NCBI GenBank assembly: GCA_964016885.1
Contig: OZ024742.1
Span: 193,378,001 to 193,442,000 of the forward strand
Source of the DNA: Eledone cirrhosa
Lineage: Eukaryota
Reading direction: 5' to 3'
DNA: 64,000 nt
Part shown: positions 1 through 64,000 of the stretch, in pieces
How the letters are laid out: every line of letters begins with the position of its first letter
How positions within the stretch are numbered: position 1 is the stretch's first letter
Position numbers and translations under genes: made by a program
Notes under the pieces: model-generated
Seen by the model: the letters and a program-made list of their open reading frames with translations, nothing else
The model's database searches: none
Told to the model about the DNA's origin: nothing

Positions 1-322
1 TAATTTTCTCTTTTCTTGCCCTCTTGTGTCAAAGGGACAGGCTGCATCTACAATCAGGCACGATCTTTTTACCATGCCAAAACCACCAGGCCAGGCCTAT
101 TTTGTTCTAAATTCTTGTCTCTCTGTATACTGAAATCCCAAAACACCTTCACTTAATTGATTCTATCTCCGACTCTGGCTTATGCTCATACCGCTTCTTA
201 GAATGTGGTACATTATTTAGTTTGCTTATATGCCAGTGAATCACCTTTCTTATTATATCATGCCTCTAGCTTTTATAATGAGTCTGAGCTAGGTGTTTAC
301 ACTCGGATACGATTTGAGCCAG

Positions 323-325
<3 letters not shown>

Positions 326-376
<51 letters not shown>
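326..376. repeat. (CT)n microsatellite (first of dozens of (TA)n, (CA)n, (CT)n and (TAA)n tracts in the window)
   Basis: Direct reading. Other long tracts include (TA)n 5247-5307, 19105-19196, 23308-23362 and (CA)n 15225-15385. Confidence 0.98.
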
Positions 377-381
<5 letters not shown>

Positions 382-429
382 ACTCTCACTCTCTGTCTCT
401 CTATCTCTTTATCTCTCTCTCCATAGATC

Positions 430-2125
430 CTACACTTTGAGATAGCCTCCTCCTTGTCAATATGGTGTTCACTCATTTAGTTCTGAGGGCCAGCCCATAT
501 GCAGCCATTACCATTCCTTCTGTAGTTTTTAAGGTCTCTTCTTTCTAACCAGCTCCATGTCTGTGGGTCTCTGGATTCCGTTTCCTTAAAGAAGGTGCTA
601 TGAAGGGATTTCTCACGATGGTTGCTCTTCTTCTTTGTTGTTATTTCCTCCTTGGACATCCCCTGGTCTATTGTACAAATCCTTCAGTACAAATTTGAGC
701 ATGGGTCGCTTCATTTAGACACATCTTTGCAGACTGCTTTTCTGCATCTGAACACAGTCCTCTATACTGATAAGACCTGTTCCACCTTCAGATCTCTTTA
801 AGTAGAGTCTACCAACATCACTCCTCTTGTGGAACATGCTGTAGGTAATCATTAGCATCCTAGTCTTTCCATTTCTTTTTGTTCACTAACATTCCATTTC
901 AGAATTCCCGCACTGTTCGTAATAATAGACTCAGCTCGTGAATTTACTGCACTTATGACATTCTTACTATTTAGATGTGAATTTAGTATGTTCCTTACTC
1001 TCCTTGTTTATTCAGATTTCATCAATCCCTTCATTTTATTGTTCTTGATGTCATCTGTCTTCAGAACACCCAAATATTTGTATCCTTCTTGACTAAGACT
1101 CCACACTTATTAACACCAAATGCCATACATATATCATTGCTGAAAATACGGACAGTGTTAAAAAGTACATCCAACTCCTTCTAGCTTTTCCCAAAGAGAT
1201 TTAGATCGTACATGAAGAAGAGGTGGTTGATGGTAAGCTTTCCTCTTCCGAGTTTGTCTCATGATTTCACTTTTCGCAATGAGAGACAAGAATATGAGGG
1301 TAAGGACAAACAACAAAGGGGACAAACTATCTCCTTGGAAAATACCTCTGTTGAACTTCACGCCTTCCAAGGATTCTCCACCTGATGTTAGCTCTGTTTC
1401 CCAAGACTTCATACTTTCACATAATGGCAGTCTGATGTTGTCTGCTACCTTGAATATCTTTAGGCTTTTGGTTATCCAAAAATGAGGAACCATGTCAAAT
1501 GCCTTCTTATAACTATCCATCCCATGGCAAGACCAGCATGCCTTCTCTTGCAATAACTGATTAGCATCTTATCAATATGTAGCTGGTTTTTGTAACACGG
1601 GGCTTCTTTCAGCATCGTTTCTATTCGCCCGGCAATAAGTTACTTGTGCGGAGGTGATAGTAGATGTCCTCAAATACAATGCTTGTTAACAGTTTCCACA
1701 TCACAAACAGACATGCGATAGGCCTATAGTTGGTAACATCATTTACCCTTGATTCGGTCTTTCATTACTAGACCCGTTGTACCTTTTGTCAACCATTCTG
1801 GTACTTCACCCGGCACCAAACATTCATCGAATATGCTGTCAGGTTTTGGGTGGAGGGATGTTATATGTTTTATCCAATATCCTTGCACACCATCTGGGCA
1901 TAGTGAATGTCAGTTGGTTAGTTTATTGGCCTGCTTTTTAAGAGTTTCAGCTGTGATACTCAAATCAGGTTGTTGATGTACTTGTTTACTAACCATTTTA
2001 AGTGACTATTATGTTCAACATCCTGCTTCCACATTCCTCTCCAAAATGCGCTAGTCTGTTCAGCTTCAGAGATCACGTCGTTAAATCTTTCTTTCCCTTG
2101 AAGCTGTAGAAATAACATCTTATGG
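430..2125 (-). mobile_element. Degraded Dong/R4-clade (RLE-type) LINE fragment, RT region
   Basis: ORF 1553..1158 has YKKAFDMVPH and GIFQGDSLSPLLF RT motifs. ORF 659..477 (FFKETESRDPQTWSWLERRDLK) matches the element at 42850-43000. Nucleotide similarity to 41300-43050 is visible; many frameshifts. Confidence 0.88.
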
Positions 2126-2225
2126 TGTACAGGTATGTGTATGCATGTTTGTGTATATGTGTATATATAGACAAATATATATATATATCTATACATATGT
2201 ATATATATGTATACGTTTGTGTATG

Positions 2226-2305
<80 letters not shown>

Positions 2306-2311
2306 AGTGTG

Positions 2312-2760
2312 TAAGCTGAATGTATGTTTACATGCAGGGAAGTAAATATGTGATCTACCATGTCCCCACCTCCCACCTCCCCTCCCAAACTATTATCAAC
2401 AACATATATTACTGACAAATATTCCAAAACTATCCTTATTTTTCTATTTGCTGTCATTCCATTTTTATCAAAAGATTTGCATCTTGCAGCTCATTAACAC
2501 TCACACCACCAGTCGCACACCCAATTCATCTTTAATTTAGAAAATTGTTGAAGGTATTCTTTATAAATTTAAGATAGTTGATTCAAATATAAGGACATAA
2601 TTTGAAAACATTCTTGGCATTATATTCATCAAAGGTCATTTATTGAAATAAAACCAGCAGGAGGGCATTTTTACAACCCCTTTCTTAAACACTCTTTAAA
2701 CAGACCAGCAGCACTCCCAATCAATTAACTATTAACTTGCTTTTACCATTCACTATTTTC
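2312..2760. repeat. Unclassified interspersed repeat, part A (second copy 34850-35225)
   Basis: Shared blocks such as ctgacaaat..ccaaaactatcctt, tcatcaaaggtca and gaaataaaaccagcaggaggg occur in both places. Confidence 0.8.
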
Positions 2761-2765
2761 TGTAC

Positions 2766-2819
<54 letters not shown>

Positions 2820-3416
2820 GAACAATCGAGTATCGGAAAATCAGCTCACGAATTTACGATAAACAAATCCGACATGAGTGGCAGAGGGCTCAATAATTCA
2901 GATAAATCAGAGCTATAACTATCGTTTAAATACCAACACACAAAGATTATGTCTAAAATCACCCATGCAGCCGAAAAATAACGACCAGGAAGATTCGGGT
3001 CACTCAGATAAAATATCAATAAATCAATAATTTATATGAATGTAAAAACTTACCCGGACCCACTAGAAAGGTGGTAAATCTAGCTTCTTGGGTTTCTGCA
3101 ATTCCTTAATCCGCCCCCTATCAGCCCACATAAAAATATATAAGACTTCTAGGGAGCGGAGGGACCGGAACACTTTATCAACGGGTCATGTCCAACGAAT
3201 AAAGAAGTTAACTATAGCTAGAACGCACATGGCGTCCAGCAAGGGAGATAACCTCTATATTCGCGAAAAATAATCGGTACTGTGGCAACACATATCGAAT
3301 AAGAGTGCTCAATAGACATGTTAAAATAAACAGGAGCTATTCATCATTCAATAGAATCGACAAAAAATGAACAATAAAATTAACTGGTCAATAGCTATGT
3401 CTAGAATATATATATA

Positions 3417-4050
3417 TATATGAAAGACGTAAAATAAGAAAATTTTAAAAATTAAAAATCAACTTACTTACTAAAATTTTCACTCCAACTAATTAGTTTC
3501 TGTAAGGGGATAAATATAGTTACCTAATATAACTATAGAGAATTCCTAACCTCATCAGGGAGTCTATTCTCAGCTAAGTTCCCAGGCGATGCGCGGACAC
3601 TAGGAACCCATATAAAAATAATAATTCAGTGGATGGAATAAAGCTAGCGAGGACTAAATTCCAGAGCACTGAAAAAATTCACTGCCTCTGGTCAGTGGCA
3701 GATTCTAAAGAATCAGTCAATTTTTTCAGTGCTCTGGAATTTAGTCCTCGCTAGCTTTATTCCATCCACTGAATTATTATTTTTATATGGGTTCCTAGTG
3801 TCCGCGCATCGCCTGGGAACTTAGCTGAGAATAGACTCCCTGATGACGTAAGGAATTCTCTATAGTTATATTACGTAACTATATTTATCCCCTTACAGAA
3901 ACTAATTAGTTGGAGTGAACATTTTAGTAAGTTGATTTTTAATTTTTAAAATTTTCTTATTTTACGTCTTTCATATAATTGTTCTGCATCCCCCTGCATA
4001 GAACCACAAAGGTACTAAGACATAACATATATATTTGCTAGCATGGGTGT
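3417..4050. mobile_element. Fold-back non-autonomous PLE-type element, family 1 (arms 3417-3684 / 3714-3977 plus one-sided tail)
   Basis: About 265-bp near-perfect inverted repeat with a 29-nt spacer. Left end abuts (TA)n; right arm continues about 70 nt. Each arm carries an HHR. Homologous to 19196-20060. Confidence 0.85.
3835..3916 (+). ncRNA. Type I hammerhead ribozyme, family 1 (mirror copy 3482-3563 on - strand)
   Basis: actcc-CTGATGA-c gtaagg..(tatagtta/taactata hairpin)..ccttac a-GAAA-ctaattag-TT-ggagt. Stem I actcc/ggagt; palindromic stem III AACTAATTAGTT. Confidence 0.8.
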
Positions 4051-4115
4051 ACATCTGTACACATATGTTGGTAGATGTACTAATTCTCTCTCTCTCTATA
4101 TATATATATATATTT

Positions 4116-4794
4116 AGGCCAAGACTATTCATCATCAGTGATCATGTGGCCAACATAGGTATTTCTTCGCATTAAATATCAGATACCTCAGGCCAGCGCG
4201 AGCAATAACTATATAACGGTATAAAAAGCATTGGGTCGAGAAAGAGAGACATGTAGACAAACAAGAATGAAAAATGTGAAATCAAGTCAGTGATACAAGT
4301 GAACATAAGATCTAGCGAATCATTGACGAGAAGACGAAAGACGCATCTAAGCCATGCGAAATATGAGCGAGACAATAATTTTACACGAGTCAGATAGGGG
4401 GTAGTGAGAGAAGGTGAGTAGCAGAGAGTGAGTGAGTGAAAGTGTGAGGAAGAGGCTAGCCGAGAAAGGGTGGCTAGCAGAGGGGGTGAATGAAAGTAAG
4501 AGGTAGAAGGAGAGAGAAGGGGGAGACAGAAAGAGGATAGCAGTAAGGGAAGAGAAAGACAGGTCACAGCGAAGGGAAAAAATATAGGGATGAAAAATGG
4601 CATACTCCGTTGTTGCGGATGTCATACATATCCCAATAATTGTATTTAGTTATTGCTCGCTCTGGCCTGAGGTATCTGATCTTTAATGCGAAGAAATACC
4701 TATGATGGCCAGAAGATCACTGATGATGGATAGTCCTGGCTTCTTAATCTGGTTTAATTAATATGTATCACATCTGCAACAACGGAGCACGCCA

Positions 4795-4800
<6 letters not shown>
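4116..4800. mobile_element. Fold-back element with nested inverted repeats (4116-4215 / 4645-4742 and 4592-4632 / 4761-4800)
   Basis: Two interleaved inverted-repeat pairs bounded by (TA)n and (CT)n. Contains CTGATGA at about 4720 but no canonical type I HHR fold. Confidence 0.65.
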
Positions 4801-4826
<26 letters not shown>

Positions 4827-4889
4827 GTATATATATATATATATGGAGAGAGGGAGAGAGAGGGATAGAGAGAGAGAGATAGATAGGTA

Positions 4890-5225
4890 TATGCTTTAAT
4901 TCCTTTAAATATTCATCATCACTCCTTCATTCCCGCACCCGTTAACACGCCCCCTCCCACATACACACATCTAAATCTCTCTCATATATAGAGTCACCCA
5001 TCACAACACAACCTGATCTCAGTTTAATCATCGCCACCGACCAATGCGAGAGAGTTCTCCTGGAAATTTAACCAGAAATCTTTAAAAAAATTCCCCATGG
5101 AAGTTAACAAAGAACTTACTAGATGTACAAAACCCAAATTGTAATATAAAATTAAATCAAATTTTATAAAAATACAAGCGAAGTCATTCTTTTCCTTTTT
5201 TTTTTAAATATACTTAACTGTACCA
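4890..5225. repeat. Unclassified interspersed repeat, part B (second copy 35303-35630)
   Basis: Shared blocks tatatagagtcac, atcgccaccgac.aatgc, gaagttaacaaa.aacttactaga and gaagtcattcttttccttttt. Confidence 0.8.
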
Positions 5226-5243
5226 AGGATTTCACACATTTTC

Positions 5244-5311
<68 letters not shown>

Positions 5312-5329
5312 AAATGTGTGGTGTGAAAT

Positions 5330-5365
<36 letters not shown>

Positions 5366-6142
5366 TTTTGTGCATGAAATTTGGGCAGCGTTCAGAGAGT
5401 TTGTTCAGTGTCGGGCTCTCGGCAAATAGTATTCCCTAGCTCTCTGAGATACAATGGTCGCAACACTTGTGTCCTCCCATGTATGAGCGCGCTCTCTGGA
5501 GTACTTTCCATTTGAGCGTGAAAGGGGTGGAGTCCATCTTGAGGTCCCAGAAATAGGAGGCGAGTGTTGTCCTATCCTGTGTCGTGCGCTGTTAGTGAGA
5601 ATTTCGAATGAAAGAATTAACACGCGACAAGTGACTAGCAGGAGGGTAGCATAGAAGACTATGGTCTATGGCAACGTGCTACTAGAATTTAGTCCGATTC
5701 TGCCACATGATTACTCTCACCATAAGGGAGTATATTACATATTAACTGAAGAAGTATACATATCTCTACACGAGTAGAGATACAAGTGACTAAGTAAAGA
5801 TTTTTCTCTTAACTTGTTGGCTTTTTCCATATATATATATTTGGGGATGTTGCCAATATTTCCAAAGAAAGAAACATGTGCACCACCTTATTTACATTTT
5901 ATCTTTATCTTTATTGCTCGTTATTATTTCGTTTGCCAAAGTTGTTTCCTCTCTTAAACTTCTATTCCATTCTATCTTTGTTTTGTGAAAGAATTATTAA
6001 AATTATATGGTGCGTGTTACTTCTATTAGAAATATTAGCAGCATAAACATCCCCAAATATAACAATATCGGTTTCAACACAGGATTTCACATCAAAAATC
6101 TTGCAGAACAAATACATTAACGTCTATATATATATATATATT

Positions 6143-6335
6143 ATACAGAAATAACTTCTATAGGACTAAAACTGTTTTATTCAAAATAAATCACCTGGTA
6201 TTCCTGATCAATCTTTTTGAATGAAACAGATCTAGGCCGTAGAAGGCATTTCTATATTAAACGTGATGTTTACTCTCTGAAAATATATTGAGTACCTTAA
6301 TAACTCTGGTTACCCCCAATTCAACCCGTGATATA
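6143..6335 (+). mobile_element. Degenerate fold-back HHR element, family 2 (older copy of 24767-24959)
   Basis: Imperfect palindrome around 6200. Decayed HHR tattc-CTGATCA-atctttttgaat-GAAA-cagatctaggccg-TA-gaag. Tail ggttacccccaattcaacccg matches the reverse complement of 24767-24800. Confidence 0.7.
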
Positions 6336-6396
6336 CACACGCGAACACACACACAGACACACACACACATATATATATATATATAGAGAGAGAGAG

Positions 6397-7343
6397 AAGT
6401 AGAACACTGGAATGTAATATCCGTAGTGGTAGAGCACTCAGTTCATGGGACGAGTTTGGTAGAAGTTGTAACACAGCAGTTAGTTCACCATACCGAGAAC
6501 AATTGTTTCACCTTATGCGGATATTCAGCTCGGACTGGTCATGGTTATACGGAACAGGAAGAACAACTATATGAACGCGCACGCGCAGACATGGTCACTT
6601 CCCCCAAGCGATACCCAAACACGGGCGAAAGGTGTAACTGCGAAAGTCCGAAATAAAAAGTTCGAGTTGATTAGAAAATTAGAATGCTGTTGTTATACAA
6701 TCCGGAGCTTTGTAGTTATAAAAGAGTTGTTTGCAACGTGAGAAGATTTGATTTCTTGAATTTAGGCAATCGCTATTGCGTATCTCCTTAGAATTGTTAT
6801 CGTTTCTTCAATACACAGTTCACAAGACGGATTGTCCCTGCGTATGGCTTGGACTTAGTGTTGTCTTTCCATCAAATGGAGTAGTCTATACCTGAGTCTT
6901 TGAGGGACCATACGTAGCTCACGAGCTTCGTGGATGATCGTTTGTACGGGTATCTAAAGGTCGCCTGATGGTTGAGGAAGCGTTCCTTAAATAAGCCCTC
7001 CACCATACCCACATAGGATTTGACCTCCTGTGGTTAATTTGGTCGGCTGGAAGTGACCACAGCTGGAAACACCTCTTGCATAAATACAAAGCTCCGGATT
7101 GAATAACAACAACATTCTAATTTTCTAATCAACTCGAACATTTTATTCCGGACTTTCGCAGTTATCTTCCTTACACCTTTCGCCCGTGGTTTTGTATCGC
7201 TCGGGGAGAAGTGACAGTTTCTGCGCATGAGCGTTCGTACGGCTGTTCTTCCTGTTCCGAATAACCATGACCAGTCTAAGCTGAAGATCCGCATAAGGTA
7301 AAACAATTGTTCTCGGTGTGGTGAACTAACTGCTGTGTTACTA

Positions 7344-7346
<3 letters not shown>
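6397..7346 (-). mobile_element. Penelope-like element 3' end (GIY-YIG remnant + pLTR) with an inverted pLTR copy
   Basis: Minus strand about 7033-6735 reads KSYVGMVEGLFKERFLNHQATFRYPYKRSSTKLVSYVWSLKD..(frameshifts)..CELCIEE..CLNSRNQIFSRCK, a PLE GIY-YIG C-terminus. Arms 6463-6735 / 7063-7346 are inverted repeats. Confidence 0.85.
6493..6533 (-). ncRNA. Minimal type I hammerhead ribozyme, family 3 (mirror copy 7276-7316 on + strand)
   Basis: Consensus ccgag-CTGAAGA-tccgcataaggt-GAAA-caattg-TT-ctcgg. Stem I ccgag/ctcgg; palindromic AACAATTGTT. Each copy carries one different core mutation (CTGAATA here, GAAA>AAAA in the mirror). Confidence 0.78.
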
Positions 7347-7396
<50 letters not shown>

Positions 7397-7874
7397 GTGT
7401 GTGTGTGTATATATATGTATGTGCCTGTGTTTTATATGTGTGAATGTATGTGTATGTGTGGATGTGTATGTGCGGGTTAAATATAATTGCACTTCTCAGG
7501 GTACTATTAATTTTATTAATATGGGATGCGTTGAAGCCCTTGGAATTAGAGATTTGAAACTTACATCGCCGGTGGCAGTTTGTATATTGGCTCTGTCATC
7601 ATTTCTACAAAAGAAGAGCAATGACACCTCCAAATCAGTATCGAGCTCAAATTTAAATAATTGCTTTTACATTTTCCATCTGAAATGCATTGTTGCAAGT
7701 ATCAAGCTAATGTAGCTAATAGTATTAGATGTTAAAAATTAGTTTGAATATCTATATACACAAACGCCTGACAGCAGAACCAAATCCATATACATACTTG
7801 AATACATACATATAGACGTACACATTATGCCTCCACAAACGGACGTAGACCCTCTCCCATGTATGTATATATTA

Positions 7875-7937
<63 letters not shown>

Positions 7938-8549
7938 AGGGAGAGGAAGAGAGAAAGAAAGAGATGGGGAGGGGGAGATTCACAACATTTTCGTGCCAAA
8001 CATCCGTCAGCTACAAAGTTAATTTAACGATCGCTTTCCCGCTGTTACGATAACGATATAGCTGTTTCATCAATGTGTATTCTTATTAAGGTGCTTTGAT
8101 ATGTCAGCGGTTAACTTCACTACAACTTATACTAGATTAAGCATAAGCATTTATCGTTAGAACTAAAAACTTGAAGATTCCTTCGGTATTTCTCAGAAAG
8201 GAGATACCACTATAAACCTGTGATATCTTGTAAAACGTGATACATTTACCCACTTTGTGTTGTTCAAATAAATTCTGAGAGTTATCTGTTTGAAATTAAA
8301 TATTGTTGTTGAAGTAGCTATATGAAGAGGAAAGTAGTATGTCAAATCTGTATATATATTATATACCTTTTGTAAGTTTACTATGTTTACTGATAAGTAT
8401 AATGGGCCTCCGTCGATCTTGAATATGAGTGTTTCAAATGTTTGATCAACGGAACGTGAAATTGACGTGTAAGTGGCTGAGCCGTTCACATAAACATTTA
8501 CCCATTGGAAGGTAAAACGTATATGACAAAACTTGCATTTTGAATTACA

Positions 8550-8750
8550 GGCACAGTCCATCTGATGGGCTTCCAAACAGTTCCCATCTACACAATATCA
8601 CTCATGACATGTTTAGAGCTATGTCAATGGTAACTGACACTTGCGCAAGATGTCACAGTGTGGGATCAAACCTTGGACACAATGAATACAAAGTAAACGT
8701 CACAAGCTTCCAGCTATGTAGTATCTACGCTGATAAAACGAAACAGCCAC
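8550..8750 (-). mobile_element. Degenerate tRNA-derived SINE (octopus-type); similar relics near 50190-50470, 51920-52070, 52940-53070, 56055-56180, 60040-60320
   Basis: Motifs gggcttccaaacagttcccatctac and gacacttgcgcaagatgtcacagtgtgggatcaaacc (B-box-like on minus strand), recurring in the window. Family identity is from memory of octopus repeats. Confidence 0.55.
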
Positions 8751-9271
8751 TATGAGCAATAAGCAGGCATTTCTCTATTGATGAGTGCTTGATGCACTCA
8801 TCCATCTTTCAAAATGTTTTTTTCAGTATCCATTTCAAATGAAATTTGAAAAGTGTATGATGCTTGAAGTTCTTTTAATCTTGTCTACCATTCAACATCT
8901 TTCACCATATCCACCAGAGATATAAAAAAAAACAAAGCGACGGTTGTCTTCACAATAGCTTCAGCAGTTCGACATATCTCCACAAGTCAGCATAACCCGC
9001 GGACTAGATGAGTGCGTGAATGTATGTTACATCACTCTGCGCACATTTACGAAAGGCATATGTAAACGACACAACATGGTGACGAGAATGAGGACGATGA
9101 TAACGATGATGATGCTAATGTCTACGCAACTGATGATAACGATGGTGACGATTAAGAGGACAATGATTATAACAAGCATGATGAGGGAAAAAAAAGGCAA
9201 GTGCCGTCAACTTTAACTAAACGTGTTTTAAATTACTATTAAACACATACGTGCATTTACCTACGGCATTT

Positions 9272-9815
9272 AATAATTGTTTCTACTTTTGGCACAAGGC
9301 CAGCACTTATCCCAGTGCATTACTGGTACTTTATTTTATCGTCCCCGTAAGGATGAAAGACAAAGTTAACCTCGGCGGGATTTGAACTCCGGAATTTAAT
9401 AATTGTTTCTACTTTTTGCACAAGGCCAGCAATATCCCAGTGCATTACTGGTACTTTGTTTTATCGACCCCGTAAGGATGAAAGGCAAAGTTAACCTCGG
9501 CGTGATTTGAAATCAGAATGGCAAGGGCTGTAACTCTATGTATCAAAGCATGGCGTCCGATCCTCCACCGATACTGCCAATCCACGAATTTAATAATGGT
9601 TTCTTATATAGGCACAAGGCCAGTAATTTGGGGGGAGGGGAAAGTCGATTAAATCGACCCCAGTGCGGGACTGGTACTTTATTTTATCGACCCCATAAGG
9701 ATGAAAGGCAAAGTTAACCTCGGCAGGATTTGAACTCAGATCATAAAGAGTCGTAACGCTATGCTGCAAAGCATGGCGTCCGACCCTCTACCGATACTGT
9801 CAATCCACGAATTTA
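9272..9815 (-). mobile_element. Three head-to-tail tRNA-derived SINE copies (Nin/Deu-like core, (AAT)n tail)
   Basis: Each copy has, on the minus strand, a gagttcaaatcc-type B-box, the core gcctttcatccttacggggtcgataaaataaagtaccag and the tail gccttgtgcc..agaaac.attatt. Confidence 0.85.
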
Positions 9816-10204
9816 ATAATTAATACTATTGCGTCATCAAGTATTAAATTTGTAGAAATCTTTGTTGCTTCAAGAAATTTCTACAAATTTCATACTTGAC
9901 GAACCAATATATTAATGAGATTTCGTTACGTTCTTTACCAATCTAAATAACGCCGACATGTGTTCGAACCTGCATCATGAAATCAGTAGTGGGTAATTGC
10001 TGGCGTTAAAATGTTTGCAAATTGAAGAAGCCTTCTTTTAGGTTTATGCATGACAGATATGAGAGAAAAGTTTAGAAATAAGTTATGATATTATGTGCAA
10101 ATATATACGTTAGAGGATCAAAATTAAACAAACTCAAACACAAAACAAACTCCATATGAGGACACACACATATTTTTATTTACCAGGTTACATTTTCTAA
10201 TTTA

Positions 10205-10342
10205 GTCCAGAAATAGCCGTAGAACGGCTTGAGCTCTGCCGTCGGGGTCATACTTGTTCCTATTACTCACTCTACTACCCTAAGTATTGAGTACTTTGGT
10301 GCATTATGGTCCATCTCGTTCCTTACCACAATTCCTTCGTTA
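10205..10342 (+). mobile_element. Single-arm copy of HHR element family 4 (see 23115-23309)
   Basis: Reverse complement of 23115-23250. Ends in (TA)n and contains the box ccctaagtattgagtact. Confidence 0.75.
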
Positions 10343-10364
10343 TATATATATATATATATATATA

Positions 10365-12618
10365 AATAAAATAAAATAACAGGAGGCTGGACTGGTGTAA
10401 ATCCTTTAAAGGTTTATTATACTATGATCATTTCAATGACCGGGTTCAATATGAATCCGGTGATATCATCAGGTATTGGAATATAAGAAAGGAATATGTA
10501 AACAAAACCATGGGTCCGAAAAATCAGAGACAGAGACAAAGAGGACGACTGACCAACTAGCTCCTCGGCCAGCCGCTCTCAAAGTGTTGGCAACTGAATC
10601 TACTAATGAATATCTGGTGAGGGGGCGAAGGCTTATAATGCACTACCACCACTCCGTCAAAGAAGAAGGGGGAGAAAGAAAGAAAGGGAGAAAGAAGTGT
10701 AGTGTAAGGGTCATACTACATTCATGGTAGAAAATGCCGCGAAAAATGCTACCCAAAGCATCTATAATGGGTGTCTGTATGGTCTAATGTGTGAACCGAA
10801 GATTGGAACGTTAAACTTATGTTGCGAGTTATAGGATGAAATTAAATTAAATTAAAAATATTAAATTGCAAAATGATAAATTGAAAAATAAAGGTAGCGA
10901 GATTGAAGATTATATTAATAAAAGGAATTCCAAATTTGTCTGATTTACTCGTTTTATTTACAGTCCTTTAAAATTATAATGATATTATAATGAAATAGTA
11001 TGGTACAATATTAAATGTTAAGTGTTCATTGAACAAGTACTTTCATGTTTTCTCAATCTTCAGGTTGATATTCAGTGGTGACAGTCAAGTTTGCAATTTT
11101 CAACTGTAATGAGATGGGTAAATTCTGTGCCTTATATACAGTAAAAAGGGCCTACAGAATGCTAAGTTTTGCAAACTGTATTTTGACCAATCGGTGTGTA
11201 GTTTCACTAGATTACTAAAGCTGAATGGTTTAAACGTCATGGTTGGTTGAGCATGTCAAACGACTTCTATTTGGCCCTATCCAAAGCATCAATTGTTTTG
11301 CTATTTTTCGAAACGATGAAAATAGCATTTTCTTTGGTTTTTATAAAAATGTTCAGTATTCATCACCATCAACACCACTTTTATTATTATTATTATTATT
11401 GTTGTTGTTGTTAGTACTGGTAGTCGACATGTTCGTAGGCGTAGTCATAGTAGGAGTAATACCCCTAAGCATTATTATTGTTCATTTAGCTTGGGTTGGA
11501 ATTTATCAATAAAATTATTTAAAAATATTTAATTTTTCTCTTGATTTCATTTGGGCTGTGTAATTTGTAGAATGGGAATAATATAAATATTTTCTGACCA
11601 CATATTACTAGATGGTTACTCAGGGGTATCTGACGGATATTTGGGTCTCTAATTTGATTTCGTTGCACCCGTGCAAGTTCCGATAGAGCATTGACCGACA
11701 TATAGTTCTTCACAATTCGGGCATTTAATGCAGTAAATTAGATTCCTGCTTTTGCAGTTCATATTTGCATTTGGAAATATTTTTCCAGTTTTTGTGTTCA
11801 TATATTTACCAGTGTGTATGAATTGACATGTTCCACATCGACTATCATTGCATTTAGATACAGTGAATGATTGGTCTTTGTTGTTAAGGTCAAACTTTGC
11901 CTTTGTTAGTAATTGCTTCAACTTTTTCAGCTGTCTTTTATTAAGAGTCAAAGATCGGTCTGTGATTAAACCTTTTAATTCATTACTTTGAGCAATGATC
12001 GTTAGGTTTGCTTTGGTAGTGTTGAAGATATTCTGGTGAGATGGGTTGCGTGTCATTATAAATGGTATGACCAGTTCTTCGTTTCTTCTTCCTTGGGTTG
12101 TCCTAAGTTGTATAGGTATTTTTATAGCCCGCTGTATGCCATTTTCTGTAAGTAGAGATGGGTATTTTTGTTTGAGCAAACATTCTCTCAGTTCTGTTAG
12201 GCGTTTGTCCCTGGTATTCGTATCTTCTACAATGGTACAAATTCTTCTGGCTAGGCAGTATGGGATGTTACGTTTTGTATGAGGTGGATGGCACGACTTA
12301 AACTTCAGATATTGATGGGTGACTGTGACTTTATAGTATATATCCGTGGTAATTGTGGTATCGTTTTTGATTACCATTATATCTAGGAATGATAATTTGG
12401 TACTAATCATCTCTTTTATGAATTGGAGAGATGGGTGTATGTTATTCAGGAGGATATTAAACTCACCCAGAGTATCTAGAGATTCTGTTCAGATGATGAA
12501 ACAGTCGTCAAGGTATCTGTTCCAAGACTTTTTAGTGTACTTTTTAAATTCAGTGCTATATTTTTCCTCTATTTCTAGGTAGAATTGTTGTTCTAAGTAT
12601 CGTATTACAGAGTTCGAA
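10365..12618 (-). mobile_element. 5'-truncated Penelope-like element: RT C-terminus, Cys linker, GIY-YIG, long 3' region with HHR
   Basis: [11 protein letters not shown] at about 12525-12495. ORF 12410..11649 has SFLDI, TDIYYK..THQYL..SCHPPHTKRNIPY, CNDSRCGTC and NLIYCIKCPNCEELYVGQ. Both ends abut (TA)n. Confidence 0.92.
10419..10476 (-). ncRNA. Type I hammerhead ribozyme at the 3' end of the PLE
   Basis: atac-CTGATGA-tatc accggattca tat tgaacccggt catt-GAAA-tgatca-TA-gtat. Stem I atac/gtat; palindromic ATGATCAT. Confidence 0.8.
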
Positions 12619-12637
12619 TATATATATGTATGTATAC

Positions 12638-12710
<73 letters not shown>

Positions 12711-12716
12711 CGTATA

Positions 12717-12770
<54 letters not shown>

Positions 12771-12902
12771 TAGATAGATATATATGCATATATATATATG
12801 TATATATATTTATGTATATATATGTATATACCTATATATGTATATATATATATACATATATATATGTATATATATATATATACTTATAAATATATATATA
12901 TA

Positions 12903-14680
12903 TACTATAAATATAGAGTTATAAACTCAAACAGTCCTTTACAATTAAATAGCTCAAAGAAAGAAATATTTCTGAGCCGTGGAATACAAGTTAATATAAA
13001 TTAATATATATGATAAACACTAATACAATTATATATGTGTTTGTATTGTAAATGACCAAGTTAGCTAGATTGAAAAATATTAATTTTATTAATACAGTTT
13101 TCCTGTCTCGATTTAAAATAATAAATCAATAAAAACAAACCCATATTGGCAATAGCCGTGGTACTTGGACAAATTTAAATTTCAAAATCCAAACCTGTTC
13201 CGTAGATAAGTTTAAACTTCAAAATCCAAATAAGTTTCGATAATTGAAAAAGTGAAAAAATACCATCTTCAGTTCTCATCAGCAAGTACCCAGAAAATTG
13301 GTGTTTCACCTCAAAATATTTAAGAAGACTGATCGACGCACATGGTTTCTCAGTGTCTAGCTTCCGCATACTCGTGCTGCTAGAAATAACAGCCGTTTTT
13401 ATGGGACTAAAATTAGCTCAACAAAAAAGGAGCCGTAATACTATAAATATAGAGTTATAAACTCAAACAGTCCTTTACAATTAAATAGCTCAAAGAAAGA
13501 AATATTTCTGAGCCGTGAAATACAAGTTAATATAAATTAATATATATGATAAACACTAATACAATTATATAAGTGTTTGTATCGTAAATGACCAAGTTAG
13601 CTAGATTGAAAAATACTAATTGTATTAATACAGTTTGCCTGTCTCGATTTGAAATAATAAATCAATAAAAACAAACCCATATTGGCAATAGCCGTGGTAC
13701 TTGGACAAATTTAAATTTCAAAATCCAAACCTGTTCCGTAGATAAGTTTAAACTTCAAAATCCAAATAAGTTTCGATATTGAAAAAGTGAAAAAATACCA
13801 TCTTCAGTTCTCATCAGCAAGTACACAGCAAATTGGTATGTTTCACCTCCAAATATTTAAGAAGACTGATCGACACACATGGTTTCTCAGTGTCTATCTT
13901 CCGCGTACTCGTGCTGCTAGAAATAACAGCCGTTTTTATGGGACTAAAATTAGCTCAACAAAAAAGGAGCCGTAATACTATAAATATAGAGTTATAAACT
14001 CAAACAGTCCTTTACAATTAAATAGCTCAAAGAAAGAAATATTTCTGAGCCGTGAAATACAAGTTAATATAAATTAATATATATGATAAACACTAATACA
14101 ATTATATAAGTGTTTGTATTGTAAATGACCAAGTTAGCTAGATTGAAAAATACTAATTGTATTAATACAGTTTGCCTGTCTCGATTTAAAATAATAAATC
14201 AATAAAAACAAACCCATATTGGCAATAGCCGTGGTACTTGGACAAATTTAAATTTTAAAATCCAAACCTGTTCCGTAGATAAGTTTAAACTTCAAAATCC
14301 AAATAAGTTCCGATAATTGAAAAAGTGAAAAAATACCATCTTCGGTTCTCATAAGGAAGTACCCAGAAAATTGGGTACTTGCTGATGAGAACTGAAGACA
14401 GTATTTTTTCACTTTTTCAATTATCGGAACTTATTTGGATTTTGAAGTTTAAACTTATCTACGGAACAGGTTTGGATTTTGAAATTTAAATTTGTCCAAG
14501 TACCACGGCTATTGCCAATATGGGTTTGTTTTTATTGATTTATTATTTTAAATCGAGACAGGCAAACTGTATTAATACAATTAGTATTTTTCAATCTAAC
14601 TAACTTGGTCATTTACAATACAAAGACTTATATAATTGTATTAGTGTTTATCATATATATTAATTCATATTAACTTGTAT
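12903..14680 (-). mobile_element. Tandem array of an ~537-bp HHR-containing unit (2.7 copies) capped by an inverted ~305-bp copy; retrozyme-like
   Basis: Units start at 12903, 13439 and 13976. The third turns at about 14372 into an inverted copy (14373-14680). No ORF; both ends abut (TA)n. Confidence 0.9.
13160..13290 (-). ncRNA. Type I hammerhead ribozyme with expanded stem III (other copies ~13696-13825 -, 14233-14363 -, 14374-14504 +)
   Basis: ggtacttg-CTGATGA-g..(tgaaga/ttttca)..c-GAAA-c..~60 nt..g-TC-caagtacc. Perfect 8-bp stem I and a GUC cleavage triplet. Confidence 0.75.
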
Positions 14681-14797
14681 ATATGTATATATATATAGAC
14701 ACACACCCATATATATATATGTACATATATATAAATACATATATATACATATATATATATATATATACATAGATATATATGTGTGTGTGCGTGTCTC

Positions 14798-14881
<84 letters not shown>

Positions 14882-14909
14882 TGTGTTTATATATATATAT
14901 ATATATATA

Positions 14910-15153
14910 TTAGAAAGTGAGGTTTTTTTTACAAAATGAAAAATAACAAGTGAAAGTATAAAGAAAAAACGTTGAAATCGAAAATGCAACTGGAGTCTTA
15001 TTTTTTTAAATATATATATTTATTTGGTTCCTTTACTGGTTTCGCAGTTCTCTTGAAAAACAGAAGAACTGCGAAACCGGTAAAGGAACCAAATAAATAT
15101 ATATATTTTAAAAAAAAAAGATTCCAGTTGCATTTTCGATTTCATCTTTTTTT

Positions 15154-15160
<7 letters not shown>
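14910..15160. mobile_element. Fold-back element (arms 14957-15051 / 15064-15160 plus left tail) retaining the 3' half of an HHR
   Basis: About 95-bp inverted repeat between (TA)n tracts. Arm has gc-GAAA-ccgg-TA-aagg with palindromic ACCGGT; the CTGANGA half is lost at the turn. Confidence 0.75.
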
Positions 15161-15198
<38 letters not shown>

Positions 15199-15276
15199 TA
15201 TAAACACACACATATATATACGTACACACACGCACGCACACACACACACTCACACACACACACACACACATACACA

Positions 15277-15381
<105 letters not shown>

Positions 15382-15406
15382 ACGCATATATATATATATA
15401 TTTATA

Positions 15407-16778
15407 TATAAACAAATCGTAAAAATGGAAACCTTCAGTAGAAAATGCTGGAGAAATTTTTTCAGTATAATATCGAAACATTTATTTATAAAGTGAGTAT
15501 TTCCGCATTTAATAGTGGTAACGGTTTCAGCATTATATGCTCTTCCAATGGCGGATTTGCAAAGTGCAGTTAAATCGCATATTGCCAATCTAATGAACAA
15601 CCTAATTTCAGAATTTTCCCCTCTACAAATTTAAAGACAATGCTTCCTACATCCAGCGCATTAGAAAGGAATCACACTTTATCACCAAATACGAACTCCT
15701 TCTAAATTCATCCACGTTGGATTACACTACAGCTGGCACACTCTACAATTACCACCCTGGACAAATTAACCCTTTGGCAATGTATCCTTCAAGATTCCAG
15801 CAACTTTTGACAACTATATAATGTAGATGAAGCAACCACATAGAAACACACAAATTAGCTAATTCTTCAGCACTTTCACGAAGATAATCGAATAAATAGG
15901 TGCATTAAGGTGTCAAACTAAATGCTTCACACTATGTACGGCCCAGTACGTTTTAAGTTCGAATCCTTCTTTTTCAGCCTTCATGGGTCTATAATATTGT
16001 TGGTAGTTTCACGCAATAGAATCGATGAAATCCCCATTCTTCATTTCCCTGAGCCTGGGAGTTTGTGCTGAAGATATAATTAGTACTTCAGTAATTCTGA
16101 ATCTTTTTCGTGGCAAAATGATGAAGTCTACGTTGACTATTTCTGAGATAAAACAATTTAAGAATGCCAGCATTTCAGACAGGAATACCAAGATAGGTAA
16201 TTTTAGAAACAATTACTTCCCCGGTCGACTCTAAGGTCATTCAACCATTCAATCCAATCATACGTCTAACTTGCCTTTGTAGCCATTATTGTAAGTTATT
16301 ATCACGACAACAGATTGCTACCACACCTATCCTCTGTCCTCTTCTTCTCCCCCTCACCCATTTTCCCTCCCCTCCTCCTTCCCCCTTTCCTTTTCCCATT
16401 TCCCCCCCCACTACTATCTGTCGAAGCTAGCAGTCAGAACCAAACATTTAAAACTAATACCACCTCTGTTACCCAACTAACAGAGAATGAAGGATAACCT
16501 CGGACAGAAACATGAACTTTCCTCACTAAATGTGTATGTAAAAACTAATAATTGTTCGTCCCCTTTTTATTATTATTCGTATAAATATGCAACTTAACTG
16601 CACTTTGCAAATCCACCGTTGAAAAAGCATATAATGTTGAAACCGGTACCACTATTAAATACGGAAATACCCACTTTATATATAAATGTTTTGATGTTAT
16701 ACTGAAAAAATCCCCCCAGAAGTTTCTACTGAATTTTTTCCATTTTACTATTTGTTTATAGTGTCACTTTTCTACAAT

Positions 16779-16780
<2 letters not shown>
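15407..16780 (+). mobile_element. Penelope-like element 3' fragment with an inverted terminal copy (15407-15582 / 16584-16760)
   Basis: 15613-15708 translates IFPLYKFKDNASYIQRIRKESHFITKYELLLN, matching the EN C-terminus of ORF 61520..61113. Arms hold a decayed HHR (agcat ata atgtt-GAAA-ccgg-TA). Confidence 0.8.
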
Positions 16781-16826
<46 letters not shown>

Positions 16827-19077
16827 AGTCCACTGCTATGATATCTACAGTGAATTTTGTAACACAGTCCGTTCCCTCGTCTTGTCTGAATGAAACACAT
16901 TTCTCGCACAGAAATAGGTTGAGAGAGCAAGAGATGGAATGTATGAAAGAAATAATGAGAAAGAATCGATTTAGTACTAGACTGTTATATTTCTCGTTTG
17001 AAATTAGAAGAATGAAAACCCGAATTGATCTCGGTAGGATTTTAACTCAACGTTCTAATGCCACTTAGACCTGAACACACTGTATACATGACTCTACAAT
17101 GTTAATCACTCCATCTTTTCTCGCAACTGTATAGTATTTTTTCTAGTATTTTGTTAATAATAAAATACCTAGAAAACTCTTGCTGTATGCAGATAGTATG
17201 CCCAAATGTTTAGGATGTTTGCCTAGCAATCATAAGGGTGTTTCAGGCAACTGGTGTTTCGGGAAAATGTCATTTAACATAGCCGAGGATCGACACATGC
17301 CTTGTCAGTGAAATTGGTTTATTGGAACCTGTTTGGGAGCCCTGCCATACACTGTCACATTGAATACAACTGGGAATCATGTTAAGAACAAACATGCGTG
17401 TAGAATGTTCAGCTATTCACATATAAACTTCACGAGCAGGCTGTTCAGTTCATCTCACAATTTGACCGATCCTCATCGAAACCTACAGAGGATCATTTTC
17501 CCCTTCTCAAAAATAAACAGTCACAATTTTATTTCACTACAGACCATGCCGTCGTATTCGTACATGACAATGCGTTAAAAAGTTAACATTGTTTTTTTAT
17601 TTACTTGAACAGTTAGCAATACCATTTAAAACAGAAATATGACCAAACGGGGTTTTATTTCTGACGTTGATGCACTTTGACAATTACATCCACACACTTT
17701 ATACACACGAGCACGCACGCACGCCCCCCCCCCCCCCCACGCCCCCCCCCAAACATATATATATGTATATCTTGGATGGGCGTTGATGAATCTCTGCATT
17801 CCTCCGCCATTTGTCAAGTTTTGTTTTTCATCTTGCCGGGTGTCCAAAATCACCCTCCTCACCACGCAAGCTTTGTGGAGATGCCGGTTTAGTCTCCAAA
17901 GACCCGATTATGAGGCAGGTTGTACTGAGTTACATGTTATCAGTAGCATTGGAGAGAGACCTGACCTGACTATACTGTTTTATGAAATGGTAAGGGAAAC
18001 CTAGTTAGGTTCATGGAGCGGAAAAAGTCTTTGTCATTAGCGATTTTAAAGCACGCATTGAGAAGGATTGCTAGACATATGGTACTCTTGGTTTGTTTGG
18101 CGCGGGATCAATGAGCAGAAATGGTTTGCAACTATTCCAATTATGTACTGAAGTAGAACATGCCATTATCAATACATTCTTCCGTTATATGTTGATACAT
18201 AAATGTGTATAGATTCACCCCAGACCAGAAAAGGAACATTTCATAGATAATCTTAATTTTCAAAGCCGTGATGTTCAATATATAAGAAACACTAGGATTT
18301 GCAGACGTGCCGGCTGTGATGCTGATCACTATCTTACATTAGATCTTATGATCTAATCTGAAGTCGAATATCATATAAATATAATGTCTCGCAAAACTTA
18401 CAAGTGGTCGCACCAAATCGCATTAATCTTTGCATTGACGGATACCTCAATGTGTGATGAAATTGAGAATACTATATTTTTACTGGAGTTTGAAGGAACA
18501 TAAACATATTTCAAAAACAATCTATACTGTGTATCTCCAGAAAGGTTAGTTGATGTTACACTCAACAGAAGGGATTGTATAAAAAAAAACAATGACTTCG
18601 AATTAGCGTAAGGGGTCGAATTTTGAAAGCTGGAAAGTAATCTGAGACTCAAAGCTGTTCGATAATTTCTTTTTTCACGGTACTAATAAGGAAATCCAAA
18701 GAGAAATAAGGAGAATGAAGGATGATTGGTAAAGAATTTAGTCATCAGAATTACATGAGACAGCAAATAGAAAGAGTGAAAAGCTTAGGCACAGTTTGAC
18801 TGGAGAGGCGATTGGTCCTCATGTGTTCAGTATCGCTCCTCCTCTGAGGTTTAAAGATAGTAACATTCTTATTCGGGATTCTGCTGGGATACCAAAAAAT
18901 ACGAAACAGAGCTGTCAGCTTTATCTCCTCCGTTTGCTGAAAATTTAAAGTAAGTGAGACTGTCACTACTCTAAAACAATAGCGTAAGGTCTTCGAAATG
19001 CTTTTAATTAAGCATACAGTGTATTACAAATTCCACTATATATACATTCACACACACATATATAATATATATATATG

Positions 19078-20139
<1,062 letters not shown>

Positions 20140-20149
20140 TTACGTCTAC

Positions 20150-20348
20150 AATATACAACGTAAACATTTATTCTACATAAAAAAAAAAATAATTTTGTAG
20201 TTTTGTATTTCAACGGTTTCGCTTAAAATAGCTTTTCAACAGTTGAAATCACGAAAAGAAATTTTGAAAAGCTGTTTAAGTGAAACTGGTGAAATACGAA
20301 AGTATAAAAACTAGTCGCTTTGATCTAGAAAATGTATTGTATGTCGTT
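20150..20348. mobile_element. Old degenerate fold-back element with decayed HHR
   Basis: gtatttcaacggtttcgcttaaaatagcttttcaa / ttgaaaagctgtttaagtgaaactggtgaaatac inverted pair. Confidence 0.55.
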
Positions 20349-20366
20349 AATATATATATGTAAATA

Positions 20367-21505
20367 AATCACAGGAAAGCGAGTGGAGTCCGAAAGAGTC
20401 TGCGGTGGAACCGCAGCGACATTGGTGTGGCTGGCAGATCCGGAGGCCGAGCCTCAGGGAAACTCCGATTCGCAGGCTGTGGTTTTCTGGCTGCGTGCCA
20501 GTGGAGAAGGAGGGCAGGGCATGGAGCCAGGCACCACTGTGGGGTCTGGAGGCCACACGGAAACAAGCAAAGCGGTGCTGATTGAGCTTGCGTGTGAGCC
20601 TGTCTGAGGCCAGGCTGCACTGGATGGCATCCCAAGTGCGTTGGATGGACTTGACGTCAACAGGGGGAAAATGAGGAGGGACTTCTACAGGGCTAAGTCC
20701 CAGCCGGTCCCACGTCTCACAGGCGGCCTCACGTTCTCTGAACACAGAGGGTTCTGTTGTGTTTTGAAGAACCCTGCTGACGAGGACGCGGCACGAGGTT
20801 ACTGACGAAAGATACGCCACCAAAGCTAGTGAGATCGGGGACCGCAGGCCATGGCCACGATACCTGACAGGTAAAGTGGCCTGTTGCCACCCTATGTCGT
20901 CACATTTGACGTTGCATATCCCCTCGGCTGCTGCTCGGATACAAGTATCGAAATCAGTGAGGAGAAATGTCTGGGTGTAGCATGGAGCGCTGGGAGTGTA
21001 TAGAAGAGCTTCGGCAGTGCGACGCAGTTCCTCAGCAGAAAGAGAGCTGGGTGGCCGTCAATCAAGCCCAGTCGGCTGTGAGAGTCTGGAGCTTTTGAAG
21101 CCTGGACCTGATGGTGGAGCGGGTGGCCGGTTGGGGGATCGGTGACCCGAGGATGAGGACATCCTCTTGGGGGGTTACCTGAACCTGGCGGACAATGGAC
21201 CGCACGTCCAAGACGGAGGCTGCAAAGCTCGCAGCATCGATGCTGACGTTCACCACCTCCGACTTGGCCGAGTTGATCTGGAGGCCGATTCCCGCCAGGG
21301 CAAGAACCACCGATTGAAGGTCATAGCAGACCGTCCGTACGGGCCCTCCCAACGTAGCATCATCCAGATACCAAACGTTGAGAGAGGCCGTGATACTCCG
21401 GGAGATGTGGTCAATACCAAGGGCGAACAGGAGGGGTCCCAAAGGGTCGCCCTGTTAGACCCCAGTAGCCGAGGTTATGACCGTATCAGCAGCTTCGTTA
21501 CACAT
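20367..21505 (-). mobile_element. CRE-clade-like non-LTR retrotransposon fragment (RT core and C-terminal region)
   Basis: (Q)GDPLGPLLFALGI and WYLDDATLGG in ORF 21442..21062; SGAWLHALP..LRIGVSLRLGL..CRCG..HSLSC in ORF 20823..20347. GC-rich relative to flanks. Confidence 0.8.
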
Positions 21506-22012
21506 CTGTAACATCATCAGTGGTACTATTATGTTCCCTCCTATTGTACTGTATTGTATTGTAATATCTACACCATTTTATTTTAGTTAACTATTTATTT
21601 ATTTTTGTCTCCGTCTCTGCGCATGCGTTTGCGTGTATGTATAATGTTTGGTGAGTGTGTTCGCGTTTGAGTGTATGTGTGTTGGTTTTTGTATTCTCTC
21701 TTTGTTTACTAGTGTGTGTTTATATGTGTTTGTTGTTATTGTACTTGTGTATATATTTATTTATTTATTTATATTTCCCTTAAGTCAGTATTGTTTGTTT
21801 GGATATGGTTGTTGTTGTAATACTGACTTAAAGGAAATATAAATAAATGCATAAATATCTAAATTTTCTTATGAAGAAAGAGTGTTTTCTTTTAGCAAAT
21901 CTGCTTGAACACTATGGCACTGAGCGTTGAAACTTCTGATTAAGTATATACCCCCAAATAGCAACATTGTTATTATTATTAAATTTATATATATTTATAT
22001 ATATATATATAT

Positions 22013-23060
22013 AATAAATAAATACAATATCGGAGAAAGCTTTTTAGCGATACTCCGGCCAAATTCCAACTCACTCAACAAACATTAGGAAATAAGTGAT
22101 TATATTCCCAATTAAGTGTTCGGGGTGCTAACTAAAAGTATTGCGTGGAAAATTGGCTGTATTATTTCATATGAGACATATGTAATACATCTCTTCCCAG
22201 ACGGACGTCTCGTTTCATTACAGGATTCCTACCATTTGGGTGAAATTATACCAATTTATGTAGGAACTTGTATACCATCAATAGATATATATTCAAGTGA
22301 GCTCCTATAATTCATCAGTGGGTGCCCCAATAATACTAATATTGATAATCTAACCAACATCAGCATTTAGCGATAATCATCATCCTCCGTGCCTGAGGTA
22401 TCTGTCAGGTTGCCAGTCCAGCAGTTTTAAAGAAGTGTTCAAACTGATTCAAAAAATGAGGAAGTAAATTACCGCCAAAAAAACAATATATGCGCATGAC
22501 AATGAATTCTGAAAGGAATTCAGGCCACGTGCTAAGAACTCAATTGGAAATTGAAAAAAATATCTATGTGTGTACAACATTTGATGACACACACAGATAT
22601 TTTCTCGGGCAAAATAACAGAATGAGATATAAGGAACAATCAATATTCATATATAAAAAATAAACAAAGAAATGCTGACCTCATACCGGGAATTTTTTCG
22701 AATCTGTTGCTCCAAGAGTAAATAAATAAATACAATATCGGAGAAAGCTTTTAGCGATACTCCGGCCAAATTCCAACTCACTCAACAAACATTATGAATT
22801 AAGTGATTATATTCCCAATTAAGTGTTCGGGGTGCTAACTAAAAGTATTGCGTGGAAAATTGGCTGTATTATTTCATATGAGACATATCGAATATATCTC
22901 TTCCCAGACGGACGCCTCGTTTCATTATAGGATTCCTACAATTTGGGTGAAATTATACCAATTTATGTAGGAGCTTGTATACCATCAATAGATATATATT
23001 CAAGTGGGCTCCTATAATTCATCAGTGGGTGCCGCAATATATAATTCATCAGTGGGTGCC

Positions 23061-23066
<6 letters not shown>
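22013..23066 (-). mobile_element. Tandem ~707-bp HHR-containing unit (about 1.45 copies), retrozyme/pLTR-like
   Basis: 22015-22332 is repeated at about 22722-23038, with an extra 27-bp terminal duplication at 23040-23066. Flanked by (TA)n. Related tail fragment at 24520-24685. Confidence 0.85.
22196..22322 (-). ncRNA. Type I hammerhead ribozyme with an ~95-nt stem II domain (second copy 22903-23029)
   Basis: ccca-CTGATGA-attatagga..tcctgtaat-GAAA-cg agacgtc cg-TC-tggg. 9-bp stem II base (a G-U pair becomes A-U in copy 2); GUC site. Confidence 0.8.
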
Positions 23067-23114
<48 letters not shown>

Positions 23115-23117
<3 letters not shown>

Positions 23118-23304
23118 CGAGGGAATTGTGGTAAGGAACCAGGTGGTCCATAACGCAACAGAATACTCAATACTTAGGGTAGTAGAGTGGGTGATAGGAA
23201 AAGGTATGACCCCGACGGCAGAGCTCAAGCCGTTTCGACGGTTATTTCAGTCCTGAAATAGCCGTCGAAACGGCTGGAGCTCTGCCGTCGTGGTCATACC
23301 TTTT

Positions 23305-23309
<5 letters not shown>
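23115..23309. mobile_element. Fold-back element, family 4 (arms 23194-23250 / 23253-23309 plus left tail), 3' half of an HHR
   Basis: 57-bp arms, 2-nt loop, between (TA)n tracts. c-GAAA-cggc tggagctct gccg-TC, with GAGCTC palindrome in the loop. Confidence 0.82.
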
Positions 23310-23361
<52 letters not shown>

Positions 23362-23366
<5 letters not shown>

Positions 23367-23731
23367 GGAGGTGTTTTTGATTGTATCACAATAAAGCAAT
23401 GCAAATATCGGATAAGTAGCACTCAAAAATTTATAGGACTGCAGTACAAATAATATAAGATCAAAAGATGGTTAAAAGAGTTCCAAGTATTTTATTATGC
23501 GCATTTCAAAAACAAATATCATCATGGGATGATATTTGCGTTCTCATCAGATACAATAGGGAGACATGATATGAAGCTTAAAAAACACTTGCGAGCATTG
23601 AAGTGTTTTTTAAGCTTCATATCATGTCTCCCTATTGTATCTGATGAGAACGCAAATATCATCCTATGATGATATTTGTTTTTGAAATGCGCATAATAAA
23701 ATACTTGGAACTCTTTTAACCATCTTTTGAT

Positions 23732-23738
<7 letters not shown>
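23362..23738. mobile_element. Fold-back HHR element, family 5 (arms 23453-23590 / 23601-23738 plus left tail); tail-only copy at 58972-59050
   Basis: 138-bp near-perfect inverted repeat with a 10-nt loop; (TA)n on both sides. Confidence 0.88.
23636..23700 (+). ncRNA. Type I hammerhead ribozyme, family 5 (mirror about 23491-23555 on - strand)
   Basis: tgtat-CTGATGA-gaacgcaaatatcatc ctat gatgatatttgttttt-GAAA-tgcgca-TA-ataaa. Long stem II; palindromic ATGCGCAT. Confidence 0.82.
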
Positions 23739-23768
<30 letters not shown>

Positions 23769-23852
23769 GTATATATATATATGTGTTTGTGAGTGTGTGT
23801 GTGTATTTATATATATATATATATGTATGTATACATATATATGTGAATATAA

Positions 23853-23942
<90 letters not shown>

Positions 23943-24332
23943 ACACATATATATGTGAATATATATACATATATTCTACAGACACATATATACACACAGA
24001 CAATGTTGCGTGCCACCCGTCTTATATAAATATTTGAATATATGCATTTGATATTGATAGCCAGCGTACGAACACTGGTAAAGATAAAAAAGAATGTGAA
24101 AATTAATGATGTGGGGTAAATAGCCAACGGCAGATATGTGATGTTTTTTCTCGCAGGCGATTCTGTCCATGTGTTTAATCGCCAGGGTTTATTTTGCAAA
24201 TATTCAATGCTTAATAATTTGAGTAGCCTTACAACAACAAATACACATTGAAATTTAATTATTACCTGACTCTTCCTAATGAATGTTTACATACATATAT
24301 ACATACATTTTCTCATACACATAATATTTACA

Positions 24333-24374
<42 letters not shown>

Positions 24375-24695
24375 CTGAGTCTATCGAACATTAATAATAT
24401 TATTGGATTCGTTTGCAATTATGCAAACAGCCTCTTTATGATATGTCAGTAGAATGACTGCGTCATTCCTGCTCTTGTTAGTTATTAATATATATATATA
24501 TATATATAAATATATAAATATTAATACAATAACAGAGATAGTTTAAAGCTAATCTCTGACTGGTAACCATCTCACTCAACAAACATTAGGTTATATTTTA
24601 ATATAAACCAAATTTAAGTGTTTGGGGTGTTAACAATATGTATTATATGGAAAAGCCAGTTGTATTATTTTATGAGATATAATTAAAGTATATAT

Positions 24696-24766
<71 letters not shown>

Positions 24767-24955
24767 CGTTATTCCGGGTTGAATCGGAGGTAACCACAGT
24801 AAGTAAGGTACACAATACATAGCAGAGTATAACAGTTTTAATATAGATGAGATTCTACAAGACTAGAACTGTTTCATTCATTAGAAATCATCAGGAATCA
24901 CACGATTCCTGATGATTTCTAATGAATGAAACAGTTCTAGTCCTGTAGAATCTCA

Positions 24956-24959
<4 letters not shown>
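24767..24959. mobile_element. Fold-back HHR element, family 2 (arms 24844-24899 / 24904-24959 plus left tail)
   Basis: 56-bp arms with a 4-nt loop (acac); bounded by (TA)n and (CT)n(TA)n. Confidence 0.88.
24904..24952 (+). ncRNA. Minimal type I hammerhead ribozyme, family 2 (mirror 24851-24899 on - strand)
   Basis: gattc-CTGATGA-tttctaatgaat-GAAA-cag ttctagtc ctg-TA-gaatc. Perfect stem I, cag/ctg stem III, GUA site. Confidence 0.85.
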
Positions 24960-25009
<50 letters not shown>

Positions 25010-25509
25010 GGTTTGAGGTTCACCACTGTATAGAGCTGGTCTATTCCGTATGGTCAATCGTAATGCAATAATATAGAGAGTACTCAACGTAAAGCAGTTC
25101 AACCGTCTTAGTTATATATAACTATCTATGTGTAATCATCGATAGTTAAATCTTTTCCTTTGCCATTGATCCAAGATTTCACATATACGATTCACCGATT
25201 AATGGTGAAATATAATTCTTCAATGGAATATACACAAAGGAGTTTAATCATTATTGCAAGGCATCTATATTCAAGGTTCTTGTCAATTTTTAATGTTACC
25301 TCCGTAACAATGTGTTTTTTACACTCTTTACAAATTATCCCCTGTAATTGTTCGGTGTGTTTATTTAATATATATATGTCATTCGACGTTTAATTTAATG
25401 TTTATATTTAGTGCTTGGAATCCTTGAGCTTATTCCACTATGGCGCATGTTTCTGATATTCTCAGACATGCCACTTTTAATCTAAATTTGGTAGCATTTA
25501 TATATATAT

Positions 25510-26780
25510 ATGTTTTTGTGTGTGTTGCGCATGTGTTGCATGCGGGTGTCACTGTGTGTTTATATTTGTTTATTTATTTGTTTATTTACATGTTACTGGT
25601 TGGTTGTTTATTCTATGTGTTTGTGTGTGTTCGTTTTGAAAAGAACTAGAGAGACACATACAACACTTCATCCACCGTATACAGTTCTCTGGTTACAATC
25701 AGAGTGATAAAATCAGAGTATATAGAGGAGCCAGAACCAAATGGGTAAAAATGTTAAATAATTATACAAATGAGACCTGCCCCTTGTATAGGAGCAAATT
25801 TTGGAATATAATAGAAAGAACTAGGAATAAGGTTAATAGAATAAACTCATGGTATGATTGCAATAAATACCAAAGTGTAATGTTCAACGATACAACCCCT
25901 ATAGGTGAATTAGCGAACAAATGTAGAAGGGCCCTAGATAAACATAAACTCAATATTAAGATAGTAGAAAGGCCAGTTACCTCCATAAAAACACTTATTA
26001 GCAATACATACCCTTTTCAAAGACCACCCTGTATATATAAGAAATGTATAATCTGTAAACTAAGCCCCCATACTATCTGTAAAACTAGAAATGTAGTATA
26101 TAGCATACGATGAACTGAAGGACAATGTAGAGATAAGAATATAGTGTACATATGTGAGACAGCTCGTAGTATAGCGGAACGGATAAATGAACACTGGCGA
26201 GAGCTTCAAGATAGTAAAGAATCATCTGTACTCCACCAACATGGTAAAATAGAACATAAGGGTAAATTAGAGAACAGAGAAATAAAAATAGAATCTACAC
26301 ACAGAAAATACGCAATGTTTAGACAAATCACAGAGGCAATAAACATAAATGAACACCAACCAAAATTAAATAGAAAACATGAATGGAACAGCAACATCAC
26401 AACTCACCATTAAGGACAAAATGAAAACACACACACACAGATAGAACTAACAACCAACCAGTAACATGTAAATAAACAAATAAATAAACAAATATAAACA
26501 CACACAGACACCCGGATGTAACACATGCGCAAACTAAGCACACAGCACACACAAAAACAAGATGGCGTAGGACAGAACAAAGGAGAGGCACAAAAACAAA
26601 GAAATTAATCCCCAGAACTTTGACAATATATGAACAATCGTCTGGTTGTGGAACTAACCAACCAATCGGAAATTTATAAATTCCTAAATTTATAAATTTA
26701 ATTCATAAAAAATAGAAGTGATACAGCTGGTGCGTGTGTTTCTTATTGACAACATGACCCTCCCAAAGTATAACAATATA
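25510..26780 (+). mobile_element. Penelope-like element 3' fragment (GIY-YIG) with inverted terminal copy (25510-25640 / 26417-26560)
   Basis: ORFs 25751..26113 and 26144..26413: CKTRNVVYSI, YICETARSIAERINEH, SVLHQH, RQITEAININEHQPKLN. Confidence 0.85.
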
Positions 26781-27033
26781 TATATTTATATATATATATA
26801 TATGAGTGTAGCATGAAACGTATAGTGAAATATCTATATTCATTATTATCTAATTCGTGAGATATTCATATTTTTGGCACTGTTATTATGTAACTAAAAA
26901 GTGGAGATCTTTGCAGCCGATATTTGTTTGTGTTGTAGCTGTTTTGAAGTTTACATATAACTCGCCGTTTATTTATGCACAAATGTTGTTCTTTATCTTT
27001 CTTCGTACACACACAAACACACACACACACACC

Positions 27034-27082
<49 letters not shown>

Positions 27083-27111
27083 GTGTGTGTGTATGTGTGT
27101 GTGTGTGTGTA

Positions 27112-27163
<52 letters not shown>

Positions 27164-27182
27164 GTGAGAGAGAGAGAGACAG

Positions 27183-27213
<31 letters not shown>

Positions 27214-27272
27214 TATATTGCAAAATAGATATATATACATCCAAACACACATGCATAGACACACTCACTCGC

Positions 27273-27338
<66 letters not shown>

Positions 27339-27463
27339 ATCTTGTGTGACGACCCTGTGATAAACAGGTGAAATTCTACTGTAATAGGACTCACTATTTA
27401 GCCTTAATAAATGAGTATATATATTTCTATATTATGCGTATTATGCGCGTATGTATGTGCATA

Positions 27464-27528
<65 letters not shown>

Positions 27529-29746
27529 GTGTGTGTATGTGTGTGTGTGTGTGTGCTTGTGTTTTGATGTATATATCCCAGAATGGTCATTAAATAAAAG
27601 TAAAAATGTTATATTGTAAAATATAAAAGAAAAAAATCAAAAACAGAAAAACTGAAGACAGTTTATGAGCTATTTTTGATGAAAAGGCTCTAAACAAGAA
27701 TATAGCATCATAAGGAGACAATCTGTCACAATATCGGACATAGAACTACTTTACGATTTGCTGAATTGAGATAAACCCATGGAATTCTCGCCGCTGTTGA
27801 CATTTATTATTTACCAGTACTGAAATCTTCTCAATTTCAGGGAGCAAGCAAGGACATTTACAACAATAACACTGATGATGATGATGATGATGATGATGAC
27901 GGTGGTTATGGTCGTCGTCGTTTTGGTGGTGACGGTGGTGATGATGGTGATGGTGGTGATGTTGATGGTGATGGTGATGGTGATGGTGATGAATAATGAG
28001 CCTCCGCCTATTTCAACAATGTGTATTCCACTGCTCAATCAATTTAACGTCTCCCTGGTAAATTATCGTATGTGTAAGCAGCAGAATATGCCAAAGACTT
28101 GTATTCTTAACGTTATACTCAAGCAAAATCACCGAGTTTACCAGCGCTTGGCCCCTGTCAGTACTTTAACAGTGCCTCCCCTTTTGTATTGGTTTGAACT
28201 ATATTTACCCCCCAAGGATAACTTCCCTTTCCCTAAGGCCATCTCGTTAGAGGTTGCTTTGTTTTAATTATAGGTGACCTATCCTATCTTATAAGCATTT
28301 ATCAGTGACAACATGGTGGATTTGAACTCAGAATGTACAAAACTAGAACAGATACGGCTACCATTTCCGGTAATTCACTGCTTATTGCACAGAAAGGAGA
28401 ATGAGAAAATAAACAGAGGAAGGGTTTACTCACGGATCACAGAGATCCAGAACAAATTCCGCAAAGTGTTTAATACCTGTTCTAAAAGATTTGGTATTTG
28501 CTACCTTTGTATGTTATTTGTCTATCAGAGGGAATGCTTTGTAGTAATATTTCCCCTTCTCTGCGTTCTTTAAGTTCAACCCCTGTTGTGGTCAACATTG
28601 CCTTTCAACCTTTCGAGGTCGAAAAAACGATTCTAGTCCAGAACTGGGGTTGATTCTTAATTTATTTCTCTACCCCCCCCCCCCCCTCTCCATCTCCTCC
28701 CACCCCCTCTCTCTCTCTCTCTCTCTCTGGCTCTCCTCTGATATAAATAGACGGTTTGCAAAGGTGAAGGGCGAATGCGCACTACAAGTTCTAAATTACC
28801 CACGTCACGACGTATCTCACGAATGCGTCTCTACACCTGAACTTACGGCTCCATACACACTCATTGATATATACTTATATACTTATTATTTAGCCCCTTG
28901 TCTTATGGAAATTTATTTTTAAAATGTTTATTTTACAATATTTCAAGATGAAAGTGCTTGTCAAATAATAGGAAAACAGTTTTCTGAATTATTACGTAAC
29001 CACAAAATATATTAAACAAAAACATGATTGAATTATGCTTTAAAAATATTTGGTTAGATAAACATTTAAAATTGTGTCTCAGATCCTATTGTGTTACTTA
29101 ATATCGTTTTGAACGTGTTGACAGTTCTAATCAGTTCAATTCAACATCTTGTCTAAAGAGGTACGAAGATAAAATACTGCAAAATTTCAAAATATGTTTT
29201 TACTCACTTTACTGCCGATAAAACAACATCGACAACACGACGAAACATTAAAAATATATCACTATTCTGAATCTCCTCAAAGAATATTGATTAAAACAAA
29301 GCTTATGTAAAAGCAATCTTATAAAGCTCGGAGCTAAAAATATCTGTATTAAGTAGCCATCATTTAAACTATATTTTCGTAAAAATGTATTTAACATAAA
29401 ACAACACTTAGATTAAAAGAGAATATTAGAAACTTGCTTACTTAACAGTTTTCTTTTTCTTCTGGCAGTGTAATTTTTTCGTTTATCACAGAATTTTTGT
29501 TTCAACTAGAGTGTAAAAGTATAGGTTTTTCGATTCTTCATGTTTAAAATTTTTCCTAAGTATTTGAGTGGAAAGCGAAACTTTTGCAACAATGAATTTT
29601 AAAAATATTCATATTGCAAAAAATATGTAGACTATCATTTAATTAACATTTTGCAAAATTTGTTTCGCACTGAAATCATTGTGTGCGTGTGTTTCCACAA
29701 ACCTGATTACCCTGACTATTGAAGCATGATGATCACGAGGTCTTAG

Positions 29747-29817
<71 letters not shown>

Positions 29818-29826
29818 ATATATTAT

Positions 29827-31780
29827 TTAGGAAAAAGAACAAAGGGAAGCACGTCAGCTCTGCAGACCCAAAAGTGTGTGCAGCCAGAGAACACCTGAAA
29901 GCTGCCAGGGACCAATTCTATGCTGATCCTACGGAGGAGAGGATGGAGACTGTGGAGGTGATGAGGGAAGAGCTCTGTACCGCTTACACTGAGGTCAGAG
30001 AGGAGGCACTGATAGAGAAGATCAGAAGTGTGGAGAGAGCGGTTGACAGATCTGGATGTAAGGAGAGCTGGATGATCATCAACGAGATCACAGGGAGGAA
30101 GAAAAGGTGTTCGAGTCAGATCCAGGGAACGGGGCCCGAGGATAGGAAGAGGAAATGGCTAGACCATTTTAGGACCCTACTAGGAGAGCCACCCTCCACA
30201 GCCCAGAGCACTGGGGAGATCAGGCGGCTGTTTGAGGAACTGGATGTTGAGACAGAGCCCTTCACCAGAGAGGAGCTTCAGAGAGCCAAGAAGAAGATCA
30301 AGGAGGGCAAGGCTCATGGAGAAGATGGAGTAGCATCAGAGGTGATGAAGTGGTGTGATTTTGATGATATCATCCTGGGGTTCTGTAACGGGGCACTGGA
30401 GAAGGGAGTTGCCCCGAATCAGTGGAGGATCAGTAACATCGTCCCAGTGCCAAAGAAGGGAGATCTCTCTAACACCAACAACTACCGGGGGATCTCACTG
30501 ACGTCACTTGTGGCAAAGACCCTCAACAGGATGATTCTTAACAGGATCCAGCCTGAGATGGAGAAGAAGCTCAGGGACAACCAGAACGGCTTCAGAGAGG
30601 GTAGATCAACCACCAGTCACATCCTGATGCTGAGGAGGATATTAGAGGGAGCTAGAGCAAAGTGCCTTCCTGCGGTCATGGTTTTCATTGACTTTAGGAA
30701 GGCCTTTGATTCTGTGGACCGTTACTGCCTGATGAAGATCTTACAGGCTTATGGAATCCCCAAGAGGATAGTGGACCTGATATCACTGCTCTACACCAAC
30801 ACCAAAGCCCAAGTCATTACACCTGATGGGATGACAGAGTTCTTTGAGATACTGGCTGGAGTGCTCCAGGGAGATACATTGGCTCCCTACCTTTTTATCA
30901 TCGTAGTGGACTATTGTATGCGCCTTGCACTGGAGAAACACCAGGACTCTGGCTTTACTGTAGCACCGGCTCAGAGCAGGAGAGTTGGGGCGAAAAAGGT
31001 ATCGGATGCTGAATTTGCCGACGACATAGTTTTGGTGACAAATACAGTGAAGGAGGCAGAGGATTTGATGCGGGAGGTTGAGACTGTGTCGATGAGTGTG
31101 GGGCTGAGAATGAATGAGACTAAAACAAAATATCTGGTAGAGAATGTTGAGAAGCCAGAGGGGATCACTAATGTAGGCGGGAAGCCGCTGGAATTGGTTG
31201 AGGACTTCCTGTATTTGGGAGCAAAGATTGGGAATACGGAAGATGATGTGGTTGAGAGGAAGAGCAAGGCCTGGGCAGCGTGCCACAGCTTGAGATCGGT
31301 GTGGAAGTCGGACCTTCGTAGAGACCTGAAAGTCCGCCTCTTCATTGCTGTAGTGGAGTCTGTGCTGCTGTATGGGTCTGAGACTTGGACACTGACCAAG
31401 AGACTCACTCAGATGGTGGATGGGTGCTACACGAGAATGCTGAGGATGGCTCTGAACATTAATCAGTATACACTGAGGATGAAAAACTCAGAGCTGTATG
31501 GGAGCCTCCCAAAAGTCAGCTCAAAAGTGACACAGAGGAGACTGAGGTTGGCTGGACATGCTCACCGACATCCAGAGTTGACATTGCACTCCGTGCTCCT
31601 TTGGGAGCCCCTACATGGACACACTGGAAGAGGAAGACCAAGGTTAACATATGTTGATGCCCTAAGGACAGACACTGGTCTGTTGGAGACGCAGGACATG
31701 GCAGCGATAATGAGGGACAGAGACCGCTGGAGAGAACTCGTCCATGGATCTCGGGAATTTTACCCGCCTTAGATAGATAG
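29827..31780 (+). mobile_element. Young 5'-truncated RTE-clade LINE with (TAGA)n tail and probable TSD ATATATTATT
   Basis: Uninterrupted RT ORF. ATATATTATT at 29817-29826 and 31781-31790. Much higher GC than flanks. Confidence 0.88.
29874..31772 (+). CDS. Non-LTR reverse transcriptase (RTE clade), N-terminally truncated, no APE domain
   Basis: PVPKKGDLSNTNNYRGISL, QNGFREGRST, FIDFRKAFDSV, GVLQGDTLAPYLF, FADDIVL, FLYLG, VLLYGSETW, GRGRP. Confidence 0.9.
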   Translation: MCAAREHLKAARDQFYADPTEERMETVEVMREELCTAYTEVREEALIEKIRSVERAVDRSGCKESWMIINEITGRKKRCSSQIQGTGPEDRKRKWLDHFRTLLGEPPSTAQSTGEIRRLFEELDVETEPFTREELQRAKKKIKEGKAHGEDGVASEVMKWCDFDDIILGFCNGALEKGVAPNQWRISNIVPVPKKGDLSNTNNYRGISLTSLVAKTLNRMILNRIQPEMEKKLRDNQNGFREGRSTTSHILMLRRILEGARAKCLPAVMVFIDFRKAFDSVDRYCLMKILQAYGIPKRIVDLISLLYTNTKAQVITPDGMTEFFEILAGVLQGDTLAPYLFIIVVDYCMRLALEKHQDSGFTVAPAQSRRVGAKKVSDAEFADDIVLVTNTVKEAEDLMREVETVSMSVGLRMNETKTKYLVENVEKPEGITNVGGKPLELVEDFLYLGAKIGNTEDDVVERKSKAWAACHSLRSVWKSDLRRDLKVRLFIAVVESVLLYGSETWTLTKRLTQMVDGCYTRMLRMALNINQYTLRMKNSELYGSLPKVSSKVTQRRLRLAGHAHRHPELTLHSVLLWEPLHGHTGRGRPRLTYVDALRTDTGLLETQDMAAIMRDRDRWRELVHGSREFYPP

Positions 31781-31784
31781 ATAT

Positions 31785-31960
31785 ATTATTGAAAATATTA
31801 AGAAATGGATAGATTCACATAATCAAAATATATATTTAATTACATATATTTCGGAAGTACTGTGTTGTTTTTTCAGTACGTCCTCATCAGATAAAATACA
31901 TAAATTGATGTATGACATACCTCAACTGTGCTGATGGTTCAATTCCAGTCTTGGCAGTAA
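31785..31960 (-). ncRNA. HHR-bearing pLTR-type arm, family 6 (HHR ~31836-31895; homolog 51480-51632 on + strand, HHR ~51517-51580)
   Basis: tttat-CTGATGA-gga cgtactg..cagtac ttcc-GAAA-tatat. The 51.5-kb copy reads tttgt-CTGATGA-ggac..cagtaccttt-GAAA-tatatata; downstream tattttgattatg is shared. Confidence 0.7.
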
Positions 31961-32149
31961 TTTATTACAACAAAACTCAATATTTATATACCACAAGTAA
32001 AAGTGTGACAAACTAAATATGATAGAGAGGGATAATTAGCGAGATATAATTATTAGGAGTGTGTGAGTAGGAGAAAGTATAGAATATGTAAATAAATAAA
32101 TAAATAAACACATAAGTATATAAAAGTATTACTCTATCTTCAATAGACA

Positions 32150-32850
32150 CACAATTAAACTTTCGTACTCAACAACCATGAATATGGCTCAAAATATTGC
32201 TAAAATTAATAGCAAAATTCTTAATTCAAACCAACATATAATCAACGACAATAACAATAGTAATAATAATAATACAATAGTTATTGAGAATAACTATAAC
32301 AATAATTTAAACACTTATTGTAGAACTCCTACACATAATAACAATGATAATATGAACAGTGTGGATTATAGAAATAGCACGAAATTGAACTGTAAATGTA
32401 AAAGGAAATCTGAATGCCTTTACAAAATAACTGCCTTGATAAGAATTTAGTTTATAAATGTACCATCAAAACAAATAATGATATTACTTATAACTACGTA
32501 GGTGCAACTTCATTGAACTTTAAACTTAGATTTTCCAATCATAAACATTATTTTTCTAATCCAGATAAAACATTGTCTACAATTAATATGGTCTTTAAAA
32601 GAGAAAAATATGAAATACTGAATTTCTTGGATTAAACTTAGAAACTCAGAATCCTATCGGAACCATTCCATTTCACCTAACTGCAATCTTTGTAATTTTG
32701 AGACTCTATTAATAATTGCTAATTATGGTAATTTAATTAATAAAAAAAGTGAATTATTTTCAAATTGCCTCCATAAAGCTACAAACACATTTCAAACATC
32801 ATATACATTTAGGAAAAAACATTGTCTGAGTGAGAAAAGATATTGACTTT
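32150..32850 (+). mobile_element. Penelope-like (Neptune-type) GIY-YIG fragment
   Basis: CKCKRKSEC/PLQNNCLDKNLVYKCTI..NYVGATSLNFKLRFSNHKHYF..CNLCNFE..LINKKSELFSNCLH across frameshifts. Confidence 0.85.
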
Positions 32851-32859
32851 TATTAATAA

Positions 32860-34259
32860 CTAGCAGTAAAGCCCGGCGTTGCTCGGGGTCGCTCAGTAGC
32901 TGTGTTAAAGTTACAATGTTAAGTTTCTTTTTTGGCTTAAAAACTGTAGTGTCTACTGTGCAGACTTGCATGTGGTGTTTTTGATTAATATTCCCTCAAC
33001 CAACAATATGCCTTATGAAGTTAAGAAAACATAACGATAACCCGAATGTTATAACAAAAGAGGAAATATTTGCTTGTTTTACGTAGTCTTTAAATAGACT
33101 TTTTTTCAAGTAAAAATTTTGTTTTAAAAGGCTTTTAAATGGAAATGAAGCAAAACGGAAGCTTAGTGTTCGAACTGATGAATTTTGCAGGTCAAAATTT
33201 TGCTGGCTCGACAACTGTTCGTGTATTGTGCTAATGTCATTTTAAACGCTGAGAAAGCCAGCGTAATTTTTTTAATTTTTGCACGCAGAAAATGTAAACA
33301 GAACGTAAGACGCTCAATGTAAACAGAACAAAGGGAAATAACTCGTCACTTACGCTCAAAAATCGATACATTAGATTCGATTTCGTCACATAGGGTGGGT
33401 CAATTTGAAATTTTTTTTTCCGATGTCTTCGCTAGGGCTGTACAAGTATAGCAATTTCGTAGTACAATGTACAAGTATAGCAATTTCGGTGCAATTCCGT
33501 CAGAGATTCTAAGAGGAGATGTGTGCCAAAAATCGATAGACAGACAGACAACCACAGCTTTATATATATAGATGACATAATCAAAAACAAGAACTTATTT
33601 GAACATTTATTTGACCGATGGTACCGCCGGACCTTCATCTATAAGTGTAGCAATTTCACCGAAATTTGAACGTACGGTTTAAGAGGAGATGTGTGCCGAA
33701 GGTTTTAGTAGACAGACAGACAACCTCAGTTTTATATATATAGATGACATAATCAAAAACAAGAACTTATTTGAAAATGTATTTGACCGATGGTTCCGCC
33801 GGACCTTCATCTATAAGTGTAGCAATTTCACCGAAATTTGAACGTACGGTTTAAGAGATGTGTGGCGAAGGTTTTAGTAGACAGACAGACAACCTCAGTT
33901 TTATATATATAGATGACATAATAAAAAACAAGAACTTATTTAAAAATTTATTTTACCGATGGTTCCGCCGGACCTTCATCTATAAGTGTAGCAATTTCAC
34001 CGAAATTTGAACGTACGGTTTAAGAGGAGATGTGTGCCGAAGGTTTTAGTAGACAGACAGACAACCTCAGTTTTATATATATATAGATGACATAATCAAA
34101 AACAAGAACTTATTTGAAAATTTATTTTACCGATGGTTCCGCCGGACCTTCATCTATAAGTGTAGCAATTTCACCGAAATTTGAACGTACGGTTTAAGAG
34201 GAGATGTGTGCCGAAGGTTTTAGTAGACAGACAGACAACCTCAGTTTTATATATATAGA
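32860..34259 (-). mobile_element. Non-autonomous Helitron with four extra tandem ~172-bp 5'-end modules
   Basis: Minus strand starts A|TCTATATATATAAAACTGAGGTTGTCTGTCTGTC and ends CCCGAGCAACGCCGGG hairpin..CTAG|T. Canonical TC/CTAG ends, A|T target, no TSD. Confidence 0.88.
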
Positions 34260-34264
34260 TTATT

Positions 34265-34562
34265 GTTTTTATTAGTATTATGTAAAATGTTTTACCTCAC
34301 CATATATTTATATATTCGGAAATGTTCGTTGTCCGACCATATCTTAAAGAAGGGAAAAATTGTGAAATTTCCCTTTCCGTATGTTGAGAAGTGTTCACTG
34401 CATGTTGTGTTTCTGACAGAGGGGTCTCTAGCTTGTTGTTTATGTACTCTAACTCTGTCATGAAGACCCGATTCGGTTTCACCGATATAGTATTCTTTAC
34501 ATTGTGGGCAGGTTGCACAGTAAACGAAGATTTTTGTTTTGCAATTCATGTTTGCATTTACT
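34265..34562 (-). mobile_element. Penelope-like GIY-YIG fragment
   Basis: NANMNCKTKIFVYCATCPQCKEYYIGETESGLHDRVRVHKQQ..CSEHFS..FTIFPFFK. Confidence 0.88.
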
Positions 34563-34715
34563 GTGTGTATGTGTGTATGTATGTATATATATATGTGTAT
34601 GTGAATGTGTATATATATATATGTGTGTGTGTGTATGTGTGTGTGTATATATGTATGTCTGTGTGTATATATGTGGGTGTATATGTGTGTGTGTATATAT
34701 AGGCGTATGCATGTG

Positions 34716-34747
<32 letters not shown>

Positions 34748-34849
34748 TATATATGTATGTGTATATATGGGTATGAAGGTATGTGTATATATGTATTTAT
34801 GTGTGTGTGTATGTGTTGATATGTGTGTGTATGTGTGTGTATGTATGTT

Positions 34850-35630
34850 CCCTATATGGACTGTAAATATATTTACATATAGGGAGGTGAATATGTGAGC
34901 TAGCATGCCCACCCCCTACACTTCCTCTCCCAAATCAATATCAATAACACATTTCTGACAAATGTTCCCAAACTATCCTTCTTTTCTCTTTTTACTGTCA
35001 TCCCATTCTCATCAAAAGACATGTATCTTACACCTCATTAAAACCCAGACACGCCCTTAAATTAATCTTTGATATATAAATGTGTAGAAGATATTATTTA
35101 TAAATTTAAGAGAGTTAATTCATCTATGCCATTATAAACTCATCAAAGGTCAGCTAATGAAATAAAACCAGCAGGAGGGGATGTTTACAACCAACTTTTC
35201 AAACACCCTTTTCTTGCAACCTCACCATTTTCGGAGTGTTTATATATATATAAGTGTGTGTGTGTGTATGTGTGTGTGTGCGTGTATATGGGTGTGTGTG
35301 TGCATGCTTTAATTCCTCCAAATCTTCATCCACACGCATTAACACCACAACCCACACCCCAGACATATCCAAATCTCTCTTATATATAGAGTCACACATC
35401 TCAACACAACGTGGTCTCAGTTTGACAATCGCCACCGACGAATGCAAGAAAGTTCTCCAACAAAGTTAACCAGGAATCTTTAAAATTCTTCCCAACGAAG
35501 TTAACAAAAAACTTACTAGACCTACCAACTTATAATATTATAATATTTTAAAATTAAATCAAATAAATTAACATTACAAGTGAAGTCATTCTTTTCCTTT
35601 TTTTCAAATATACCCACTGTACACACATTT
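34850..35630. repeat. Unclassified interspersed repeat, parts A+B nearly contiguous
   Basis: Matches 2312-2760 and then 4890-5225 in the same order and orientation, separated only by a short (TA)/(GT) tract. Confidence 0.78.
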
Positions 35631-35634
35631 TCTA

Positions 35635-35682
<48 letters not shown>

Positions 35683-35686
<4 letters not shown>

Positions 35687-35865
35687 TGTTTCTACTTTAG
35701 GCACAGGGCCAGCAATACCCAGTGCATTACTGGTACTTTATTTTATTGACCCCGTAAGGATGAAAGGCAAAGTCAACCTCGGCGGAATTTGAACTCAGAT
35801 CGTAAAGGGACGTAACTATGCTGGAAAGCATGGTGTCCGACCATCTACCGAATCTGCCAATCCAA
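35683..35865 (-). mobile_element. tRNA-derived SINE (same family as 9272-9815) with long (AAT)n tail
   Basis: Same core and tail sequence; the (TAA)n tract 35635-35685 is its 3' tail. Confidence 0.88.
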
Positions 35866-35947
35866 TAGTTTTCCACCTTCAATTTACAAGCATATACTCA
35901 GAGTAGGTTCATTCACTCAGGCTATTCTTGCCATTACTCTTATTATT

Positions 35948-35991
<44 letters not shown>

Positions 35992-36064
35992 GTATATTAT
36001 ATTATTGTAATGCACTGGGTGATTGCTGGCCTTGTGCCTGGAGTGGAGACAATTATTAATAATT

Positions 36065-39000
36065 TCATTCTTAAGCCACGCAATGCTCACATTAAGGAAC
36101 CACTCATGATAATAACAATTTAAAAAAAACAACAAAAAGAAAACCCCGTGACCAAGAAATACCAGGATGGCGGCCTGCGGGGAATAGGCGTGTCCCTAGG
36201 GGAGAACGACCCCTCTAGTCTTGGTTGACACTCGTTCTAGAAGTGGTAACACGAAATGATTACCCCTTGGCGGATAAGGATAAAACGCGACAAAATAAAG
36301 TAAATGTCTAATGATAAAATCTCATACCGGATCGGCCGTCTCCCGGGTAAAAAAGGGCCGCGTCCCTCAGAGAGGAACCAGACTGGGGTCGAAAAATCAG
36401 CTAATGGTTCAAACCTTCCCATCACTTCGGAGCTGGAGACCTCCCATAACCGGAATACTCCTACTGTTGGCCCTCCATGCTCACCACCAAGAAATCCAAA
36501 GAAAAAGAGAGGAAAATGGTCAAAAGAAGATAATAAAGAAGTCCATGAGGCTTTCTACACTGCCATATACTACCCATCAAATACATCGAATACAGAACAG
36601 ACATATATCAACTGAAACATCCCGAAAACAGAGACTATATTGACAGTAACAAACTAGCCAATATACGAAGAAATATTGTAAGAAAAAAGGTACTAACTGA
36701 TATAGAAATTGATCAGATCAAGCTATTAGCACAAAGTCAGCGAAGGGAAAATGAAACATGTGTCAGTGAAAACGAGGTAAACTGTAACACTTCAAATCCC
36801 AGAGTTGGGGCGGAATCACTGGCAACAGAACAAATTAAAGAAAGGATCGAAAAAGTGGAGGGAGTGCATGCTCAGGATGAAACTCCAAATGAAAATAATG
36901 AGATCGTAAATGATAAAGAAATCAATGAGAATGAACTTGCCAACTTGAAGGATGAAATTATGATCGAATGGTTGAAAATGAAAGAATCTGACATGGGGCA
37001 ATGAGACACCCTCCCTAAGATCCAGAACACCAAACAGAACCAAAAGATACACAAGACTAACATAATTCTCAAAAACATTATCATCACAAACAAACTAAAC
37101 TTTACTGATTTAAATTATCTCTATTATGCATCGGCTAAAGTCACCACTCACTTATGTGGAGTGAAGATGAAAAAACAAAGGAATTCATACAAGAAATCTA
37201 CTTCGCAAGAGAACATCAATCGACAAATAAACCTTCTCCGATCTGACATAGAAATTTTAACAAACTATAAAGTAGGTTAACATGTTAAACAAACTAAACT
37301 TAGAAAATTGAAAAAAAATACAGTATAAAATCAACAAGTGACATAGACATGCTGATAGAAATAATCAAACAAAAAGTGTCGGCCAAAGCTGCTCGTATAA
37401 GGCGCTTTGAAAAACGATCTAGATTCTATAAGGACAATAATATGTTCAAAAACAAACAAAGAAACTTCTACAGAAAAATTGGTAAGTCAACAATAACTGC
37501 TAAATCAATACCACCCAAGGAGGAAGTGCAAGATTGCTGGGAAAACATCTGGGCCGAAGAAAAAGTTCATAACATACATGCCCCATGGATAGACAGACAA
37601 ATGAAAGATACAGCTCACCTTGAGGAACAAATATGGGAAAATATAACAGTTGAACAGTTGCGCTTGGCTCTAAGAAAAACCAGCAAATGGAAATCCCCAG
37701 GAAAAGACAAAATACAAAACTTTTGGATAAATGCCTTCACCAAGTCTCATGAGCTGTTAGCCCAACTTTACAATGAAATACATAAGGAGCCAGAAAAGAT
37801 ACCTTCATGGCTAGTTAACGGCATTACATTCCTGCTTCCGAAGAATGATGAGACAAACAATCCCAAAAATTACAGAACGATAACTTGCTTGACCACAATG
37901 TATAAAATTTTAACATCAGTCCTAACTGAATACACATATGACCACCTGATAACAAATGACCTATTTCCCATTGAGCAGAAAGGGTGTAAACGAGGCTCAT
38001 ATGGCTGTAAGGATCAGATTCTGGTTAACAAAATGATACTGGAAGATTGTCATAATAGACACAAACATCTATCGATTGCTTGGATAGATTATAAAAAAGC
38101 ATTCGATAGTTTGCCACACAGTTGGATTGAAAAATGTTTAGAGATTTTCAAAATATCCCCCGTTGTCAGGAGGTTTTTGTCATTCAGTATGAAGACATGG
38201 AAAACGACACTCCTTTTGAATAGTGAAACAACATCACTGGAAGCTGGAGAAGTTAATATTAATTGTGGAATTTTTGAGGGTGACTCTTTATCACCGCTTT
38301 TATTCTGCATCGCAATTATACCATTAAGTAAAATGCTCAATGAAACAAAACATGGATATAAAGTCTATGACAAAACCATTAATCACCTGTTCTACACGGA
38401 TGACCTGAAACTATTTGCAAAAAATGATGAACAATTGCTATTATCCACTGTGAAGCAGTTCAGTGATGACATTAAAATGGAGTTTGGACTAGATACATGC
38501 GCCAAAGCAACGTTCACCAGAGGAAAACTGCTGAAGAGTTCAGACATTAATCTTGATCGGGGAAACGTGATAAGAGAACTTGATCAAGAAAAAACTTACA
38601 AATATGTAGGTGTTTGTGAAGGAGACGGAATCAAGCACTCGACAATGAGGGAAAGGATAAGGAAGGAATGTTACCGCAGAGTAAGAGCAATCTTAAGAAC
38701 GGAATCGAATGCAAGGAATAGGATCGATGCCATAAACAAGCTTGCCATACCAGTAGTAACCTACAGTTACAATGTCATCAAATGGTCAAGCACAATTCTT
38801 AACCATGCACAGAATGCATCACCCTAAGGCAGATATAGATAGAATATATCTCCCTAGGAAAGAAGGAGGACGTGGGTTAATCCAGTTAGACATTGCGTTG
38901 AAAACTGCAACAATTGGATTATCTACATATCTAAGGGGATCACATGATTGGATGATCAAACTCGTTTTGAAACACGAAATCATCAAAAGATCATATTCCA

Positions 39001-40077
39001 TTACAAAAGATGCACAAAGATACAGTAATGGACTACAAATTTCAGAAGTCCCATTTACTGCTGAAATGGAAAACACAGAAAAAGCAAAGCAGGTAAAAGT
39101 AACTGCAAAGAAAGAACTGCTACAGAACTGCTACAGAAACTGGAAAGAACTGCTACAAGAAAAGCCTCTGTATGAAAAATACCCAGAGCGAGCTAACAAT
39201 CCTGATGTTGACAAGACTTTAACCCATCAGTGGTTGGCATCCTCTGGACTGAAATCGGAGACTGAAGGACTGATTATATCGGCACAAGATCAGTGTCTGC
39301 CAACAAAACATTACCAAGCCAACATAATAAAAAAAGGGTGCAGCCAATTATGGCGAGTATGCAAAAAACAACCAGAGACCATTGACCATATAATTTCAAT
39401 GTGCAGTCCTATAGCTCCAACCGAATACCTAAACAGGCATGACAGAGCTGCACAATACATACATTGGATAATGTGTAAGCATTTTGACCTGCCCCATCAA
39501 AAGAATTGGTGGGAGCATCAACCACCTCCCATACTTGAAAAAGATCACATCTCAATCTTGTGGAACTTTAGCATCCAGACAGACCGAAAAATAGATGCAA
39601 ACATACCTGATATAATATTAAAGACTTTCAAAAGAGGGTATGCCTGCTAATTGATATGTCTGTTCCAATAGACAAGAATGTATCTATAAAACATTTGAAA
39701 AATGGAGCAAGTATAAGGACCTGGAGATAGAAATTAGAAAAATGTGGAAATTGAGAACTAAAACAATACCAGTGGTTGTAGGCGCTCTGGGAATGATACC
39801 TAAGGGGTCTAATGATTACTTATCGCAAATCCCAGGAAACCCGCGTATAGGAGAAAAACAAAAGATAGTACTAATGGGAACTGCCCATATACTAAGGAAG
39901 ATTCTGTCAATATAAGTACATCACAAGTCTAAACACTAAAGATGCATGTGTGAATATGTATGTTCTTTCTTGAACATGGCGGACCTTGTTGTCTCTTGAG
40001 GTCACTGGTTGTGACTTGGTGATAACTCGTATGAACATAAAGCAAGATAAATGCAACTGTAATAATAATAATAATAG
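36065..40077 (+). mobile_element. Near full-length Dong/R4-clade LINE (RT + CCHC + restriction-like endonuclease), frameshifted
   Basis: N-terminal KKRGKWSKEDNK. RT ORF 37349..38827 (WIDYKKAFDS, GDSLSPLLF, FYTDDLKL). ORF 38772..39650 has RVCKKQPETIDHIISMC, RHD and PDII. Ends in (TAA)n at 40060-40077. Confidence 0.92.
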
Positions 40078-40904
40078 GGAAGAAAACGCACAAGGTGGAT
40101 ATTTATCGTTATGGAAGCGCTCCCGTAAGTTTTTGATTTTTACTTCTTGATAGAATAATTTTACAACTGTGATAGAATAATTCTTATTACAAATGAACAA
40201 TAAGATTACAGTTTTACGTTCAGCAAGCCATAACGCATCACTTTACGGCATAGGGCCCCAATATTTAATATTTAATTTTGGATCAGAAATGTTATAGTCG
40301 AAAAAGAAGAAAATGGCAAAATGACTAAATAGCTAAATAGCTAAATGGTTTATTGGACAGACAGAAAAATAATTTCACCACCAACACCACCACCACTACC
40401 ACGCTAAAAACTCTAGTCAAGTTACCGCAACTTCTATCTCTTCTTCAACTTCAACACCATCAATACAGTACTACGATCACATATCGCTACCGCCGCTATT
40501 CTCTCCCACTACCTCCTGCTAAGTACTGCTAGCACAGCACCACTACCACCACCACCACTGCCTCATTATCACTACCGCCGCTATTCTCTCCCACTACCTC
40601 CTGCTAAGACATGCATCGTAGTGTCCCCACTAAAAGAGGAAGGCATCAAAATATATAAATAGACTGATTTGATGACCCGGTCAGAAAATCAAAAAAACAA
40701 AAATCAAAATCAAAGCAGCACAGCAACAACGAAAAACGCAAAGAAAAAACAAATGAAAAGAAAAACAAACAGACAGACAAAGAAGGGAAGGGAAAAACTA
40801 AGTCAGACATTCAAACATTACATTACAATGAAACTTATGCTTATTCTTTTTTTTTTTTTGCCTATTTGTTTGTTCGTTTATTTATGTTCGTCTACAGCGT
40901 GATA

Positions 40905-43738
40905 GTGCCACACAAAAATCACCGGAAGTGATGAAATCACCGGTGGTTATGTAACATACATTCACCAATCCTCGATAAGAGTGTTTAAATGTCGAACCTA
41001 AACAGCTCGAATAACGGTGAAGTGGAGACTAGAATGTCATGTGACAGACTCTCACCCAGCAGGTGCTCCCTGACTCAGCAGCAGGGACCTGGCTGTCAAC
41101 CAAATACTGTTGGTGTCGGAGGAAGAAGAAGGAAAGGGACCAGAACCAACTGGACGAAAGAATTGAATAGAACTGTTATGCAATTTTACCTGAAGAGTAA
41201 CCCCAAGGAGAAAGGCTATAGGAAACGGATGCGATACGAGAGCAGAGTCAGTCAGTATAGACAGAACCGCATGTTTGACAACAACCAGAAGATGTTGTTT
41301 GGACAGCTTGAAGGGAAAGAAAGAGGCAACAACTTGATCCCTGAGGCGGAACAAACTAAGACATTCTGGAGAGGAATATGGGAGCAGGATGTTAAACATA
41401 ATGATCAGGCAGTGTGGATTGAGACAGTACAAAAGGAGATTAGTAAACAGGCACACCAACAAACTGATTTGAGTATCACAGTTGAAACTCTTAAGGAGCA
41501 GGCCCAAAAAACTAACCAACTGGAAATCACCAGGCCCAGATGGTGTTCAGGGGTATTGGATTAAAAATATAACATCCCTCCACCCGAAACTGACAACCAT
41601 GTTCAATGACTGCTTGATGTCAGGTGAGGTACCAGAGTGGTTGACAAAAGGTACCACAGTTCTGGTAATGAAAGATCGAATCAAGGGTAATGATGTTACC
41701 AACTATAGACCTATCACATGTCTGTCCGTAATATGGAAACTGTTGACAAGCATTATGTCTAAGGAAATCTACCATCACCTCAACACAAACAACTTGTTAC
41801 CGGACGAACAGAAAGGATACCGAAAGAAGTCCCGTGGTACAAAGGACCAGTTACTTATTGAAAAGATGGTAATGAGGAATTGCAAGAGGAGAGACACTGG
41901 TCTTGCCATGGGATGGATAGACTACATAAAGGTATTTGACATGGTGCCTCATTCTTGGATCACCAAAAGCCTAGAGATCTTCAAGGTGGCAGATGACATC
42001 AGACAGTTGTTGGGCAAAAGTGTGAAGTCCTGGAAAACAGAGTTAACATCAGCTGGAGAATGCTTGGGAGGCGTGAAGATCAAGAGAGGTATCTTCCAGG
42101 GAGATAGTCTGTCCCCCTCTGTTGTTTGTCCTTACCCTGATGCCCCTGACCATTATACTGCGAAAAGTGAGAGCAGGATACAAGTTGGGAAAGAGAGAGC
42201 TTACCATCAGCCACCTCCTCTTCATGGACGATCTTAAGCTCTTCGGGAAGAGTGAGAAGGAGTTGGATGTGCTTGTTGACACTGTCCGTATTTTCAACAA
42301 TGATATATGTATGCAATTTGGTATTAGTAAGTGTGGAGTCCGTGTGATGAAGTGGGGTAAATTGAGCAGAAGCAACGGAATCACCAACAGGTGAGATGAT
42401 AAAGGAAATTGACACTGAAGAAGGATACAAGTATTTGGGTGTTCGGGAGGCTGATGAAATCAAGAACAAAAAAATGAAGGAATTGATAAGATCTGAATAC
42501 ATTCGGAGAGTAAGGAGCGTATTAAAGTCACATCTGAACAGTAGGAATGCCATAAGTGCAGTAAATTCCCGATCTGTGTCTATTATTAGGTACTGTGCGG
42601 GAATTCTGAGATGGAATGTTGCTGAACAAAAAGAAATGGATAGGAAGACTAGGAAGCTATTGACTATCTGCAACATGTTCCACAAGAGGAGTGATGTCGA
42701 TAGACTCTACTTAAGGAGATCTGAAGGTGGAAGAGGTCTTATCAGCATAGAGGACTGCGTTCAGATAGAGAAAAACAACCTACACAAATACGTGACTGAT
42801 AGTAAGGAGCCAATGCTCAGAACTGTACTGAAGGAGAGGACAATAGACCAGGGGATGTCCAAGGAGGAAATAACAACAAGGAGAAAGAGCATCCTTCATG
42901 AAAAATCCCTTCATATTACCTTCTTTGAGAAAACTGAATTCAGAGATCCACAGACATTGAACTGGTTGAAAAGAGGAAACCTTAAAAAGGCTACAGAAGG
43001 AATGTTAATGGCTGCGCAAGAGGAAGTCCTCAAAACGAAGTGGTTGAAACACCATATTTACAAGGAGGAGGCTAGCCCACTGTGCAGGATCTGTGGAGAG
43101 AGAGAGGAGACTGTGGCTCACATTGTATCCGAGTGTAAACACATAGCCCAGACTCACTATAAGGGCTGGAGACATGGTGTGATGGGCAGGGTGATCCACT
43201 GGCACCTATGCAAAGTAAACAATTTACCACATTCTGAGAAGTGGTATGAGCATAAGCCAGAGTCGGTGATAAAAAACGATCGGGTAAAGGTGCTGTGGGA
43301 TTTTAGGATACAGACGGACAAGAAACTGGAACACAATAGACCTGACCTGGTGGTTTTGGACAAGGAAAAAAGATCGTGCCTGATTGTGGATGTGGCCTGC
43401 CCATTCGACACGAGAGTGCAAGAGAAGGAGAGGGAGAAAATTAACCGATACCAGGACTTAAAATGGGAGGTAAAAAGGATTTGGAACTGCCATGAAGTCA
43501 AAGTTGTCCCGATTGTGATAGGCACACTAGGTACTATCTCAAAAAGTTTCCTGGGATGGTTAAAGAAAATTGGCCCCTTCACGCTTTTTGGAACGCTTCA
43601 AAGGCATGCTTGCTGGCAACAGCAAGGACACTCCGCTACGTCCTGAATATCTAAAGGCTGCAGGTAGTGGCTTGATATTCATTTCAACAAACTTTCCAGT
43701 TAACTAACATCAATGGCTGAGACTCAAAGAACAATAAC

Positions 43739-43768
<30 letters not shown>
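40905..43768 (+). mobile_element. Second Dong/R4-clade LINE (different family), internally deleted, (TAA)n tail
   Basis: WKSPGPDGVQGYW, GIFQGDSLSP, LLFMDDLKL, CRICGEREETVAHIVSEC, RPDLVVLDK..IVDVACP..EKINRYQDL. Tail at 43732-43768. Confidence 0.92.
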
Positions 43769-43769
<1 letters not shown>

Positions 43770-46700
43770 TTTTCTTTATTAACCACAATGGTTTACATAA
43801 AGTAGACATTAAGGACAGTACAGGACAATACAGGACGGTACAAATGGGCATTTCTGCGTGTAAAAAAAAACAGAGGTTGAAATAAAGTAACAAAGAAAAA
43901 TTCCCCAATAGGGGGGAGACTTCCGAGGGACATTTGTGGAGAAAGCCCATTAAAAGACCACAGTGGCCCTGACCACCAGGGCAAGTGCCCTCTCCCAGTT
44001 TTCCACCTTTAATTTACAGACACATACTTAGAGAAGGCCCATTCATTCGGGCCATACTTGCTTCTCTCACCCATCTTTCAACAAAATGCTGGGAAGAGAG
44101 CACTTCCCTCTCTACCCTGATTTTCCTTTTCAAATGAAATTTGAAAAAGTTAATCAGGGCATCACCGAAGAGGTAAGTGCTCGTCTTCAGCTTTTCAAAC
44201 GTGTCCACCATACTATCTCTTTCGCCATGGCCACCAGACAGATAAAAACTGCCTGCCCTTCCCGGCTAAAGGAAGGGGGCGGGGCAATCCTCACGATGGA
44301 CTCAGCTGATAGCTGGATCCGTCCTACACGTGACAGCAGGTGTTCGACATAAACCCACAAGTCAGCAATGCTCGGACACTGGACGAGTGCGTGCAGGGTG
44401 GTTTCGTCGCCCTGTGCGCATCTCGGACATGCCCGGCTGACGGCACCTCCATGCCTGTAGAGTTTATCCCCAACTGGCAAAGCTCCTCGGTAGCACTGCC
44501 AGGCCAGGTATTTCTGGAAGTTGTCCATAGGCCCCGGCCCGAAAGTCCTTCCGAAGAGATTGGCTAGTTGATTTTCGTCGACGCCTAGAGTATATCCAAG
44601 TACGTCGTCGCTCTTCCCCTCCACTAATCCCCTATAGAACGCCAAGGTGGAGTTTCCACCGATCACATTGCCCGATTGGTTGAGGGCTGTGAGCGCCTGA
44701 AGACATTCCAGTCTCCAAGCGCTCCCTCTCGGTCTTCGCTTGACCCAGGACTGCAGCTCCGTCAAGGAGACGAGCTGGGGAAAGACGCGTCTAGCAAACG
44801 GAGACCACACCTGATCACCGTCGGGGAAGAGATGGAGATGTCGTAGCCTGAGCGCGTGTCTGCGCATCATCATCCACGGCATGCTCAGCCCTCCACGTAG
44901 CGGGTGTTGACAGCAGATGGACCGCCTGCCCACAAAAAGCGAAAGAATAAACGCTCCAGCGCAGTCAGGCGGGGCTTAGGACAAGGTACGACGGTCAGGC
45001 GGTAGTAGATTACGCACGTGATATACGCGTTAGCCACCTCCGCTCGACCTTTCAGGCATAGCTTGTCGCAGTTTTTGTCCGTCTGGAGATCCGGACCGAA
45101 CCAGACCCCGAGCAATTTAACTGGTCCGTTCCTCCAGCGCCCGACGACGCTGTTGGGCGACATGGACCTGTCTCTCCAGGTGCCGAGCTGCAGACCCACT
45201 GACTTTTCCTGGTTGATCATTGCTCCTGTCACCGCTTCGTATTCTCTTAGTGTAGTGCCCATCGCCCCGTCGTGTTTGGCGTTCGACACCACTGCGGTGA
45301 CATCGTCCGCTTATGCTGACACGGATCTTCCGCATCCTAGTTGGCGCGGGACCCCCCTCAACGTCTCCAGTTTGTGCAGTAATGGCTCGAGAGTCAATAC
45401 GTACAACAGGGACGAGAGTGGACATCCTTTGCGGACCGAGCGCATGATGTTGAACGGTTCCGAAAGGTGACCGTTCACTCTCACCACAGAGCAGATATCG
45501 CTGAGCATGGCAGCGATCCAGCCTCTGAAGACGGGCCAAAGCCAGCCGCCCTCAGGACTGCCGCTAGGTAACGATGGTCGACCCTATCGAAAGCTTTCGA
45601 CTGATCTAAATTTATCAAAGACCCACCCGTGCCAGGTTCCCTAGGTACCCTCTCTACGATGTATCGCATGAGGTGGAGGTTATCGTGGATGGATCTGTCG
45701 AGAATGGCGCATGTCTGCGCCTCTCCCACCAGACAACCAAGGACAAGCGCCAACCTCTTTGCTAGCACCTTGGCCAAAATCTTGAACTCTGTGTTTAGCA
45801 GAGTTATGGGCCTAAAATTATCTATGTTATCCCCCTTGTTCGGATCCTTTCTCAGCAGCCCCACAGATCCTCGGCTCACAGAGCTGGGATTTCTTCCGTT
45901 CTGTTGCCAGTTGCAGTAGACGTCCGCCAAGAGGCCTCCGAACAAGTCTGGCATCTGTACGTAAAGTTCATAGGGCAGACCATCCAAACCAGGCGATTTA
46001 CCTCTTGTGCAGCTAGACATTGCCTCCCGTACTTCAGCGGCAGTTATCTGCTTTTCGCAACACTCCGCCTCAGTGGCCGAGAGACGCGGCAGTCCGTCGA
46101 GGTAGACACTAAAGTCCATCCGTCGATCCGGCCCGCCGCTGACCCCGAACAAATTAGCGAAGTGTCGCTGAAAAGCTTCACACATTTGCCCGGGATCGAG
46201 TAGCATGCGCCCGTCGTGGTCCACCACAGACCGGATCGTGGCTTTGTTGCCACGACGCGCACATTGAACGGCTTTCGTCTCCTCGTGTGTGAGAGCACGC
46301 ACCCTAGCTCTGACAGCGCAGCCTTCGTGCTTTGCATTGAAGAATTGGTCAAGGCCCATTTCGGTGCAAGTACGTCGGTCGCGATGCCTTTGCTAAGCGC
46401 CTCGTCTAATTCTCTAACTAATTCTCTCTCTGCTCTATTTTTCTCTATTGCTAAAACCTTACTAAACCTAATGGACTCTATTCTAATTGCTCTTTTCAGA
46501 GTAAACCACCACTTGTTGTTGACGATGGCCCCCGTCAACGCCCGCTTAACTAGTTCGCTAATCCGGTCTCTGTAGGCATTGCGCGCTGGTAAGGAAGCGT
46601 TTAGCTTCCAGTAGCCGGGTCCTCGTCTATGAAGCCTATCTAAGTGAAGCACACAGATCACGAATTTGTGGTCCGTATAGCTGACTATCTTGAATTGTGG

Positions 46701-49567
46701 ACAGCCTATGCTAGACCTATCTATTTCTCTACAAAATGCTATATCTAGATATGATCTCGATGTCCCTATGCGATTTGTCCAAGTCCACATTGGCACATTC
46801 GGGAAATCCAATCGGTACTTGTCAGACAGTTCAAAACGCCTGGGCAGGTTGATGAGGCTCTTGCACCCTCCTCCCCTAACCGCTAATCCCACACAGTCCC
46901 AGCGTGCATCTAAGATCCCGTTCCAGTTGCCCAATAACACTGAAGAGCGGGACGTTCCAAGAAAGATCTCCAGACGCCGGAAGAAATCAGGCCGCCCTGC
47001 TCCTGTCGTGGCGTAGACGGTCACTAGCCTGAAAGCGTGCCCGTCTCCGCTGGTCACGTCTAGCACCACCAACTTACCTTCTGGGTCCAGGAAGATGGCC
47101 CGTAGGCGAGAACCAAATCTCTCCGAAAAAGCACAGCAACTCCTCCCGCCGATCCCGGACGGCTTGGAGATGCCTACACATCGTAGCCGCCGAAGATCGG
47201 TGCAAAGGCCCGTGCTTCGGAGATTCTGGTCTCGCTAATGGCCACTACATCTATGTTTAGTGACCTGAGGTCGTTGAGTAGGTGGCCCTTCTTCCATGAC
47301 GACCCCAAGCCATGCGCATTTATGCTGCATATTCTGAGTGAGGTCATGTTGAAATGGAGTGGAAAAGATGGGAAAGATCCCTTACCTTACTTCTCGTAGA
47401 GGAAGGATGGTTTGTCCATCCTTTTCACTGCTTGTGGCCTCCTCCGGAAGGATGTCCTTATAAATCCTCCTGGAGAGTGTTTGTCGGAAGTCTCCGATGT
47501 CTTTGGGGAATTTTACTTTTAGTGTCGTGTACATTTTCTGTGTGATGCGAGTGATTTGTATGTGTGGAGGTGGTGTGAATTTTTGGGTTGTTGTGTAGTC
47601 TTTTTCTGTGATGCTGGTGTTGTGTTGCATGTAGTATAATAATTGGTTGTTGTTCCAATTTAATGCTGTGTAGTGTGTATCGTTTTGGTTGTTTTGTTTT
47701 GTTTGCGTTTGTTGTGGGTTTGTTTCTGTTACGCTTTTTGGTGACTTTTGTGGGTTTGGTGATGGTGGTGTTGTGGTTAATGATGGTGATGATGTTGGTG
47801 TTAGTGGTGATGGGGTTGGTGATGCTGGTGTGGATGGTGGCATATTTTTCCTAACTTTTTTGTTTGATAATTTATTTGTTCCCCTCTGTATTTTGTTTTT
47901 GGAGGGGGAAGGGAAGTGAATATTTTTTCCTATTTGGTTTCTTGTTTCTTTTTTCTTTTTTCCTGATACCGTTTCCCACTCCTCGTCGTCACAATCTGTC
48001 TCCAGTTGCGATAATCCGGGGAGAAGAAAATCCTCCACAGGCGTTGATTTTGGTTGTGGCGTGGTGGATGGTGTAGGCGCTGGTGCTAGTTCTGGCGCGT
48101 TGGGAGGTGGTGGTGTTGGCTTTTCTACTGTTGCTGGGGTTGTTGCTGTTACAGTTGCTTCTGTTGTTGCTGCTACAGTTGTTGCTGCCATTTCTGCTGC
48201 TGGTGGTGTTGATGGTTGAGTCACTGGGGTGGGTAAGAGAGGTAGCCTCAACCTTTTAGCCTGAGGGCAGAAAGCCCTTAGGTGGGTTCCTTCACGACAA
48301 ACGACACATCTAGGTCTTCTGCCCTCGACGATTTCGGTGAGGTGGCTGCGGTCAGTGAGGTCTATTACCTCTGGGAACTCCTCAATGCTTTTATGGTACG
48401 CTTGGATCAGGAGCTCCATCCCAGATCCGGACCAGTTCTCCTGCTTTTCTTTCGCTATTTCAATTATCTTGGTGTTGGCCTCGATGCCGGCGAGGACGGC
48501 AGCCATTAGCCAGGGAATTTCGATGGTCGGTGGAACGTGGGTCACCCTGATCTTCACAAGTCTCTGGCCACAATAGCTTGGGACGAGTGTGAAGTCGTCA
48601 CTTCTTAATGGGGCCATGAAGTGTTCTCTGATCTCCTGTGGTGTTTCAAAGAACACTTCCACGGTTCCATATTTCTGCCCACGTCTGATGTGGATTTTTT
48701 TTGCCCACACATGTCCCAAATCTTTTTGGATTTGGGACTCGGATGCCCGTTCGACTCGGCGCGATTTTATGTTAATTGTCCGATAATACACGGTGCATAG
48801 GCGACGTTGCTCCATTTTATTAGGTGTGTGTGGGGAGGGGCAGACTGACCCTGTATCCATCTTTCTTTACCATTCCTTTGGCTTCTTCTAATTCCTCCTG
48901 AGTTACCTGGATCGCTTCGCAACTTTTTGCTACTATGGCAAAACTCAGGGTAGTTTTCTTAATTTCATTGTTGCTGTTGTTGTTATTGTTATTTTTGCTA
49001 TTGTTAATTTTAGTTTCAGTTATGGTGGTGGTGGCGTCAGTGGTGTTCGGTGTCGAAGAGTTCATTTTGGTTGAATTCATTTCGATATCACGAGTTAATT
49101 TATTTTTTTCTTTTGTTTCTGTTGTCGCTGTGGTTGTGGTGGGGGTGGTAGTTGTCGCGGTGGTGGTGGTGATGGCGGCTTTAACACCTGCAGTCATTGG
49201 TAATGTCGGGAAATGAACGTCTGCCTGCGACAAATTTAAAATATTGCTACTGCTTACATTTCCAGTGTTGGCAAACGTAGCAATATTTAGAATGGTGGTG
49301 TCGGTGTGAGATGTTAGATTGTGAGGAAGGAGTGATTCTGAGTCATCCATTATTTTTCAAAGAAAGATGTTTGTTTGATAATTATGAACAGTTTAAATTT
49401 TGGGCTCAAGACCCCAATATTTTTGAGTGTCCTTTTCAGAAATCAATGTATGTGCACTTATATATAGTTAACAATAAAAAAATTTCCATAAATGGCAATT
49501 TTAAACAACTGAAAATAACAAACCTTTGCGGAGCTCACGATGATACGATTTACTACGTAGGTCACCG
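43769..49567 (-). mobile_element. Near full-length Tx1/L1-clade LINE (ORF1 + APE-RT ORF2), frameshifted
   Basis: ORF2 begins about 47348 (MTSLRICSINAHGLG..VVAISETR), then SYLDIAF, YTDHK, GPGYWKLN, KSPGLDGL, NFRPITLLN, LDQSKAFDRVDH, GCPLS and CPRC..ETTLHALVQC. AATAAA near 43780; (TAA)n on both flanks. Confidence 0.92.
47382..48860 (-). CDS. Tx1-type ORF1 (gag-like, CCHC knuckle, Pro/Thr-rich tail); N-terminus continues in 49350..48820 after a frameshift
   Basis: EGRRPRCVVCREGTHLRAFCP zinc knuckle, directly upstream of the APE-RT ORF2. Confidence 0.8.
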   Translation of the reverse strand: MDTGSVCPSPHTPNKMEQRRLCTVYYRTINIKSRRVERASESQIQKDLGHVWAKKIHIRRGQKYGTVEVFFETPQEIREHFMAPLRSDDFTLVPSYCGQRLVKIRVTHVPPTIEIPWLMAAVLAGIEANTKIIEIAKEKQENWSGSGMELLIQAYHKSIEEFPEVIDLTDRSHLTEIVEGRRPRCVVCREGTHLRAFCPQAKRLRLPLLPTPVTQPSTPPAAEMAATTVAATTEATVTATTPATVEKPTPPPPNAPELAPAPTPSTTPQPKSTPVEDFLLPGLSQLETDCDDEEWETVSGKKKKETRNQIGKNIHFPSPSKNKIQRGTNKLSNKKVRKNMPPSTPASPTPSPLTPTSSPSLTTTPPSPNPQKSPKSVTETNPQQTQTKQNNQNDTHYTALNWNNNQLLYYMQHNTSITEKDYTTTQKFTPPPHIQITRITQKMYTTLKVKFPKDIGDFRQTLSRRIYKDILPEEATSSEKDGQTILPLREVR

Positions 49568-49607
<40 letters not shown>

Positions 49608-49612
49608 TAATA

Positions 49613-49805
49613 ATAATTGTTTCTACGTTAGGCACAAGGCCAGCAATTACCCAGTGTATTACTGGTACTTTATTTTATCGACCCCGTAAGGATGAAAGGC
49701 AAAGTTAACCTCGGCGGGATTTGAACTCAGAATGGCAAGGGCTGTAACTCTATGCGTCAAAGCATGGCATCCGACCCTCTACCAATACTGCCAATCCACC
49801 GCCCT
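49613..49805 (-). mobile_element. Full-length tRNA-derived SINE inserted in (TAA)n
   Basis: Minus strand 5' gggcggtggattggcagtattggtag (A-box-like), gagttcaaatccc (B-box), Nin/Deu-like core, (ATT)n tail. Confidence 0.9.
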
Positions 49806-50910
49806 AATAAATATAATAATAATAATAATATATATATATATATATATATATTTACGTAAGACGACTTTTATTACAAAATAGTATGAAGGGCGTGAAAGGT
49901 GAGGTAAATTTGGCTGCTATTTCAATCTATTAATACGAGCTTTTTGAGACTCTCTAAAGGTGTTACTTGTCAAATAGATAAATGTATCATTCCCATTAGT
50001 TTAGCAATACAGTTTGTATGGAATATCAAATAACCCGAACTAACTATTATAGGGGATAAATATGAGCAACCTTTATTTTGATCTATTATTTCGTAGTATA
50101 ATTGGATTAACATTTCATCAACTAAAGGATTATCCCACTGTTTCGATGATGAGCATTAAATTATTCAATCAACTGAAATGTAGCGCAAGAATTAGTGGAT
50201 AAGTGGCTGAGTATTCCACAGACAAGTGTTACTTTAACCTGAGTTCTCTCATAAAATAATTTTGACAGAAGTTTACACATGAGATTTACAGTTATATTCC
50301 ATATATTCCATACGACGGGCTTCCATGCAATTTCTGCCTACATAATTAGACCCAGAAAGCTTGGATTGATCGATGTTATGATGGTCACATTTACTGAAGA
50401 TGACACCGACAGAGATGGAGCAGGTGACTTCAAGATTGCCAATTCAACCACTTAACCGTTCAGGCATGCTCACATCCGGTACATCAAGTAATTGAAATAT
50501 CAATACAATATTGCTTTAGTAAATTATATATGTAAGTCATTTTCTTTTCTTGATATGACAAACACATATGATTACTAAATGAACAATTTATTGCACACAA
50601 CCATCATTCCCTCACAATATATACAAACTGCAACGTTGCTGCTCTTCCCAATGATTATTTATTATGTTCTGATGTTGTGTATATGAAAATTAATGCAAAA
50701 CCTTGAGACGACCATGCTAACGTTGTTGAGAACATCATGATAATTATGATGATAACAAAGATGGTAGTGACGACGACGATGACAAAGATAACATGGATGG
50801 TGATGATGAAAATTCTGGTATATATTTTATCGATCTATTATACAGATTGGCTCAGATACATTTTTGACACAACAGCTACAAAAACACAATTTATATATAT
50901 ATATATATAT

Positions 50911-51349
50911 ATATACGAGATTAAACAAATGGAAACCATATTAATAAAACCATATTTATTTCATTATATATATTTCAGGGATATCATATTAAAAATATGG
51001 TATGCCTTCCTCAGACAAAATACAATATATAAACCGTTTTATAAATAAATTTGACATACCTTAAACATTACAACTTCCATTTAAAAAGTTTTAAATGGAA
51101 GTTGTAATGTTTAAGGTATGTCAAATTTATTTATAAAACGGTTTATATATTGTATTTTGTCTGAGGAAGGCATACCATATTTTTAATATGATATCCCTGA
51201 AATATATATAATGAAATAAATATGGTTTTATAAATATGGTTTCCATTTGTTTAATATCGTATATCTACTCCAAAACTTGTTGAGTGCTTTTATATCAGTT
51301 ATAAAATATTTACTCGTTGTAACCCAACAATTTTAAATAAAACTTTTGC

Positions 51350-51350
<1 letters not shown>
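50911..51350. mobile_element. Fold-back HHR element, family 7 (arms 50911-51086 / 51089-51264 plus right tail)
   Basis: About 176-bp near-perfect palindrome with a 2-nt loop; (TA)n on both sides. Confidence 0.88.
51156..51215 (+). ncRNA. Type I hammerhead ribozyme, family 7 (mirror ~50962-51019 on - strand)
   Basis: tttgt-CTGAGGA-aggcataccatatt ttt aatatgatatccct-GAAA-tatata-TA-atgaa. Confidence 0.72.
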
Positions 51351-51382
<32 letters not shown>

Positions 51383-51771
51383 CGTAATATATTTGGCAAT
51401 ATACTGTATGTTTAATTAAAAATATTTTAAAGACCATACGCTATGAGTTTTAAAGTAGTGATTATGTTACTTGAATAATCAAGACCGTAGCGGTATGTCA
51501 TATATCAAATCATATATTTTGTCTGATGAGGACATAATGAAAAAAAAACAGCACAGTACCTTTGAAATATATATAATAAAGTATATATTTTGATTATGAG
51601 AATATTTTTCATTTTTTAATATTTTGAATAATATATATATATGAGACCGAGGTGAGCACTAATCATATGAGTACCCTATATATGGGGAGATGTGGAGTGG
51701 GTATAGAGATATGTGAATCCCGACCGCGGCGCCAAGTGGTTTCCGCTTGGCGCCGCGTTCAGGATTTTACA

Positions 51772-51812
<41 letters not shown>

Positions 51813-51815
51813 CTC

Positions 51816-51894
<79 letters not shown>

Positions 51895-52286
51895 CGAGAG
51901 AGAGAGAGAGAGAGAATATGACTTGTGTTAGCAACGTGTCCGTTAACTTAGTTCCACTACGAACTTAAGCTGTCCCCCAAGGCATTTGTAGAAGACACTA
52001 GCTCAAGGGGTTTTACGCAGAGGATCACAGCCTGAGCAACGCAGCTACAGTGTAAATGTCCTAAGCAACAAAATGAATATCTATTATATTACAATACACA
52101 AACCAGGATCGAATCAACTCTAACGTTCTTTACTGCTTACATAGTATCTACCATACGCTACACAACATATTTTACGAAACATGACAGCAGGATTGCACAC
52201 TGAAAAAAGTAACTTTATTATATAGCTTATGTCATTGTGATGCATTACAACATGATCATTCCATTACTAATACTATTTATAAATGC

Positions 52287-52475
52287 AGGGGCGGTGGATT
52301 GGCAGTATCGGTAGGGGGGTCAGACACCATGCTTTGACGCATAGAGTTACGGCCCTTGAGTTCCAATCCCGCCGAGGTTAACTTTGTCTTTCAACCTTAC
52401 AGGGTCGATAAAATAAAGTACCAGTAATGCACTGGTGAATTGCTGGCCTTGTGCCAAATGTAGAAACAATTAATT
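52287..52475 (+). mobile_element. tRNA-derived SINE, + strand copy
   Basis: ggggcggtggattggcagtatcggtag..gagttccaatcccgccgagg..gtcgataaaataaagtaccag..gtagaaacaatt. Confidence 0.9.
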
Positions 52476-52560
52476 ATAAATGCACATAATGATAAAAGAA
52501 AAAAATAGCGTAACAAATTGTATTTCATTTAATCCAGCAATGTTTAATAGATTTATTTTT

Positions 52561-52880
52561 CTTGCTGTTGTAGTTACAGCTTACACCTATGTGAATTTAG
52601 ATGGCATCATAGAAGGTTGTCTCTCGTAGGAGGTATTTGAGGTGTGTTAATGATACGTGCCTCAGACCGATCTTGCTGTTGTAGTCATAGCTCATACCTA
52701 TGTTAGTTTAGCTGGCGTCAAATGCGATGCAATCTCATAATTGTTTTCAGGGGTGTACTTATTAATGATACAGAATCTTGATATGTATGCCGGACCTGTC
52801 TTTGTGCTGTAGTTACACCTATGTAATCTTAGCTGGCGTTCTACGAGGCTGCATCGCATAAGTTCTTTCCAGTATATAGC
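52561..52880. repeat. Three diverged tandem 111-128-bp units
   Basis: ctt..tgtagt..acctatgt...ttag.tggc.t at 52561, 52672 and 52800. Confidence 0.75.
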
Positions 52881-53642
52881 ACAGTCCTATTGTGTAACGT
52901 CATTAGTCCTTTACAATGTATAACTCCTGTAGCTCCTGTCGCTGGTAGATATTCGTTTTAAAGGATTGAAGTAGAACAACTTGAAATAAAATATCTTGCT
53001 GAAGGACATAACGTATAGTCTGGTCCAGGATTTGAACCCACAATCATATGATTCTGTCCAACATCCTCACATATAGAGAATGTACATTCACATGTAACAT
53101 AATTTTACAGATATTTTTTCCTCTTTTACTAATGACAATAAAACACATTTTTTTTCAGACCTCAGATGCTGTTTCTTTATTTTTTTTTTATTTTACAATC
53201 TCTTCAACCGTCATATTACATTATATTTGTTTTCGTAAATCCGTATTAGTACAAAATGCAATTAACTGTTCCATCGAGAATCAACAGAAAAGCCGGAGCC
53301 AATGTAGATTACGTTAATGAAAGAGTAGATGGTGGTATTGATGCAACTATCCCAGGAAAATACACAAACACACGCATGAAAAGTATAGCATGATAGAAAT
53401 AGAGAAAGGGAGAGAAAGAGAGATGGATAAAGAGAGAGAGAGAGATAGAGATAGAGAGAGAGAGGAAGGGGGAGACAGAGAGGAAGATAGGGAAAGGGAG
53501 AGGGGAAAACCAAATGAGTAAGTCGGTATTTTTCTCTTCAGTATCAACGTTGACAAAATAAAAAATCAGAAAAACAGAACGGAACAATGCAAAATAATAT
53601 TCGGATTGAGTGATATGAAAATTAATTATATACATAAGTGCA

Positions 53643-53685
<43 letters not shown>

Positions 53686-54124
53686 CGTGCGTGTGTATGT
53701 GTGTGTGTGCGTGCGTGTGTGTGTATATATACATATAGATGTGTCATTCCCGCGTAGAGTGTATGATTTGAATACATTAGTATCAGGAATGTAATTACAC
53801 CACATATGATATTGTAGTGAGTAGTGACACAATCATTTTTACATCTTTTACATTAGACTGTGCGAATAACAATATGACAGGATTATACATGAGAGATTAT
53901 TTATTGACCCGTTAATGAATTCTATCTTTCTATAACACTTATTATAGTATCCAACACATATAATTATAATGGTAACTGACTTAAATTCCAATGGCGATTG
54001 TAGTCATTAATCTATATTTAAAATTCTTCAAAAAATGAAAAAATCAGTAGAGTTGTTAAGGTTGGATAATATTTGAAATCTTAATGTAAACACACGCACA
54101 TACAATCTCACACGCACACTCTTG

Positions 54125-54211
<87 letters not shown>

Positions 54212-54219
<8 letters not shown>

Positions 54220-54395
54220 TAAAATAACAGATTCAAGTTTAAGCAAAGAATCGTAGGGTGAAAGCAGCGATTCTTTGCTTAAACTTTAATCTGTTATTTT
54301 AATAAATATTTTCTCTACGGTTCTTATATATTTGATATATATCTATCCTTATCGAGCCCTCTTTGGATTTTAGTCTTCAAATTTATTATTATTAG

Positions 54396-54396
<1 letters not shown>
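54212..54396. mobile_element. Short fold-back element (arms 54212-54253 / 54268-54309 plus right tail), probable 3' half of an HHR
   Basis: 42-bp inverted repeat between (TA)n tracts; GAAA-gca gcgattctt tgc-TT spans the loop and right arm. Confidence 0.7.
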
Positions 54397-54434
<38 letters not shown>

Positions 54435-54527
54435 ATGTTTTTAAAAGCTAAACAGAAACACCAACTCAATCGGTACAGTATATGGAAGGAATATATTAGG
54501 TTAACGCTTGAAATAGCAGGAAGAATG

Positions 54528-54563
54528 CCTTAACGTTTCGGACGCTATTCCTTCATCAGAAGA
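54528..54563 (-). ncRNA. Minimal type I hammerhead ribozyme, family 8 (within element 54440-54615)
   Basis: tctt-CTGATGA-a gga atagcg tcc-GAAA-cg-TT-aagg; palindromic AACGTT. Closely resembles 61097-61131. Confidence 0.8.
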
Positions 54564-55109
54564 AATAATGAGAAATTAGATAGATTGAAGGGACCGGCGT
54601 GGTGGAATTGGAAATATATATATATATATTAACATGTTTTCACAGGGAATATAAGTTGATTCGCCCGAAAACGACACCATTCAATTTCATTATTCAAGGA
54701 TTGTTGAAATAATGTACAACTACATTGGGTTTTAGAATTGGAAGTAGAATTCGTTCCGTGTCTCTGAGCATTAGGTTGAAGTGCTCACGAGCTCAACTTT
54801 GCCAAAACAATTTTGAGGTTGATGAGATGAATGCCAATCAAGAGCTGAAACAATGTTCACTACCCCACTTTATCCCTATTTCCCTCTGAAAAAAATCGGC
54901 TCTGTTCAAACGTGGAGAGATAATGCACTCCAATAGGTTTACAATATTCATGACACACTGCATGTTATTACGTTGCACCAACAATCCCTCAAGAATTACG
55001 TATCCGTAAATACATCATCATTCTAGGATTGATAATATGTGGTACAATTGAAGTATTGGATGAAAGAGTCGTTAGAGCATCGAATACCATATCTTGCAGT
55101 TTTTATTCT

Positions 55110-55372
55110 GGCTCTCTACACCTTTATTTTAAACCCTACCGATGTCAAATTTACTTTGTGGTATTCTTTTCTTTCAATTTGTGTTTTATGTTCAGCTTCA
55201 AGATGTTAACTGCACCGCCAGATAGATGTGATCTTCCGATATCTCTACACCCTGAGTTCAAACCCTGCCGATGTCAATTTTGTCTTTTTGAATCTGTTCT
55301 AGCACTTTGTGCTCTGTGTTTAGCTTAAATATTTCAACCGCACCGCCGTCCAGATCTGATCTTCGGAGACCC
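55110..55372. repeat. Diverged ~130-bp tandem duplication with a SINE-like B-box segment
   Basis: tctctacacc..aaaccct.ccgatgtcaa..gcaccgcc..agat.tgatcttc present twice. Confidence 0.7.
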
Positions 55373-56214
55373 AGCCTACCATTTGATACGAATGCAAAAG
55401 ATGGTAATAATTGCTGTCTGTTACAGCAATCGAATGATTATATGAAAGAAGTATATTCTACCTTTTTGAATAACAAACAAAGAAAAACAACTATAGTGCA
55501 ACTATATTGGAAATCATTATATTTCTAGTGAATCCGATTGAATAATTTTTTTTTTTAAATCTGTACTTTTTTCATTCTTTAAAATGAGAAAATATTCGTT
55601 ATGAAGTTATATCAGTTTATTGTATTTTCTATTCGCTAGTAATTAGACTATTATGTTATCAAGTGAATTATGTGTCTAAAACATATGTGGAAGCCAGGAA
55701 TCATGTGATGAGTTTTGATGAGACTGATTATATTTTTCGTTAAAAGTTCACAGCTAGTTGTTATCTTATCAGATACGCTAACAAACATAATGTGATTTAG
55801 TTTCCTCTCGAAGTTAAACGAAACCAGGAAACACAGTAATGTTATATAGGTGTGAATACATCTGCTAAAAAAGTAATTTTAACTACTTTAGATATTTTGT
55901 AGGTATCTTTAAAATATACTATATCAATATTTTATAATGTTTGTCCAAATCAAGTCAGTCCTTTCTTCTCAACAGATCGAAACAACCAAACACGAGAAGG
56001 GAATTTAGGGTAGCTGAATGTGAAAAAGAAAAACAACATGGAAGGGCATATGCATAACTGCGTGCTTAAGAAGTTAGCATCACAAACACGTGGTTTCAGA
56101 TTCATTCACTTTCGGCACGTATAGAATCGGGTTTAAGAGTAACCTTTGTAGACGACACATGTGAAGAAGCCAGTCGCATTATATATCCACACACACATAC
56201 ACACACACACACAT

Positions 56215-56297
<83 letters not shown>

Positions 56298-57977
56298 CAT
56301 GAGTTATTTGTTTATATGATTCGACAAAATGTATATCAAAATGGAAAAAAATAAGTATTGTGGTCTATGTGATCGACTAAATCCCTTCAATGTGCTGTTT
56401 CAACATGGCCAATATTGGTAGCATGAATGAGTTTCGACAAGAACACATTTGCTATGACGTACAACAGTGGTTTGGAACACACTGTTATTGCTACATTTCA
56501 AGGTATTCAAGTGAATCAATAGTTCTGGGAATGAATAGCTTACCAATTATTTCAAGTAGAAATATTAGAATCAATTACCGTTTCTCAGGAAGGAATCTCT
56601 ATTAGGGCGTAGAAATATATTAACATAGTCAATTTTCAACGAGATTTTTCCGGTTTAGCTTGTGATATATTTCCATCATTATACAATACATTATATAGTT
56701 ATTTAAACTACCTTGCTGGAATTATTATCGCCAATTGAAATAAAAAAAAAAACATAGACATGCCGAGAGCATTATCCGATGACTTGGCTGAGTCATCTGA
56801 ACTTTGGTGTATCTTTTCAGCGTATCATTTCTGCGTTCGTGATTAGATTACCAGTACAGGCGTGGTAGTTTTAAAAGAATTGTAAAACACCAGACTGGGT
56901 TCAATAACAATACTGTACTGAGTGTACTGAGTTCGAATCTAGCTTCCTTCAGCCACGATTTTAGATCGGCAGTATATTGTCAGCAACAGAAATAACAATG
57001 GAGACAGTTTCCATGGTCCGATCTGATATCAGCTCTTTTCTTCTTGAAGACAATACGATTGGCAGGTTGTATCAGCCATGGAGATACAAAATGCAAACAA
57101 TATTTTCCTGGTCCTCACTGATAATCAACTCCATTTTATATTGCGATTTTTTAATCCAGAAAATTAAACATTGAAACTGGTGACTTCAATAAGTACTTTA
57201 TATCATTCGTTTTTCAAGCAGGGTCATCAGTTCGATCTCAATGCGTGGCATCTTCAGCAAGTCCCATTTACTGTGGCCTCAGGAGATCCTGACAATTTCT
57301 AGCAAGTAGCATCTGGGTTAATCCACTAGTTGTTTTCGGAGGCGGAAGTCACCAGAGCAAATAAAGAACAGAAATGTAAATAAAAAAAAAAAAAGAAGAA
57401 GAAGAAGAAGAAGAGTCCGTTTCATTTTGATGAAAGAGAAGGGATAATAATCGTCGAAACCGATGCTGGTGCATTCCACACATTTTCCATTTTCTATTTA
57501 AAAAAGGACAATTCCACTCTTCCGTAAGCCCTTCTTTCATTTATGCACAATGCGGCATCTGTTGCAACAATATAGCAATGCTTGCTCGGTAGCTCTGTCA
57601 CTTTTCCCCGTCTCTTTATTTCTTCACAAAGCACTTCCACTCTCCGAAAGGTTGACGTCACCATTTCTGTTTCTTCATTTCAGCATACAAAATTAATAAT
57701 TTTGTACAGCAGATTGTTCCGATAGCAATTTTCTACTCACATATATTTTTTTATAGAAATACAGAAATCGTGCCAATAAATACAGACTATTTATCGAAAT
57801 TCTCTTCATATACTACATATCCATTATCTAAATAGCAAGATGTCGTGGACTATTATTCAATTTGTTGTAGTTAGGTGTACGTGCCAACACACATGTAAGC
57901 ATCAATGTTTTTAACAATTTACATTCGCTGACGGACACACGTAAATGTATATGCACACTCATTAAAGCAACAACACA

Positions 57978-58285
57978 TATATTGTTCTCGGTATGGTGAA
58001 CAAACTGTTGTGTTACTACATCAACCAAACTCGTCCCATGGACTGAGTGCTCTACCACTACGGATACTACCTTCCAGTGTTCTACCTCTATACACATCTC
58101 CAGCACCGGTCAGCAGATACTTTCATCACGTGAAAGTTTGGCTTCTAGGAGATTCTTCACCGCGTGTGAGTTTGGCTTTCTACCCTGTGAGCGCTCTCTA
58201 TATCCCCGTGTCCTACACAACTTTGTGCCTCACCAACGTAATAACAATTGTTCTCGATATGGTGAACTAACTGTTGTGTTACTAC

Positions 58286-58290
<5 letters not shown>
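57978..58290 (+). mobile_element. Direct-repeat (partial tandem) derivative of PLE family 3, period ~266 bp
   Basis: attgttctcg.tatggtgaac.aactgttgtgttactac at about 57981 and 58247. Matches the reverse complement of 6397-6505 and ends at the same base as 7346 before (TA)n. Confidence 0.82.
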
Positions 58291-58352
<62 letters not shown>

Positions 58353-58359
58353 TATATAA

Positions 58360-58895
58360 ATGAAGTAATTCCGTCGGAAAGGTCAAGGTAAAAGAGTGCT
58401 TTATGTAAGTTACAGAGCTTAATAGTTATGTAATAAACAACATAAGGTAATTATTTCATTTACCAGTTGTTTCTTGAAAGCAAACAAAATTTGCTTTCAA
58501 TCATCAGAATGAAAAAATCCTGGTGTATTTATTGACATTGGATTTTAAAAACAAAAATATAATCTATATGAAAGTGAGGCTGGAAAAGGAAGAAGGAAAG
58601 GAAAAAATAAATACACATGCACACACACACAGACACACACACACACACACATATATGTATATATGTGTGTGTATGTATATGTCTGTGTGTGTGTGTATGT
58701 GTGTGCATGTGTGTTTATTTTTCCTTTCCTACTTCCTTGTCCAGCCTCACTTTGATATAGATTATATTTTTGTTTTTAAAATCCAATGTCAATAAATACA
58801 CCAGGATTTTTTCATTCTGATAATTGAAAGCAAATTTTGTTTGCTTTCAAGAAACCACTGGTAAATGAAATGATTACCTTATGTTGTTTATTACA

Positions 58896-58902
<7 letters not shown>
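58360..58902. mobile_element. Fold-back HHR element, family 9 (arms ~58422-58650 / ~58680-58902 plus left tail)
   Basis: About 200-bp inverted repeat turning in a (CA)n/(TG)n core; (TA)n flanks. Confidence 0.88.
58454..58514 (-). ncRNA. Type I hammerhead ribozyme, family 9 (mirror 58810-58870 on + strand, core mutated to CTGATAA)
   Basis: tttcatt-CTGATGA-ttgaaagcaaa ttttg tttgctttcaa-GAAA-c(a/c)actgg-TA-aatgaaa. 7-bp stem I, 11-bp stem II. Confidence 0.85.
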
Positions 58903-58973
<71 letters not shown>

Positions 58974-59204
58974 GTAGGAGGTGAGTTTTATTGTAGAACA
59001 ATAAAACTATGCATATATCGGATAAGTAGCACTCAACAGTTCTGGAGTATATATAAGTATATATATGCATATAAGTATATATATATATATATATATAATA
59101 TATATATAATATATATATATATAAGTATGTATACGTACATACATATATGTATACAGACGTACAGTAGTATGTATATACATACATACAAGCACATACATAT
59201 ATAT

Positions 59205-59573
59205 GTACGTATGGGTTTACCGAATATTTATTATAATGCTCGGTTTGTTTGTAAACAAACAGCCCGAATATGTAGCCGTACAATGTTCGGCAACCATCGT
59301 TGCCCTTTGGTTCAACACTGACCAAGGAACGATGAACTTGTTTCTAGTTTATTAGCTGTCATCAGCACTGTTTACCATCCTCTCAGTCGATTGAACGTTT
59401 GAACGTACATATTACCTTATGCATATTATTATTAACGGCTGAGCAGCCTAATTTGCATATCGAGTGAGTTAGTCGGCTGGGTGAACCGAAAACGATAAAA
59501 GGAAAAATGAAATTTCGTTTCAAACTCTTAGTACGGCCGTACTAAGAGTGAGAAATGAAATTTCATTTTTTCC

Positions 59574-59579
<6 letters not shown>
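59205..59579 (-). mobile_element. Fold-back element (palindrome 59495-59579) with long left extension containing a weak minimal HHR (59332-59368)
   Basis: Perfect centre actcttagtacggccgtactaagagt; arm GAAA-tgaaatttca-TT. Second motif gtg-CTGATGA-cagctaataaacta-GAAA-caag-TT-cat. Confidence 0.62.
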
Positions 59580-59610
<31 letters not shown>

Positions 59611-61049
59611 TATATATGTGTGTGTCTGTGTGTGTGTGTGTGTGTGTATGGGTGTGTGTACCTGTGTTTTATATCATATATGCTTTCATATACACATTTA
59701 TTATGATTCTGTACCATGCTCTGTGTATGCTAGTGCTAATAGGACAAAGCATGGCGTCGGTGTATGTGTGTATGGGGGTGGGGGTGCACGTGTGTCTGTG
59801 ACAGTATGAGTGTGAATACATTCATGAGAATGATAAATATACTTGAAGGTGAAGATTCTAACAGAAACTTCCCAGTTTTCAGAGGGCTAATGAACTATAT
59901 TACATTAAAATCGAGGGTAGGCTGGCGTAATATCATTAGAACACATGTCTAAAGGGTAACCCTTTAGAACACTGATGTAGTTGAATCAACCATCGTGTTG
60001 GACCTTCTTTGTTTCTGATGACTAGTGTTACAGATATTTGAACAACAGAACAGCTTACTCGTGAAATTTACTTGCAAGTGGCTCGGCATTCAACTGTCAC
60101 ATATAGGCTTGACATAAATATCAGGGAGATTTAGCGTGGAACACAGTGTGACAAGACTGCTCTTTGAAATTACAAGTTCAATTTCCTTTCATCATCAGAG
60201 AGGACTGGAGCAACATGAAATAAACTGTATTACCCAAGAGCACAATGCACCACCGAGTGTCGAATGCTTTGCCTTAGGATCATGAACCGAACATCCTAAT
60301 CATTAAACTACTCACCTTGACATCTAAATCAGAATACTTTAGAAAACATGTGTAGCTGAATCACAATGAAGTAGATATCAAGTGTAGCCGAAATATTTCT
60401 CTTCAGAAATTTATCAATGAAACACTTATCCACAGAGCTCAAGTGATACTGAACATTTCTTTTTGGAAACCAGAAGTACTACTCCTTAGAACTTGACTTT
60501 AAGCAGGGAAACATTAATTTCAGTAATACACAAAAATCAGTGAAATCCTTCTTCTCATAATTCAACATTAACTGAAGTTCTCTCCTTTAGGAGATAGAGG
60601 ATATACATCGTATACATTTAGAGAATTTGAAGTGGGAGCCGTTGCTATATCGTGTAAAATTAATTGAAGAAAACCGGAATTACTCTCAACGATACACAAT
60701 ATTGTCTTGCCTTCATATGACTGCGGTGAATGAACATAACTTTATTTCGTTAGATCTATATAGGGAACGTTAATATAGGAGTTGCTGTTTATTATATGCA
60801 TTACCTGGTTAGTTAATTTTTCCATGTGTAAATACCCAGATTCGGATGGAAAAGCTCATCAATAAATGATCCAAGAGGAAGTATGATAAATTAATTGGAT
60901 GTAGTTATTGCGGAGTTGCTGCAACAACATTCCATCGTCAGAAGTAAGTTTAAAAGCTTAAATATCGATATTTCTGTCTACCCTTACGTATGGTTAGTGA
61001 TTGCAAAATACGATTGATCATGAAATAAAAAAAACAAACGACACGATAC

Positions 61050-64000
61050 GTTGAAGAAATATATTAGTTTAACATTTGAAAAAGCAGCCAATGAGACGTA
61101 AGGTTTCGGACACTAGTCCTTCAACAGAAGATATAGTTTGAAGTAGAAGATTAGTCCATTAAGTAGAGGTTGGAATTTGTTAATGGAGTACGTTTCTTTA
61201 TTGGTACGAAGGATGAAAGAAGCGTTGTCTATGAATTTGTAAATGTGGAACAGTTTAATGTTTGGATGTTGGTTAGGTGCACAATTGGCGATATGTTCAC
61301 TAAAAGCAATCTTTCTGTATGCCTGTATTTTGATTTGTGATCTATAGACGGGCATACGTTGTCGGAGGCTGTTTTTTGTTTGTGCTATGTAGTACTCTCG
61401 ACAACCTGAGCATGTCAAAACATAGATTAGGTTTTCAGATGCACATGTAAAGTTGTATTTAACTGTGAAATATTGTCTTGCTTGAAGTGGAATGTTGAAC
61501 AGTCTATTAGATGTATGCATATACCATAGTTGGGCCTTACGTATTTTTTTACTGTAGGAATTGCTGGATTTTGGCTTGGGTGGGGATGTTTTTTTATGGA
61601 TTTAGGTTCTCTTTTGCTCTTTATGATGTCTGTTTGAGGATTTTGTTCATTCTTGGATCTCTTTGGAAGTGGTTACCGTATTTGTCTAGAAATTTATGGT
61701 AGAAAGTGGTTTCCAAATATCCCATGACAAGGTTGGCGTATGAGGGGGCTACTTTCGTGCACATGGCAGTCCCAGGTTTCTGTCTGTAGTATTTGGCATC
61801 GAATTCGAAGAAGTTGTTTTCAAAGATGAATTTGAGGCCCTCCATCACAAATTCTTTAGGCGTGCGCTGTGGAAGTTCACTAGGGAAATGTTCAAGGTAG
61901 AATTGTATTTGCTCTATACCTAGGTTGTGTGGGATATTGATGACATCAAAGGTTAATAGTAGGGTAAGTTCATTAATAAGTGTTGTTGGAAGGTAGTTGA
62001 ACATGTCAAGGTCGTCCCTTATGAAGCTTTTTATGTGTTTTAGAAAAGGTTTAAGCAGAATATCTAGGAAGTAGCCTAGGCAGTGGATTTCACATGTGTT
62101 ACCTGCTATTATGGGTTTTAATTTAAGGTCATCAGCAGGGGGTGTATTGATGTAAATGTCTGTGGATTCATTGCAGGCCCTGCCTATTACTACGCTTTTG
62201 TGTGTCTTTGGGATACTGTAGAAAAGGCTGGTTTTGCTTTTGAAATTGGTGATGTGTAAAGGGCTGTTAGGGGTTTTAGGTTTTTCATTATTTCCTGTTG
62301 TGTGTAGTGTTGGGCCTTTTCGTAATATGTTTAGTTTTCTAGAGTTGAGAGTACTAGGGTCGTGTAGTAATCTGTCTTCATAAGGACTACTACACTCCCT
62401 TTATCCGCCTCTTTGATTGTTAGGGTGTTGTCGTTCTTTAGACTGTTAAGACCATTCCATTGTTTTTTGCCTAGATTTGGTATTTGTTTATGTCTGTGTA
62501 GGTGGTGGTATGGGTAATTAGTAATGTGTTTCCCAGAATTGATCGAGGAATTTCTTCTTGCCTTTTGGTGGGGTGTAGTTGCTTCTATGTATTCCTATTA
62601 AGTCATCCTCATTGTGTTTCTCGTATAGATTTCGGGGTAGTTTGTTCGTTGGGGATTTGGTGTAAATTTCCGACATTTGGAGAGTATGTTGATTTGGTCG
62701 GTTGTTAATTCTACAGGGATGAAATTAAGGAATTTTATTACATTTTGTGTCTCCTGTGTGTTTTGTGTTATCTCGTTACTCTGTGTTTGTGTGCTCTGTC
62801 TAAAAAATTACTACGGAAATTGTGGTGGTTGTTGAAGTTTGGATGTCTCTTAAAACTTTAAGAGACATCCAAACTATTGGCCCCTGCTGTTGTTGTTAGA
62901 GGGTGTGTAGCTGTGGTGGTTGTATCGTGTGTTTGTATTTAGCCCTGCTGATATTGTAGGGTGTGTAGATTTGATGCACGTTTTTATAGGGTGTGTAGTT
63001 GTGGTGGTTATTGAAGTTAGGTTGTATCGTATGGTTGTTGTAGAGTGTGTAGACTTGGTGGTAGTTTTAGTAGGATTGTCTTGTGTGGTTATATTGAGTC
63101 CTACTGTTGTTTTATGGTGTGTAGTTATGGTGGTTGTAGTGGTTTTGGTGTCTCGTGTGGTTGTATTGTCCCCTGCTGGTGTTATTATAGGATGTGGTTA
63201 GTGGAGGAGGGTAGATTAGGGTTTCCTTATAGTTGGTGTGTGGCATGTGTGGTAGTTGTGTATTTTGGGTTCTATGTTGAAAGTAATGATGATTGTGGTT
63301 TTGTTGTGTGGGGATGTTAGGGGTTTGTAAGGGTGGGGGGTTTCTATGGTATGTCCTGGTGGGAGAGAAGTTGTAGTGTCTATCTTGTAGCACATGTCTC
63401 TCTATTACTATATTTCTTGCTTGGGATTCCGTGTCGTAGTTATGTGATGTGTGTAGGGAGTAGCTGCGAGGTGATGCCTTCTGTTTTGAGTATGTGGGGA
63501 GGTATTGTTTTATTGTTGTTGGTGGTTGTTGTTTGGTGTTTGGGTGGTGATTGGGTTTTCTTGTTATTTTGGTTTTAATGAAGGGGTTCTTGGATGCGTG
63601 TTCTTTTTGAAAAAGTGTTTCATAGTTAGAGAATCAGGTTTCGTTTATTTCCCAACGTTGAATGTATTTTAATTCTTCCTTATTACAGTCCTTTAACCAT
63701 AGTTTTGAAATATTTTCTAGGTTGGTGTCTTTGGTTTTATTGACAATTGCTTGATTAATCTCATCGTCGATTGATTTGATCATATCTTCATTTGGCTGGG
63801 CTCTCAATTTAAGGAGTTCAATTTCGGTTTTTCTGTTATCAAGTGCCATTCTTTCCTTGAGGCGTCTTTGTGTCTCGGATTCGTTTGGGATGGATTTAAT
63901 TTGTAGTTTGCGGTGAAGGATTAATGGGGATGAGTTAATCCATTGTTCATACATCTCCGCTTTGTTATTATTTTGTATCTTCTTCCAAAAGGAGAATATC
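61050..64000 (-). mobile_element. Penelope-like element (N-terminal domain, RT, GIY-YIG), decayed and internally deleted, runs off the window
   Basis: IKEADKGSVVVL at about 62420-62385; YRQKPGTAMCTKVAPSYANLVMG in 62004..61621; NLIYVLTCSGCREYYIAQT..KFQPLLN in 61520..61113. Confidence 0.9.
61097..61131 (-). ncRNA. Decayed minimal hammerhead at the end of the PLE endonuclease ORF
   Basis: tctt-CTGTTGA-a gga ctagtg tcc-GAAA-cc-TT; a substituted version of the 54528-54563 motif. Confidence 0.65.

Follow-up and report, generated by a model that had tools for sequence, protein, structure and literature searches.

A fold-back in a (TA)-rich microsatellite of Eledone cirrhosa as the very probable remains of a 5′-truncated Hydra-clade Penelope-like retrotransposon

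Architecture of the fold-back at 6397-7346

The window, by which we mean the whole 64-kb stretch of DNA that was analysed, is AT-rich, repeat-dense animal DNA in which the GC content is mostly 29-44% and dinucleotide runs make up 6%. One unusual feature is the density of fold-back arms. Local fold-back arms cover 10.6% of the 64 kb, or 8.9% without dinucleotide runs, a figure drawn from 18 alignments, some of them overlapping and not all demonstrably derived from Penelope-like elements (PLEs). Comparison of the window with itself detected a pair of inverted repeats at 6460-6735 and 7064-7349 with 86% identity (E 2e-92), and 246 of 276 bases match in the arm-to-arm alignment, which has 2 indels. 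The features of this locus are as follows.

6342-6396, no strand: compound (CA)n-(TA)n-(GA)n microsatellite, the target site at the tailed 3′ end (sequence and flank analysis)
6397-6459, minus strand: one-sided 3′ tail of 63 nt, absent from the other arm and found again in the copy at 57981-58089
6460-6735, minus strand: left arm, the 3′ end of the element itself, with the final 12 ORF codons, 3′ UTR and hammerhead
6487-6539, minus strand: degenerate small type I hammerhead of the left arm (own descriptor)
6697-7072, minus strand: GIY-YIG endonuclease remnant assigned to the Hydra clade, from the GIY strand to the end of the ORF (protein searches, tblastn)
6736-7063, minus strand: spacer (loop) of 328 nt between the arms, endonuclease-coding throughout
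7064-7072, no strand: inversion junction of 9 nt, a possible microhomology (tblastn homology starts at 7072, arm homology at 7064)
7064-7349, plus strand: right arm, an inverted, shorter 5′-truncated copy of the same 3′ end, without tail
7270-7322, plus strand: degenerate hammerhead of the right arm (own descriptor)
7346-7394, no strand: (TA)n run adjoining the tail-less end, target site (sequence and flank analysis)

The order of parts is nuclease, stop codon, 3′ UTR and hammerhead, with the RT absent from this copy. The nuclease remnant begins at the GIY strand, without a linker, and its last 12 codons lie inside both arms, the right arm retaining the stop codon at 7100-7102. The 9 nt at 7064-7072 double as the inner end of the inverted arm on the plus strand and as GIY-strand codons on the minus strand. 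An inverted 5′-truncated copy plus a tail at one end only is a trait of PLE insertions, and the description of the locus in an earlier note as a 5′-truncated PLE insertion with an inverted copy holds. There is no perfect palindrome, microsatellite or host DNA at the junction, and the 64-kb window contains no second copy of it. Within the microsatellite, a target-site duplication is unreadable. A motif shared by the arm end and the tail end was discarded as not significant (p 0.034 in 1 of 11 tests).

The two arms diverge by 10.9%, and from related fragments near 58 kb by 9-15%, as expected for old neutral copies; the differences between the arms comprise 14 transitions and 16 transversions, with 8 of the CpG type. 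The whole element folds as one long duplex of about -510 kcal/mol. Selection for an RNA hairpin is unsupported, as the substitutions show no bias toward keeping pairs, and the G.U-preserving ones have no strand bias (5 vs 9, p 0.42).

An endonuclease remnant in the loop

The earlier note had claimed that the spacer encodes a PLE endonuclease of the GIY-YIG type. In an exhaustive protein search, a 77-residue piece of the remnant matched 1539 cluster representatives at E ≤ 1e-3 (best 9.4e-16), bearing out this reading. Searching back with tblastn mapped 147 of the 150 matches listed (of the 1539) to the spacer, a partly circular result, while the same 150 listed proteins gave no match at E ≤ 1e-3 in the reversed window. 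Pfam and a word-indexed protein search returned nothing for the remnant. The wording of the claim, that the spacer is the C-terminus of the endonuclease, was right as to the protein but not as to its extent, since most of the nuclease core is present, from the GIY strand to the stop.

The reading frame is broken by two in-frame stops and then two frameshifts, and the longest stop-free run is 53 codons, which explains the absence of the remnant from a list of ORFs of at least 100 amino acids, as the earlier note had also said. The YVG, R, H, CxxC-E and N positions are recognisable. Two later frames outside the query match the CxxC-E and N..R..C segments of the profile with E-values of 7e-4 and 6e-4, obtained in a small search space, and the best match, P0002, has the same local wording in these two frames. 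The GIY and YIG strands enclose no cysteine, the second frame has a CxxC with an E after it, and there is no CCHH. After the conserved N, the left arm keeps the C of a CxH and the right arm keeps the H, neither having both, which would be consistent with decay of the CxH motif.

The hammerheads of the two arms

Each of the 86% identical inverted arms carries a type I hammerhead with one core mismatch, in agreement with the description of the locus as a hammerhead fold-back. The lesions are different ones, core position G8 being T (6523) in the left arm and G12 being A (7300) in the right arm, which also has two mismatches in stem I; the background at one mismatch is 0.062 per kb. In the left arm, stem I has 5 bp plus 4 bp past an internal loop, stem II has 2 bp over a U.U pair, stem III is palindromic, and the equivalent of the cleavage site falls after 6498. 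Neither hammerhead folds better than shuffles. Stem I of the left one appears in the MFE fold with a z of only -1.36, and 7270-7322 in the right arm gave no hammerhead fold (z 0.21).

Rfam reported no hammerhead in the whole window at the gathering score and none at E ≤ 10 in 6300-7450 or 6440-6600. Our own descriptor, which was built on the standard core, identified 10 perfect-core type I hammerheads in the window and none in any of 12 shuffles, indicating that the class is real here. Because the lesions differ between the arms, the parent element most likely had an intact core. Judged from its sequence, the fold-back is now without ribozyme function, as both cores are mutated and the long duplex of a read-through transcript would lock each hammerhead.

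Two further fragments of the arm family

Two other members of the arm family lie near 58 kb.

57981-58089, plus strand: 3′ end from hammerhead stem III onward, with tail, non-coding (92% over 109 nt)
58243-58290, plus strand: tail-less 3′ end (94% over 48 nt)

The first is identical to the 6397-7346 element at 98 of 108 positions across the arm end plus tail, and the second terminates at the same base before (TA)n as the tail-less right arm, so that both end points of the element, tailed and tail-less, recur. The fragments share one orientation and form no hairpin, and the coding-remnant search found no nuclease match in either. The possibility that they begin at the hammerhead cleavage site was ruled out, as the homologous sequence already begins some 6 and 10 nt upstream of that site. 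Their starting points, inside stem III of the hammerhead or just ahead of it, are separated by 266 nt. The tail-less fragment has an A at the equivalent of G12, like the tail-less right arm, which may be chance.

Clade assignment and published counterparts

Taken together, the 6397-7346 element is very probably a dead, 5′-truncated insertion of a Hydra-clade PLE retrotransposon in a (TA)-rich microsatellite. Craig et al. 2021 (PMC8557442) give as marks of this clade a C-terminal EN, a CxCX5C linker, RWK and DKT motifs in the RT, a length under 3 kb, the lack of CCHH, CxxC before the conserved E, CxH after N, a 3′ type I hammerhead and insertion in (TA)n. The element has in common with them the CxxC before the conserved E, the lack of CCHH and the target, with (TA)n adjoining 7346 and a compound run containing (TA)n adjoining 6397; of a CxH after N, its arms keep the C and the H separately. 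By eye, its residue pattern also agrees with the named Hydra rows in Fig. S7 of that paper.

The relatives of the remnant lead to the same clade. In the two best protein matches, the Hydra CxCx5C linker immediately precedes the region of similarity, and the linker is present in 45 of the 150 matches listed, many being fragments. The longer relatives are RT-EN proteins, with CxCx5C in 18 of 21, YRDD upstream in 10 and ADK[TS] in 4 of these relatives, most of which are incomplete at the N-terminus. Pfam returned nothing for six Hydra-type relatives except one irrelevant weak match, and a PDB search with the relative P0147 returned nothing.

The hammerhead layout, in which a U.U pair underlies a short stem II, stem III is palindromic and the cleavage site has a U, is shared by many Hydra hammerheads in File S2 of PMC8557442; the hammerhead is unlike that of Hydra-1_Obim, the sole cephalopod entry there. 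Compared with the Hydra-clade entries, the element is a decayed copy with neither RT nor linker, and its tail is 63 nt long. A short-string search of the sequences in PMC8557442 gave 0 matches for two arm strings and one peptide string.

The arrangement itself has precedents. A general PLE insertion consists of an inverted pLTR plus an optional tail (PMC3846280; PMC8557442, Fig. 2 legend), and the Repbase entry Penelope-13_HM, of the Hydra clade, has a 5′-truncated inverted copy with a hammerhead on each strand (PMC8557442). The element shares with general PLE insertions the head-to-head inverted 5′-truncated copy and the one-sided tail (PMC3846280), and its 9-nt overlap at the inverted junction has a counterpart of 15 bp in Pen2a_Av, according to the same paper. 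It differs in its tail, 63 nt against the 30-40 bp published for PLE tails, and in having no direct-repeat pLTR pair. The element is a new decayed Hydra-clade member in an arrangement already known. To call it a missing link, as the earlier note did, was an overstatement, given that the arrangement has been published for PLEs and for the Hydra clade itself, and that it is the only one of 17 tested fold-backs with both a nuclease remnant and a hammerhead.

Other coding loci in the window

The same arrangement had been proposed for 15407-16780 and 25510-26780, and at both loci the arms and the nuclease stand, but no hammerhead was found at up to 2 core mismatches. At 15407-16780, arms of 86% identity enclose a spacer of 1000 nt, in which a single plus-strand segment, 15615-15710, matches a nuclease, namely that of the 61113 ORF of this window (E 2e-5), the remainder giving no match; by eye, the arms hold a core-like remnant without stem I. 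At 25510-26780, where 119 of 143 arm bases match, there is a clear nuclease together with a thumb, 44% identical to P0152, a protein that itself matches Pfam GIY-YIG. By their sequence matches, the endonuclease remnants of these two loci are of other clades than the Hydra-type remnant at 6697-7072. An assignment of the 25640 remnant to Naiad was dropped, Naiad nucleases being N-terminal, and two of its motif strings had no match in the PMC8557442 supplement among the rows as listed there, the long ones being shortened.

Hammerheads had further been said to follow PLE ORFs at 10419 and 61097. The one at 10419-10476 has a perfect core, but it is not the first after the ORF, as a nearer hammerhead intervenes at 11032-11066. 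The latter is a perfect-core minimal hammerhead on the minus strand, which the 11649 PLE remnant precedes by about 400 nt. At 61097 the claim fails, for the motif does not pass the descriptor and is a degenerate homologue (78% over 83 nt) of an intact hammerhead at 54528-54563. Further Hydra-type nuclease remnants, outside the list of ORFs of at least 100 amino acids, were observed at 5334-5597 (minus strand) and 32094-32858 (plus strand), and a PLE nuclease remnant at 34292-34561 (minus strand), which has relatives in the 11649 and 61113 ORFs, starts at a microsatellite tract. By their motifs, the 11649, 34292 and 61113 remnants are presumably Neptune-type.

Spacer-less hairpins and their tails

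A coding remnant was found in 3 of the 17 fold-backs searched, and a hammerhead at no more than 1 core mismatch in 6 of the 18 scanned. Four of the hammerhead bearers are spacer-less palindromes, head-to-head like the 6397-7346 element.

23307-23883, 24845-24958, 50908-51267 and 58422-58902: spacer-less hairpins with outward hammerheads in both arms

Three of these four have tails of 64-82 nt, longer than the published 30-40 bp. In 11 fold-backs, picked because they were apparently tailed, the tails measured 20, 25, 49, 60, 63, 64, 78, 79, 80, 82 and 225 nt. Of 17 inverted-repeat rows, 12 abut a microsatellite on one side and have a second one no more than 100 nt away on the opposite side, compared with 5.4% of random positions; the nominal significance of this excess is overstated because two of the 12 rows are one locus and the alignments tend to run into self-complementary (TA)n.

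No sequence is shared between the spacer-less hairpins and the arms and 3′ regions of the three coding fold-backs. The tie that the earlier note drew between non-coding hairpins and PLE insertions therefore survives in outline, through the outward hammerheads and microsatellite flanks, but not as shared sequence. Likewise, its continuum from coding to non-coding forms is one of architecture (head-to-head copies, microsatellite target, one-sided tail) rather than of demonstrated descent. The best candidate in the window for a family link between coding element and hairpin may be the set 31777-31942, 51471-51640 and 50908-51349. Its first member, an inverted hammerhead arm upstream of the Hydra remnant at 32094-32858, has 81% identity to 51471-51640, a solo copy, and weak similarity to the 50908 hairpin (score 64, against a maximum of 47 in 300 shuffles). 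No sense partner for this arm was found in the window, and its link to the 32094-32858 ORF is for that reason a candidate only.

Immediately left of the 6397-7346 element and in the same microsatellite cluster, a palindrome at 6143-6257 (element 6143-6335) has a 78-nt tail and decayed hammerhead-like cores, and is 71% like an element at 24775-24989. At 12728-14910, a single unit containing words that resemble the hammerhead core is repeated at 96-97% identity in both orientations as a compound array, which gave no nuclease match.

How the inverted pair may have formed

The element consists of two 5′-truncated copies, one longer and one shorter, standing head-to-head in a (TA)-rich target and ending at two reusable 3′ ends. 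Among mechanisms, our tentative first choice is a reaction with two cDNAs. The element's protein would nick both strands of an AT-rich target, and two cDNAs would be primed at neighbouring internal start sites, one of which includes the tail and the other not; both would stop early and then be joined at a short microhomology. The longer copy occupies the minus strand between 7072 and 6397 and comprises the nuclease core, the hammerhead-bearing 3′ UTR and the 63-nt tail; the shorter, inverted copy lies on the plus strand (7064 to 7346) and has the last codons and a hammerhead-bearing 3′ UTR but no tail. In this model the loop would be the length difference between the two cDNAs, and spacer-less hairpins would arise when both stop at about the same place.

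We infer this route from the overlap at 7064-7072, possibly a junction microhomology, and from the behaviour of PLE protein in vitro (PMC11167929). In that study, purified protein cleaves and extends both strands, initiates at two internal sites bounding the tail without need of hammerhead cleavage, and is predicted to be a dimer. In the literature covered, which included few subscription papers, no paper was devoted to a two-cDNA model or to spacer-less PLE hammerhead palindromes. L1 twin priming also joins two primed cDNAs at a microhomology and yields a 5′ inversion, but what is inverted there comes from another stretch of the RNA, further upstream. In the 6397-7346 element, the same 3′ end supplies both copies, and the product is a fold-back.

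Self-priming is nearly as likely as the route with two cDNAs and is a serious possibility. One nucleic acid would fold back at a short complement and copy its own 3′ end as the inverted arm, the tail arising when the intermediate resolves. Such a step was proposed for head-to-head PLE inversions with palindromic junctions and is preferred in the Discussion of Arkhipova 2013 (PMC3846280). It accounts for near-perfect spacer-less palindromes such as 50908-51267 (97.8%), and the 9-nt overlap suits it as well as it suits two cDNAs. By itself, however, it leaves unexplained why the inverted arm has a fixed stop short of the tail, reused at 58290, and the junction of the 6397-7346 element is without the perfect palindrome.

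It is improbable that the fold-back is a mobile non-autonomous unit that multiplies as one piece and carries the nuclease remnant along. According to PMC3846280, pLTRs are enough for DNA lying between them to be mobilised in trans, and the window does hold several copies of one unit containing a fold-back (12728-14910, up to 97%). Against this, the window has one copy of the 6397-7346 junction, and the other members of the arm family are separately truncated and in direct orientation.

There is also a slim chance that the spacer-less hammerhead hairpins are independent retrozymes, which the 6397-7346 element merely resembles. None of the 14 other fold-backs has a nuclease or RT match, and the hairpins share no sequence with the three coding ones. 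However, according to PMC7229834 and 10.64898/2026.07.22.740005, animal non-LTR retrozymes are non-coding tandem direct repeats, whereas the hairpins are head-to-head, have one-sided tails and lie in microsatellites, and the 50908 hairpin is weakly homologous to an inverted hammerhead arm 150 nt upstream of the Hydra remnant at 32094-32858. The element itself has a type I hammerhead like retrozymes, as characterised there, but is an inverted pair with a coding loop and two mutated cores, and was rejected as a non-LTR retrozyme. The alternative posed by the earlier note, that families with no coding parent would be independent retrozymes, is too simple, as retrozymes are reported, in 10.64898/2026.07.22.740005, to be non-autonomous derivatives of PLE pLTRs, tandem rather than hairpin.

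A MITE or other long-TIR DNA transposon with a captured piece of a PLE, or a pair of unrelated insertions that entered one microsatellite in opposite directions, is scarcely credible despite the long inverted arms and the clustering of insertions in microsatellites here (the separate fold-back 6143-6257 being adjacent), because the arms are formed by the 3′ end of the PLE itself and run on from the nuclease frame, the ends are asymmetric (63-nt tail), and no microsatellite or host DNA separates the copies at the junction.

Implications

By itself, 6397-7346 matters little, as one more decayed Hydra-clade PLE copy in a published arrangement. For annotation, such hairpins are to be classed as PLE remnants, not as MITEs, retrozymes or microRNA precursors. 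The fold-backs of the window, with loops of 0 to 1000 nt and measurable tails, form a natural dataset for how PLEs make inverted ends and tails, and if they are equally dense genome-wide, they would bear on the sources of dsRNA for editing and silencing. Porath et al. 2017 reported that octopus, for which repeats were not annotated, has an exceptional potential for dsRNA, and that in lizard Penelope is among the heavily edited repeats, and a PLE origin of non-coding hammerhead repeats has been argued, in a 2026 preprint (10.64898/2026.07.22.740005), for tandem retrozymes.

A broader and rather unlikely proposition, offered as speculation, is that numerous PLE families from several clades integrate in this host chiefly as short fold-backs, head-to-head, through the two-cDNA reaction, that unusually long tails of 49-82 nt mark two RT start sites, and that the arms would make up about one tenth of repeat-rich DNA and be the main genomic source of long, near-perfect dsRNA and thereby of substrate for A-to-I hyper-editing. 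Both the fold-back density and the dsRNA reading come from one 64-kb window, which is possibly unrepresentative of the genome.

Other repeats in the window

The 3′ end of the Hydra remnant at 32094-32858 is interrupted by a non-autonomous insertion at 32860-34260 (minus strand), which we take to be Helitron-like from its end pattern. It holds a 172-nt unit repeated 4.4 times, and the reading of this tandem array (33510-34260) as a retrozyme array was ruled out, as it has no hammerhead. Long ORFs of non-LTR retrotransposons (Pfam RVT_1, zf-RVT) lie at 29733-31772, 37304-39650, 41473-43646 and 44187-48866, and the segment 41284-43427 has an inverted copy at 10-2126 with 81-83% identity.
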